Shown here: positions 1 to 64,000 of the stretch, piece after piece
How the letters are laid out: every line of letters starts with the position of its first letter
How positions within the stretch are numbered: position 1 is the first letter of the stretch
DNA from: Malacoraja senta
Taxonomy: Eukaryota
Assembly: GCA_038087875.1 (NCBI GenBank)
Contig: CM075992.1
Span: 6,264,001 to 6,328,000 of the forward strand
Reading direction: 5' to 3'
Length of the DNA: 64,000 nucleotides
Program-made: the position numbers and the translations under genes
The notes under the pieces: model-generated
Told to the model about the DNA's origin: nothing
The model's database searches: none
The model's input: only the letters and a program-made list of their open reading frames with translations

Positions 1-896
1 TCTGTTAATAAGTTCTAGGAGGAGAATTAGGCCACTACCCCGCCATTCAATCAAGGCCGATCTATCTTCCCCTCTCAAACTCATTTTCCTGCCTTTTCCC
101 CATAACCCTTGACGCCTGCACTAATGAAGGTAGACAAAAATGCTGGAGAAACTCAGCGGGTGAGGCAGCATCTATGGAGCGAAGGAAATAGGCAACGTTT
201 CAGGTCGAAACCCTTCTTCAGACTCAATGTACTCAATTGTACTAATGAAGAATCTGCCAATCTCTGCTTTAAAAATATCCATTGACTTCACAGCCGTCTG
301 TGGCAATGAGTTCCACAGATTCACCACTCTGTGACTAAAGAAATTCCTCTTCATCTCCTTTTATTCTGAGGCTGTGCCTTCTGGTCCTAGACTCTCCCAC
401 CAGTGGAAACATCCTCTCCACAACCACTCTATCTATGCCTTTCATTATTCTGTAAGTTTCAATGAGGTCCCCCCTCAACCTTCTAAACAGTTTAGTTTCG
501 AGATACAGAGTGGAAACAGGCCCTTCGACCCACCGAGTTCGCACTGACCAGCGATCCCCTACACACACTATGGACATTTGTTTTTACATTTATGCATTTA
601 CACCAAGCCAATTGACCTACAAACCGGTTTAAGAAAGAACTGCAGATGCTGGTAAAATCGAAGGTAGACACAAAATGCTGGAGTATCTCAACGGGTGAGG
701 CAGCTTCTATGGAGAACCTATAAACCTCTCCGTTTTTGGAGTGTGGGAGGAAACGGAAGGTCTCGGAGAAAACCCACTCGGGTCACGGGGAGAAAGTACA
801 AACTCCGTACAGACGAGTAGCCGTAGTGAGAATGGAACCCGGGTCTCTGGTGCTGTGAGGCAGCAACTCCATCGCAGCTCCTGTCGCTATGCTTAA

Positions 897-1212
897 GGGC
901 GGTCACGGTGGCGCAGCGGTAGAGTTCCTGCCTTACAGCGAATGCAGCGCTGGAGACCCGGGTTCGATCCCGACTACGGGCGCTGTCTTCACGGAGTTTG
1001 TACGTTCTCTCCCGTGACCTGCGTGGGTTTTCTCCGAGATCTACGGTTTCCTCCCGCACTCCAAAGACGTACAGGTTTGTAGGTAAATTGGCTTGGTAAA
1101 TGTAAAAATTGTCCCTAGTGTGTGTAGGATAGAGTTAATATGCGGGGATCTGTGGTCGGCACGGACCCGGTGGGCCGAAGGGCCTGTTTCCGAGCTGTAT
1201 CTCTAAACTAAA
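897..1212 (+). mobile_element. tRNA-derived V-domain SINE with CR1-like tail (representative)
   Basis: A box GGTGGCGCAGCGG, B box GGTTCGATCC, central GGAGTTTGTACGTTCTC..GGTTTCCTCCC domain, tail GGGCCGAAGGGCCTGTTTCC..(CTAAA)n. Other copies at about 3930-4240, 11964-12545, 15024-15260, 16290-16585 (-), 34455-34738 (-), 44683-44955 (-) and 59026-59312 (-). Confidence 0.9.
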
Positions 1213-3615
1213 CCTCCAAACTATATTTTTATTTTGTTCTACTCCCCCCTCCTCCTCCTCCTCCTCCTCCCTGCTCGCACATCCACTCCTAATCTGCACA
1301 GACATCCATTAGAGAGGGGCAAGGATTAGGCTAAACGTGTGTGTAGTCAAGCCTGTACATTTTCCCTGCTGCCAGCCTCTCGTACAGAACTGGGTCACCA
1401 CACATCAGAACAGTTGTTCACCCGTGTGCATCCTATCTCCGTAAGCACAACTATCCCCCTTGTTATTTTTATTCCCTGATTAAAATATTCATGAACCATG
1501 TCCATTTTAACCATTATTCCAATTTACCAGCTCAATTTTTCTAAAGTAACATTAATCTTTTACAAACGCTACCCGGATTCTGCGAAAGCCGTCTATAGTT
1601 CATTCATGGTGATGCGATGCGTGCTTGTATGGTGAAATGCAGCGCATAGAAGCTCAGGATCATAAATCGGGGGTAATGAGGAGAAGGCAGGAGAATTGGG
1701 TTAAGAGGGGGAGATAGATCAGCCGTGATTGAATGGCGGAACAGACTCGACGGGCCGAATGGCCTAATTCTGCCCCTGTCACTTATGAAGACCAAAGGAC
1801 GTTTGAGCAGAATAAGGCCATTCTGCCCATCGAGTCTGTTCCATAGATACATAGATACATAGAAAATAGGTGCAGGAGTAGGCCATTCGGCCCTTCGAGC
1901 CTGCACCGCCATTCAATACGATCATGGCTGATCATCCAACTCAGTATCCCGTACCTGCCTTCTCTCCATACCCCCTGATCCCTTTAGCCACAAGGGCCAC
2001 ATCTAATTCCTTCTTAAATATAGCCAATGAACTGGCCTCAACTACCCTCTGTGGCAGAGAGTTCCAGAGATTCACCACTCTCTGTGTGAAAAAGTTTTTC
2101 CTCATCTCGGTCCTAAAGGATTTCCCCCTTATCCTTAAGCTGTGACCCCTTGTCCTGGACTTCCCCAACATCGGGAACAATCTTCCTGCATCTAGCCTGT
2201 CCAACCCCATAAGAATCTTGTACGTTTCTATAAGATCCCCCCGCCATTCAATCATGGCTGATCTATTTTTCCCTCTCGACCCCATTCTCAAGCCAGTAAT
2301 CTTTGACACCCTTGCTAAATCAAGAACCTATCCATCTCCACCCGAAAAATATTCAATGACTTGCCCTCCACAGCCATCTAGTTTAGTTTAGAGATGCTAT
2401 GTAGACACAGGCCCTCCGGTCACCCGAGTCTGTACCGACCATCGATCACCCATTCACACCAGTTCTATGTTCTCCCACTTTCTCATCCACTCCCGACACA
2501 CGAGGGGCAATTTACAGAGCCCAGCGTAATCTACAAACCCGCGCGGCTGTGGGATGTGGGAGGAAACCGGAGCATCTGGTGAAAACCCACAGGGAGAACG
2601 TGCAAACTTCACACAGCCAGCACCCGGGGTCAGGATTAGACAATAGACACTAGGTGCAGGAGTAGGCCATTCGGCCCTTCGTGCCAGCACCGCCATTCAA
2701 TGTGATCATGGCTGATCATCCCCAATCTTCTCCTGCCTTCTCCCCATATCCCCTGACTCCGCTGTCTTTAAGAGCCCTATCTAGCTCTCTCTTGAAAGTA
2801 TCCAGAGAACCTGCCTCCACCGCCCTCCGAGGCAGAGATTGAACCTGTGTTCCTGGTGCTGTAAGGCAGCAGCTCTACCCGCTGCACCAGTGTGCCGCCG
2901 TTGTCCTTGGCAACAAATTCCGCAGATTAACCAACCTAGTTTGCCCTCTGTAAACTGCACCTGGTGTGTAGGGAGTGGATGAGGAAGTGGGATAGCATAG
3001 AACACCTGTGAATGGATGGTCGATTGGGCTGAAGGGCATGTTTCCATGCTGTATCTGGAAACTAAGCTAAAGAGAGGGACAAAGTACAAAAGCAGGCAGG
3101 TACAGCTTAGCTTTTTAAACGCTGGTACAGCCACGGATGGAGTTTGGAGCCCGGCTATTGCCAACACGCTTTGGGAAGGGTGTGAATGAACAGGAGGGGA
3201 TGCAGGAGAGATTTGCTGGACCGGCTCCAGGAACGAGGGATTAGACCTGAGATGTGAATGCTCTCGTTGTAGCACAGTGGGTTGAGAGGCCCTCGTGCAC
3301 AGCTCAGATGGTTTACTAACCACACTTTCAACACATTCTTTCAAAGATTTATGTACATGTTCTCCCGGGGCTGTGTTTCTGTACAGCCTCCGGAACGCCA
3401 CCGTCTCACCTATCTTGTCGCTCCACCTCTCTGTCTCACCGCCCCCCATTACGTTTCCCCTGGCTCTTGGCTGTCTAGCCTGCCAGCCTCTCTGGTCTGG
3501 AGCGTCTTACTGTCCTTGCTGTTGACCCATACAGCCCAACGTGTACCTCCTGCAGATAGACACAAAATGCTGGAGTAACTCAGCAGGACAGGCAGCTTCT
3601 CTGGAGAGAAGGAAT

Positions 3616-3651
3616 GGGTGACGTTTCCGGTCGAGACCCTTCTTCAGACCC
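3616..3651 (-). ncRNA. minimal hammerhead motif copy with 4-bp stem I
   Basis: Minus strand GGGT-CTGAAGA-AGGGTCTCGACCG-GAAAC-GTC-ACCC. Confidence 0.6.
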
Positions 3652-5414
3652 GAAACGTCATTCATGTCGCCTGTCCCGCTGAGTTACTCCACCATTTTGT
3701 GTCTATCTTTGGTGTAAGCCAGCATCTGCAATTCCTTCCTATACATTTCGTCTGCAATTTTATTCAGCAGAATCCCAAGGGAATAAAAGTCAATGGTCCC
3801 AGCACTGAGCCGAGGAACGCACTGTCAACCATCCTCTGAAATAATAGTTCTACCTTTTAGGCTAAAGTCTTATATATGCAGCGGCTGAGAACTTTAATCA
3901 GTGTGCCTCAGTTTTGCGGTCTATTTTTGTGATGGGTTGGCAGCTGTGGAGTTGCTGCCTCACAGCGCCAGAGACCCGGGTTCGATCCCGACTACAGGTG
4001 CTGTCTGTACGGAGTTTGTACCTTCTCCCCGTGACCGCGTGGGTTTTCCCCGGGCGCTCCGGTTTCCTCCCGCACTCCAAAGACGGACAGGTTTGTCGGT
4101 TAATTGGCTTTGGTAAAGATTGTAAATTGTCCCCAGTGTGTGTAGTAGGATATTGCCGGTGTACGGGGATCGCTGGTCGGCGCGGACTCGGTGGGCCGAA
4201 GGGCCTGTTTCCGCGCTGTATCTCTCAACTGAACGAAACGAAACATTACCCACTGCATTCCGTCATGCTTCTGGGAAACTCAGTCACCTTGGTTAAATCT
4301 GATTCATATTTTAAAGACACAAAGTGCTGGAGTAACTCAGCGGGTCAGGCAGCATCTTCGGAGATCTGCCGATGTTTGATTGGGACCCTCTTTTCGTCTG
4401 AAGATGGGGCCTGACCTGAATTGACCATTGTGTATATATTTATAGAATGCCTTGTAGTAAATGCCTACTATGTTCTGTTGTGCTCAAGCAAAGCAAGAAT
4501 TTCATTGTCCTACCAGGGACACATGACAATAAACTCACTTGACTTGACTTGACTTGAAGGTCACCTATCCACGTTCTGTAGAGAAACTGCCTGACCCACT
4601 GAGTTACTCCAGCACTTTGTGTCTTTTTTTTTGGTATACCAGCATCTGCAGTATCTTGTGTCAATAGACAATAGGTGCAGGAGTAGGCCATTCGGCCCTT
4701 CGAGCCAGCACCGCCATTCAATGTGATCATGGCTGATCATCCCCAATCAGTTCCCCGTTCCTGCCTTCTCCCCATATCCCCTGACTCCGCTATTTTTAAG
4801 AGCCCTATCTAGCTCTCTCTTGAAAGCATCCAGAGAACCAGCCTCCACCACCCGCTGAGGCAGAGAATTCCACAAACTCACCACTCTCTGTGAGAAAAAG
4901 TGTTTCCTCGGCTCCGTTCTAAATGGCTTGCCCCTTATTCTTAAACTGTGGCCCTGGTTCTGGACTCACCCAACATCGGGAACATGTTTCCTGCCTCTAG
5001 CGTGTCCAAGCCCTTAACAATCTTATATGTTTCAATTTATGATTCAGTGTCTGATTTATCTTTTTGCTTACGCCTCGCAAGAGACCTGTGGCGCTCTGCT
5101 CTATTAACCCTTCCCATGAATCTGTTCCCAGATTGCTACTGAAGGCTTTTTTGCAGCCAAGCTAACCTGGCCAGTCTGCAGTTACCGCCATGCAGAAACA
5201 AGGAACTGTAGATGCTGGTTCATACACTAAACGTTATTCCCTGTATCTGTACCCTATGGACGCTTGCTTGTCATCATGTATTGTCTTTCCGCTGACTGGA
5301 TAGCACGCAACAAAAGCTCTTCAGTTCATCGGTCGGTGCATGTGACAATCAGCTAAGCTAATCTAATGCAGCAGGTCAGGCAGCATCTCTGGGGATCATG
5401 AATAGGTGACGTTT

Positions 5415-6003
5415 CAATAGACAATAGGCGATAGGTGCAGGAGAAGGCCATTCGGCCCTTTGAGCCAGCACCGCCATTCAATGTGATCATGGCTGATCAT
5501 CCCCAATCAGTACCCCGTTCCTGCCTTCTCCCCATATCCCCTGACTCCGCTATCTTTAAGAACCCAATCTAGCTCTCTCTTGAAAGCATCCAGAGAACCG
5601 GCCTCCACCGCCCTCTGAGGCAGAGAATTCCACAGACTCACCACTCTCTGTGTGAAAAAGTGTTTCCTCGTCTCCGTTCTAAATGGCTTACCCCTTATTC
5701 TTAAACTGTGGCCCCTGGTTCTGGACTCCCCCAACATCGGGAACACGTTTCCTGCTTCAAGCGTGTCCAAACCCTTAACAATTTTATAAGTTTCAATGAG
5801 ATATCCTTTCATCCTTCTAAACTCCAGAGTGTACAAGCCCAGCTGCTCCATTCTCTCAGCATATGACAGTCCCGCCATCCCGGGAATTAACCTTGTAAAC
5901 CTACGCTGCACTCCCTCAATAGCAAGGATGTCCCTCCTCAAATTAGGGGACCGAAACTGCACACAATACTCCAGGCGTGGTCTCACTAGGGCCCTGTACA
6001 ACA
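5415..6003 (-). mobile_element. CR1-clade LINE 3' end (representative of many copies)
   Basis: LYRALVRPRLEYCVQF..LEFRRMKGYLIETYKI..TRGHSLRI..LWNSLP with 3'UTR and (CTATTGT)n tail. Similar fragments at about 1845-2240, 4660-5035, 9310-9615, 31385-31845, 37240-37730 and 62830-63180. Confidence 0.9.
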
Positions 6004-6700
6004 TCAGGTCTCAAGGTCACTGAAGAAGGGTCTCAACCCGAAATGTCACCCATTGCTCCTCTCCGGAGATGCTGCCTGTCCCACTGAGTTACTCCAGCAT
6101 TTTGTGTCTATCTTCGATTTAAACCAGCATCTGCAGTTCCCTCCTCCACATAAAGTAATATCTATCCCAGCTTGCTATCATACATTGGTCCTGTATCAAG
6201 TCTGCCCTCTCTCTTAATTCCTATCAATCGCGCACACACACACACACACGCACGCGCGCACACACACCTGTCACAAGTAGAACGTGCAAGCTCCACACAG
6301 ACAGCACCGAGGTCAGGATGGAACCCGGGGCTCAGTCGGTGTGAGGCAGCAGCTCTACCCGCTGCGGCACTACCCCGCCATCTATAGAAAATTAAACAAT
6401 TGAATCTTTCAGGCTGAAGTACCGAACCGCACCAGATCTGATGAGGGTGCCGTAACCATTTCCCTCTCCACAGATGCTGCCCGACCTGCTGAATGTTGTG
6501 CTGTAATTCCTCCGCTATACAGTATGTGTGTCACTCGCCAAAACCATACAGGGCACGACCTTGGATCTAGAAGAATTTCTCTCTCTATAGAAAGGGCATT
6601 GCTAGCAGTTCCTATCTATATTTGGGGGAGGGGGTGAACAAGAAACAAAAACAAAATCTTCAGCCACTTTTTTTTACTTCATGATCCCGAAACACCATTA

Positions 6701-6919
6701 AGGGCCTTGGGCGTCATTTGCGCGTCACGCAGATGGCGCGCGAATCCTGGGGCGTCGCTCGCGACCGCGCGTGACCGCTCATCACTGCTTACGTCACCAC
6801 GCACCATGCGAGCGTAATGCGCACCATTGCGCATCAATTGCGCGGCACAACGCGTGCGTCGTGACATAAATGATGCCGTGTAAATTACGCGCAAATGACG
6901 CCCAAGTGGGACAGGCCCT
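6701..6919. mobile_element. PIF/Harbinger-like MITE
   Basis: TIRs AGGGCC..TTGGGCGTCATTTGCGCG / CGCGCAAATGACGCCCAAGTGGGACAGGCCCT, with TTA on both sides; CpG-rich. Confidence 0.75.
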
Positions 6920-9835
6920 TTACTTTTCAAAAACCATGATGGCAAGATTCGGCCACGTCAAGAAATTCTGTTATTTACCCCATTTAATAGTTGACAATCG
7001 AAATCGGGGAAGAATTTAGAGATTCTTGTTGAAGCATAGAAACATAGAAAATAGGTGCAGGAGTAGGCCATTCGGCCCGTCGAGCCAGCACCGCCATTCC
7101 ATATGATCATGGCTGATCATCCAAAATCAGTACCCCGTTCCTGCTTTCTCCCCATATCTCTTGATTCCTTTAGCCCTGAGAGCTATATCGAACTCTCTTG
7201 AAAACATCCAGTGAATTGGCCTCCACTGCCTTCTGCGGCAGAGAATTCCACAGATTCACAACTCTCTGGGTGAATTTTCCCCCCCTCATCTTAGTACACA
7301 CACTGCCACCCAGCTTTGTGTCATCTGCAATCTTGGAGATGTTACATTTAATTCCTTCGTCTAAATCGTTAAGTTGAAGTAGAATTGAAACGGAAAATTG
7401 GAAGCAGAATCAGAAGAGAACGTGGTGGATCAGCTCTCATGAGTGAGGGAGTGAGGAGGTGAACAGACACGGGATTCAAGTGTAAACACCTCCCTGAACC
7501 CGGGTCTCTGGCGCTGTGAGGTAGCGGCTCTACCAGCTGTGCCACCGTGCCCCTGAGGTCATTGTTACGCTCAATCTGCCTCAGACTGGGCTTGCGATGA
7601 GTCTCGAACTCGAGATGGAACGGGATGTAGCCTATCCCCGAGTCCTGGCCTGCTGCACCACAAAGAAGCGGAAACAATGAACTGCAGGTGCTGGATAGCA
7701 TACAAATGGACGCAAAAGGTTACTCTGGAGTTACTCAGAACCGGAGGACAAGGGCAGGTGACGTTTTGGGCCAAGACCCTTCTGCAGTGGGCTGCACCAC
7801 GGGGCAAGGGCAAGAGTGGGTGCAGATGGCAGTGAGCGGCTCTGACAAGTGTACGATGAGCTAACATGGATGCGCTTGAGTGGAACTGACTGCATTTGCG
7901 TAGTTCAGAGCACTGGGCTAGAATGTGCCGTTTTCAGCTCTCTTCTCCTGTCATATTTGGTCTGATCATTCCTCGTGATCTGGGCTGCAGATGACAATGC
8001 CTCCGCAAGCCTGCGGTCAACTCTCCCCTTATTAATTCATAACAATGAAGCCAGCCCTCGGTAAAATTCTTCAGCCAGATGTCTGTTGGGAAAGTAGGTC
8101 TGATGTAAGGAAAAGTCAAAAGATTGAGATTATCAACTGCTAATTGGGGTAAATAAGATGATTTCTTGACAGGACCGAATCTTCCCATTGTGCTTTTTGA
8201 AAAAAAAAAAAAGTTTGAAGATCATGAGATACAAAATGTCTGAAGAGTTTGCTTTTATTTCTTATGTCCCCTATTTTTGAGTCGCAGATCTGTCAACGCG
8301 CCCCGTTTGCGCAGCCTTACTGTGCCAGAGACCCGGGTTCGATCCTGACTACGGGTGCAGTTTGTATGGCGTTTGTACGTTCTGGCCGTGACAGAGGAAA
8401 CACTTATTCTCACAGAGAGTTGTGAGTCTGTGGAATTCTCTGCCTCAGAGGGTGGTGGAGGATACTTTCAAGAGAGAGCTAGATAGGGCTCTTAAAGATA
8501 GCGGAGGCAGGGGATATGGGGAGAAGGCAGGAACGGGGTACTGATTGGGGATGGTCAGCCATGATCACGTTGAATGGCTGTGCTGGCTCGAAGGGCCGAA
8601 TGGCCTACTCCTGCACCTATTGTCTATTGTCTATTGACCCGCGTGGGTTTTCTCTGGGTGCTCCGGTTTCCTCCCACACTCCAAAGACGTACAGGTTTGA
8701 AGGCTAATTGGCTGGGAATAATTGTAAATTGTCCCTAGTGTGTGTAGGACAGTGTTAATGTGCGGGGATCGCTGGTCGGCACGGACTCGGTGGGCCGAAG
8801 GGCCTGTTTCCGCGCTGTATCTCTAAACTAAACTAAATGTGAATCTTTCACTTACACATGAGGTGGCACAGCACAGAAATGGGCCCTTGGTTCCAACTCG
8901 TCCTTGCCGACCACAGTGACCCACCCGAATCACTCCTGTTATTCCATGTAACAACAAACAAGTGGTCGCTGGTTAGTACACAAATGGACACAAAGTGCTG
9001 GAGTAACTCAGAACTGGAGAACAAGGAGAGGTGACATTTTGGGCCAAGATGCTTCTACAAATGGGTCTTGAGGTTCTCGACCCTAGTCATCACCTCGCCA
9101 TGTTCTCTAGAGTTGCTGCCTGACCTGCTGAGCGACTCCAACACTAGTTTTTCCATGTTTGGCCCATATCCCTCGAGCCGTTCCTATCCGTGTCCCTGTC
9201 CAAATGTTGCTATAGTCCCTGCCTCAACTACTTCCAGTGGCAGCTCGTTCCCTACACCCACCACCCTCTGTGTGAAAAGTTGCCCCTTGGGTTCCTACGA
9301 ACTCTTTGCCCTCTCCCTTGCCCAGAGTAGGGGAATCGAGGACCAGAGGACATAGGTCTAAGGTGAAGGGGAAAAGATTTAATAGGAATCTGAGGGGTAA
9401 CCTTTTCACACAAAGGATGGTGGGTGAATGGAACAAGCTGCCAGAGGAGGTAGTTGAGGTCGGGATTATCCCAATGTTTAAGAAACAGGCAGGTACATGT
9501 ATAGGACAAGTTTGGAGGGATATGGACCAAGTGCGGGCAGGTGGGGCTAGTGTAGCTGGGACATGTTGGCAGGTTGGGCTGAAGGGCCTGTTTCCACACT
9601 GTATCGCGCTATGACTCTCCTTAAACCTTTGTGCATTTTTCATACCTCCTCCAGAGCAAACAGCTCTCCAAGTTGCTCCTGTCCACGTGTGAAAGCGTTT
9701 ACAGCCTTCCCTATGAACAGTTCTGCTCTAACCACAACAAGATGCCCAGAAAGAACAGTTTCACATTATCCACTGCATCAGATCCTGGAATTACCTTCAA
9801 CACTTCTGTCAGTTTGCCCCCTCATCTTCATTGTT

Positions 9836-10067
9836 TAAGAAGGAACTGCAGATGCTGGAAAATCGAAGGTACACAAAAATGCTGGAGAAACTCAGCGGGT
9901 GCAGCAGCATCTATGGAGCGAAGGAAATAGAAGGAACTGCAGATGCTGGAAAATCGAAGGTACACAAAAGGTCTGAAGAAGGGTTTCGGCCCGAAACGTT
10001 GCCTATTTCCTTCGCTCCATAGATGCTGCTGCACCCGCTGAGTTTCTCCAGCATTTTTGTGTACCCC
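9836..10067. mobile_element. palindromic Penelope-end element with 13-bp flanking duplication
   Basis: Inverted arms; CATCTTCATTGTT at 9823-9835 and 10068-10080; hammerhead core at 9973-10000. Confidence 0.8.
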
Positions 10068-13000
10068 CATCTTCATTGTTCTTTGACATCTTTCTCTATA
10101 GATTAACTCTTTCTGCCCCAGTATCACATTGATCGGAGTGCAGAAACAAGGAACTGCAGGTGCTGCTTTATACCAAAGAAAGACCCAAAGTGCTGGAGTA
10201 ACTCAGCAGGTCAGGCAGAATTTCTGGAGAAAAAGAATGGGTGACGTTTTGAGTCGGGACTCTTCTTCAGACTTCAGACAATGGCGGTTATCCACCTTGT
10301 ATGAGAAAGAACTGCAGATGCTGGATTAAATCGAAAGTAGACACAAAATGCTGGAATAACTCAGCGGGTGAGGCATCATCTATGGAGGGAAGGAATGGGT
10401 GACGTTTCGGGAGACCCGAAACGTCACCCATTCCTTCTCTCCATAGATGCTGCCTCACCCGCTGAGTTACTCCAGCATTTTGTATCTACCCACTCCACCT
10501 TGCCTCCCCTCACACCCTCATGAAGAAGGGTCCCGACCCCAAACCATCACTGTGTGAAGCTTCCAAGATCCAGCTCCCTCTATCAATCTTTGGTAGCAGA
10601 ATAAATCAATCCTTATCTTCAGGAATTTATTTAATCAGTGTTGTCTTTCCATCCATCACCCACCCGTTTTCTCCAGCGGTGCTGCCTGGCCTGCTGAGTT
10701 ACTCCAGCACTTTGTGCCTATCTTTCAGCGCTTGAACGACTTTGCACTGACTTTAAGCGAGGAGCAGTACTTTCTTCTGGAATTGGAGTACAAAGCATTT
10801 CTGGATGGGCCCTTAGCCACTTAACTTTAATGGAGTGGCCCATGTTGGCTACGGAAGCCATTCTCATGGGAATTGGGAATGCTTTGTAGAGGTGCAATCC
10901 CTCTATTGAGGTCAGCACAGTAAACACAGCTGGCACACACAGCTCACTCTGAAGAAGGGTATCGACCCGAAACGCCACCTCTCCAGAGATGCTGCCCGTC
11001 CCGCTGAGTTACTCCAGCCTTTTGTGTCTATCAGCTGGTAGAGCTGCAGTCTCTCAGCTCCCAAAACCAGGGTTCAATCCTGACCTCGGTCTGTGTGGAG
11101 TTTGCACGTTCTCCGCGAGACCATGTAGGTTTCCTCCGGGCGCTCCAGTTTCCTCCCAAAGGCGTGCGGGCTGGTAGGTTTACTTGCCACTGTAAATTGT
11201 TCCTCTTGTGTAGGTGAATGATGGGATCTGGGGGGAAGGAGTGAGAATGTGTGGAGAACTAAATGGGAACAATATCAATGACCAGTTTAATTTAGTTTGG
11301 AGATACAGCGTGGAAACGGGCCCTTCGGCCCACTGAGTCCACACCAACCATGTTATCCCACTTTCGCCTCCTACACGCTACATTGAGGCAATTCACAGAA
11401 GCTAATTGACCGACAAACCTGCACGTCTTTAGGGTGTGGGAGGAAACCGGAGCACCTGGAGAAAGCCCACAGGGAGAACGTGCAAACTCCACACACAGAC
11501 AGCACCCGAGGCCAGGATCGAACCCAGGACTCTGGCACTGTGAGGCGTTTTTTTTTAATGTTCTCAATTTTACTTATCCACCACTTAATCTAATGGTCTG
11601 CACAGACACGAAGGGCCGAAGGGTCTGTTTTCCTTCCGTATCGTTCTATGAATTTATGACTTAGCAAATACATCCTGTATTTTCCACGAGAGTTTAGTTT
11701 ATTGTCACATGTAGCGAGGTACAGTGAAAAGCCTTTGTTGCGTGCTAACCTGTCGGCAGAAAGACTATATATATTAATAATATATCCATATACAGATGTG
11801 AGTGTAAGATATGTATTGACATTTTCTATGTCAAGTAGAACATCTTCCAGGTTACACATCTCCATCCACGGTGGGCAGCAGAATAAATAAATGCTTCTCT
11901 TCATGACTTTAATCAGTGTTGCCTTTCCATAACAGTCCAGCATAGGACTGATGAAGCTGATGGGTGGCATGGTGGCGCAGCGGTAGAGTTGCTGCCTCAC
12001 AGCACCAGAGACCCGGGTTCCATCCTGACTACGGGTGCTGTCTGTACGGAGTTTGCACGTTCTCCCCGTTCACCTGCGTGGGTTTCGCCGGGTGCTCCGG
12101 TTTCCTCCCACACTCCAAAGACGTACAGGTTTATAGGTTAATTGGCTTGGTATCATTGTAAACTGACCCTAGTGTGTGTCGGATAGTGTTAATGTGCGGG
12201 GATCGCTGGTCGGCGCGGACTTAGAACGGAGACGTGGAAACACTTTTTCTCACACAGAGAGTGGTGAGTCTGTGGAATTCTCTGCCTCAGAGGGCGGTGG
12301 AGGCAGGTTCTCTGGATGCTTTCAAGAGAGAGCTAGATAGGGCTCTTAAAGATAGCGGAGTCAGGGGATATGGGGAGAAGGCAGGAACGGGGTACTGATT
12401 GGGGATGATCAGCCATGATCACATTGAATGGCGGTGCTGGCTCAAAGGGCCGAATGGCCTACTGCTGCACCTATTGTCTGTCTATTGAATCAGTGGGCCG
12501 AAGGGGCCTGTTTCCACGCTGTATCTCTAATCTAAACTAAACTATAAGCTGCCACTATAGATTCCCTTCATTTGGCAAACCCATGCCTACTGCACATGTA
12601 CACAAGTGGCCACTATGGTCAAAGTATTCAAGGACGTTAGTAACTGAAGCAACTGCACTGAATTTGGACAAACTCCGAGGGAACATCTCTGAGATGAGCT
12701 ATGGTAATCTGCACAGTTTCCAAGGAAACAGGAATTTCAGGAGGCAATTGTGACTCGTCGGATGAAACAAGCTAATGGCATTGCCTTGGGATCTAAATCT
12801 TCCAGGTCAGTTATTCCTTGAATCTAATACAAAGTGCTGTCTGTGTGTGTTTAAATATAAAGTACACCTTAGGCAAATGCACTTGTAAGACGTGTCATTG
12901 TCTATCTTCATAAGATTAAACTGATGTCTCGCCAATTGGTGCATGAAAAGGATGGGACATTTATGTTGCCTTGTTACAAAAAAATGTGAAGAATTAAACA

Positions 13001-15550
13001 GAAATGCACAGTGGTTGGCACGTTGTCTGTGGAATTCTCTGCCTCAGAGGGCGGTGGAGGCCGGTTTTCTGGATGCTTTCAAGAGAGAGCTGGATAGGGC
13101 TCTTAAAGATAGCGGAGTCAGGGGATATGAGGAGAAGGCAGGAACGGGGGACTGATTGGGGATGATCAGCCATGATCACATTGAATGGCGGTGCTGGCTC
13201 GAAGGGCCGAATGGCCTACTCCTGCACCTATTGTCTATTGTTGAAGGCAGGCTAGTGGAGATGAAGGTCGCTGGTTAATCGCTCCGTCTTGCTCCCTTGT
13301 TGCCCCAGGGTGTGCCAATACTCAACGTAGAGAAGAACATGGAAATGTACAGCACAGAAACAGGCCCTTCGGCCCACTATGTCCGTGCCGAACATGATGC
13401 CAGGTTGAACGTGATTAAGGGTGAGTGTGCCTGATGTATAGTAGGATTGTCACTGAATTGCACGCTAGAACAGAAATTCACTGTAACCTGGGGACATAAA
13501 GTACCATTGAACCAGTAAACATGCAACTGCACAACACACCATGTACGCACCAAACATTATGTCAGGTTAACTAATCTCTTCTGCCTGCACGTGATCCATG
13601 CCTTTCCATTCCCTGCATATCCATGTGCCTATCTAAAAGCCTAACTAAAAGTTAGGAAGGGCAGGAAGTGAGCGGGCAAGATTATCTCTGACCCGTCTCA
13701 CCCTGGCCACAAACTCTTTGAATCACTTCCCTTTGGAAGGCGACTCCGGACTGTCAAAGCTGCCACAGCCAGACATTAAAACAGTTTTTATCCACGAGTA
13801 GTTGCTCTACTCAACAGCCAAAAATCTGTAGCCTCCCTTTGATCTGGTATTTTGTTGGTTCACATGCTTGATCAATGGTGTTTTATCATGAATGTTTTAT
13901 TATTATTAATGTTTAGTGTTTTCGGAGTCATTCGTAACTGTCACTGGATGTCATGTTGTTACTTGTGGGCGGAGCACCAAGGTAAATTCCTTGTATGTGA
14001 ATACTTGGCCAATAAACCTACTTACAGTACTTACCTCTTATTATCACGTGTACCGAGGTACAGTGAAAAGCTTTTGTTGCGTGCTAACCAGTCAGCAGAA
14101 AGACAATACATGATGACAATCGAGCCGTTTACAGCGTCGAGCTGAATATACGGGGGGCTCACAATATTTTCTATTTCAGATTTGCCGCATCTACAGGGTC
14201 TTGAAACCAAATGGTCAACCGGGAGATCGTGCAGACTCCACATACAAGAGCAGCAAGCAGAGGTCAGGATTGAACTGGGGAATGAGGGGAAAGAATTCAG
14301 GGAGAGCACCAGTAAATGGGAATTAGGGGAGAGCGCCAGTAAATGGAGGATTAGAGAGAGAGATGTGAGATTGAGAGAAAGATGGTGCGTCAGTGAGAGA
14401 GATAGTGTCAGTAACCAAGGTGTGGAGTGCTTCGGTGATTCAAGATACAAGATTCAAGAGAGTCTATTGTCATGTCCAAGATAGGACAATGAAATTCTTG
14501 CTTTGCTTCAGCACAACAGAACATAGTAGGCATGAATAAATACAGAACAGAACTGATCAGTGTGACCATATACCCAATGAATATACACAACGAATTAATA
14601 TATATATATACACACATATATGAGAGAGTGCGAGTGAGAGATAGAGTGAGAGAGAGAGAGAGAGAGATGTCAGTGTAATATTGTGAAGGTGTGAGGGTCT
14701 TTGATTATGTTGGCTGCTTCTCTGGGCCATTGTGAAGTATAGGTGGAGTTGATGTGCGATGGGCTGGGCTACATACACACTGTGTAGCTTCTTGCGTTCT
14801 TGGGCAGAGCCGCTGGACAGGAGGCATTCTGTGATGTCTCCGAAGATGTTGGTGTGAGACATGGATAGAGTCATTGAGCAGAATCGGAGACATGTGGAAT
14901 TTCCTTAGCCTTCTGGAGAAGTAGAGGCATGGCGTGCGTTGATATCTGCAGCATGAATGTGGTCGGACCAGGACAGATTGTTGGTGATATTTATGCTCAG
15001 AAACCTGAAGCTCTCGACCATTTGGGCGGTGCAGCGGTAGAGTTACTGTCTTACAGCGCCAGAGACCCGGGTTCGATCCTGACCACGGGTGCTGTCTGTA
15101 CGGAGTTTGTACATTCTCCCCGTGACCTGCGTGGGTTTTCTCCGGGTTCTCCGGTTTCCACCCACACGCCAAAGACGTACAGGTTTGTAGATTAATTGGC
15201 CAGTAAAATTGTAAATTGTCCCTAGTGTGTGTGGGATAGTGTTAGTGTGTGGGGATCGCTGGGAAGTGTACTCCACCCCACTTCTCGAAGTCGATACCTG
15301 CAGATTCTACAATCATTTAGTTGTTGAAACGTTAAGATAAGAAAGGTTTGGGATTCTTCTGGGTGAATTAATTGGGAGAGGTCCCCTACAGCAAGTGGCC
15401 TTAGATCTTGGTCAATAGGGGTGTTGACTTGAAACATCACCCAATCCTTCCTCCGGAGATGCCACAGATTTCTAAATCTACCTTTGGTGTAAACCAGCAT
15501 CTGCAGTTCCTTCCGATACCAAACATCTGTCTTCCAGTTTGGTACTGCAG

Positions 15551-15569
15551 ACCCGCCATCTAGTGGTCA
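15551..15569 (-). promoter_or_regulatory. CTCF-like core motif
   Basis: Minus strand reads TGACCACTAGATGGCGGGT, fitting CCASYAGRKGGC, in non-repeat sequence about 1.1 kb upstream of the miR-181 cluster. Confidence 0.5.
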
Positions 15570-15616
15570 GACTGAGTGCTGCGCAGCACAGCACAAAACA
15601 TCACTGATACAACCAG

Positions 15617-15828
15617 AAGGTACACAAAAATGCTGGAGAAACTCAGCGGGTGCAGCAGCATCTATGGAGCGAAGGAAATAGGCAACGTTTCGGCCCGAAA
15701 CATTGCCTATTTCCTTCGCCCGAAACGTTGCCTATTTCCTGCGCTCCATAGATGCTGCTGCACCCGCTGAGTTTCTCCAGCATTTTTGTGTACCTTCGAT
15801 TTTCCAGCATCTGCAGTTCCTTCTTTAA
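15617..15828. mobile_element. palindromic Penelope-end element with 15-bp flanking duplication
   Basis: CACTGATACAACCAG at 15602-15616 and 15829-15843; inverted arms. Confidence 0.8.
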
Positions 15829-16631
15829 CACTGATACAACCAGGGTCCTTTACCTAACAGAGTCTCAAAGCTGCAGTATTCTTGCACACAGTCTCAGCAC
15901 AGGGTAGATTCACGGGACAATCGTGAGCTTTATGAATGGGCAATAAATATGCAGAAATAAACTCTCAAATAATAAAAAAACAAACACTTATTTAATAGGA
16001 AAATTAAATTGCAGATGTTGGATTAAAGTCTGAAGGAGGACCCTGACCCAAAACGTTACCAATCCATGTTCTCCTGGGATGCTGCCTGACCCGCTGAGTT
16101 AGTCCAGCAATTTTTTAGCAGGTTGACTCGGAGCAGAAGCCTTCATTTGAACATAACATAGAACAGTACAGCACAGGAACGGGCCGGGCCCTTCAGCCCA
16201 CAATGTCTGTGGCGAACATGATGACAAATTGGTCTCCTTAAACCTTCACCCTCTGACCTTAAAGCTGTGCCCTCTAGTACTTGTCATTTAATTTAGACTT
16301 TAGAGATACAGCACGGACACAGGCCCTTCGATGAAGTGTGTCTGTGCCGACCAGCGATCACTATCCTACACACACTAGGGACAATTTACAATTAATTGAG
16401 GCCAATTCACCTGCAAACCTGTACGTCTTTGGAGTGTGGGAGGAAACTGGAGCACCCGTAAAAAATACCCACGCAGGTCACGGGGAGAACGTACAAACTC
16501 TGCACAGACTGCACCCGTTGTCGGGATCGAACCGGGTCTCTGGCGCTGTGAGGCAGCAACTCTACCGCTGCGCCACCGTGCCGCCCTATTTAGACGGTGC
16601 ACGAAAATATTCATCAAAACGTCAGCTGTGG

Positions 16632-16720
16632 ATCGGTTACGACTTCAGTGAACATTCAACGCTGTCGGTGAGTTTGGACATTAGAGGAACCATCGACCGT
16701 TGACTGTACCCTGCGGCCGA
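16632..16720 (+). ncRNA. mir181: pre-miRNA, miR-181a-type hairpin (syntenic position of mammalian MIR181C)
   Basis: 16651-16673 AACATTCAACGCTGTCGGTGAGT is the miR-181a mature sequence. A complementary 3p arm ACCATCGACCGTTGACTGTACC lies at 16689-16710, and the basal stem TCGGTTAC/GCGGCCGA can pair. Confidence 0.95.
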
Positions 16721-17234
16721 GATGATATCTGCGAGGGAGAGTCCTAGACCGGGGGGGGGGGAGTATTTGGGAGTGACTGTGTAGTTGCAGAGATATACTG
16801 CAGGGAGCGGCGATCTTGCATTGGACGCTCCCTTACACTGCGACAGTCCATGAGACAACTGGCGGCCAAAGCCGCAAGAAAATGCAGAGAGTTGCAGAGG
16901 AATCCCATGCATACTCCACACAGACAGCACCTGAGGCCAGGATCGAAGCCGTGTCTCTGGCACTGTGTGGCAGCAGCTCTATCAGCTGCACCACTATGCC
17001 ACTAAGGGCTGCCACAGGAATGTAACCAGTTGGTGCTGCCTGGTACACTTTAGTTTATTGTCACGTGTACCGAGGTACAGAGAAAAGCTTTTGCTGCGTG
17101 CTAACCAGTCATGCATGATTACAATCAAGCCATTCATAGTACAGATTCATGACAAGGGAAAAATGTTTAGTGCATATAAAGCCGAACAAGGTAAAGTCCG
17201 ATCAAAGGTTATCCGAGGGTCACCAATGAGGTAG

Positions 17235-17610
17235 ATAGTAGTTCAGGATCGCTCTCCAGTTGTGGTAGGATGGTTCAGTTGCCTGATAACAGCTGGGAAG
17301 AAACTGATGCTTAATCTGGAGGTGGGTGTTTTCACACTTCTATAAGGGAGAGGGGAGAAGAGTTGAGTGACCAGGGTGCGACTGGTCCTTGATTGTGCTG
17401 CTGGCCTTGCCGAGGCAGCGTGAGGTGTAGATGGAGTCAATGGAAGGGAGGTTGGTTTGTGTGATGGTCTGGGCTTGGTCCACAATCCACTGCGATTTCT
17501 TGGAATCTTGGATGGACGGAGCTGTCCCCAAACCGTGCTGTGATGCATCCGGATGGAACGCTATCTACGTCGCATCTGTAGAAGTTGGTGAGAGTTGTTG
17601 GGGACACGCG
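17235..17610 (-). mobile_element. Rex1/Babar-type LINE 3' fragment between the two miR-181 hairpins
   Basis: TLTNFYRC..SIYTSRCLGKASS..SFFPAVIRQLN across frames. Related fragments at about 13680-14020 (+), 14700-15020 (-), 19190-19570 (-) and 28035-28330 (+). Confidence 0.7.
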
Positions 17611-17628
17611 GATCTTGCTGTCGGTAAA

Positions 17629-17706
17629 GGCCACAATCAACATTCATTGCTGTCGGTGGGTTGTAAGTTATGGAAAACTCACTGACCAATGAGTGCAACT
17701 GTGGCC
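17629..17706 (+). ncRNA. mir181: pre-miRNA, miR-181b-type hairpin (syntenic position of mammalian MIR181D)
   Basis: 17639-17661 AACATTCATTGCTGTCGGTGGGT is the miR-181b mature sequence. The 3p arm CTCACTGACCAATGAGTGCAA is at 17678-17698, closed by GGCCACA/TGTGGCC. Confidence 0.95.
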
Positions 17707-19684
17707 GGATGATTCAACCTTCTCTCTAAAAGTTGTACCATGGAGACTCAACCAAATAGACCAGGGGTATGTTTAACCATCTCCATCTTGCAGGGTCTTG
17801 GATCAAGCCACGTGAATTGATCCTTTGCATTTTATCCCTGTAATTTTCAGTTTTTAGTTTTAGAGACATATAGCGTGAAAACAGGCCCTTCGGCCCACCG
17901 AGTCTGTGCCGACCAGCGATCACCCCTTACGCTAGCTCTATCCTACACACACTAGGGACAATTGACAGAAGCCAACCCCCGCAGGTTTGAGACGTGGGAG
18001 GAAACGAGAAGGTGAAGGTGCAATCAATTAATTGATTATTACGTTATTGTATGATTGATTATCATTTGTTTATTTGTTGTGTTTGCAGGCCTGTCAAGCT
18101 GCACAAAGTGAGAATTTCATTGCTCCACGACAATTATACGCTCCTGATCCCATCTCGAGCAGCTGCCTGCGAAGTGGGTCTGAAGAAGGGTCTCGACCCG
18201 AAACTGGCCACAAAATGCCGGAGTAACTCAGCGGGACAGGCAGCATCTCTGGATAAAATAAATGGGTGACGTTTCGGGTCGAGACACTTCTTCAGCCCGA
18301 CTTGAAACGTCACCTATTCCTTTCCGCCGGAGATGCTGCCTGTCCCGCTGGGTCACTCCAGCATTTTGGGTCTATCCCGTGAAGACAGGACTGGAGGCAA
18401 AGTATTCTCGACCTACGGCCCCATCTAAGACGTGGTGAGGCAGCTGCATGAAAGATCAGAGCCCTTTCTCTTATTTATTTTTCACAACTTAAATTTCTGA
18501 CTCTCATCTTTTGGCATTTTATACCAGGGTTTAATCTGCTCTTGTTCGCACCTGAGAAATACTGTTGACTCAACTGAGCGGAAACTCTTTGATGTTTACT
18601 TGCTGTGTCGCTGGCTCCAGGTGAAGGGGCAAAAAAAATATTAACACTTCCTGGTCATTTAGACACCTGCACAACACATGAATGGTCAGAGGCCAGACGC
18701 CAGCCAGACAGCAACATAAAAGAATGAGCAAACACTGCATACGTCAGATTAGCACACAATGCCCACTGCAGAGATACTTGGCTGGCTTTAAACGATGGAA
18801 AGGACTTTCACATGAATACCCTGTAATTTCTCCTGTAGGAAAGAGCTGCAGATGCTGGTTTAATTCTAATATAGACACAAGATGCTGGAGTAACTCAGCG
18901 GGACAGGCAGCATCTCTGGAGAGACGGAATGGGTGACGTTTCAGGTCGAGACCCTTCTTCAGACTGATCGAGGGTCTCTGAAGAAGGGTCTCAATCAGAA
19001 ATGTCACCCGTCAAGTCAAGTAAAGAGAGTTTATTGTCATGTGTCCCAGATAGGACAATGAAATTCTTGCTTTGCTGCAGCACAACAGAATATTTTAGGC
19101 ATAAATATAGATCAGATCAGTGTGACCATATACCATAGAATAAATATATATATATACACACATAAATACACATATAAAGTGCAATAAGTGTTATAGTTCA
19201 TAGTTTGTTTGAAGTTTAGTTTAATAGCCTGATGGTTGTGGGGAAGCAGCTGTTCCTGAACCTGGATGTTGCAGATTTCAGGCTCCTGTACCTTCTACCT
19301 GCTGGCAGCGGGGAGATGAGTGTGTGGCCAGGATGGTGTGGGTCTTTGATGATGCTGGCAGCCTTTTTTGGCAGCGCCTGCGATAGATTCCCTCGATGGT
19401 GGGGAGGTCAGAGCCGATGATGGACTTGCAACATTTTGCAGCCTTTTCCGCTCCTGGACGCTCAAGTTGCCGAACCAAGCCACGATGCAACCGGTCAGCA
19501 TGCTCTCTACTGTGCACCTGTAGAGGTTCGAGAGAGTCCTCCTTGACAAACCGACTCTCCGTAATCTTCTCGGGATCCACTCCTTCTCTCCAGAGATGCT
19601 GCCTGACCCGCTGAGCTACTCCAGCATTTTGTGTCTTATCTCCCTGTAATAATTGTACATATCACAAAGTTAATTTGTGCAACA

Positions 19685-20752
19685 TCATCCAGGGACGCAC
19701 TGAAGCTCGGTGCAGCCAACGCCAAGGCTCTGTGGAGGAGGACCACAGTCTAGGGTCCTTCTGCTGCTGGACATTGGGGGGCAGAGTCTGGTGGGGACAC
19801 CCCCCCAAACAGGGGCAGGGAGATCACCCCCAGGGCCCACATAAGTAGCAAGGGTGTTCGGTAAATTTGTAAACACTACATTACGACGCAATGAATATAT
19901 GTATAGCCTTTGAAAATGTTAGAAGATTTTTTTGCACGGTTCCTGTACTGTACGCTTTCTTTTAACGTTGAATAAAGTTAATTTTGATTTTTTTTTTAAA
20001 AGGTAGCGTTGCTGGCTTTCTGAGACCCGGGTTCGATCCTGACTACGGGTGCTGCCTGTACGGAGTTTGTACGTTCTCCCCGTGACCTGTGTGGGTTTTA
20101 TCTGATATATTCAGTCTCCTCCTACACTCCAAAGACGTACAGGTTTGTAGGTTAATTGGCTTGTTTAATTGGCTTGATAAAAAAAAAAGTTAAATTGTCC
20201 AAGTTGGCGATATGCAGAGTACTGCCCCGCCGACTACATGGTTCAGAAGGTGTATTCCGTTTCCTCCTACACTCTAAAGACATTCAGGTTTATAGGTTAA
20301 TTGGCTTGGTATAACTGTAAATTGTTCCTAGCCTGTGTAGGATAGCGTTAGTGTGCGGGGATCGCTGGTCGGCACAGACTCGGTGGGCCGAAGGGCCTGT
20401 TTCTGTGAATGTATGTGTTGCCGCTGAGAATGTCGGAAGAGTTTTTGCACAGCTCTTTTTGTACATATTTATAATTCTGAATTATTTTTGGAAATTAAAA
20501 AAAATATTAACCCAGGGACATTGGGGAGGGGGGCAGGTCTGGCAGAGACACCCCCTTAAACAGACATATCAATGCAGGCGGGCACATGAATGGCAAGACT
20601 GCTTGCCATTAGGATAGTTTGTGCACACTACTGAATATAACGCTAATGAATGTATAATCGTTGAGAATGTCAGAAGAATCTTTGCACTGATCTCTGTTCT
20701 GTATCTTTTTATATTCTCAATAAAGTTTATTTTTTGTTTAAAAAAAAAAATT
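19685..20752 (+). mobile_element. cluster of diverged Tx1-like LINE 3' ends interleaved with SINE pieces
   Basis: RDALKLGAANAKALW at about 19691-19735, plus three related GAATGT..GAAGA..TTTGCAC..AAT units at about 19890, 20405 and 20645. Confidence 0.55.
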
Positions 20753-20855
20753 GCGTTAAAGTTGGTTGTATTTTGAATAGTCTGCAATTCTACTATGATG
20801 CAAAGTGCTGGAGTAACTCGGCGGGTCAGGCAGCATCTCTGGAGAACATGGACAG

Positions 20856-21290
20856 ATAATAATAATAATAATAGATTTTATTTATATAGCACTTTTCAAT
20901 GACTCAAAGTCGCTTTACATTGAGAGTAAAAAAATATTTTAAAAAATAGAGCAGTAAGACAGAGATGCAAAGGGGAGGGGGACATGGGACTAAGGGTATG
21001 CAGAGGTGAAGAGATGGGTCTTGAGGCGGGACTGGAGGATGGTGAGGGACTCAGAATTTCGGATCAGTTGTGGGAGGGAATTCCAGAGCCTGGGAGCTGC
21101 CCTGGAGAAGGCTCTGCCTCCAAAAGTGCAGAGGTTGGATTTCGGAGTGGAGAGGAGACCAGCTGATGTGGATCTGAGGGACCGTGAGGGTTGGTAGGGG
21201 GAGAGGAGGTCAGTGAGATAAGGGGGGGGGGGGCAAGTGGTTGAGGGCTTTGTAGGTGAGGACCAGGATGATTTTTCAGGTTGGACCTTT
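20856..21290 (-). mobile_element. L2-clade LINE 3' end
   Basis: Minus strand encodes an APRLWNSLPQ-like C-terminus and ends in AAAGCGACTTTGAG..AAAAGTGCTATATAAATAAA followed by (TTA)n. Confidence 0.65.
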
Positions 21291-21505
21291 CCTCAGGCCA
21301 GTATCCCAGCACTTAGCCCCAGCATTTTCTGTCTTATTTTGTGAGCCAGTACCTGCAGTTCCTGGTGTCTACAATTTTAATATGTATAAGAATTATATCC
21401 ATGGAACTGTAAACTGAATGACATTTAATTTTATTACCAAAGTCTGTACAACAGCTATCACATCCAGTTTTAAGTGTGTGCTACCAAAGCCAATAGTTTT
21501 CAGTA

Positions 21506-22272
21506 GACACAAAGTGCTCTAGTAACTCAACGGGTCAGGCAGCATCTCTTGAGAAAAAGGATAGGTGATGTTTAGGATAAAGACCCGACTTCAGAGAGAC
21601 ATCACCCATCATTTTTCTCCAGAGATGCTGCCTGGCCTGCTGTGTTACAGTTATAGAGTGATACAATGTATATATATATAACAATGTATATATATATATA
21701 ACAATGTACATATATATATAACAATGTTACAATGTAACATATAAAATTATAAAAGGACTGGACAAGCTAGATGCAGGAAAAATGTTCCCAATGTTGGGCG
21801 AGTCCAGAACCAGGGGTCACAGTCTTAGAATAAAGGGGAGGCCATTTAAGACTGAGGTGAGAAAAAACGTTTTCACCCAGAGAGTTGTGAATTTATAGAA
21901 TTCCCTGCCACAGAGGACAGTGGAGGCCAAGTCACTAGATGGATTTAAGAGAGAGTTAGATAGAGCTCTAGGGGCTAGTGGAGTCAAGGGATATGGGGAG
22001 AAGGCAGGCACGGGTTATTGATAGGGGACGATCAGCCATGATCACAATGAATGGCGGTGCTGGCTCGAAGGGCCAAATGGCCTCCTCCTGCACCTATTTT
22101 CTATGTTTCTAATGTGGAAACAGGCCCTTCGGCCCAACATGCCCACCGGCCAACATGTCCCAGCTACACTAGCCCCACCTGCCTGCGTTTGGTCCATATC
22201 CTATCCATGTGTTTGCTCTAGCACTTTGTGCCTATCTTCGGTATAAACTAGCATCTGCAGTTCCTTTCCACA
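21506..22272. mobile_element. nested composite: Penelope-end palindrome containing CR1 3' fragments and an 18-20 bp AT minisatellite
   Basis: CCAATAGTTTTCAGTA at 21490-21505 and 22273-22288; three ACAATGTATATATATATA-like units at about 21663-21727; CR1 3' end at about 21740-22110. Confidence 0.7.
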
Positions 22273-22722
22273 CCAATAGTTTTCAGTATGCATCTAGTTT
22301 TAAATAAGTAGTGTTTTCAGCAGTGCTTTAATGAAACTTGCACTTCAGTTTTTCCCTTCATAGAACATGGTAACAAGCCCTTCGACCAACGCAACCGATA
22401 TGCCCCATCCAATCTAGACCCATTTTCCCATGATCCCTCTAAATCTTTCCGATCCATATACCTGTCTAAATTTATTTTAAATATTGTTATTGCATCTGCC
22501 TCTACTACTTTCTCTGGCATTTTGTTCCATATATGCTCCACCCTCTGTGTGAAAAAGTTGTCCCTTAGTTTTCCCTCTCACCCTAAACCCATGTCCTCTG
22601 GTTCTTGATTCCTCTACCTGGGAAAGAAGGCTCTGTGCATTCGCCCTATCTGTCCCTCACAATTTTATACACCTCTGTAAGATTACCCATCAGTCTCTTA
22701 CACTCCCGAGGAATAAAGTCCT

Positions 22723-23161
22723 TCTGAAAGGGGCTGCTCCTCAAGTTTTGGCTCCACTTTAGTCCGACGCTATTGATTTTTGGGCACCCGGTACAGAGGG
22801 GGGAGGGTCGGGAGGGAGGAGGGGGTCTCCCTGTCGGTCCGCTCCTGGGCCTGGCCAAGATGGCCATTCGTGGGTCCAGGCAGCGGGCAGTCGACGGCCG
22901 CACAGCGGTCGGCTGCCTGCCTCTTTTCCGGGGTTACGTCCGTGCCCACGTGTCCCTGGAGCGGGAACACGCGGTGTCCACGGGGACTCTGGAGGCCTTC
23001 CGCGAACGCTGGTCCCCGCGGGTCGAGTGTATTGTTGATAAAAATGCTAATATTTTAATTTGATAACTTTGTAAATTGCCAATATAGGCATTCTTTGATC
23101 GTGTTACTACTCTGTATTTTTGTTTGTTCTGAATAAAAGCATTTTTTTTTTTTTTTTTTAA
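22723..23161 (+). mobile_element. Tx1/L1-clade LINE 3' end with 14-bp target-site duplication
   Basis: LIFGHPV..LLGLAKMAI..FRERW C-terminus, AATAAA, T-rich tail. AGGAATAAAGTCCT at 22709-22722 and 23162-23175; inserted in a CR1. Confidence 0.75.
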
Positions 23162-24315
23162 AGGAATAAAGTCCTAGCTTGCCCAGCCTCTCCCTACAAC
23201 TCAGACCCTCGATTCCAGATAACAACCTTGTGAATCTTCTCTGCATTCTCACTAGGTTAATGACATCTTTCTTATAGCAGGGTGAGCACAACTGAACACA
23301 ATATTCCCAAGTGCAGCCTCAGTTACATCTTAGTGTCATAGAATCATACGGCTCTGAAACAGGCCCTTCGGCCCAACTCCTCCATGCCCACTCAAGATGC
23401 CTCATCTAAGCTCGTCCCATTATCTGCTTTTGCCCCATATCCCTTTAAATCTTTCCTATCCTTGTCTTGTACACTTGTTACATCAATTCATGTATTTAGT
23501 GTGAGTGGTTCACACCATGCCCACAATAATAACTTCACAGATCCACAGTTGGCGATTTATTAAAAATATGATTAAAAATTTTTTAAGTGGAAACATGACA
23601 GGACATGGGGAGAACACAGGTTTAAGGTGAAGGGGAAAGATTGAAAAGGAATCTGAGGGATTATTTTTTCACACAAAGTGTGGTGGTGTATGGAACAAGC
23701 TGCCAGAGGAGGTAGTTGAGGCTGGGACTATCCCAACGTTCAAGAAACAGTTAGACAGGTACATGGATAGGACAGGTTTAGAGGGATATGGGCCAAAAGC
23801 GGGAAGGTGGGACTAGTGTAGATGGGACATGTTGGCCGTAGGAGCAGAATTAGGCCATTCGGCCCATTGAGTCTACTCCACCATTCAATCATGGCTGATC
23901 TATCTTTCCCTCTCAACCCCATTCTCCTGACTTCTGCTCATAACCCTTGACACCCCTACTAATCAAGAACCTATCAATCTTCACCTTAAAAAATATCCAT
24001 TGACTTGGCCTCCGCAGTCGTCTGTGGCAATGAACTCCACAGATTCACCCCCCTCTGACTAAAGAAGCGGGCAAGATGGGCCGAAGGGCCTGTGTACACT
24101 CTGTATGACTGGGGCTCTATGTCACAGTCTCTATATTTTCTGTGATCTTCACATCTAATGAGGCCATAAATAGCTTTGAGGCTCACTCCCCGACAACACA
24201 CCACAGACTGATAACAATCTTCAACCAATCTTATCATTCAGTCGGTAAACAATGCCGGAGTAGCCCTTTAAAGGTGATTTCCCCAGTACCCAGCACCTAC
24301 TAACAGCCAGGCACC

Positions 24316-25161
24316 ATGTTCAAGGTCTGGACAGACTACCTAGAGTTGAGTTCGCTGGTGCAGAATATGATTGAAGCTCGGCACTCACCGGCAGAATCGA
24401 GAATGGAGACGGTATGGAGAAGACTGGACACTGGGATGGCCGAAGTGCAAAGCTGGAGGACAGCTGGTGACTCGAGACAACCTGTGTGGAAGAACAGCGT
24501 TACCGAGATACAACACGCAGCTGAAGCTATGAGGAGCCAGGGTTTGATGAAACTGGGGACTGGCCAATTTTTGACAGCAGACACCGATGCAGTAGGAAGA
24601 ATGTATCGCAAAGGCATGAAGGAGCAACGCTTGTTCAATGGGTTGGGGGGGTCACATTCACAGCACATCCCATGGATTCACAATCCTCCATCTCCTCACC
24701 GAAGTGCAGAACGACAAGCTGGTGTATGGGATTGGGAATCCAGTGTCCTGGCACCAAAACATAGGAGAGAGGTAGAAAGGCATAACTTACTAGAAGACCT
24801 CTTTCCATCGACAAGAGGCTCTGGAGGTAAGAAGGCAACCCGAGAGCTATTAGTCGTGCATCTTGGGGAGAATGGCCTGCTCCTCAGGGAAGACATGCCA
24901 GACTATGATTTCACGGCCAGTAAGATCGGCCAACAGTCCAGTGTATGTACATTCTGTAAACGAAACGGAGAGTCGAGAAAGACCTACACTTCACATGTCC
25001 TCAAAGACGCAAGCGGCAAGGTTGTTTGTCCAATTCTACGCGGATACACCTGTCCACTGTGCAATGCCACTGGGGACAAGGCACACACTAAACGCTTCTG
25101 TCACCTTCAAGGTAACTATAGATCTACCTACAGGAAAACACCCCGAAGCATCGCCATCTGA
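24316..25161 (+). CDS. nanos3: Nanos family CCHC zinc-finger translational repressor, single exon, 281 aa
   Basis: Kozak-like GGCACCATG; N-terminal NOT1-interacting motif FKVWTDYLEL; C-terminal double CCHC finger CTFCKRNGE..H..CPILRGYTCPLC..AHTKRFC. The paralogue is assigned from finger similarity and from its position between miR-181 and BRME1/CC2D1A. Confidence 0.93.
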   Translation: MFKVWTDYLELSSLVQNMIEARHSPAESRMETVWRRLDTGMAEVQSWRTAGDSRQPVWKNSVTEIQHAAEAMRSQGLMKLGTGQFLTADTDAVGRMYRKGMKEQRLFNGLGGSHSQHIPWIHNPPSPHRSAERQAGVWDWESSVLAPKHRREVERHNLLEDLFPSTRGSGGKKATRELLVVHLGENGLLLREDMPDYDFTASKIGQQSSVCTFCKRNGESRKTYTSHVLKDASGKVVCPILRGYTCPLCNATGDKAHTKRFCHLQGNYRSTYRKTPRSIAI

Positions 25162-25877
25162 GACTTTTTAACCACGCTGCAATGTGGCATTTTGGGTCGA
25201 GACCCTTCCTCAGAGAAACGTCACCCATCCCTTTTTCTCCAGAGATGCTGCCTGACCCACTGAGTTGTCGAGTCATCGAGTGATACAGTATGGAAACAGG
25301 CCCTTCGGCCCAACTTGCCCACACCGACGTTTTCGTTACCACCGGAGATATCGTTAATGTAGCAACATTATGTAGCAAACGTTTGATACTTTGATATTTT
25401 GCTTCTATACTCTGTGGAGTTTCTTGTAATATTTAAGAACAGTCCACAAGTCTAGCAAATGTACCTCTGTCACACCGACGTGTCAGTCATTGTCACTTTA
25501 GTTTGAAAATTAGTGTTTTAATTGCTAATTAAAATTGGCAGTGTATATTGTCGGTATTTTATTTCAACGTTGTACTGGCTGATGCCACACTGACCTATCA
25601 GTCAAGTATAAACGCAAAAAGCTGGAGTAACTCAGCGGGACAGGCAGTGAGAAGGAATAGGAAACGTCACCCATTCCTTCTCTCCAGAGATGCTGCCTGT
25701 CCCGCTGAGTTACTCCAGCATTTTGTGTCTTATCTTTGGTTTAAACCAGCACCTGCAGTTCCTTATTACACATATCAGTCATTGGTTTGAAAATTTGTAA
25801 GTTTAATAGTTCATTAAAATTAGCAATTTCTATTGTAATCACTTTATTTCAAAGTTGTACTCATTTATATTGTTTTA

Positions 25878-25883
25878 AATAAA
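25878..25883 (+). terminator. candidate nanos3 polyadenylation signal
   Basis: First AATAAA seen downstream of the nanos3 stop, in AT-rich context and followed by a T-rich tract. Confidence 0.6.
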
Positions 25884-27269
25884 AGAATTATTTTTTAAGG
25901 TTTTTCCTGTGAAGGTGATTTTTAAAATACAAACATCATTACAGTAAAACAAAGCCTAGTTTTCTATTTGTGTCTTCCTCTGTTTACCCAATACCGCCCA
26001 ATGCTTAGTTGGTCGGTGTATATCTAGAGTAAACTCTATAGATAGTCTGAAGAAGGGTCTCGATCTGAAATGTCACCTATCCATGTTCTCCAGAGGTGCT
26101 GCCTGACCCACTGAGTTACTCCAGTACTTTGTGTCCACACATTCTGGACGTTGTTACCTTTTCAAATCATGTTGAGGGTCTGCCTCGCTTTCGGATATGG
26201 AATCACAAATATAGGCAGACCAGGGAAAGAATCCTGAACTTTCGTCATTGCTTAAGATAGACACAAAAAGCTGGAGTAACTCAGCGAGTCAGGCAGCATT
26301 TCTGGAGAAAAGGAATGGGTGACGTACGGGTCGAGACCCTTCTTCAGTCTGCGTTCCTCTGCTGCCTGACCCGCTGAGTTACTCCAGCATTCTGTGTCTA
26401 TCCTCAGTGTAACCAGCATCTGCAGTCCGATCCCTCACCATTAAATCCCCTAATGACAACGGTGTGATTTGAACACATATCCAGACCTATCGTCAGGCCT
26501 CTGGATACTAGTCCAGTAACGGGTCTGAAGAAGGTCCCGACTTGAAACGTCACCATTCCTTCTCTCCAGTGATGTTGCCTGTCCCGCTGAGTTACTCCAG
26601 CATTTTGTGTCTTATCTTAGGTGTAAACCAGCATCTGCAGTCCTTCCCACACTGAAACATCACCCATTCCTTTTCTTCACAGATGCTGCCTGACTCGTTG
26701 AGTTACTCCAGCTTTTTTGTGCCTTCCTTCAGCTTAATATTCTAATGTATACAGCCTTTTAAAAAGAGGGTAATGAGTCTCTAAAAAATATGCAAAGCTG
26801 ACAAAAGTTTCAGAAGAGTTCCTGACCTGAAACGTTACCTATCCATGTTCTCCAGAGATGCTGCCCGACTTGCCGAGTGTACTTTTTTGTAAACAGCATC
26901 TGCAGTTCCTTGTCTCTACATTTATTCCCTGCCCATCCCTTGGTCAGTAGCTGCTCAAATGGTTAAAGCAATGCTTTAACTATGTCCTACCTGAACAACT
27001 ATTCCTACTTGTTCAGGTAGGAAGTACCTGCTAAAAAAAGTGACTGCACTGTTAATGCACTGAGGAATTAATGATTGAAATTAACGAAAGACCCATGTGA
27101 TACAGCACAGCATAGGAACAGGCCCTTCGCCTGCTGAACATGATGCCAAGTTAAACTAATCTCCTCTGCCTGCACGTGATCCATTCCCTACAGATTAATT
27201 TGGTGGGCAAAACAACTTTTATTAGTTTCTACGCCTGGTCTCAGGCACCTACATTCACCTGTCCACCTG

Positions 27270-27301
<32 letters not shown>

Positions 27302-29540
27302 ACCCCCCCACTTTCTTCACCTCTCCTGTTCCCCACCCACCTGCTTCCATCTTTCACCCATCAACCAGCCGTTGGCCTCAATCTCATCCCTGATACTGCC
27401 ACCTACTGGCAATGCGTCCTCTTCCCTCTCAGCCCTAATGTAGGCAGGCACTCGACCCAAAACGTGAACTTAATGCTCATTGACCTGCTGAGTTCTTCCA
27501 ACATTCTCCCTCGCTGCTCTACATACCGGCATCTGCAGTCTGTGTTATCCACGCACAACTTTCCTAACAAGTAGTTATTGTCTTACTGGGGTGGGAGAAT
27601 GCAACCTACACCTGGTCCGCCCTGTTTCGACGAATGCAATCAACCGGCGTGCACAATCAAATAAGATCAAATAGAACAAGTGTCCTACAAATAAGAACAC
27701 TTAATTCCCTCCAATAACTTTTGACTTTGATGTATACAGTGTCCTTGTCTATGGTTTTTGTCTGTTCTTTTGCACTATGTCTTGTGGTGAGATTTGTGAT
27801 TTGTGATGTGGTATGGATGCACTTTATTATTATGATCTGTGTTGTTATTAGTGTTAATGTGACTAAAGCAGTGTACCATCATGTACCGAACCCAAATACC
27901 ACCAACCCTGGTCGTGTGGCAAATAAAGATTCTATCTATCTATCTTCATCTATCTACCTACAACGTTAGGCTGTGCACGCCATACGCAAGGAGATTGTCT
28001 TACTAACGTGACTCACATTCCTTTCCTTCACACACCTCCCTACCATCGAGGGGATCTATCGCAGTCGCTGCCTCAAAAAGGCTGGCAGCATCATCAAGGA
28101 CCCACCCCATCCTGGCCACACACTAATCTCCCCGCTACCTTCAGGTAGAAGGCACAGGAGCCTGAAGACTGCAACGACCAGGTTCAGGAATAGCTACTTC
28201 CCCACAGCCATCAGGCTATTAACTTGGCTCTCAAACTCTGAACATTAATAGCCCATTATCTGTTATTTGCACTTTATCAGTTTATTTATTCATGTGTGTA
28301 TATATTTATATAATGGTATATGGACACACTGATCTGTTCTGTAGTCAATACCTACTATGTTCTGTTGTGCTGAAGCAAAGCAAGAATTTCATTGTCCTAT
28401 CAGGAACACATGACAATAAACTCTCTTGAATCTTGAATCTTGAATCTGACCCCAGGTAGCTTGGAGCCGAATGAAGTAAATACAGGGTGTAAACAGTCAT
28501 ACAGGTGTAAACAGGCCCTTCGGCCCACATGCCTATGCCGATCAACGTGCCCCATCTATACTAGCCCCACCTGCCTGCGTTTGGCCCATATCCCTTTAAA
28601 CTTATCCTATCCATATACCTGTCTAAATGTTTCTTAATATTGTGATAGTACCTTTTGTTTTGTAATGTTTAGCTAAAATCATTAATTGCAATCTTTTGGT
28701 TGAGAAACAGGGCAATTTTGTAAGGTTTTTACTCTGTTAGACTAAGGAACCCCATTGCATCCTTAAAGGTTCATTGGAAACAAAATGAATATGCGTTTTG
28801 TTTACAAGATGTGAACATCCCTGTGAAAGACCACACATTGTGACATTTGGTTGTAATCTTCCAGCATGTGTTGATTGCATGCAAGAGTGAGAGCAAGAAC
28901 TTCCAGGAGCCACTTTATTACTGCTGTGTCAGTGTGTTTTAAACCACACCGGACATTTATAGACACAAAGTGCTGGAGTAACTCAGCAGGTTAGACAGCA
29001 TAAGGACATGTGACCCTCCCGTTTCTCAGAGATGCTGCCTGACCGCTGAGTTACTCCAGCACTTTATAAGTAGGCAAAATGCTGGAGAAACTCAGCGGGT
29101 GAGGCAGCATCGATGGAGGGAAGGAATAGGCGACGTTTCGGGTCGAGACCCTTCTTCAGACTATAAGGTCATATGTGATAGTAGAATTAGGCCATTCGGC
29201 CCATCTATTCTACTCCAGCATTCAATCTTGGCTGATCTATCTCTCCCTCCTAACCCCATTCTCCTGCCTTCTCCCCATAACCTCTGACACCTGTACTAAT
29301 CAAAAATCTATCTATCTCTGCCTTCAAAATATCCACTGACTTGGGCTCCACAGCCTTCTGTGGCAAAGAATTCCAGATTCACCACCCTTTGACTGAAGAA
29401 ATTTCTCATCTTCCTCCTAAAATAATCGTCCATTAATTCTAAGGCTCTGACCTCTAGTCCTAGACTCTCCCACTAGTGGAAACATCCTCTCCGCATCCAT
29501 TTGCGTCTATCTTCGGTATAAACCAGCATCTGCAATACAC

Positions 29541-30262
29541 CTCCAGTGTGAGAGTGAGGTTAAACGCATATTTGAACAGCATCTGATATTTCGGTTGGGC
29601 AGCTTACAACCCAGTGGTATGAATTTGATTTCTCTAACTTCAAGTAACCTCTGCATTCCCTCTCCATCCCTCCCCCACCCAAGTCGTACCAGCCTCTCCT
29701 TCCTACCTAGCAGACAGCTAACAATGGCCTGTTTCCTTTATCATCGTTACTTTTTTGCATATCTTTCATTCAATTGTTCTATATCTCTCTGCATCACCGC
29801 CAACACCTCTCGTTTCCCTTTCTCTTGACTCTAGTCTGAAGAAGGGTCTTGACCCGACACATCACCCATTCCTTCTCTCCAGAAATGGAATATAAATGAT
29901 TTACCCCTTTAAGAATAAGGAGTAAGCCATTTAGAACGGAGACGAGGGAACACTTTTTCTCACAGAGTTGCGAGTCTGTGGAATTCTCTGCCTCAGAGAG
30001 CAGTGGAGGTCGGTTCTCTGGATACTTTCAAGAGAGGGTTAGATAGGGCTCTTAAAGATAGCGGAGTCAGGGGATATGAGGAGAAGGCAGGAACGGGGTA
30101 CTGATTGGGATGATCAGCCATGATCACATTGAATGACGGTGCTGGCTCGAAGGGCCGAATGGCCTACTCCTGCACCTATTGTCTATTGAGATGCTGCCTG
30201 TCCTGCTGTTACTCCAGCATTTTGTGTCTATCTTCAGATTAAACCAGCATCTGCAGTTCCTT
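29541..30262 (+). mobile_element. Penelope-like 3' relic interrupted by a CR1 3' fragment (about 29885-30187)
   Basis: Encodes LQCESEVKRIFEQHLIFRLGSLQPSGMN (endonuclease end), then UTR, then CTGAAGAAGGGTCTTGACCC. The tail resumes at about 30188. Confidence 0.8.
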
Positions 30263-32264
30263 TCTCCCCATTTCCCCACTGACTTTTTTTGTAATCCGCA
30301 GTTCTTTGTTTCTCCATGTTTAACATCTGCTTGAGAAACACACATCTTGAGCTGTGTGCCGCTGACACGTTCAGCACTGGTTATAAATTGAAACATTCCT
30401 CAGAGATTGCTGTGCTCCCAACCTAATAAAATGCACCTTTAGAGGTTACTTAATCAATTTTATACATTATTTTAATAATTAATATTGAATGAGCTTGACT
30501 TTTCACGCAAACTTACCCATCCTAGTTTTGTTAGCCAGACAGTGAGGTGTCAAATGTAAATGGTAAAGTTATATTCTGCCGCTGTGAGAAATAATAATTG
30601 GTGCTACTGAGTCCTGCGGTTTAAATTTCTAATTACCCCACTTCATGTTTGTGTTTTTGGATCTTCTCCAAACGATCCCTGCTCATTTCTTTTTCCATTG
30701 CCACAGCAGTCATTCTTGTGCGCTGTTAACTTCTTTTTTTTGTTCAGTGTCTCATTTGCAAGGCTTTTCAAATTCCAGCCAAGAGCACCCAAGTGTAGCT
30801 GAAACCTCTCCATATTCGGTTCTTGTGTGGCCGATTCCTAGAACAGCTTCAGAAACTCTTCAGAAACTACAATTGACAGATTCATTTTCTGGATACGGTT
30901 CTGAGAAACTTGGTGGTTAGGGGTGGTATGTGTGGTACCGTACATATTATAAGTGTGTAATATTTTTTATCTTTTAAAACTTCTGCTTATTAGTCACAAA
31001 AATAATGAAGGTAGGAAAATTATCCTCTGCAGACTTGCTCGATGACAAAGGCTTCCAACTTGAAACGTCGTCAGTCCATATCCTCCAGATAGGTTGCTTA
31101 GTTTATTTTAGAATTACAGCATAGAAACAGACCCTTCAGCCCACTGAGTCCATATTGACCATCAATCATACTGATTCTATGTTCCCCTACTTTCACGCCC
31201 TGGTATAATTGTAAATTGTCCCTAGTGCGTGTAGGAGAGTGTAAGTGTATCGGGATCGCTGGACAGCGCAGACTCGGTGTGCTGAAGGGCATGCTTCCAT
31301 GCTGTACCTCTAAAACTAAAACTAATTCAGACCTGTGGTGAGTAAAGGGAGATGAAGCTTCACAACGTATTTTGTATATATTACAAAAGCAGTTTAGATC
31401 ACCCTGCTATCGGAGGGATATCATTGAGCTGGAAAGAGTGCAGAACGTTATGAGGATGTTGGCAAGAATCGTGGGCGTGAGCTTTAGGGAGAGGTTGGGC
31501 AAGCTAGGACTTTATTCCCCAAAGTGCAGGAGGCTGGGGGGTGATATGCAAGAGGTGTATAAAATCATGAGGGGAATAGATAGGGTAGCTGCACAGTTCT
31601 TTTTTCAGGGTGGAGGAATCAAGAACTAGAGGGCATAGGTTTAAAGTGAGAGGGGAACGTTTTAATATGAACCTGAGAGGCAACCTTTTCACACAGAAGG
31701 TACATGCAGTTGAGGTAGGTACAGTAACAATTAAAAGTCATTTGAACAGGTGCATGGATAGGTATGGTTTAGAGGGATGTAGGAATTGCTTAGATGGGGC
31801 ATCTTGGTTGAGTTGGGCCGAAGGGCCTGTTTCCATGATGTATGACATGTACAAATGATTATATGTATACTATCCTTCATTGAGAACAGATCAGTTGATT
31901 GCCGACCTTATTAAGATACAAACTTTTAATTCCATCCACAGTTTATGAAAATTTCAATATAATAAGAACTACATCAAAATGGGGCAGTAGCATTGCTCCC
32001 TACCTAAAGATCATTCACCGAAAGAACATTTTAACTGCTGCAAAACAAGACAAATTATGCCCCAGGATAACTTTCCATAGTTGATATGTCGAGTGACGAG
32101 CAGAAACACAAAGCAAAGGACTTTCACCCACACGTTCTCATGAATCAGCACAAGGCCATGCACATTTTTCAATTAATACTACAGTCAAACAATATGAAAG
32201 AGAAACCGTGCAAGACATTGGTGGTAAATTTCTGCTACCCACAGTGGTGATGAAATATTTCTGG

Positions 32265-32940
32265 CTTATTAATACTCTCCTGTGTTGAGCCAGTCTGTCT
32301 GACTCACATCCTTCAATTTGGTTCTAATCACAATTGTTGAAATTCCTGCTTCTGAACCTTTACTTATGTAGATGATGAACAAGAGAGGGCCCAGCACCAA
32401 TTCTATTAGATCACTGGTTCCCACCTTGTGAAACGAAGCTACCTTAATATGTAGCAAGCAACTGCAAATGCTGGTTCAAACCGAAGATAGACACAAGAAG
32501 CTGGAGTAACTCAGCGGGTCAGACAGTATCACAGGAGAAAAGGAATAGGTGACGTTTCGGGTTGAGACCTTTCTTCAGACTGACAGTGAGGGGAGAGGGA
32601 AACGAGAGATAAAGACTCTCAGTCTGAAGAAGGGTCTCGACCCGAAACGTCACCTATTCCTTTTCTCCAGAGATGCTGCCTCACCCGCTGAGTTACTCCA
32701 GCTTCTTGTGTCTATCTTCGGTTTGAACCAGCATTTGCAGTTGCTTGCTACATATTAAGGTAGCTTCGTTTCACAAGGTGGGAACCAGTGATCTAATAGA
32801 ATTGGTGCTGGGCCCTCTCTTGTTCATCATCTACATAAGTAAAGGTTCAGAAGCAGGAATTTCAACAATTGTGATTAGAACCAAATTGAAGGATGTGAGT
32901 CAGACAGAGGACTGGCTCAACACAGGAGAGTATTAATAAG
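32265..32940. repeat. long near-perfect inverted repeat (fold-back)
   Basis: 32265-32519 is the reverse complement of 32683-32940 except for one 3-bp indel. Imperfect pairing continues inward to a spacer of about 35 nt. Confidence 0.95.
32624..32654 (+). ncRNA. minimal type-I hammerhead ribozyme motif (representative copy)
   Basis: CTGAAGA-A-GGGTCTCGACCC-GAAAC-GTC-ACC: catalytic core, stem II hairpin and NUH site. Activity not shown. Confidence 0.7.
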
Positions 32941-33670
32941 TCTGAAGAATAAGTGTGCAACTGAATTTCAAAATAAGGCAAGTATGCGATGTATATTATG
33001 GCTATATGAATAAGGAGCCCATGCAATCCTTGGAACATAATGAGGTGCAGGAAGAGGGATCTGGGATTATAAATACACAAATAAATGCTAACAGGCAATG
33101 CAGACTAATGAAACATTGTAGCTTATTTCTGGAGAAGAAACTGGAATGTAAACAACTAACGTTGGATCTTTACAGAACAATGCTTTATGAAACTTGGAAT
33201 GCTGTTTATATAAAATAGATTTACAAGTTATGGTGGTGCGACAAAGATTAATTAAGATGGTATCGTATTTCAGATAATCAGGAAAGATTGATCATACTCA
33301 GGCTCTTTTCAATAGAAACAGGAGAACTGAAGGGTGATTTTATAATGAGACTTTTGTGAAAGGGTAAATATAGATGTTTTCTCTCGTGCAAGAGACCATA
33401 ACTATGGTCTATAAACGTAAAATAGTCATTGGAACAACGTCAAAGGAGGATTTCAAGGAAACTTACTTACCAGGGGGTGTCTGCAATTTGGAACTTGGGG
33501 GCACAATTAGTATTGAAGTGGTCCAGATGCATTTAAAGGGAAGCTTGATAAACACTTGGGAGAAAGGAACAGAAAGATACCTCGAGATTTAAAGAAGCGA
33601 GACAGAGAGCTTTTAGTGCAGCATAAACTACAAGTGGACATGTTGAGGCAACTGGCCTTGTTTCTATGCT
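32760..33670 (+). mobile_element. old, highly degenerate CR1 relic
   Basis: VLGPLLFIIYI RT motif followed by decayed downstream CR1 motifs in colinear order. Confidence 0.6.
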
Positions 33671-33718
33671 GCAAGTACGTCAGTGACTATATGGAACACC
33701 AGAAAGCCCCAACTCCTT

Positions 33719-33860
33719 TCACAGATCTTTTCTCTTCAGTAAATACGGTACATTTGCCGCTCCTTTTGGGAAGTGTGGGTGTCTGCCGGTAGTTCTTGCT
33801 TTCCTGGTTTTGTGCCGTTTCATGCTTTCCAGCTCCCGGTGAGTGATCATAATGATACGA
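33719..33860 (-). CDS. brme1: BRME1 last coding exon
   Basis: Acceptor ttttttcgtag; encodes (N)RIIMITHRELESMKRHKTRK..KRKDL*, matching BRME1 NRLIMxTHRDLE. TGA at 33721-33719. Confidence 0.9.
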
Positions 33861-36800
33861 CTACGAAAAAATGATCAAGAAACAGTTACAACATTGCACA
33901 TATATGTAGTTTATAAGATAATATGGTCAATGATTTAACTTTCCAGCTAAATCATCTGGCCAGCCCTTCCTTTACCTATCTCCAGTACATCCCCCCCCCC
34001 CCCCCGCTTTCAGTCTGAGTGGGGATCCTGTCCGAAGCATCACCCATCCTTTTCTCCAGAGATGCCGCCTAACCCTTTGACTTACTCCAGGACTTTGTGT
34101 CTATCTTTGTTATAAACTGACATCTGCAGTTCTTTCCTACACATTTAACTTCCCAGGCTGGCTTCGTGTGCAATGCTCACGGCTTCAAACAGAGACTGTG
34201 GATTTCAACACCCACCTTCGGCACGGACATAGTGGGCCGAAGGGCCTGCTCCTGTGCTATATTGTTCAATGTTCTATATGACTGCAACTAATAAGGCAAA
34301 TATTGTTATAAAAGACACAAAGTTCCGGAGTAACTCAGCATGTCAGGCAGCATCTCTGGAGAACATGGTTGGATGACATTTGGGATCAGGATCCTTGTTT
34401 GTGTTGTATTTTGTAAACCAGCATCTGCATTTCCTTGTGTCTGGCAGTGTAATGGTTTAGTTTAGTTTAGTTTAGAGATATAGCGTGGGAACAGGTCCTT
34501 CGGCCCACCGAGACCATGCCGACCAGCGATCACCTATAGACTAGTTCTGTCCTACACACTAGGGACAATTTACAAAAGCCAACTAAACCTGCACGTCTTT
34601 GGAATGTGGGAGGAAACCGGAGCACCCGGAGAAAACCCACACGGTCACAGATAGAACGTGCAAAATCTGCGCAGACAGCACCCATGGTCAGGTTCCAATC
34701 TGGGTCTCTGACGCTGTAAGGCAGCAACTCCACCGCTATTCTGTTTGTCATCAGTGTCACCTAATCTTTTTCAAAGAATGTATGTTTGGTAAAATACCTA
34801 AAGTTCTGCTGAACAAGAACTGCAAGTTCTTTTGGCAGTCCAATCCTTGCTCAACAAAAACCACCAAGAACATGTTAGCAGGTCACTTGCATTACCGCCC
34901 TTGTGCTTTATTTATTTACATTATGGCCACTGCGCTTTACTGTTAGTTAACCGGTCATCAAGATTTCCTAATCAGATGGTAATCCTGCATTCTGCGGTGC
35001 ATGTGTGAAGGAGACATTAGCTTTAATTCTAAGGAATAATAAACTACTAGGCTTTTTATGGAAGAACATTAAGCACTTCACCTCATCGTGTTCTACTGAA
35101 AGTGGAAATTCTGCTGCAGAATAATCAAGGATGAAACATCCAGACAGGCTGTACGTTATGAAGGAATTCATGTTTCATTTGGTCTTGATGATCTGAAGTC
35201 AAATGCAATACCCCTTCAGAAACGCAAACATGCCTTGGCCTGAAGTAAAGACACAAAGTGCTGGAGTAACTCAGCGGGTCAGGCTGTAACTCTGGAGAAC
35301 GTAGACAGGCGACGTTTCGAGTCAGGACCCTTCTTTGGACATCTGGAGTCCCGATTCAAAACGTCACCTATCCATGTTCTCCAGGGATGCTGCCTGACCC
35401 GCTGAATTACTCCAGCACTTTGTGTTTTGTGTTGCAGCATCTGTTTCTTGGTTTATGTGACTGTCTAGGCCAGGTTAAACAACTCTCTGCGATTTCCTGC
35501 AGTCTTGTATGGAGCTGTTCTCAAACCATGCTGTGTTGCCGGTAGTTACTGCAAACAGCTTTGCTTTAATTCCAGATTTTATTGAGTGTTATCACTTGAG
35601 TATTATCCAGAGTGTTATTCCAGACTTGAGTGTTATCTCCTCTGCTGCAGTGGTGGGAATGTTCTATCAGTTTCCCTTTCACTGCTATGGGTTTTCCAAC
35701 GCTGCAGAAACACATATAAAAGTCCAGATGCAACTTGCAACCTCGTGCCTGAATGACTGCCATGCCGGCGATTACCTCTATTGAACATAATTAGAGTGTA
35801 CGGGGTGTTGACAAGTAAAGAGTCAAAGAAATGGAAGGTGAAACTGATAATTTGTTCTTTTAATAGGGGAATTGCGAATGGAAAAAATTTCCTCAGACTC
35901 TTGTTCTCGTTAATTCCTCTTCTTCAAATAAAAATTTATTTTACGAGCTAATTACCTCCTACTTTTTTTACTTTCCTCCCCGGTATAATCTCTTCCTGGC
36001 ATTACTCATACTGTAAGATTACTGTAACAAAATTGGCCACATCTAGTGCTGCTTTTGGCTGGCTACTTGAATGCATACAAGAGCAAGCATTGAGTAAGGA
36101 GGTTGGATTCCTCACCCATGGAATTGCTTGGCCCGTGCATAGTTTCCCCCTACACTGAGCCTGTGTGTGAACTGGCAGCCCAAATACTCCAGATAACATA
36201 CATATTTCCTTAAAAGTAATCGCACAGCATTCCCTTAGGTCTTCAGTGATTTATATTTGTGTGTAAAATATGGGTCTGAGCACAAACATACCTCCTTTGG
36301 TTCATTCTATATACCCACCACTTCTTGTGAAAAGCTGCCCCTCAGATTCCCATTAAATCTTTCCCCCTCACCTAAAACCTATGTCCTCTGATTTTGATTT
36401 CTCCACTCTAGACTGTGCATCTACCCCATCTATTCCCCTCATGATCTCATACACCTTTATAACTGATCATAGATTTATACCTAAGATAGACACAAAAAGC
36501 TGGAGTAACTCAGCGGGACAGGCAACATCTCTGGAGAGGAATGGGTGACGTTTCGAGAACCTTCTTCATTCCTTCTCTCCAGAGATGCTGCCTGTCCCGC
36601 TGAGTTACTCCAGCTTTTTGCGTCTATCTTCGGTTTTAACCAGCATCTGCAGTTCCTTCCTACACAGAATTATATCTGCCGTGCATGGAGGAGACAGCAG
36701 CAACTGTTCACATAGGTAGGTCTGCTATCACATGATTGATGCGTTCCCAAGGAACATTGTATTATAGAAAATCGTGTTAGAAAGATAATTTTGTCAATGA

Positions 36801-37900
36801 GGGAAAAGGGATCAGGAGTTAGAAAGTCTCAATAACAAAGTTATTTTTCCTGCAGGATTAAAAAAAACATAAAGGTAATTTCAATAGCAGTAAGTTTTCT
36901 TTGGGTTGCTGCAAGCTAAAAATACCAAAGGCTGTGCATTGTTCAACAGAATATCATTGCATAAGTGTCAATAGAAGTGATTGCCTGTTAATTTCAATGG
37001 CCACCCGCGGTTAAAGTAGCAACTGTGTTCTTAAGAGACTGATTACTGCAGGGAATCATTTTCCCCCCTGAACTGTTGAAATCTGATCGTTTTTTTTCCT
37101 GATTGTCAATTTCCAAAGTAACTTTTAAGTGGTTCGCTATTTCTCGATCAAAATTGTGTTGTAATCAATTTTGGACTGCTTGATACAAACAGTGTTCCTG
37201 GATTCATAACCCGTGTTACAATAGAACTACCTCCCAGAGTCATACAGCATGGAAACAAACCCTCGGCCCAACTCGCCCACGCCAACTGTCCTTCTACACT
37301 AATCCCACCTGGCTGCATTTGCCTCATCTCTCTCAAAACCTTTCCTATCCATGTACCTGTCTAAATGTCTTTTCAATGCAGTTATAGTATCTGCCCCAAC
37401 TATGCTCCTCCGGCAATTCATTCTATATACCCACCAACCTCTATGTGAAAAAGTTGCCCCTCAGATTCCCATTCATTCTTTCCCCTCTCACCTTAAACCC
37501 ATATCCTCTGATTCTTGATTCCCCTACTCTGGGTAAAAGACTGCGTATCTACCTTATCTATTGCCCTCATGATCTTGTACCATTATAAAATCACTCCTCA
37601 TCCTCCTACGCTCCATGGAATACAGTCCTAGCATGCCCAACCTCTTCCTAGAGCTCAAGCCCTCGAGTCCTGACAACGTCCTCGTAAATCTTCTCAGCAC
37701 TCTTTCCAGCTTAACAACATTTTTCCTATAGCAATATAAAGTGTTATATATCAGAACACGATTCACTGCTGAAAGAACTGTGATCATATTTATACTGGTT
37801 GTTTCATCTGCACCATTTACACAGAATTCTAAGCAGTTGTAAAAAATGTTGAACTACGTAACACTGTTGGAATGATTTCAAGTGCATAAATATTACTCAC

Positions 37901-37990
37901 TTGATTTTGGAAAGTTCATTAATGAGCCCACAGACGACATGTGTGGCATCTTCCTCTTCTGCAAAAGAAAGGGACTGCCAATCTGCCTCA
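37901..37990 (-). CDS. brme1: BRME1 penultimate exon (90 nt)
   Basis: Encodes EADWQSLSFAEEEDATHVVCGLINELSKI, matching the conserved BRME1 C-terminal EDAT..GLI.ELS helix. Acceptor gcttacag, donor AA|GTGAGT. Confidence 0.9.
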
Positions 37991-38735
37991 CTGTAAGCAC
38001 ATCAAGAGCAGACACATTTAGATTGCGGCAACACTCACTAAGGTCACTAATACTGAATCTGACAAGAACTATTCGGGTCAAATTTCAACTGGTGACCTCT
38101 TGCCTTATTTCCTGGTTGGCAGACAAAAATTGGGAGAACGAGAAATGGCAGAACTACTGGGGGATAGTAGAGCCACATCCTCACAGCGCCAGAGACCTGT
38201 GTCGATCCTGACCTCGGGTGCTGTCTGTATGTGGAGTTTGCACGTTCTCCCAAGGTAGAAATGTCAAATACTACAGGAAATAGCTTTAAGATGAGAAAGG
38301 AAAATTTGAAAGGAGACGTGCGAGAGTTTTTTTTCCCCCACATAGAGAGTGGTAGATGCCTGGAACATGCTACCAGGTGGCAGTGGTTGGGGCACAATGG
38401 TGTAAGCAGACACGAGAGTGACAATTACGTGGCCTTTAGTCAGACAGATGAACATTCAGGGAATGGAGGGATATAGATAATTTGTAACAGTTGGTATTGG
38501 TTTAATTTGGCATAATGGTCGGGACACACAACATGGGCCGAAGGGCCGGTTCCTAACTGCACTGCCCTATATTCTACAATCTAAACTAACCTTGTAGGAA
38601 TTAGATCGAGTCTTCCCTGTAAACGGAACTATAAAATTTGTATGAAATTCAAATCAGACACAAGGGAACGAGATAGCAATGTACTAACAAGCTCTGCTTT
38701 TTAATTAAAAATCATGGATAGTATTTTACTAATAC

Positions 38736-38865
38736 CTTAAATGGAGGTCTTCCAACTCTGATGAGAAATTAGCATTATCCTGAGGGGCAATGAGCAGTGA
38801 ATCATCCATCATATCCTTGTTATCCGTCACTGCTTTAACGAGCTCCAATCCATAACCTTTATCAT
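38736..38865 (-). CDS. brme1: BRME1 exon (130 nt, phase 1 to 2)
   Basis: Acceptor ctgcttcatag, open frame DDKGYGLELVKAV..ELEDLHL, donor AG|GTATTA. Confidence 0.7.
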
Positions 38866-39142
38866 CTATGAAGCAGATATAAGAGTTAATTCTTTTAATT
38901 AGTAATTACAATAGCTTTCTGTACATTTACAATTCTAGAGATTGCCTGACTGAAAGTTTATATTCCATATATCCAGGGCCAAGGCAGCCACTCTGTTAAC
39001 ACTTCACTAAATTATGTAACATGAGCAAATAATCAAAATATGTTTTAGTCATCTCTCTGATTAAGTTCCAACATATCCAGATACAATGAAGTTTCTGCAT
39101 TAGATGTTTAAACATTTACACCTATAAAGTCTTATGTACAGG

Positions 39143-39300
39143 GTAGACAAAAATGCTGGAGAAAGTCAGCAGGTGCGGCAGCATCTATGGAGCGAAGGAA
39201 ATATCTATCCTTCGCTCAATAGATGCTGCCGCACCCACTGAGTTTCTCCAGCATTTTTGTCTACCTTCGATTTTCCAGCATCTGCAGTTCCTTCTTGAAC
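39143..39300. mobile_element. palindromic Penelope-end element with 16-bp flanking duplication
   Basis: AAGTCTTATGTACAGG at 39127-39142 and 39301-39316. Confidence 0.8.
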
Positions 39301-39438
39301 AAGTCTTATGTACAGGTAGGTTTAGGTTTTTGGATACGTACAATCAAAGACTTGAAAGAAAATTGTGAAACTTGTAGCATACAAAACAATGAATAAACAT
39401 AGACTTTAATCCATACATAATCATATCACAAGCATTAC

Positions 39439-39475
39439 CTGGATGAACCATGCCTGGAATGGATTTGGAAAGAGT
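39439..39475 (-). CDS. brme1: BRME1 small exon (37 nt, TLSKSIPGMVHP)
   Basis: Acceptor ttttgtttcag, donor CAG|GTAATG. Phase 0 to 1 bridges the neighbouring exons. Confidence 0.65.
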
Positions 39476-40531
39476 CTGAAACAAAATTTAAAACGTTAGT
39501 GAAATATCAAAGAACCGGTACAAAAAGGAGTTGCATTTATTGACTGAGTAAGAGATACAGAAATTTGAAAACGCATGCCTCCAGATTCACGAACAGTCCC
39601 TTCCCTAACAGGCAGATTCACAAACAGTCCAATCCCAAATAGGCAACGTGACAGTACTCTCCACAGCTAAAGTGCAGTCCTGACCTCCTATCTACCTCTG
39701 TGGAGACCTTTGAGCTATCTTAATCGGACTTTAGTGCAATATCTTTGCACTAATGGCTGTATTCTTTATCTGCGCACTGAGGGCGGCTTGATTGTAGTCA
39801 TACCCAGTCTTATCTTTGACTGCTTAGCATGCAAACAAAAGCTTTTCACCGTACCTCGGTACACATGACAATAATAAACTAAACTCTGATGCAGCAAAAC
39901 AGAGTCAGATTCAGCACTGAGCATCAGCCACCCATTTATACTAATTCTACTTTTATACTCCCATTCCCTTCAAACTCCGCCAGATTCTACCACTCTCCCA
40001 CACACCAGGAAGGATTCAGTGATTAATTAAGCCATCAACCATCTCTGGGTAGTGGAGGGAACGAGCACCTGCTGGAAAGCCACACTTATCAAGATCGTTA
40101 AAACTCCACACCTAAGTCACTGAAGCTGGTGACGTAACTGCTCCGCCCTACACCGCATCAAAAGGGGATTTACACAGAGAGGCAATTCATGCATTAAATA
40201 GTGATGAAGGAATTAGTCCTATTGCAATGTAAATGCACTCAGAACTATTTGCTTTGGTTATTTGCAAATTAATAAACCATTTCATTTATTTTGGTTTAGT
40301 TTTGTTTCGAGAAGCACCTTGTCTTTCGGAGCACCTTGAGTTCCTAAAAGAACACAAAGTGCTGGATTAACTCAGCAGGTCAGGCAGAATCCCTGAAGAA
40401 CACGGATAGGTGATGTTTCAGGTCAAGACCCTTCTTCAGACCTTGGGTTCCTCATCTGAAGAAGGCTCCTGACCCCAAATCTTCATCTGTTCATTCCTTC
40501 CTCAGATCAAACAGGTAGAGTTGCTGCCTAA

Positions 40532-41262
40532 TGCCCCTGTCCCACTTAGGAAACCTGAACGGAAACCTCTGGAGACCTTGCGCCCCACCCAAGGTTTCCG
40601 TGAGGTTCCCGGAGGTTTTGGTCACTCTCCCTAATGGTGGAAAGTGGTTTCTGCGTAGTCGAGGCTTCTTCTATGTTCCTGCGATTATTTAAAAAAAACA
40701 AAAAACGGCCTCGACTAAAAATAGGTTGCCGTTTGGTTGAAGCTAGTGGAGTGGGGTTGCTATTTACTTACAGGCAGTCGAAGCCAATCTCCTTCGCTGA
40801 CCTGCCATTTTGATTGGCTCATTGGTGTTTTCAGCAAAGATCCTGTAGGATCTTTGGTTTTCAGGAACTAGAAGATCTGCCGGAAGGTAAAATGCCCGCT
40901 AACTTTATTAAACTTCTTAAAACTGTCTCCACTCCTTCTCCCCCCCCCCCCCCTTCTCTCTCTCCTTCTCTCCCTCCCTCTCAAAAGGACTTACCGTGCT
41001 CTGTGGCAGCCGTTTACTTTCCTCTTCATCGCGCAGACTGCGCTCCTCCGCTGTCCCTGACCCCCACCTTCGCGATGTGTGTGTGTGTGTGTGCGGTCGG
41101 TAGCAAAGATCCTGTAGGATCTTTGGTCAGTAGATGCAGTTCACGCTTCGGTCGAGGCTTTCCAGGCAAGTGACCAAAACCTCTGGCAACTCATGGAAAC
41201 CTTGGGTGGGGCGCAAGGTCACCAGAGGTTTCCGTTCAGGTTTCCTAAGTGGGACAGGGGCA
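40532..41262. mobile_element. PIF/Harbinger-like MITE with long TIRs, inserted in a SINE head
   Basis: TGCCCCTGTCCCACTTAGGAAACCTGAACGGAAACCTCTGG..CTTGCGCCCCACCCAAGGTTTCC and its reverse complement at the right end; TAA/TTA flanks. Confidence 0.85.
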
Positions 41263-41894
41263 TTACAGCACCAGAGACCTGGGCTCGATCCTGATTATGG
41301 GTGCTGTCTGCACGGCGTTTGTATGTTCTTCCTGTGACCTGCGTGGGTTTTCTCCAGATGCTCCAGTTTTCTCCCACACTCCAAAGACGTACAGGTTTGT
41401 AGATTAATTGGCTTTTGTAAAATTGTCCCTAGTGTGTGGAGGATAGTGTTAGTGTACGGGTGATCACTGGTTGGTGCGGACTTGGTGGACGAAGGGCCTA
41501 TTTCCATGCCTTATCTCTAAACTAAACAAAATAATGAAGAACAAAATATTCATGAACATATTTACAATATCTTAGATTAGGAACCAGATGAATTCTTGCC
41601 TTTAAGTCTGGGTTTTATCACAAGCAATGTACATAGTTAAAAAAAATCACACTAATGAGTTAATTTGTCTTTGGTTGTTAATGCTAAATATATGATTATG
41701 TATGCCTCCATATATTAAGCTTCACTGAACTCATTGATTTGAAGATATGGAGATGGATCCAATCAATAGCTGTATTCTTGCATGTGGTTTGTGTTAGAAA
41801 AATGTCATACTTTTTCACAGAGGACTTTAAGGAATTATGGCTGAAGGTGTATAATATAGTAAAATTATTAATAATCGTTAATAAAATCATTTAC

Positions 41895-44393
41895 CTCACA
41901 ATTGGTACTGTGGTGTGCATTTTGCTCACTTTCATCCTTTTGTTTCACAGTCCAAGATGCTGTCACATGTTGACAATTAACCCTCTCCTGAGCCATAGTG
42001 GAGGATCTCTCATGTGCCATCGACAAACTGTAGCCCTTACATTCTTCAACATTACTTATCCTATCATTAGTTTCTGTGTTGGCTTTCTTATGAACAGAAG
42101 CAGCAACTGCTGATTCAACACTTGAAGTTGGTAACGTCATTGAAAGGTCTCCAACATGCCTTGCTGTGAAATCCTCAGCTTGATGTTGCGAGGAAGCCAC
42201 TGAAATGGTTGTTAGATTTTGACCACTTATAGGTAACGTATTCTTGTCTCCAGTTGCAAGGTCGCAACTCACTTGCAAATCCATCTCTTCCGCAGGAAAA
42301 AACGTCCGATTAAACATATCAGGCTTATCTACATCTTCCTCCTTAGGATGGTCATTTGAAGTCTGGACTCTGTGTTCTTCTGCATTATCATTCTCTTCAT
42401 TATCATCTCTGTTCACACCCCCACATTCCATACTTCCTCCATCTTGAATCTGTTTCTTTTCTTCTTGATGACAACTATCAGCATCATCGTCCATTCCATC
42501 GCCAGATAACTGTGACGCTGCTGTAACGTCCTCGTTCTTTGTTTCACTGCTGACACCCTGCTGAATTTCCTTTCTGTTTAAATCTACCGTACCTGAATCT
42601 TCGATCATGTGGCGTTCAATCGGGAAGCCCTGGTTAGCCTGCGATGACAATCTATTACAAATGACTTCTTTAGTGGTGGCCAATGACATGTTGTTGATTA
42701 TCTGTTCTTCTGCATCCTCTGTTCCTTTTCCATTACATTTAACACTAAATTGTATCTGATGACTACTTACTTCAATATCGGGAATAACTTCTTCATTGTT
42801 GACAGGATGGTCAGGTGTTTGCGAAAGGTTGATATTTGTATTTTGCAGTGTTTTCTCAGAGATCTGTGATCCTCTTTCCAAATCTACATCCTGCACAGAA
42901 CCATTGGTGTTTTCTGTACACACCTTAAAAGCCATAGGGCTTTTGGACACACCGGCTTCCGAGCAAATGAGTGCTGAGTTGGCCAACTGAGTTCCAAAAA
43001 GGGTTGACTCCTTAGATCCAATACATTGTTCTCCTAGTCTGTCTTGTCCAAAAGAATCACACTTCTGGTCTCCAGTGTCAGTTGGTATAGCACCACTGTC
43101 ATGGTTTTCACTTAATGCTTCCTGGATTAGCAGTTTTGTTTCTTCATCAGCAGTATGGCAATTTATGGAATTACACCCCTCTATATTATCGCCACAACCA
43201 TGAATGGTTTCATAAGAATTCTGGGTGATCTCCTGATGTTCATGGCTTCTGGCTATGTCCGTTTCTGCTTGATCACCGGGATGTATCTCAGACACACTCT
43301 CCGTCCTTTTAACTTCTGGAAAGCATTGGCTCAGTTGCTCTTGAAGTTTAACATCTTGATCGCCTGAGTCTCTGTGGAGAATTAGACGGTCGATCATAGA
43401 GGGGACTGGAACATTCATGTCAGACCAGTTGCTGTTAGAGCCATTTTGAGATTCAAAGTTCATCAAGAGACAATTTCTCACTGAGTTGGGCGATTCTGGC
43501 ATTTTCGCATTTACATTCCGACATTTATCCATTACATCAGGCTGAGAATTAATTTGACACTTGTCCATTACGTTAGGCTGAGAATTAATGCTGTAGCTCT
43601 CCAGCTGATTTTCAGCATTAGTATCAAGTGAAAGGCCAACAGGCTGTGAACATTTTGTCTCCTTTAGGTCACCAGTCAGATTCATTTGCACAAGCAGTTC
43701 TTGTTCTTGTTTGTTAACCTCTGAGACTTCACATACTACATGACGAGTCTCCTCTATACAAGTAAAGTCCTTTAATTCTTCAGGGGTAAGCACACGGCTT
43801 TCAACATTTTTGTCAGCATTCTTACTGATTATGAGAGCCCATTTTGATTGTTTACTTTGGGATGCTACTTCCTCATGGGTGACTTGCACTTTATCAATTG
43901 TTTCCTGGTTAAAATGGTGCAGCAGTTCATTGTTAGGCTTTCCCTCAGAGATAGAGGTGCTTAAGTTCTGTGTTTTGCACTCTGTTTGAGTTAGTGGCTC
44001 AAATGCTGTGCTATGAGCTACTGGGATTGGAGTGCTGCAAAGCACATCCATTTCATATTGATGGCTGCCCAGTTTGCTACTGTTATTTCTTCCTTCAGTA
44101 ACATCAGAATTTATGGGATTGGAGTAGCACATTAACCCTTCAATGGAATGATCTACAAAGTCTGTTCCCACTTGCATTGTTGAATGTGATACACAGTTGT
44201 CATCTGTAAAAATCTCCTGCTGCTTGTTCCCTGGCACTTTAGAATCTAGATGACTTGCGTTAGAGGCAAACTGTTCTGAAGGCTGTTGAGATGCCTGCTC
44301 TTGGTGTTTGGTAGTAGCCAGACTGAATCCTGAACCCTCGTGGACCACACCATGAGATCTGTCATCACCTTCCGTTTTACTGATGTTTGAGCT
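41895..44393 (-). CDS. brme1: BRME1 large internal exon (2499 nt, 833 codons, acidic and low complexity)
   Basis: Lies within ORF 41868-44441. Acceptor ttcttcattatttaag, donor GAG|GTAAAT, phase 0 to 0. No repeats noted; S/E/D/N/Q-rich. Confidence 0.88.
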
Positions 44394-45957
44394 CTTAAAT
44401 AATGAAGAAAAATTAAATAAGGACATATCTAATGCATTCATTTACATTCTATAGCTGGAATACAAGTCAATCTTTGTTTTATGTTTAGGAAGTAACTGCA
44501 GATGCTGGTTTACACCGAAGATAGACACAAAAGCTGGAGTAGCTTTGTGGGTCAGACAGTATCACTGGAGAAAAGGAATACGTGACATTTGGGGTCAGGA
44601 CCCTTCTTCGGACTTAAAAAAGGGTCTTGACCCGAAACGTCACCTATTTATTTTCTCCAGAGATGCTGCCTGACCCGCCGAGTTTAGTTTAGTGATACAG
44701 TGCGGAAACGGGCCCTTTGGCCCACCGGGTCCGCGCTGACCAGCGATCCCCGCACATTAACACTATCTTACACAACCAGGGACAATTTATATATATACAA
44801 AGCCAATTAACCTATAAACATGTACGGCTTTAGAGTGTGGGAGAATACCGATGATACTCCGTACAGGCAGCACCCGTAGTCAGGATCCAACCCGGGTGTC
44901 CTGCGCTGCAAGCACCGTAAGGCAGCAACTCTACCGCTGTGCCACCGTGCCGCCCTCCAGCATTTTGTGCCTATGTTTGTTTCATGTTATTGTGCTACAT
45001 ATGATTTTGCTTTGTGGTTTATTTTGTTATTTTACACAAAGGGATACAATAAATGAACCTAAAATTTACAGAAAACCTTTTAAAAGTACAGTCTGATGAG
45101 ATCTCTTCCACTGAATATACCATCATTCTGAGTTTCAGAAAGGAAATGCATCACAGGCCAACTGGTAAACTGGTCACTGAAGCCTTTGGAAGACTGCGGA
45201 GACTCAAATCAATGGGACAGCTGGTAAGAGTACCGCATGGGGTATTGTCATGCTACAATTCGGATTCAGTTCTTCATCTGTTAACTTTTCTGATCTCAGC
45301 CAAGTCAGTGAAAGGTATGCAATGCTAATTTTAAAGATCAGGCTGAAGAAAGGAATAAAAGACAAACATCTGGAAATATTCTGTGTCGGGCTGTGGAGAA
45401 ACAGAGATAATGGTTCAGTTAATTACCTGAAAAATAGTTTTCCAATTATCACTCTGTGACACAAAGGGTGGTGGGTGTACGAAATGAGCTGCCGGAGGAG
45501 GTAGTTGAGGCAGGGACTATCACCACATTTAAGAAGCAATTTGACAGGTACATGGATAGGACAGGTTTGGAGGGATATGAGCCAAATGCAGGCATGAGAC
45601 TAGTGTAGATGGGACATGTTGGCCGGTTTGTGCAAGTTGGGCCGAAGGGCTTATTTCCACACTGTATGACTCTGTGATCCTGTTGTAGGGTGTGCATATT
45701 GGTGGAGGCAACAACATGCTGTAAGAATGTCTTCCAGTGTCATCAGTCCATTGCTATTTTATGTCTAAGGCACGTGCATTAAAATAAAGCTGTTGAAAGA
45801 AATAAAATCTTCAGAATATTTCCAATAATTGAGATCAAAGAAATACAAACTCTGGCATGACCTACTGGTCAGTTTATTGACATATATCTATGTATAAAGC
45901 AGATATGATACAACTAGTATTATAATGCCATCCCATGAAACAAGTGCAGCAAAATAC

Positions 45958-46056
45958 CTCTTTGCTTGTCTTCTGCAGAACATTCTTCAATGAATCACTG
46001 CGCGTAAGTCGATTTTTTGGCTTTGGAAAGACGGGAACATATCTTCCAGCTGAATT
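45958..46056 (-). CDS. brme1: BRME1 coding exon 4 (99 nt)
   Basis: Encodes NSAGRYVPVFPKPKNRLTR..SKE, resembling the conserved SQNSxGRFVPxF motif of BRME1 as I recall it. Canonical ag/GT boundaries. Confidence 0.85.
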
Positions 46057-48163
46057 CTATGGAGTAAATTACAAACTGAATAAAATAAAATTGAAATGAC
46101 ATTTATTTGTGAAAAGAATATTTATTTTGCAAGATGTACACAGCTTCAGTAAATACAGGGGGGTGCCACAATGATTTGTGCAGGCGTCTCAACTATTTAT
46201 AATCTGCAGTGATGATTTGGATGAAGGGACAAAATGCCCAGCAGCAAAACTTGCTGATGATACGAAGGAAGGTGGGTGAGCAAAGTGTGAAAAGAATGTA
46301 TGGAGTTTGCAGAGGGATGCAGATCTGAGTAAATGAGCAAGAGTGGGCATATGGAGTATATTCTGTGAAAATAGGATATTATCTACTTTGAAAAGAAGAA
46401 TGAAAGAGTGAATATTTACATGGTGTGTGGCTACAACATGTTGTAATAATGGAGAGATCTGAGGGTCCAGTACAAGAAACACAAGTGGGTATAATGTGTG
46501 TAGAAAGGAATTGCAGATGCTGGTGCATACCGAAGATAGACACACAAAGTGCTGGAGTAACTCAGTGGGTCAGGCAGCATCTCTGGAGAAAGAGGATGGG
46601 TGATGTTTCGGGTCGGGACCCTTCATCACACTGGCCAGTCAGACGGGTCCCGACCTGAAACACTACCCAACCTTCTTCTCCAGAGTTGCTGCCTGACCTG
46701 CTGAGTTACTACAGCACTTTGTATCTATCTTAGGTATAACAAGTTATGCTAATAGAATATTGACCTTTCTTGCAAAGGATATGGATTACAAATTCAATTG
46801 ATTTTAATTCAATTCTACAGTGTGCTGGTGAACTACATCTAGCATCTTACATCCCTTATAATCCAAGGAAGGGTGTGCTTGGATTAGAGAATGTGTAGAG
46901 ATAGTACAGCTCATTAATTCAATAGACAATACATAATAGGTGCAGGAGTAGGCCATTCGGCCCTTCGAGCCAGCACCACCATTCAATGTGATCATCCCCA
47001 ATCAGTACCCCGTTCCTGCCTTCTCCCCATATCCCCTGACTCCGCTATCGTTATGAGCCCTATCGAGCTCTCTCTTGGAATTATCCAGAGAACCGGTCTT
47101 CACCGCCCTCTGAGGCAGAGAATTCCGCAGACTCACAACTCTCTGTGAGAAAAAGAAATTCCTGGGGTGAAGGAAATGATGCATGAAGAAAGGTTGAGCA
47201 GTTTGGGTCTATGATCATTAGAGTAAAGAATAAGAGAATATCTTCTTGAAGCTACCAAGGGGGACTGATGGTTTGAATGCTCAGCTATTTCTGAGTGTTC
47301 GGAATTCTCACAAGAAATTCTCCTACAATAGTCTGCCCTTCGGCTCCAATTTACAAACCGTGTACAGTTATGTGTGAAGGATACTAAAAGGAAATATAAA
47401 CTTTCACCACATTTATACCTCTGCAATGTCTAAATCTGATTAAATCAGACTATATAACCAGCTCTAAGGGATTGCCATGGAAAAATTGAGCTAATGGTGA
47501 AACTTAGGGTTTTTTGTGTCCAATTAGTAAATCAAGGTCAACAATGGATGTTCTGATGCTTTATATCTCAGGTGCAAGAGAGAAGCGAGCTCTTTACTTT
47601 CTCGTACGTGAACCAATTCTCTTCCAATGTGCCCGTAAATACACTGAAAATAGTGTCACAATGTCGTGGGTTAATTCCACTACTGACTATGGTGTAATGC
47701 TAAAGGAAACATAATCCAACTTCTATTAAAGTGAAGTTCGAATCTGTGCTTGGTTGGCAGTGCTAAACGGGCAGTAGGCACAGCTGCAGCTGTAGCCTTA
47801 CATCACCAGAGACCAGGTTTGATCCCGATCTTGGGTGCTGAGTGAATGGAATTTGCATGTTCTCTCGTGACCATGTGAGTTTCGTCCGGGTGCTCCATTT
47901 TCCACCCACATCCCAATGTAATGCATATTTGTTGGCTAATTGGCTTCTGTGAATTTCCCCTAGTGTGCATGCAGTGGATGAAAGAAGTGTGATAGTGTGA
48001 ACCGATCAATGGTCGGTGTTGACTCGGTGGGCCGGAAGGCCAGTTTCCATGGAGTACCTTTCAAACAATCAATCAAGCAGATGCACATAGGACACTGATT
48101 CCAAAGTTCTAATGAAGGTAATGCACATTTAAAACATATAATATGTAAGGTATGCCAACAAAC

Positions 48164-48251
48164 CTGGGAAAGTGGAATTGATAACTGTTCTCCTTCCTGA
48201 GATCCATTCACTCTGCCTTTTTCCTCTACTGCTGATACATTCAGATCGGTT
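48164..48251 (-). CDS. brme1: BRME1 coding exon 3 (88 nt, phase 2 to 0)
   Basis: Acceptor cattactttag; encodes TDLNVSAV..IPLSQ; donor CAG|GTTTGT. Joins the next exon to give IPLSQ-NSAGRYVPVF. Confidence 0.8.
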
Positions 48252-49950
48252 CTAAAGTAATGAGAAAATAGCAATTAAGTGAATCTATTTAAAGTGCATG
48301 ACACAAGGAGCAATTTTGAGAGCTAATGCAGTCTTTTATCAATCTTTTTCTACCTAAGAGAAAATAAAGGATTAACCACCTCAGAGCTAAATAAAAATGC
48401 TGGTGATGAATTAATGTTTTTCATATTCCCACAACATTTCACCCAATTCCCATCAAGATGTATTAATGGAGAAACTAGCAACCATCTGGAAAAGTTGCTA
48501 GATTAGTCTCCAATGACCGCACAAAATAATTGGACCGTCAAAAATTGACCTCCCCCCCCCCCATGATCAATTGAACTTTTGAAAATTGCATCACAAATAC
48601 TATTAGCTATGCTAAATGCAGCAATTCAGATATCAAAATAACCCAAAGGACCTGAATGGGAGGGAGATATTCTTGACCCCAAGGGATTGTCTCAGAAGAT
48701 TTCTTCCACTCTGGATTCCGAGGTGGCTAACTAACATGCTTGACAGGGAGCTGGGTGGGTATTTAGGGACATAATGTGCTTCTTCTGTTGTTTACAGCGC
48801 ACATAGCCAGAGGTTATGAAATATTAATTTATTCCACACCAGGGGCAGAATTGTTCAGGGTGACACCAGGTGTCAGGAGTTATGGGGCGAAGGCAAGAGA
48901 ATGGGGAAAGATAGAGCCTAAGCCATGACTGAATGGCAGAGTAGACTTGATGGGCTGAATGGCCTTATTCTGCTCCATCCATCCTCTGCTTATTGTGTCT
49001 CATTCAGTGTGGTGTTATCAGTTCAGTTTCTTGTCAGTAGACACAAAATGCTGGAGAAACTCAGCGGGTGAGGCAGCGTCTATGGAGAGAAGAAATTGGC
49101 AACGTTTCGGGTTGAGACCCTTCTTCAGAGGAGGTACAGTGAAATGTTTTTGTTGCGTGCTATCAGTCAGCAGGAAGACAACACATGTTACATAATCGAG
49201 CCATTTGCAGTGAATAGATACACGATAAGGGAATAACGTTTAGTGCAAGGTAAAGCCAGCAAGGTCCGATCAAGGATAGTCCGAGGGTCACCAATGATGT
49301 AGATAGTAGTTCAGCACCGCTCTCTGGTTGTGGTAGGATGATTCAGTTGCCTGATAACAGCTGGGAAGAAACTCAGTGTTGGAATGTTTGAATGTCTGGG
49401 CTATGACAACAGAGTGATGGTCAAGTCCATCACTTTGGGTAAAAAACAAAGTGAAGGAACTCAGCAGGCCAGGCAGATTCTTCTTCGGACTGATGACAAG
49501 TTTGCAGAAGGTTCCTGACCCGAAATATCACCTGTCCATTTTCCTCCACAGATGCTACCTGATCTGCTGAGTTCCTCTGGCATTTTGTTTTTTTTACTCA
49601 AGATGCTAGCATCTGCAGTTTCTTGTTTCTCTATCACTTCTTAAGTTGCCTATCAGGAAACTGATATTCTAGATCCTGGATTTCATCCTGCGATGCGGAA
49701 ATTCCAAGCGTGTGATTTATTTAAACGTGGAGTGGCTATTGCAAACTGATATGAAGAAAAGATAGGCACAGATTTAAGCAGCAACATGCTCAAGGATCAT
49801 GGGCAGGAAAAGGTTGAAGATGGGTGACAATTTATCCATAATAACATATGAAGTCACAATGAATAGTCCTCCCGATTTCATTGCTTTCAGATTGTACCAT
49901 TTTCGCACATTATATTGATTTTAAGAAGTTAAGGGAGGACAATATTTCAC

Positions 49951-50161
49951 CTTTGTTTTTTACATTCCAGATTGTGGCTTATGGTTACTGGTTCTTCATC
50001 CTCTCCAGGTTCCATGGCAATTCCCTCTGTGCCTTGTCTTACAGTCGCAGTGTTGCATTCTATCTCCACAGTGTCTATATTCTGGTCCTTCCCAGCTTGG
50101 AAATGTTTCTTTCTCAGTGTTCTTGCAACAGGTAACAATCTTCCATTTTCTCTTTCTTCAA
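49951..50161 (-). CDS. brme1: BRME1 coding exon 2 (211 nt, phase 1 to 2)
   Basis: Acceptor ctcctttgccag, open frame EERENGRLLP..ECKKQ, donor AG|GTGAAA. This is the only one of three candidate donors that matches the phase of the next exon. Confidence 0.72.
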
Positions 50162-50879
50162 CTGGCAAAGGAGTTAAGAAACAGGGACTTAAATATTCAC
50201 TGCGCTTTGGGATAGAATACAGTATATTTAAGACTCTTAAAATTCTCTAAATTACATTCTCAAAATATGAATTAATTTAAAAGCAGCCACAAAATAAAGG
50301 TAAAGTGGAATGCTGCAAAAGTATAAACAAAAGTGAATCAGGAAATGTTTATTGGAATAAAAACATTATAACATTAACAATTATTCCAGAACTTTGGAAT
50401 AGTATACCATAAAAATGCTACACTCTCTTTGTGCTGTGCAACATTTTATTTATAAATGCCCGAGCTTCATTAACTCTTGCACTTCTCAGAATATTTATGT
50501 TAGTTACAGAAAAGGCAACCCTGATTCATAGAAGACCTCCAGATTCCTCAAGTGAGTGGAAACGGTTCTCCTTAAATCTATTCTAGTGTATATGAAGATG
50601 CTTGGAGCACAATAGATAATACGTGCAGGAGTAGGCCATTTGACCCTTCGAGCCAGCACCGCCATTCAATGTGATCATGGCTGATCATCCCCAATCAGTA
50701 CCCCGTTCCTGCCTTCTCTCCATATCCCCTGATCTCCTATCTTTAAGAGCACATCTGTTCCTTTCTGTCGCTTAGAATTTTCTCTTTGGCATCTGTTCTT
50801 ATCTAGCAAACACAGAAGGGTAGCGTTTAAAGTATACTTTGGAAAGGTAATGCCATATAGAATTAGATTATTCAGATGT

Positions 50880-51021
50880 TGTCGGAAGGAACAGCAGATG
50901 ATGGTTTAAACCGAAGATAGACACAAGGTTGAAGAAGGATCTAAGCCCGAATCGTCACCCATTCCTTCTATCCAGAGATGCTGCCTGTCCAGCTGAATTA
51001 CTCTAGCATTTTGCGTCTATC
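50880..51021. mobile_element. Penelope-end element with 17-bp flanking duplication
   Basis: TTAGATTATTCAGATGT at 50863-50879 and 51022-51038. Confidence 0.75.
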
Positions 51022-51649
51022 TTAGATTATTCAGATGTACAAGTCGATTAGGTCAAAATTAAGAGCATCAAAAATAAAGGGGAAAAGGTTTGAGAGGAAA
51101 AAATCAGTTTTCTATGATCAAATGGCAGAGCCGACTCTAGGGGCCAAATGGCTTAATTCTGCTCCTATGTCTTGTGGTCTCAATGAATGTACAACAACGA
51201 ATGCATTCTGCAAATCAGTTACACTAACATATCTAACTCAATTGAGCAAGATAGCACTAAAGATTAAATCTGCAGAAGGGTCTCGACCCAAAACATTACC
51301 CATTCCTACTCTCCAGAGATGGTGCCTTTCCCGCTGAGTTACTCCAGCATTTTGTGTCTATCTTCGGTTTAAACCAGCATCTGCAGTTCCTTCCTACACT
51401 AAAGATCAAGACATGCACCTTCTCCCTTCTGAGGGAACTGGTGTGCTTTTCATGGGGAGTGAATGGTATAATCCTTGAGCGTCAGGCCTTCCATCCCATA
51501 AGTGTGTATGGCGTACCAGCATGGAATCATTTGGCAAAACCAAATTCCAGCTTAATTTAACAATGTGTACGTCACAAACTTCCGTGACAACTCATGTTAC
51601 ACAAATCCTCACTAAACCTCCCCCTTTGTTTTGTGCTGGTTACATACAA

Positions 51650-52125
51650 AGGTTCAAAGATCTTTTATTGTCACATGTACCAATTAAGGTACAGTGATAT
51701 GCAAATTACCATACAGCCATACGGGGAAAAAAAGCAACAAGACACACAACTACATAAAAGTTAACATAAACATCCACCTCAGCGGATTCCACACATTCGT
51801 CATTGTGATTGAAGACAAAAAAGTCCAATCTTCTTCCTCTTTATTCTCCCATGGTCGGGGCAGTCGAACCATCCGCAGTCGGAGCGATCGAAGCCCCCGC
51901 AGCCGGTGGTCGAAGCCCCCGCATGGGGGCGATCAAAACTCTCTCGCCAGGGCAGTCGAAACTCCCACGGCTTGGAGTTCCCGAAGCCGGTCTCTGTCCA
52001 GAGACCGCGGGCTCCGTGATGTTAAGTCCGCAGGCACCCACGGTTGGAGCTCCGAGGTCAACCCCTGGCAAAGGGATCGCGACCTCCGCGATGTTAAAGT
52101 CCCGTAGGCTCCCTGCAGTGGAGCT
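51650..52125 (-). repeat. repeat-derived GC-rich segment with internal tandem subrepeats
   Basis: Repeated TCGAAGCCCCCGCA and CTCCG.GATGTTAA.GTCC units; begins with the TTTATTGTCACATGTACC tail seen in other retroposon copies. Confidence 0.5.
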
Positions 52126-52904
52126 CTCGTTATTATTCTTTTTTTTTTAAATGCACCACTCATAAAAAAACACCAGTTTAAGTGTCATGAATGGGTATAT
52201 TTTGTTTACAATGCCTCCCTTTTTCTATGTAATATCTATGTTCTGTCACATAAATCAGGAAAAGGCCTGGTTGAAGACAATTGCCCTGCTTAAATATGCA
52301 TCTGCTTTTTGTTCTCTTATCAGCTTCAGAATAGTTTGACCCTGGTCCTAGCCGGCTTGGATTCTACTGACTGATAAATAGTTAGTGACAATTAAATAAA
52401 TTACAAAAGATAATGGCATGTGTGAACATTCGAACATAAGAACAATAGAAAGAAGGGAAATAAGAGAAAATATTTGCAGCTTCTCCAGATTAAGTGCTGA
52501 AAGCATTGCAGGTGCAATGAATGTTGTAAAGCAGCTGTGTGATCTTGGTAACCTGCCAGAAGAAGGGGCCTGATTTTGACAAGTACTTATGAAAGTGTAA
52601 TCGTGTTGGAGATAGCATATTTACAGCTTAGGGGAAAGTTCAAAGCCTTACATTGTATATTTCTTGATTAAAGATATGAAATAAGAAGGGGGAAGGTTAA
52701 CACGATTGCAAGAATCACACAACCGACTCCAGCATTTTTAGAACAGAATCTTTAAGCCTCTAACCATCTAACTGCAATATAAAACTAATTATTGTTGTTA
52801 AGTTAAAATAATGACTTGCAAATCATTTCAGTTTCAGGGAAAAAGCAAATCTGAGAAAGTATCTCGGCAAGACTGGTGGAAAATGATGACAGACATACAC
52901 TTAC

Positions 52905-52935
52905 TTGCAGGAATTGACATCTTTCTTTTACTCAT
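52905..52935 (-). CDS. brme1: BRME1 coding exon 1 (MSKRKMSIPA, ends phase 1)
   Basis: Acceptor ttttgttgctttgcag before 52949, ATG at 52935, donor A|GTAAGT. Resembles the short basic N-terminus (MTKRK..) of mammalian BRME1. Confidence 0.75.
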
Positions 52936-54352
52936 ACCCAAGATATTTTCTGCAAAGCAACAAAAACTAAAAGTGACACATATCACAGCAAGTTATGGTG
53001 TACAAATAAAAATAAGTCTGAAGAGTGAAATAAAGGGAGAATATCTGTCAGTAAGGCTATAAAAAGCTAAAACAGTACTCAATAAAGTAACAAATCTAAA
53101 TAGAACCCTGCATTAGAACTAAGTGACTACATATACTTATTTTGCAATAAAATTACTGAATTTATTTGCTGCTAAATTAAAAATTTAGCAGCACAATTAA
53201 TTCAATAGTGTGGAAACTGAACGTTAACCATTCAATTCAATTATTAATAGCATTGATGGAATTTAAAAGTTATTACACACAGGATCTTAAGAGTTGTAAT
53301 TTCAGCATTTCCTGCATTAAATGCTAAAATAATTATACCATATTAAGTAGTAATAACAATTATGATGATTTCTTTCTCTCCCATATGTGTGACATCCATG
53401 TCTAATGGCAGTATGCTCAGCTAATACAGACCACATAAATATCTTGAACTCAAGCACACAGCTTGGACATCTTAAAAGAAACAAGAACTATTCCACTTTA
53501 ACAGCAAAAATTACATTTAAATCCAAAGAACAGCAGAAACTAATTACTTCACCAAATGAGCACCAAACACTGCTTTAATTACACTGTTTGCAATGAGGGG
53601 CTTAATCAAGTTACAAATCTGCGGCATTCTCAGCAACAAAGTTTGAAACAAATTCCTGAAGTATCTCAGTAACATTTTGTTTACAAGCATCAGATGAGCA
53701 TAGAAAGGAACTGCAGATGCTGGTTCTGGTCAAAGATAGACACAAGTGCTGGAATAACTCAGCGGGTCAGCCAGCATTTCTGGAGAAAAAGGATGGGTGA
53801 CATTTTAGGTCGGGACCCTTCTTCGGATTAAAGATTTTTTTTTAGAGTCATACAGTATGAAAACTGGTCCTTTGATCCAACTTGCACACACCGACCAAGA
53901 TGCCATCCACACTAGTCTATCCGCAATGTCTTTTAAATATTGTTATTGTACCTGCCTCAACTACCTCCTCTGGCAGCTCGTTCCATATACCCACCACTCT
54001 CTGTGTGAAACCTCCCTCAGGTCCCTATTAAATTGCTCCCCTCTCACCTTAAATCTATGTCCTCTGGTTCTTGATTCTCCTACTCTGGGTAAATGGTTTG
54101 GGAAATTTACTCTAAAATGTTCCGTATTCCAGCGCCTGCAGTCTATCTTGTGGCATTTCTTCGGGAGCTTATCGCCATAGCAACAAATTACCTATCCATG
54201 AGGGTATCCATGTGAACTGTTCAAACATCACCTCTTCATATATTTACAGTAAACTTGTGTTTAATACATGTTATAGAACTGAAGGGGTTCAAGAAGGCAG
54301 TAAACTCCTACTCCCACCTTCAGAACAGTGGCTGGCTTAACATTAAACTGAT

Positions 54353-54970
54353 GGCAAGACCAAGCGTCGACTCGGTGACCATTTTGCTGAACATCTGCGT
54401 TCAGTCTGTCAAGGCCAATTGGATCTCCCGGTTGCTAACCATTTTAACTCCCCTTCCGATTCCCATACTGGCCTTTCTGACTTTGGCCTCCTCCACTGAC
54501 AGAGTGAGGCCACACGCAAATTGGAACACTTCATATTTTGCTTGGGTGCTAACAACACACCGGTATGAATGTTGAATTGTCTAATGTTTGGTAATTTCTA
54601 CATACACTGGATTCCTTTGATTTTATCCTCCACTCATTGCGCTCCCCCTCCTCCTCCCTCCACTATGTCGGTTAACCAGTTCCACAGTTCGTAACTATGT
54701 ATTCCTCTTGGGATCACATCGTCCCTAGCCAACATTCGGCCTATTAGGGAAACACCCTGCCCGAGGTCATCTGTTGCCAGCTCTTATATGTCCTGGTCTT
54801 TACTTGCTTCCAGTTACCCTCATTCTCCCCCCCCCCCCCCCACCCTTCCCTCCTCCCCATAATGACTGAAGCAGGCTCCCAACCCAAAATGTCGCCAGTC
54901 CATTTTCTTCAGAAATGCGGCCTAACCCACTGAGGTACTCCAGCATTTTGTGTCCATCTTTAGTATAAAC
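54353..54970 (+). mobile_element. Penelope-like retroelement 3' relic (GIY-YIG endonuclease C-terminal half plus 3' end)
   Basis: Translates GKTKRRLGDHFAEHLRSV..DLPVANHFNSP..QSEATRKLE with stops and frameshifts. Followed by a degenerate CTGAAG..AAAATGTC motif and the family tail. Confidence 0.8.
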
Positions 54971-56339
54971 CTTTTATTATATTTTATTACACTGATCTGC
55001 CAGGCCAGGCAATAAGGTTACAGCAGGTGGGAGACCCTTTGCAAAAGTCCAATATACATAGCATTATCTGCGATTCTCACTGACTTAAACATCTATTCAT
55101 AATTTCAACTGATACCTTACTTCATTTATAAGCATTTGACAGCTAAACTGAATATCATCCATTTCATGTGTTGTCTGCTGATCAATAATCACATGGTCAG
55201 CGTTTAGTGCATGTGGGAGGGAGGAGAAGGGTAACTGACAGGCGCCCGCCCTGCTGAGTTTATCCAGCACTCTGTGTTTTCTCAAGATTCCAGCATTTGC
55301 AGTTTCCTGTGACTCGATAATTTTGGAGGAACTGTGCTCTGGAGATCTCAATTTGTCAGTCTGGGAGGAAAAATGCTTTAAAGACTGGTTTGAGAATGTC
55401 AAAGGTGGAGCACTCTGTTGGAGGAGTACCACCCTAGGCAGCATTCAAGCACGCAGCTTCCCGAGCTCTGGGCCACCTGCATCACCCGTACAGCCAAATT
55501 CAGCCCAAAACACTCGTCATCCAGCTTTATGGCATGGAAACAGACTTTTTGACCCAACCTGTCCATGCCAACCAGGATGCCCATCTAAGCTAAACCTATT
55601 TGCCTGAATTTGGTCCATATCCCTAAACCCTTCCTACCCATGTATCTGTCTAAGTGTTTTTTAAATGTTATTATAGTACCTGCCTCAATTACCCTCTCTG
55701 GCAGCTCCTTCTATTTGACCTTATGACATGACCTCAGCTCCCTATTAAACCTTTCCCCTCTCACCTTAAAAGTATACAATCTGATTTTTGGTTGCCCTCC
55801 CGTGGGAAAAATACTGTGCATTTACACCATCTATTCCTCTCATGATCTTATACATTTCTATAAGAACCTGAGGCAGATGTGATCGCTGCCTCAGCTGGTG
55901 CTTTTTCATTGAAGTTTTACGATGAGACCAGCGAGCACAAATTTAATATATTTATATGTGAAACAAGTTACCTGGACTATGGAAGGTGAGGACATGTAAT
56001 GAAGGATCGTCCTGCGCTCCAGTCCAAGCCAGCTCATCCTCTCCCTGTAACTCTGGCCTTCGAGTTCTGGCAACTTGACCATTAATGAAACTTCGCTGTA
56101 CCCTTTCCAGCTAAGCACCATCCTTCTTATAGCAGAATGACCAAACCTGACCACCATAAAGCCTCACCAATGTCTTGTACAACTGTAGCATAACATCCCA
56201 ACCTCTACTCTATACCCTGCCTTGACTGACAAAGGCCAATGTACCAAAATCATTAAATCCTTCTCATTAACACGCCCTTTTCGCAAGTTTCCGATATAAA
56301 TATATACTCAAATGATCTAACTACCTGGATATTTGTCGT

Positions 56340-57140
56340 GTTAATAAACTCCGCGTTCCCACACGAAGCTCACAACTCCTTCCCGCCCGATTCGCCAGTG
56401 CAATTATGCGCCTGCGCGGTACCTTGGGTAGTGTAGTTCCATTATGGTCCACTCTGATCGTAACGATGGACAGCGAACTACATCTCCCGGCAGGCACAGC
56501 GCAGGTCGCTCCGTCGCTTAGTGACCGGGTGAACTACAACTCCAGGCAGGCACGGCACAGCTAACAACGTCAGATCGAAGTACAACTCCCGGCAGGCACA
56601 GCGCAGGGTGCCCCTATTGCAAACGACGTCAGGGTGAACTACAACTCCCGGCAGGCAAAGCAGCCGCCATTTTCCTCTAGCACCGAACGAACGAAAGAAA
56701 ACCTGCGTCCAGCGCGGCTCCGGGTTCGTTCACGACAGTGTGGGCATTTGTTTACGGCGGTTTGGGCGTTTGTTTGCGGCTGTGTGGGCAGAGCCGCCAG
56801 CTTGTTGTCCGCCGGCGGTGGCGAGCAAAGAGCAAAGAGGTGGCGAGGGGAAGGCGGAAGCCCCGGAGAGCTGGCGCTGAGGTAGTCGTCGCGGGGCTGC
56901 TCATCTCCCCTCACACTCCAGCCTGAGCTCCCGGAATTATCCCATTCTCATCGAGATGCGCTCCCCTCTCGGCGGCCCCGCCTAGGTGTGGTGTGGTGTG
57001 GTGGGGATCGAAGGTTTCGGACGTGTTTCTCCCCTCGGATATGAGGCTGTGAGAGCCGGGCTGCGGGCGATGAACAGGCGCAAGAGAGCTCCGGAGCCCA
57101 AGGGCCATGGAGCGGCCAAGGCCAGACAGGTGAGGCCGGG
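56340..57140. promoter_or_regulatory. CpG-island bidirectional promoter (brme1 / cc2d1a)
   Basis: CpG-dense segment between divergent genes. ACTACA..TCCC (ZNF143/THAP11-type) motifs at 56425-56440 (-), 56475, 56531, 56577 and 56636; NRF1-like TGCGCCTGCGC at 56407; YY1-like GCCGCCATTTT at 56663. Confidence 0.85.
57070..57129 (+). CDS. cc2d1a: CC2D1A coding exon 1 (MNRRKRAPEPKGHGAAKARQ)
   Basis: ATG at 57070, donor CAG|GTGAGG. Resembles the human CC2D1A N-terminus MHKRKGPPGPPGRGAAAARQ. Confidence 0.88.
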
Positions 57141-58119
57141 GGATCTCTGGTCAAAGCCACGGGAGAGGGGTTCAGGTGGGGAGTGGGGGATGTCAGTTGA
57201 GGGGAAGGGGTGTCAGATGAGGGGGATGTGTGTGTGTGTGTGTGTGTGTGTCAGGTGAAGGACTGGAGCAAACGGGAAGTCCAGGTAAGGGGCTGAGAGG
57301 GGGCGGTCAGGTGAAGTACCGGGGGTCAGACGAGAGTCCGGGGCTACCTTCGGGCAGATTTAAAGTTTCACAATCAAATGAGTTTCACATGTTAACTCAT
57401 AAAACACAAGCAGTTACTTCATTATTGAAGTCTGAGAATTACTATTTGAATTTGAATCAGAATTTCCCTGAAAAGGGGATTAATAAAGTATTTATCTATC
57501 TATCTAATTTTAATAATAATAGCCACAGCTTAAGGCTACATTTAAAAAAGAACAAAATCTAAAATATTGCAGTATTGGATAATTGAAATCCACCCTCTTA
57601 GTGTTATGACAACACTGCCACAGAGTGGTAGGACAAGAGTTTATTTAACAGTTAATTAACCTCGGAAGCCTGATCTGCCCTACATGTATAAACTTTGCAT
57701 TAGAATTAGTTTGAATACTTTTATATATCTGATGGGGGAAGCTAATGTTTATCAATCATGGCTGATGTGTCAGGAGGAACTACAAGCGACTACAGATGTT
57801 GGAATCTTGTGCAAAACACAAAGTGCTGGAGAACTCAGCATGTCAGGCAGCATCTATGGAGGGAAATGGACATGTGATGTTTCAGGGCGGGACCCTTTTT
57901 CAGACTTCCCCATAGCCAACAATGAACCATTCTACATTTTCTTGAACATTGTCTGCGTTGATTTGTCATTTTTGCACCTAATTCTTCCATATCTCTAGTT
58001 TCCCTCTCACCTGACTCTCAGTCTGACGAAGGGTCTTGATCCGAAATGACACCCATTCCTTCTCTCCAGAGATTCTGCCTGAGTTACTCCAGCATTTTAT
58101 GTGTCTTTTCTTTTTTGGA

Positions 58120-58262
58120 CTGATCTACATCGATGACTGCATCGGGGCTGCCTCCAGCACCTATGAAGAACTCATTGATTTAATCAACTTTACGACTAAC
58201 TTCCACCCTGACATCAGTCTGAAGAAGGGTCGAGCCCCGAAACATTGTCTGTCCAACCCTCC
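58120..58262 (+). mobile_element. Penelope-like reverse transcriptase fragment joined to a hammerhead-like end
   Basis: YIDDCIGAASSTYEELIDLINFTTNFHP (RT catalytic motif), directly followed by CTGAAGAAGGG..CCCGAAAC. Confidence 0.7.
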
Positions 58263-60226
58263 ACATGATTGAATGGCGGAGTAGACCTGATGGGCCAAAT
58301 AGCCTAATTCTGCTCCTATAACTTATGCACATATTTGATTGTAACAGTTTGTAATACTAGACCAGAAAAGTGGAACAAATGTGAACATTCTACAAACTCA
58401 AAAGATGTGATCCATGACGTGGGAAGAATTAGGCAACTTGTTAACAGTGTAGCTTTAGACAACTGATCAATATGCTATGCCAAGTAATTTCTGGAACCAT
58501 GAGAAGAAGATTGTGTGCTTTAGTAGTGTCAATTTGACCAGGAGATTTATTTTGATGCAGACATTATTAGATAAAATTCGACTAGAAAAATGTTTGTTTT
58601 AAGATGTCACTTTTCCTTTGGTTAATACCAAAACTATTTAGCACCGATCATTTCCTGCAGTTCCAGCTGATGTCAGTTTATTTCCAGTGTTTATACAAGG
58701 ACATGAATATAACAATAATGCTGTTGTGTGAACATTTCTAGTCATATCCAATTGAATTATGTTGGCAGTAGAAATTGGTTGCAGTAAGAAACATTGTGCA
58801 CAACTAGTTTGTGTTTATTTAACCAGTATCGCTCCACGAGTGAAAATGTTTAAAAGGCCTTTCACTCACAAAAACAAAAAAAACATTAGCCAGCACAGCT
58901 GAACGCTGAACCTAGCCATGCAATGCTGACAGTGACTGAGTGGCAAAGAGCGTGATGTATTGCACCAGTGGAAAGCAATTGAAAATGACTGCACATGGAT
59001 GTGAAGTAATTATGGCATTGATTTATGTTTAGTTTAGAGATACAGCGTGGAATCAGGCCCTTTGGCCCACTGAGTCCATGCCGACCAGCGATCCCCGCAC
59101 ACTCACACTATCTGACACACACTAGGGACAATTTACATTTATACCAATCCAATTAACCTACAATCCTTTATGTCTTTGGAGTGTGGGAGGAAGTCTAAGA
59201 TCTTGGAGAAAACCCACGGGGAGAACGTGCAAACTCCGTACAGACAGCACCCATAGTCGGGATCGAAGCCGGTTCTCCGGCGCTGTAAGGCAGCAACTCT
59301 ACCACTGTGCCGGTGGTCACTGATTATCAGTGAACAGGTCAAGTCATCAGTGATGACTGGTGAACAGTGATCTCCATTAGTGAAGGTAGTGTTACTTCAC
59401 CCACGTATTCGGTATCCTGGAAACAGAATAAGAAGCCGCTTTTATAAAATTAATAATCTAAGTAGTTAATTGTAGAAATAGTGTGGAAACAGGCCCTTTG
59501 GCTCACCGAGTTTACGCCGACCGGCTATCCTACACACTAGGAGCAATTTTCAATTTTTTTTAAAAACCGATTAACCTACAAACCTGTACATATTTGGAGC
59601 GTGGAAGGAAACGGGAGCACCTGGAGAAAACCCACACAGTCACAGGGAGAGCTTGCAAACTCCATACAAACAGCACTTGTAGTCTGGATCAAACCTGGTT
59701 CTCTGGCGCTCTAAGGCAGCAACTCTACCACTGCGCTGCCCCATGTATAATTGTAACTATGTACATTTAATCTGGTTCATAACTGCACTGTATTTTGAAC
59801 AATGATAGTTATTACTGTTGGAGTTGTCTGATGTGTTTCCCAAATTTGTAGTTTTAATTTTGTGAGTGAAAGGGTTTTCCACATTTGTCATCAATTAAAG
59901 ATAATGCCTAATGCTATGTGTTAATGACAATGTAGAAGCAAGGAATTGCAGGTGTTGGTTTATACCAGAGATAGACACAACGTGCTGGAGTAGCACAGCG
60001 GGTCAGGCAGCATCTCTGGGGAACAAGAACAGGTGACTGCTGAGTTAGTCCAGCACTTTGTGTCTTTTTTGTGTTTATGGGTTTGTCTCCAGTGAGATCC
60101 TGAACAATGCAAACTGAGACAGAAAGTAAGCCCAGTTATAAGAGTGATCTTCATGCAGTTTCATTTGGAAATGCTGTACCTCTGTATTTACAGGACATCA
60201 AGTTTATAATAAGTGTGTTTTCACAG

Positions 60227-60359
60227 CTTGGCTTGCTGGTCGACTTCCCGGATGGTATGATGGATGTGAATGACAATGAAAATGAAGCTGACTTAGAAGC
60301 AGAACTGGCAATGATTACTGGACAGAAGCCAGCTGGTAGAGGAAACACAAAGGGAAAAG
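60227..60359 (+). CDS. cc2d1a: CC2D1A coding exon 2 (gene continues beyond the window)
   Basis: Acceptor ttttcacag; encodes LGLLVDFPDGMMDVNDNENEADLEAELAMITG..KGK; donor G|GTATGA. LGLLVD favours CC2D1A over CC2D1B. Confidence 0.9.
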
Positions 60360-60721
60360 GTATGATATGAGATTTACCACTTTTCCCCGCCCTCATAAAT
60401 AGAATTAGCATAAAGGGTTAGAGCAAGTTTCTTATATTCTTGAAAATTCTAAGTGTGTGCATTAATTGAGACGTGTCATTATGCAGGTTGCAAAGTTGAA
60501 GTGTGTGTGTGCGCACGCGCCTGCATACAGCTTCTCTTAGTACTGATGTCTACTTTTGTTTTGCTTGCTGTGGAGTCATAACTAATAAGCTTTGATTTGA
60601 AAATTGTCTTGAAGTGGAGTCAAAAGTTAGATTATCATTGAAGTATTTTGTTGGGTTTGAATTCGGAATGGAGGAGGGAAGGACCAAGAGTGAGGTACTT
60701 GCTGTGAGAAATCAACCCTTA

Positions 60722-61041
60722 AACCCCTGTCCCACGGTACGAGTTCATTCCAAGAGTTCTCTCGAGATTGCCCTGATTCGAACTCGGAGATTTACGGTAA
60801 TGGCCACTCGTCGGTACTCGGGGCTCTCGTGGACATTTTTCATCATGTTGAAAAATCTTCACGAGTCTTCCCGTGCTTACCTGCCGTTGGCGAGTCTTCC
60901 CGAGTACCTGCCGTTAGCCCTAAGAGACGTCCCCGAGCTCCGACGTACCCGCTACGTTCATTCTCCGTGCTTACCACGAGCTCGATTTTTTTAAAACTCG
61001 GGAGAGCTCTTGGAATGAACTCGCACCGTGGGACAGGGCCA
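60722..61041. mobile_element. PIF/Harbinger-like MITE in cc2d1a intron 2
   Basis: CCCTGTCCCACGGT.CGAGTTCATTCCAAGAG..CTC TIRs; TTA duplication. Confidence 0.8.
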
Positions 61042-61763
61042 TTACCCTGGTGTTATTTCCAGTGTTGGAAAGTAAAATGTAGAACAGTTCAACACAGGGA
61101 CAGGCCCTTCAGCCCACAATGTTGGTGCTGAACATGATGGCAAGATAATCAAATCTCACCTGTTTGCATATGATCCGTATTTAGATTGTATCTGCACACT
61201 GTGGAAGGCTCGATTGTAATCAAGTATTGCCTTTTTGCTAAAGTGTGTGAGAAAGAACTGCAGATGCTGGTTAAAATCGAACGTAGACACACAATGCTGG
61301 AGTAACTCAGCGGGCGAGGCAGCATCTCTGGAGAAAGGGAATGGGGTCTCGACCTGAAACGTCGCCCATTCCTTTTCTCCATAGATGCTGCCTCACCCGC
61401 TGAATTTCTCCAGCATTTTGTGTCTACCATTATCTTTTTGCTGACTGGTTAGCACGCAACAAAAGCTTTTCACTGTTCCTCGGTACATGGCAATAAACGC
61501 AACTCATCTCATAAGCTCAATATTCCTCAATTCTCTGCATATCCATGTGCCTTTCTGAAATCGGCTTAAGCAGAGGTATTGTACCTGCCCCCTTGCCGCA
61601 AGTTGCAGGCACCCATCACGCTCTGTAAATAGAAACCTGCCCCGCACTTCTCCTTTAAACTTGGCCTCACTCATACAGTGTGGAAACAGGCCCTTCAGCC
61701 CAACAGGCCAACATGTCCCAGCTACACTGATCCCACCTGCCTGCGCTTAGTCCATATCCCTCC

Positions 61764-62830
61764 AAACAAAGCAAAGAGTCAAGGTGGGTGAAAAACTCTC
61801 CAGCCCTCTGACTCTCAACACAGGAGCCCCTCAAGGGTGTGTTCTGTCACCTCAGCTCTTCTCACTTTACACCAACAACCTCACATCCCAATGCAGCTCA
61901 GTTAAAATTTTCAAATATGCAGACGACACAACAATAATTGGCCTCATCTCAGACAACAACGAATCACAATACCATCAAACAGTGGACAGCGCAGTCAAAT
62001 GGTCCGCAGACAACAACCTCCAGCTTAATACTTTAAAAACCTTAGAAATCATCATAGATTTCAGACGCAAACAAAACCTCAAACCCCCGGTCCATGTCAA
62101 CTCCCATCCCATAACCTCCACGAACTCATTTAAGATTCTGGGCACCTATATCTGCAATAATCTAAAATGGCACATCAATGCAGACCACATCATCAAGAAA
62201 GGACAACAATGCCTATACTTCCTCAGACAGCTCAAAAAGTTCACAGTCCACAAACACCTCCTGGTCCGCTTCTATCAATCCATCATTGAAAGCATCATCA
62301 CCTCCTCAATCACAGTCTGGTACCGAAACACTGACAGTCACTCACTACACAGAATACAGCGCATTGTCTCCAAGGCCTCTAGGATCATCAACTCTCCCCT
62401 CCCCCCAATCCATACCATTTACCTCCAACGTACCTCAAAACGGGCAATAAAGATCATCTCGGACCCCTCCCATCCAGCAAACCACCTTTTCCAGTCTCTC
62501 CCTTCAGGGAGGCGCCTTAGGTCACTTGCTACAAAATCCACCCGCTTTAAAAACAGTTTCTTCCCCTCAGCAATAAGAACACTCAATTCCCTCCAATAAC
62601 AGACAATACTAAGGACTTTTGATGTATACAGTGTCTTGTCTATGGTCTTTGTCTGTTCTTTTGCACTATGTATTGTTGGTGTGATTTGTGATGTGGTATG
62701 GATGCGCTTTATTACTATGATCTGTGTTGTTATTAGTGTTAATGTGACTAAAGCAGTGTACCATCATGTACCGAACCCAAATACCACCATCCCTGGTCGT
62801 GTGGCAAATAAAGATTCTATCTATCTATCT
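61764..62830 (+). mobile_element. 5'-truncated Rex1/Babar-type LINE, young, inserted into a CR1 3' end
   Basis: Uninterrupted 271-codon RT C-terminus (GAPQGCVLSP..YADD..SFFPSAIR), 3'UTR, AATAAA and (CTAT)n tail. A second copy of this 3'UTR lies at about 27700-27955. Confidence 0.85.
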
Positions 62831-64000
62831 AACCTGTCCTATCCATGTACCTGTCTAACTGTTTCTTAATGGTTGGGATAGTCCCTGCCTCAACTACCTC
62901 CTCTGGCAGCTTGTTCCATACACCCACCACCCATTGTGTGAAAAAGTTACCCCTCAGATTCCTATTAAATCTTTGCTCCTCCACCTTGAACCTATGTCCT
63001 CTGGTCCTCGATTCCCCTACTCTGGGCAAGAGATTCTGTGCATCTACCCGATCTATTCCTCTCATGATTATGTACACCTCTATTAGATCACCCCTCATCC
63101 TCCTGCGCTCCATGGAATAGAGACCCAGCCTACTCAACCTCTCCCTATAACTCAGACGACCCTCTAGTCCTGGCAACAACCTTACCGTCAAGCTATGCCC
63201 TCTTGTGGCTTTCAAGTGACTTTGGTGCAAGCTTAGAATATCAGAACATTTTGCAATTGCTGTGAGTATACAAAGAAGAGCAGAGAACTTGAAAACAAGA
63301 AATGGGCGCATACCATGCAGCCACTTGCTCATTACCTGCATTCAATCAACTCGTGGCTGATTTTAATTTTTATTATTTTCTGCCTTATCTGCTATTTCCC
63401 TTTATTTTGTTGATGTGTAATATCTATTGATGTTGATCTTGAATGCACTCGATGTCTGAGCAACTAGCCCTCTGTAGCTAGTGAATCCCAGAGAATCACC
63501 ACCCTCAGAGTGAAGGGGTTTCTTCTCTTCTCAATACCGAATGGTTGACCCTTTATTGTGAAACTGTGATACCACTGCTGGAGGAAGTATTAATCCTGCC
63601 TTTAACTCTGACAAACCTGTAAGAATTTGAGTGATTCTGTGTCTTTCAATGATCCTTTCTCATTCATGTAAATTGAAGCGAGTATTGGCTCTTTTTCTTG
63701 CCTTTCCTGTAGGATTTTCCTCTGTCCCATCAAGTTCCAGGAATCAATCTGTGAGCCTATGCTGCATTTCCTCTGTAGCAAGTACATCCTTAAATGGGGA
63801 GACCACATCTGTACACTATTTCGAGTGCAGTCGTGCGAGGAAAATTATTTTGATGACTGAACAAAAATTTGTTCCAAATGAGCACTTCTGAATACAGATT
63901 ATCTCAATGCTTTATCTGCAATCTTGTCCACAAGCTTGCTTCCACATGTTCCTGCGCTGTAGCAATGACAGCATTTGTCTCTGACGTCCTGGAGCATTAG

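Follow-up and report, generated by a model that had tools for sequence, protein, structure and literature searches.

The locus

The window, by which we mean the whole stretch of 64,000 nucleotides analysed here (Malacoraja senta, contig CM075992.1, positions 6,264,001 to 6,328,000), carries two mir-181 hairpins (16640-16719 and 17628-17708), then nanos, then BRME1 (33719-50126) on the opposite strand, an order which we take to be like that of the human mir-181c/d-NANOS3-BRME1 block. The upstream exons of BRME1 were mapped with a protein of Leucoraja erinacea, whose identity over the searched part is 85%, and we infer that the last coding exon joins them. An open BRME1 stretch of 857 codons (41868-44441, minus strand) ends in a stop where the Leucoraja protein stops too, and the conserved Brme1 C-terminus lies 8 kb beyond this stop, which suggests alternative ends or a truncated annotation. 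Past the BRME1 stop lies a long palindrome, the focus of this study:

24304-25161, plus strand: nanos coding frame (zf-nanos, E 1.4e-24)
33719-33874, minus strand: last coding exon of BRME1, ending in the stop; the palindrome follows about 770 nt downstream on this strand (Pfam Brme1, E 1.7e-8)
32259-32946, no strand: whole palindrome, arms of about 330 nt, 96% alike, of which some 190 nt are unique flank present as an inverted duplicate
32450-32611, minus strand: left arm, an inverted pseudo-LTR (pLTR) copy that reaches about 30 nt further upstream; hammerhead C3 at 32578, A.C at 10.1/11.1
32614-32752, plus strand: right arm, a 5'-truncated pLTR copy (32614 to about 32715) with a tail (about 32713-32752)
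32622-32653, plus strand: minimal type I hammerhead motif (consensus fit to the supplement of PMC4209133; descriptor passed)
32619-32624, plus strand: initiator-like TCAGTC, hot spot of 5' ends at 32621/32622

Lying about 770 nt past the stop, the palindrome precedes the first ATTAAA (31930) and AATAAA (31516) but follows five weaker variants of the signal, so that its position in the BRME1 3'UTR is likely. Contigs of a run that is possibly RNA adjoin the palindrome; they are no evidence of expression.

A minimal hammerhead at the 5' end of an abundant repeat

In the focal copy, helix I consists of 2 bp (GT at 32622-3 with AC at 32652-3), the core runs from C3 to A9 (32624-30, CUGAAGA) and is followed by an extra A (32631), and stem II pairs GGGT (32632-5) with ACCC (32640-3), that is 4 bp closed by a CTCG loop; GAAA (32644-7) then leads to CGT, and helix III is the palindromic ACGU. 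C17 would be 32651, and the cut is predicted after this base. An earlier note, made from the letters only, had recognised here the type I hammerhead consensus, with an extra A after A9 as in some natural hammerheads. Both hold: the motif is of the minimal type I and fits the hammerheads published for Penelope-like elements (PLEs), which have one extra base before stem II. By contrast, the stem II of 5 bp with a 2-nt loop that it proposed becomes 4 bp with a 4-nt loop in RNAalifold.

The pattern CTGANGA-N(3-30)-GAAAC has 14 exact matches in the window, against a shuffle mean of 1.58 (largest shuffle 5). The full minimal-hammerhead descriptor is passed by 7 of the 90 copies of the repeat in the window and was matched in 0 of 100 dinucleotide-model controls; Rfam gave no hammerhead family match in the window at E up to 10. 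The motif is present at all nine places where near-intact copies had been announced, and at 58023. Nevertheless only six of these nine pass the full descriptor: 3647- fails by G.G at 10.1/11.1, 32578- by the A.C at the same pair, and 49128- keeps a single helix I pair; the CTGACGA variant at 58023 has lost U16.1. The pair G10.1-C11.1 is kept in three of the seven passing copies (9973+, 32624+ and 29159-), among them:

9964-10065, plus strand: intact-descriptor copy within an inverted pair, C3 at 9973, UUCG loop, 4-bp helix I
29068-29166, minus strand: intact-descriptor copy, C3 at 29159

The extra base between 9 and 10.1, like G10.1-C11.1, is the majority state in an alignment of 33 copies, in which helix I is paired in 73% of cells; copies extending upstream read CAGT or TAGT, giving a helix I of 2 bp. 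Of the flanks first described, GT/AC is that of the focal copy, but the GGGT at 3647- is foreign, belonging to the partner copy, whose antisense arm adjoins at the junction, and not to the copy's own helix I. The AGGT/ACTT at 26525 consists of a one-G deletion plus C-to-T changes. What abounds beside the germline genes is the repeat, with 90 nhmmer matches, and not dozens of intact ribozymes.

The copies 221-, 9973+, 15719+, 39206+ and 49128- look younger and form a distinct subfamily, with U at H17, G at 1.1, a shorter tail, a UUCG loop in some copies, pairs 99-100% complementary and long target duplications.

The repeat belongs to a Penelope-like element

Three places in the window carry protein remnants next to the motif:

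54353-54971, plus strand: longer 5'-truncated PLE, with the C-terminus of a GIY-YIG endonuclease (54353-54550, broken), 3'UTR, decayed hammerhead at 54866 and 3' end
29500-29887, plus strand: partial tandem, with a tail piece (29500-29536), endonuclease C-terminus (29541-29648), 3'UTR and hammerhead at 29836
57890-58255, plus strand: pLTR copy with a long upstream part (core at 58023), PLE reverse transcriptase (RT) fragment with YIDD (58120-58215) and a second core at 58219

With one chondrichthyan protein as query we collected 334 relatives, and 121 proteins, including the best 120 of these 334, were searched against the window by tblastn. The three fragments match ray and shark proteins: the endonuclease C-terminus at 54353-54550 with E 1.7e-18 and 60% identity to relative P0011, that at 29541-29648 with E 3.2e-7, and the RT fragment at 58120-58215 with E 7.5e-9. 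A hammerhead lies 316 nt and 188 nt, respectively, downstream of these two endonuclease ends, on the same strand. The 30-aa YIDD fragment at 58120 matches two chondrichthyan proteins at 67-70%, and phmmer with the RT fragment returned two true relatives plus one chance match, a yeast wall protein. Pfam, run on 69 of the 111 long frames of the window, gave no PLE domain; the endonuclease pieces surfaced only by tblastn. For the 42-aa RT fragment, word search gave no homologue, Pfam no family and Atlas no score above 0.80. Pattern scans of viral, metagenome and prokaryote collections gave no match. A weak in-frame likeness to the repeat is seen at the run-on end of shark protein P0017 (7 of 10 residues, E 0.008).

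Membership in the Penelope-like elements, at which the earlier note had hinted, is thus borne out by the linked endonuclease and RT fragments, three within the window: the repeat is the pLTR plus tail of a PLE, in skate. The anatomy of the insertions also matches PLEs, with inverted and partial-tandem pLTRs, a one-sided tail and variable target duplications, as described in the accessible sections of PMC8557442 and PMC3846280. Pfam finds GIY-YIG in relatives P0008 and P0014, and weakly RVT_1 in P0014; relative P0006, 70% identical to the RT fragment of the window, has a CX4CxxC linker. A CX2-5CxxC linker between RT and endonuclease is, in the accessible text of PMC8557442, typical of Neptune and Nematis; the endonuclease-bearing element is likely of the Neptune type, by a linker seen in this relative and not in the window.

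Copies, ends and pairing

The hammerhead forms the 5' end of a repeat of 95-135 nt, of which iterated nhmmer on the window found 90 copies at E up to 0.01, 84 of them below 1e-4. The 3' ends are bimodal: 18 of the 90 matches stop at model positions 122-127 and 34 at 155-158, about 35 nt further, this second cluster coinciding with the end of the nhmmer model. A CCAGCA motif stands before each of the two 3' ends (e.g. 32695-32740, plus strand) and a single upstream ATGCTG could pair with either; the two alternative CCAGCA/ATGCTG hairpins formed in this way may set two starts of reverse transcription. The first of them, downstream of the hammerhead, showed no covariation. Just past the hammerhead (32655-32672, plus strand), a pyrimidine tract followed by CAG and ATG resembles a strong splice acceptor, and by their sequence the abundant copies could offer cryptic acceptors.

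Copies are arranged in 23 head-to-head pairs (one plus-strand copy being counted twice) against 1 tail-to-tail pair, and eight pairs of neighbours lie on the same strand. The tail is found on one arm in 17 of the 23 head-to-head pairs, on neither in 5 and on both in 1 (p = 0.042). Direct repeats of at least 9 nt (9-17 nt) flank 7 of the 23 pairs and 3 of 30 solo copies, compared with 1.5% of random windows; a target duplication of this length is absent from the other 16 pairs and 27 solo copies.

The density of copies per kb is 1.03 inside BRME1, 2.22 in the nanos-BRME1 interval and 0.94-1.44 elsewhere. The repeat is matched by 130,310 to 220,527 contigs per DNA-like run in two organisms, and runs of several further organisms match small shares of the stretch. 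As the repeat is genome-wide and occurs in several organisms, its presence beside nanos and BRME1 calls for no special explanation.

The sharp 5' boundary beside the core

The hexamer TCAGTC at 32619-32624 presumably resembles the initiator (Inr) consensus. Just there most core-keeping copies begin: 32 of the 37 copies that keep the core start just upstream of it, lacking the upstream pLTR beyond a few bases. Only 4 of 73 copies have their start close to the cut site, roughly the 5% that a uniform rate of truncation would give, by a null rate that is crude. Among the 37 anchors, 4398+ and 21296- are perhaps spurious, and the class that ends near the core may include divergent upstream subfamilies. 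This start just upstream of the core, and not at the cut site, suggests that uncleaved RNA was copied back to its start. Three DNA runs show the same loose 5' ends at 32621 and 32622, followed outwards by random AT-rich flanks (agreement 0.31-0.34); among the rows listed (24 of 1659) no loose end fell at 32652, and 12 of the 15 joints listed have one side at 32619-32622. In run X1, among the rows listed, 518 loose ends at 32614 and 739 at 32619, which in part continue into the upstream pLTR, compare with 597 and 560 at 32621 and 32622. An extra G derived from a cap is only hinted at: 5 of 7 copies have a G before GTCTG, one of these being a junction overlap, but only 1 of 8 non-run-on copies has a G before AGTCTG; a run of 3, with AG kept, occurs in 9 of the 37 copies.

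PLEs have internal promoters within the pLTR, according to the accessible part of PMC2377424. We lean slightly to the view, drawn from these ends, that the RNA starts at TCAGTC and that most insertions are run-off copies of uncleaved RNA from two internal starts of reverse transcription. Somewhat less probable, but to be taken seriously, is that in the same element the hot spot is instead a splice acceptor (CAG|U), a preference of the endonuclease or of the junction, or a stop of the reverse transcriptase. A pyrimidine tract and CAG indeed precede the core, and in D. virilis an intron end abuts helix I, so that TCAG|T is a possible acceptor; but the flanks before 32621/32622 are random, with no exon-1 consensus, and many copies retain the AG that splicing would remove. 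A junction preference would agree with the ability of the Anolis endonuclease to cut its own pLTR (PMC11167929, accessible text), and self-priming on an antisense template has been published as a model for head-to-head palindromes (PMC3846280, accessible text). A reverse transcriptase blocked by structure, on the other hand, would be expected to halt 3' of the fold and not past it.

The start of the RNA at TCAGTC could be carried further, to a reading that we hold only tentatively and find unlikely as a whole. The copies would be a fossil map of the element RNA, which would start at TCAGTC with the hammerhead in its first 33 bases; the cut would remove a capped leader of 31 nt, and this protein-assisted decapping would switch the RNA between message and template. 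The insertions would be cDNAs of the strong-stop kind, running from two internal starts to the cap and joined in pairs. If true, such a switch gives PLE hammerheads a testable role.

Test for constraint on the ribozyme core

Of the 33 near-complete copies aligned among the 90, five rows truncated or misaligned in the core were dropped, leaving 28. Outside CpG, the core differs from the majority in 18 of 279 cells, against 69 of 1016 downstream when the columns that define subfamilies are left out (p = 1.0) and 124 of 1259 when they are kept (p = 0.086). The catalytic G12, which lies in a CpG, is mutated in 8 of the 28 rows, other CpG positions in 6-9. Covariation in helices I-III of the 33 copies is not above that of shuffles: for five measures, 26 to 93 of 500 shuffles reach the observed values, which does not uphold the claim that stem II varies while staying paired. 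Thus neither the excess conservation of the core nor the covariation that had been set as a test was found among the genomic copies of the window.

Variants common to at least four rows nevertheless keep out of the core: they touch none of its 10 non-CpG columns, compared with 23 of 73 outside it (one-sided p = 0.031); inside the hammerhead, such shared variants lie in loop II, at H17 (C to U) and at 1.1 (A to G, the wobble being kept). These patterns fit a weak constraint on the core in the parent lineages, then neutral decay after insertion; judged by their sequences, the genomic copies show no selection for cleavage.

Could the copies cleave?

The palindrome folds as one long hairpin (32440-32760, -263 kcal/mol), in which the pairing probability of stem II is 0.000 on either strand; in a lone arm it is 0.07. 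The two motifs of one palindrome cannot be partners in a dimer, as they lie on opposite strands, and are predicted to mask each other. For two same-strand 40-mers of the focal copy, the double hammerhead reaches -6.1 kcal/mol versus -21.1 kcal/mol for the best alternative dimer, in nearest-neighbour energies that omit tertiary contacts and help by proteins. In the same-strand pair 26047+/26525+ helix III has a pairing probability of 0.000, and solo arms are no more stably folded than shuffled sequences (z 0.3 to 1.1). By these models the focal copy would be locked in a hairpin of about 330 bp and unable to cut.

That such motifs need dimers, as the earlier note proposed, agrees with the literature (PMC4209133; review PMC6765202, accessible part). 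The published PLE motifs cleave weakly in vitro as dimers, the ribozyme of an Anolis PLE cleaves only with its protein (PMC11167929, accessible text), and the function of PLE hammerheads is described as unclear in the accessible sections of PMC8557442.

Inverted duplication at the focal palindrome

Compared arm to arm, the inner part of the palindrome has 8 mismatches, followed by 224 identical nt, a gap of 3 nt and 31 more identical nt. The depth of the duplicated piece is twice that of its flanks in two samples (54.9 vs 26.4 and 5.23 vs 2.6), one of which may be the source of the assembly. A misassembly of the long palindrome was considered and is ruled out by depth in the two samples. In a second organism, the contig on the left side diverges at 32262, and that on the right has the tail and the flank once. 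These contigs and the depth suggest that the insertion is likely shared and that the inverted duplication of flank plus tail came later; the duplication of the flank is likely recent, lineage-specific and posterior to the insertion, and likely arose by template switching between the arms. It would also account for the focal pair being the only one with two tails. At the outer junction (about 32940-32950) we observe an 11-nt match to the start of the hammerhead.

The resulting hairpin measures about 330 bp, probably belongs to the BRME1 3'UTR and is by its predicted fold a candidate substrate for editing or dicing.

Origin of the copies

With high confidence we propose that the repeat is the 3' pLTR plus tail of an endonuclease-bearing, likely Neptune-type PLE, surviving in short pieces that are truncated at the 5' end and often lie head-to-head, and that the hammerhead in these pieces decays neutrally once they have inserted. 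Reverse transcription begun internally on uncleaved RNA is their likely source, and it is likely in the parent element alone that the hammerhead works, either as a weak dimer or assisted by the protein of the element. The steps would be as follows. The motif sits 188-316 nt behind the endonuclease C-terminus on its strand, and the two clusters of 3' ends, about 35 nt apart, would by analogy with the Anolis element (PMC11167929, accessible text) be two internal RT start sites. Core-keeping copies mostly begin a few bases upstream of the core, with no pile-up at the cut site, and the initiator-like TCAGTC would be the 5' end of the RNA, so that the copies would be short run-off cDNAs. Two cDNAs primed at both nicks of a staggered cut would join head-to-head, which would yield palindromes with one tail and target duplications of 9-17 nt. 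In host transcripts the partner arm is then predicted to mask the motif, and no cleavage would follow.

Could the unit rather be a non-autonomous RNA of the retrozyme kind, which cleaves itself, circularises and replicates? Retrozymes of animals descend from PLE pLTRs, and the only chondrichthyan sampled had them (bioRxiv 10.64898/2026.07.22.740005, accessible text); the eight same-strand neighbour pairs might recall them. But the window shows no regular tandem array whose successive units keep intact hammerheads, the units do not start at the cut site and head-to-head pairs dominate, so that we regard this as very unlikely. Even less credit goes to dispersed copies working as ribozymes used by the host, which would cut germline transcripts (nanos, BRME1, the mir-181 host) as dimers. 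Three copies do keep the full core with G10.1-C11.1, some copies probably fall within the 3'UTRs of nanos and BRME1, same-strand neighbours such as 26047+ and 26525+ exist, and the weak in vitro cleavage by dimeric PLE motifs is published. Against this, the core decays neutrally and covariation is not significant, the double hammerhead is far from the best dimer and the helix III of 26047/26525 does not form in the model, the focal intact copy is antisense to BRME1 and the sense copy is mismatched, and neither of the two pairs ahead of the nanos AATAAA keeps an intact core.

Finally, palindromes that are short and very abundant, and without an Rfam hammerhead match, could evoke MITEs (DNA transposons) or SINEs that resemble a hammerhead by chance. 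The arms are however unequal and variably truncated, solo copies are common, the duplications measure anything from 9 to 17 nt, and the window yielded no tRNA gene; the attached PLE protein fragments largely refute this reading, the least credible of all. A MITE with fixed terminal inverted repeats and a fixed short target duplication was rejected, given the unequal arms, solo copies and variable duplications. The dispersed copies are thus best read as inert end pieces of a PLE, whose hammerhead likely served the parent element. A role of these copies in germline genes appears unsupported: the repeat is genome-wide, its core decays neutrally and covariation is not significant.

Relation to known systems

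The motif, its family and the dimer idea are already published; the skate lineage was not found reported in the literature searched. The class is a known one, PLEs with minimal hammerheads of the dimer type, thousands per vertebrate genome. The minimal PLE hammerheads of PMC4209133 share with ours CUGANGA, the extra base before stem II, G10.1-C11.1, GAAA, the palindromic CGU and H17, as well as mostly single dispersed copies, opposite-strand pairs and a predicted dimer. With 2 bp in helix I and 4 bp in stem II, the skate motif lies at the short end of their range; helix I ranges from 2 to 5 bp in them, and 2-bp cases are published (PMC4209133). The alignment of that paper has no cartilaginous fish, and shark, Callorhinchus and Leucoraja are unmentioned in those of its supplements searched.

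The EN+ PLEs Neptune and Nematis (Craig et al. 2021, PMC8557442) have, in the accessible sections, the same C-terminal GIY-YIG, heavy 5' truncation, partial tandems, an inverted 5' copy, a 30-40 nt tail on one end and a hammerhead in the pLTR. The skate element differs by the lack of a full ORF in the window, by most insertions being 95-135 nt with a sharp 5' boundary, and by a clade assigned via relatives. PAc/Poseidon of Anolis, in the accessible text of Frangieh et al. 2024 (PMC11167929), shares two 3' ends that define a tail downstream of the hammerhead, an uncleaved RNA template and no ends at the cut site; its ORF begins in stem II and its ribozyme is assisted by protein, whereas no ORF start was found for the skate repeat, which is known from sequence alone. 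Animal non-LTR retrozymes (bioRxiv 10.64898/2026.07.22.740005, accessible text) are likewise non-coding, PLE-derived and provided with a type I hammerhead, but form tandem arrays with intact ribozymes in consecutive units, while the skate repeat is dispersed, inverted and decayed.

The value of the present analysis lies in the correct annotation of a very abundant skate repeat that resembles a MITE. Its sharp 5' boundary bears on the questions of the PLE template and of hammerhead function; such a boundary beside the ribozyme was not found in print in the literature searched, most subscription journals and repeat databases being beyond reach. The long hairpins that likely lie in 3'UTRs of germline genes would count for their double-stranded RNA and not for their ribozymes.

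Other features of the window

Two head-to-head palindromes of PLE ends (25184-25266 and 25602-25768) lie between the nanos stop (25161) and an AATAAA at 25878, the nearer one 23 nt past the stop; neither has an intact core, and an ATTAAA (25528) stands between them. A weak RING-finger match of Pfam at 47963-48274, minus strand (E 0.002, below cut-off), in a frame that overlaps a BRME1 exon, is probably due to chance. A LINE-type RT fragment of 282 codons (61751-62599, plus strand; Pfam RVT_1 and ALKBH8_N) is unrelated to the PLE. Lastly, the window has at least two further families of dispersed repeats of 300-390 nt, at 1851-2236, 4662-5036, 5417-5802 and 21730-22111, and at 889-1213, 3940-4256, 16292-16587, 34444-34750 and 59022-59319.
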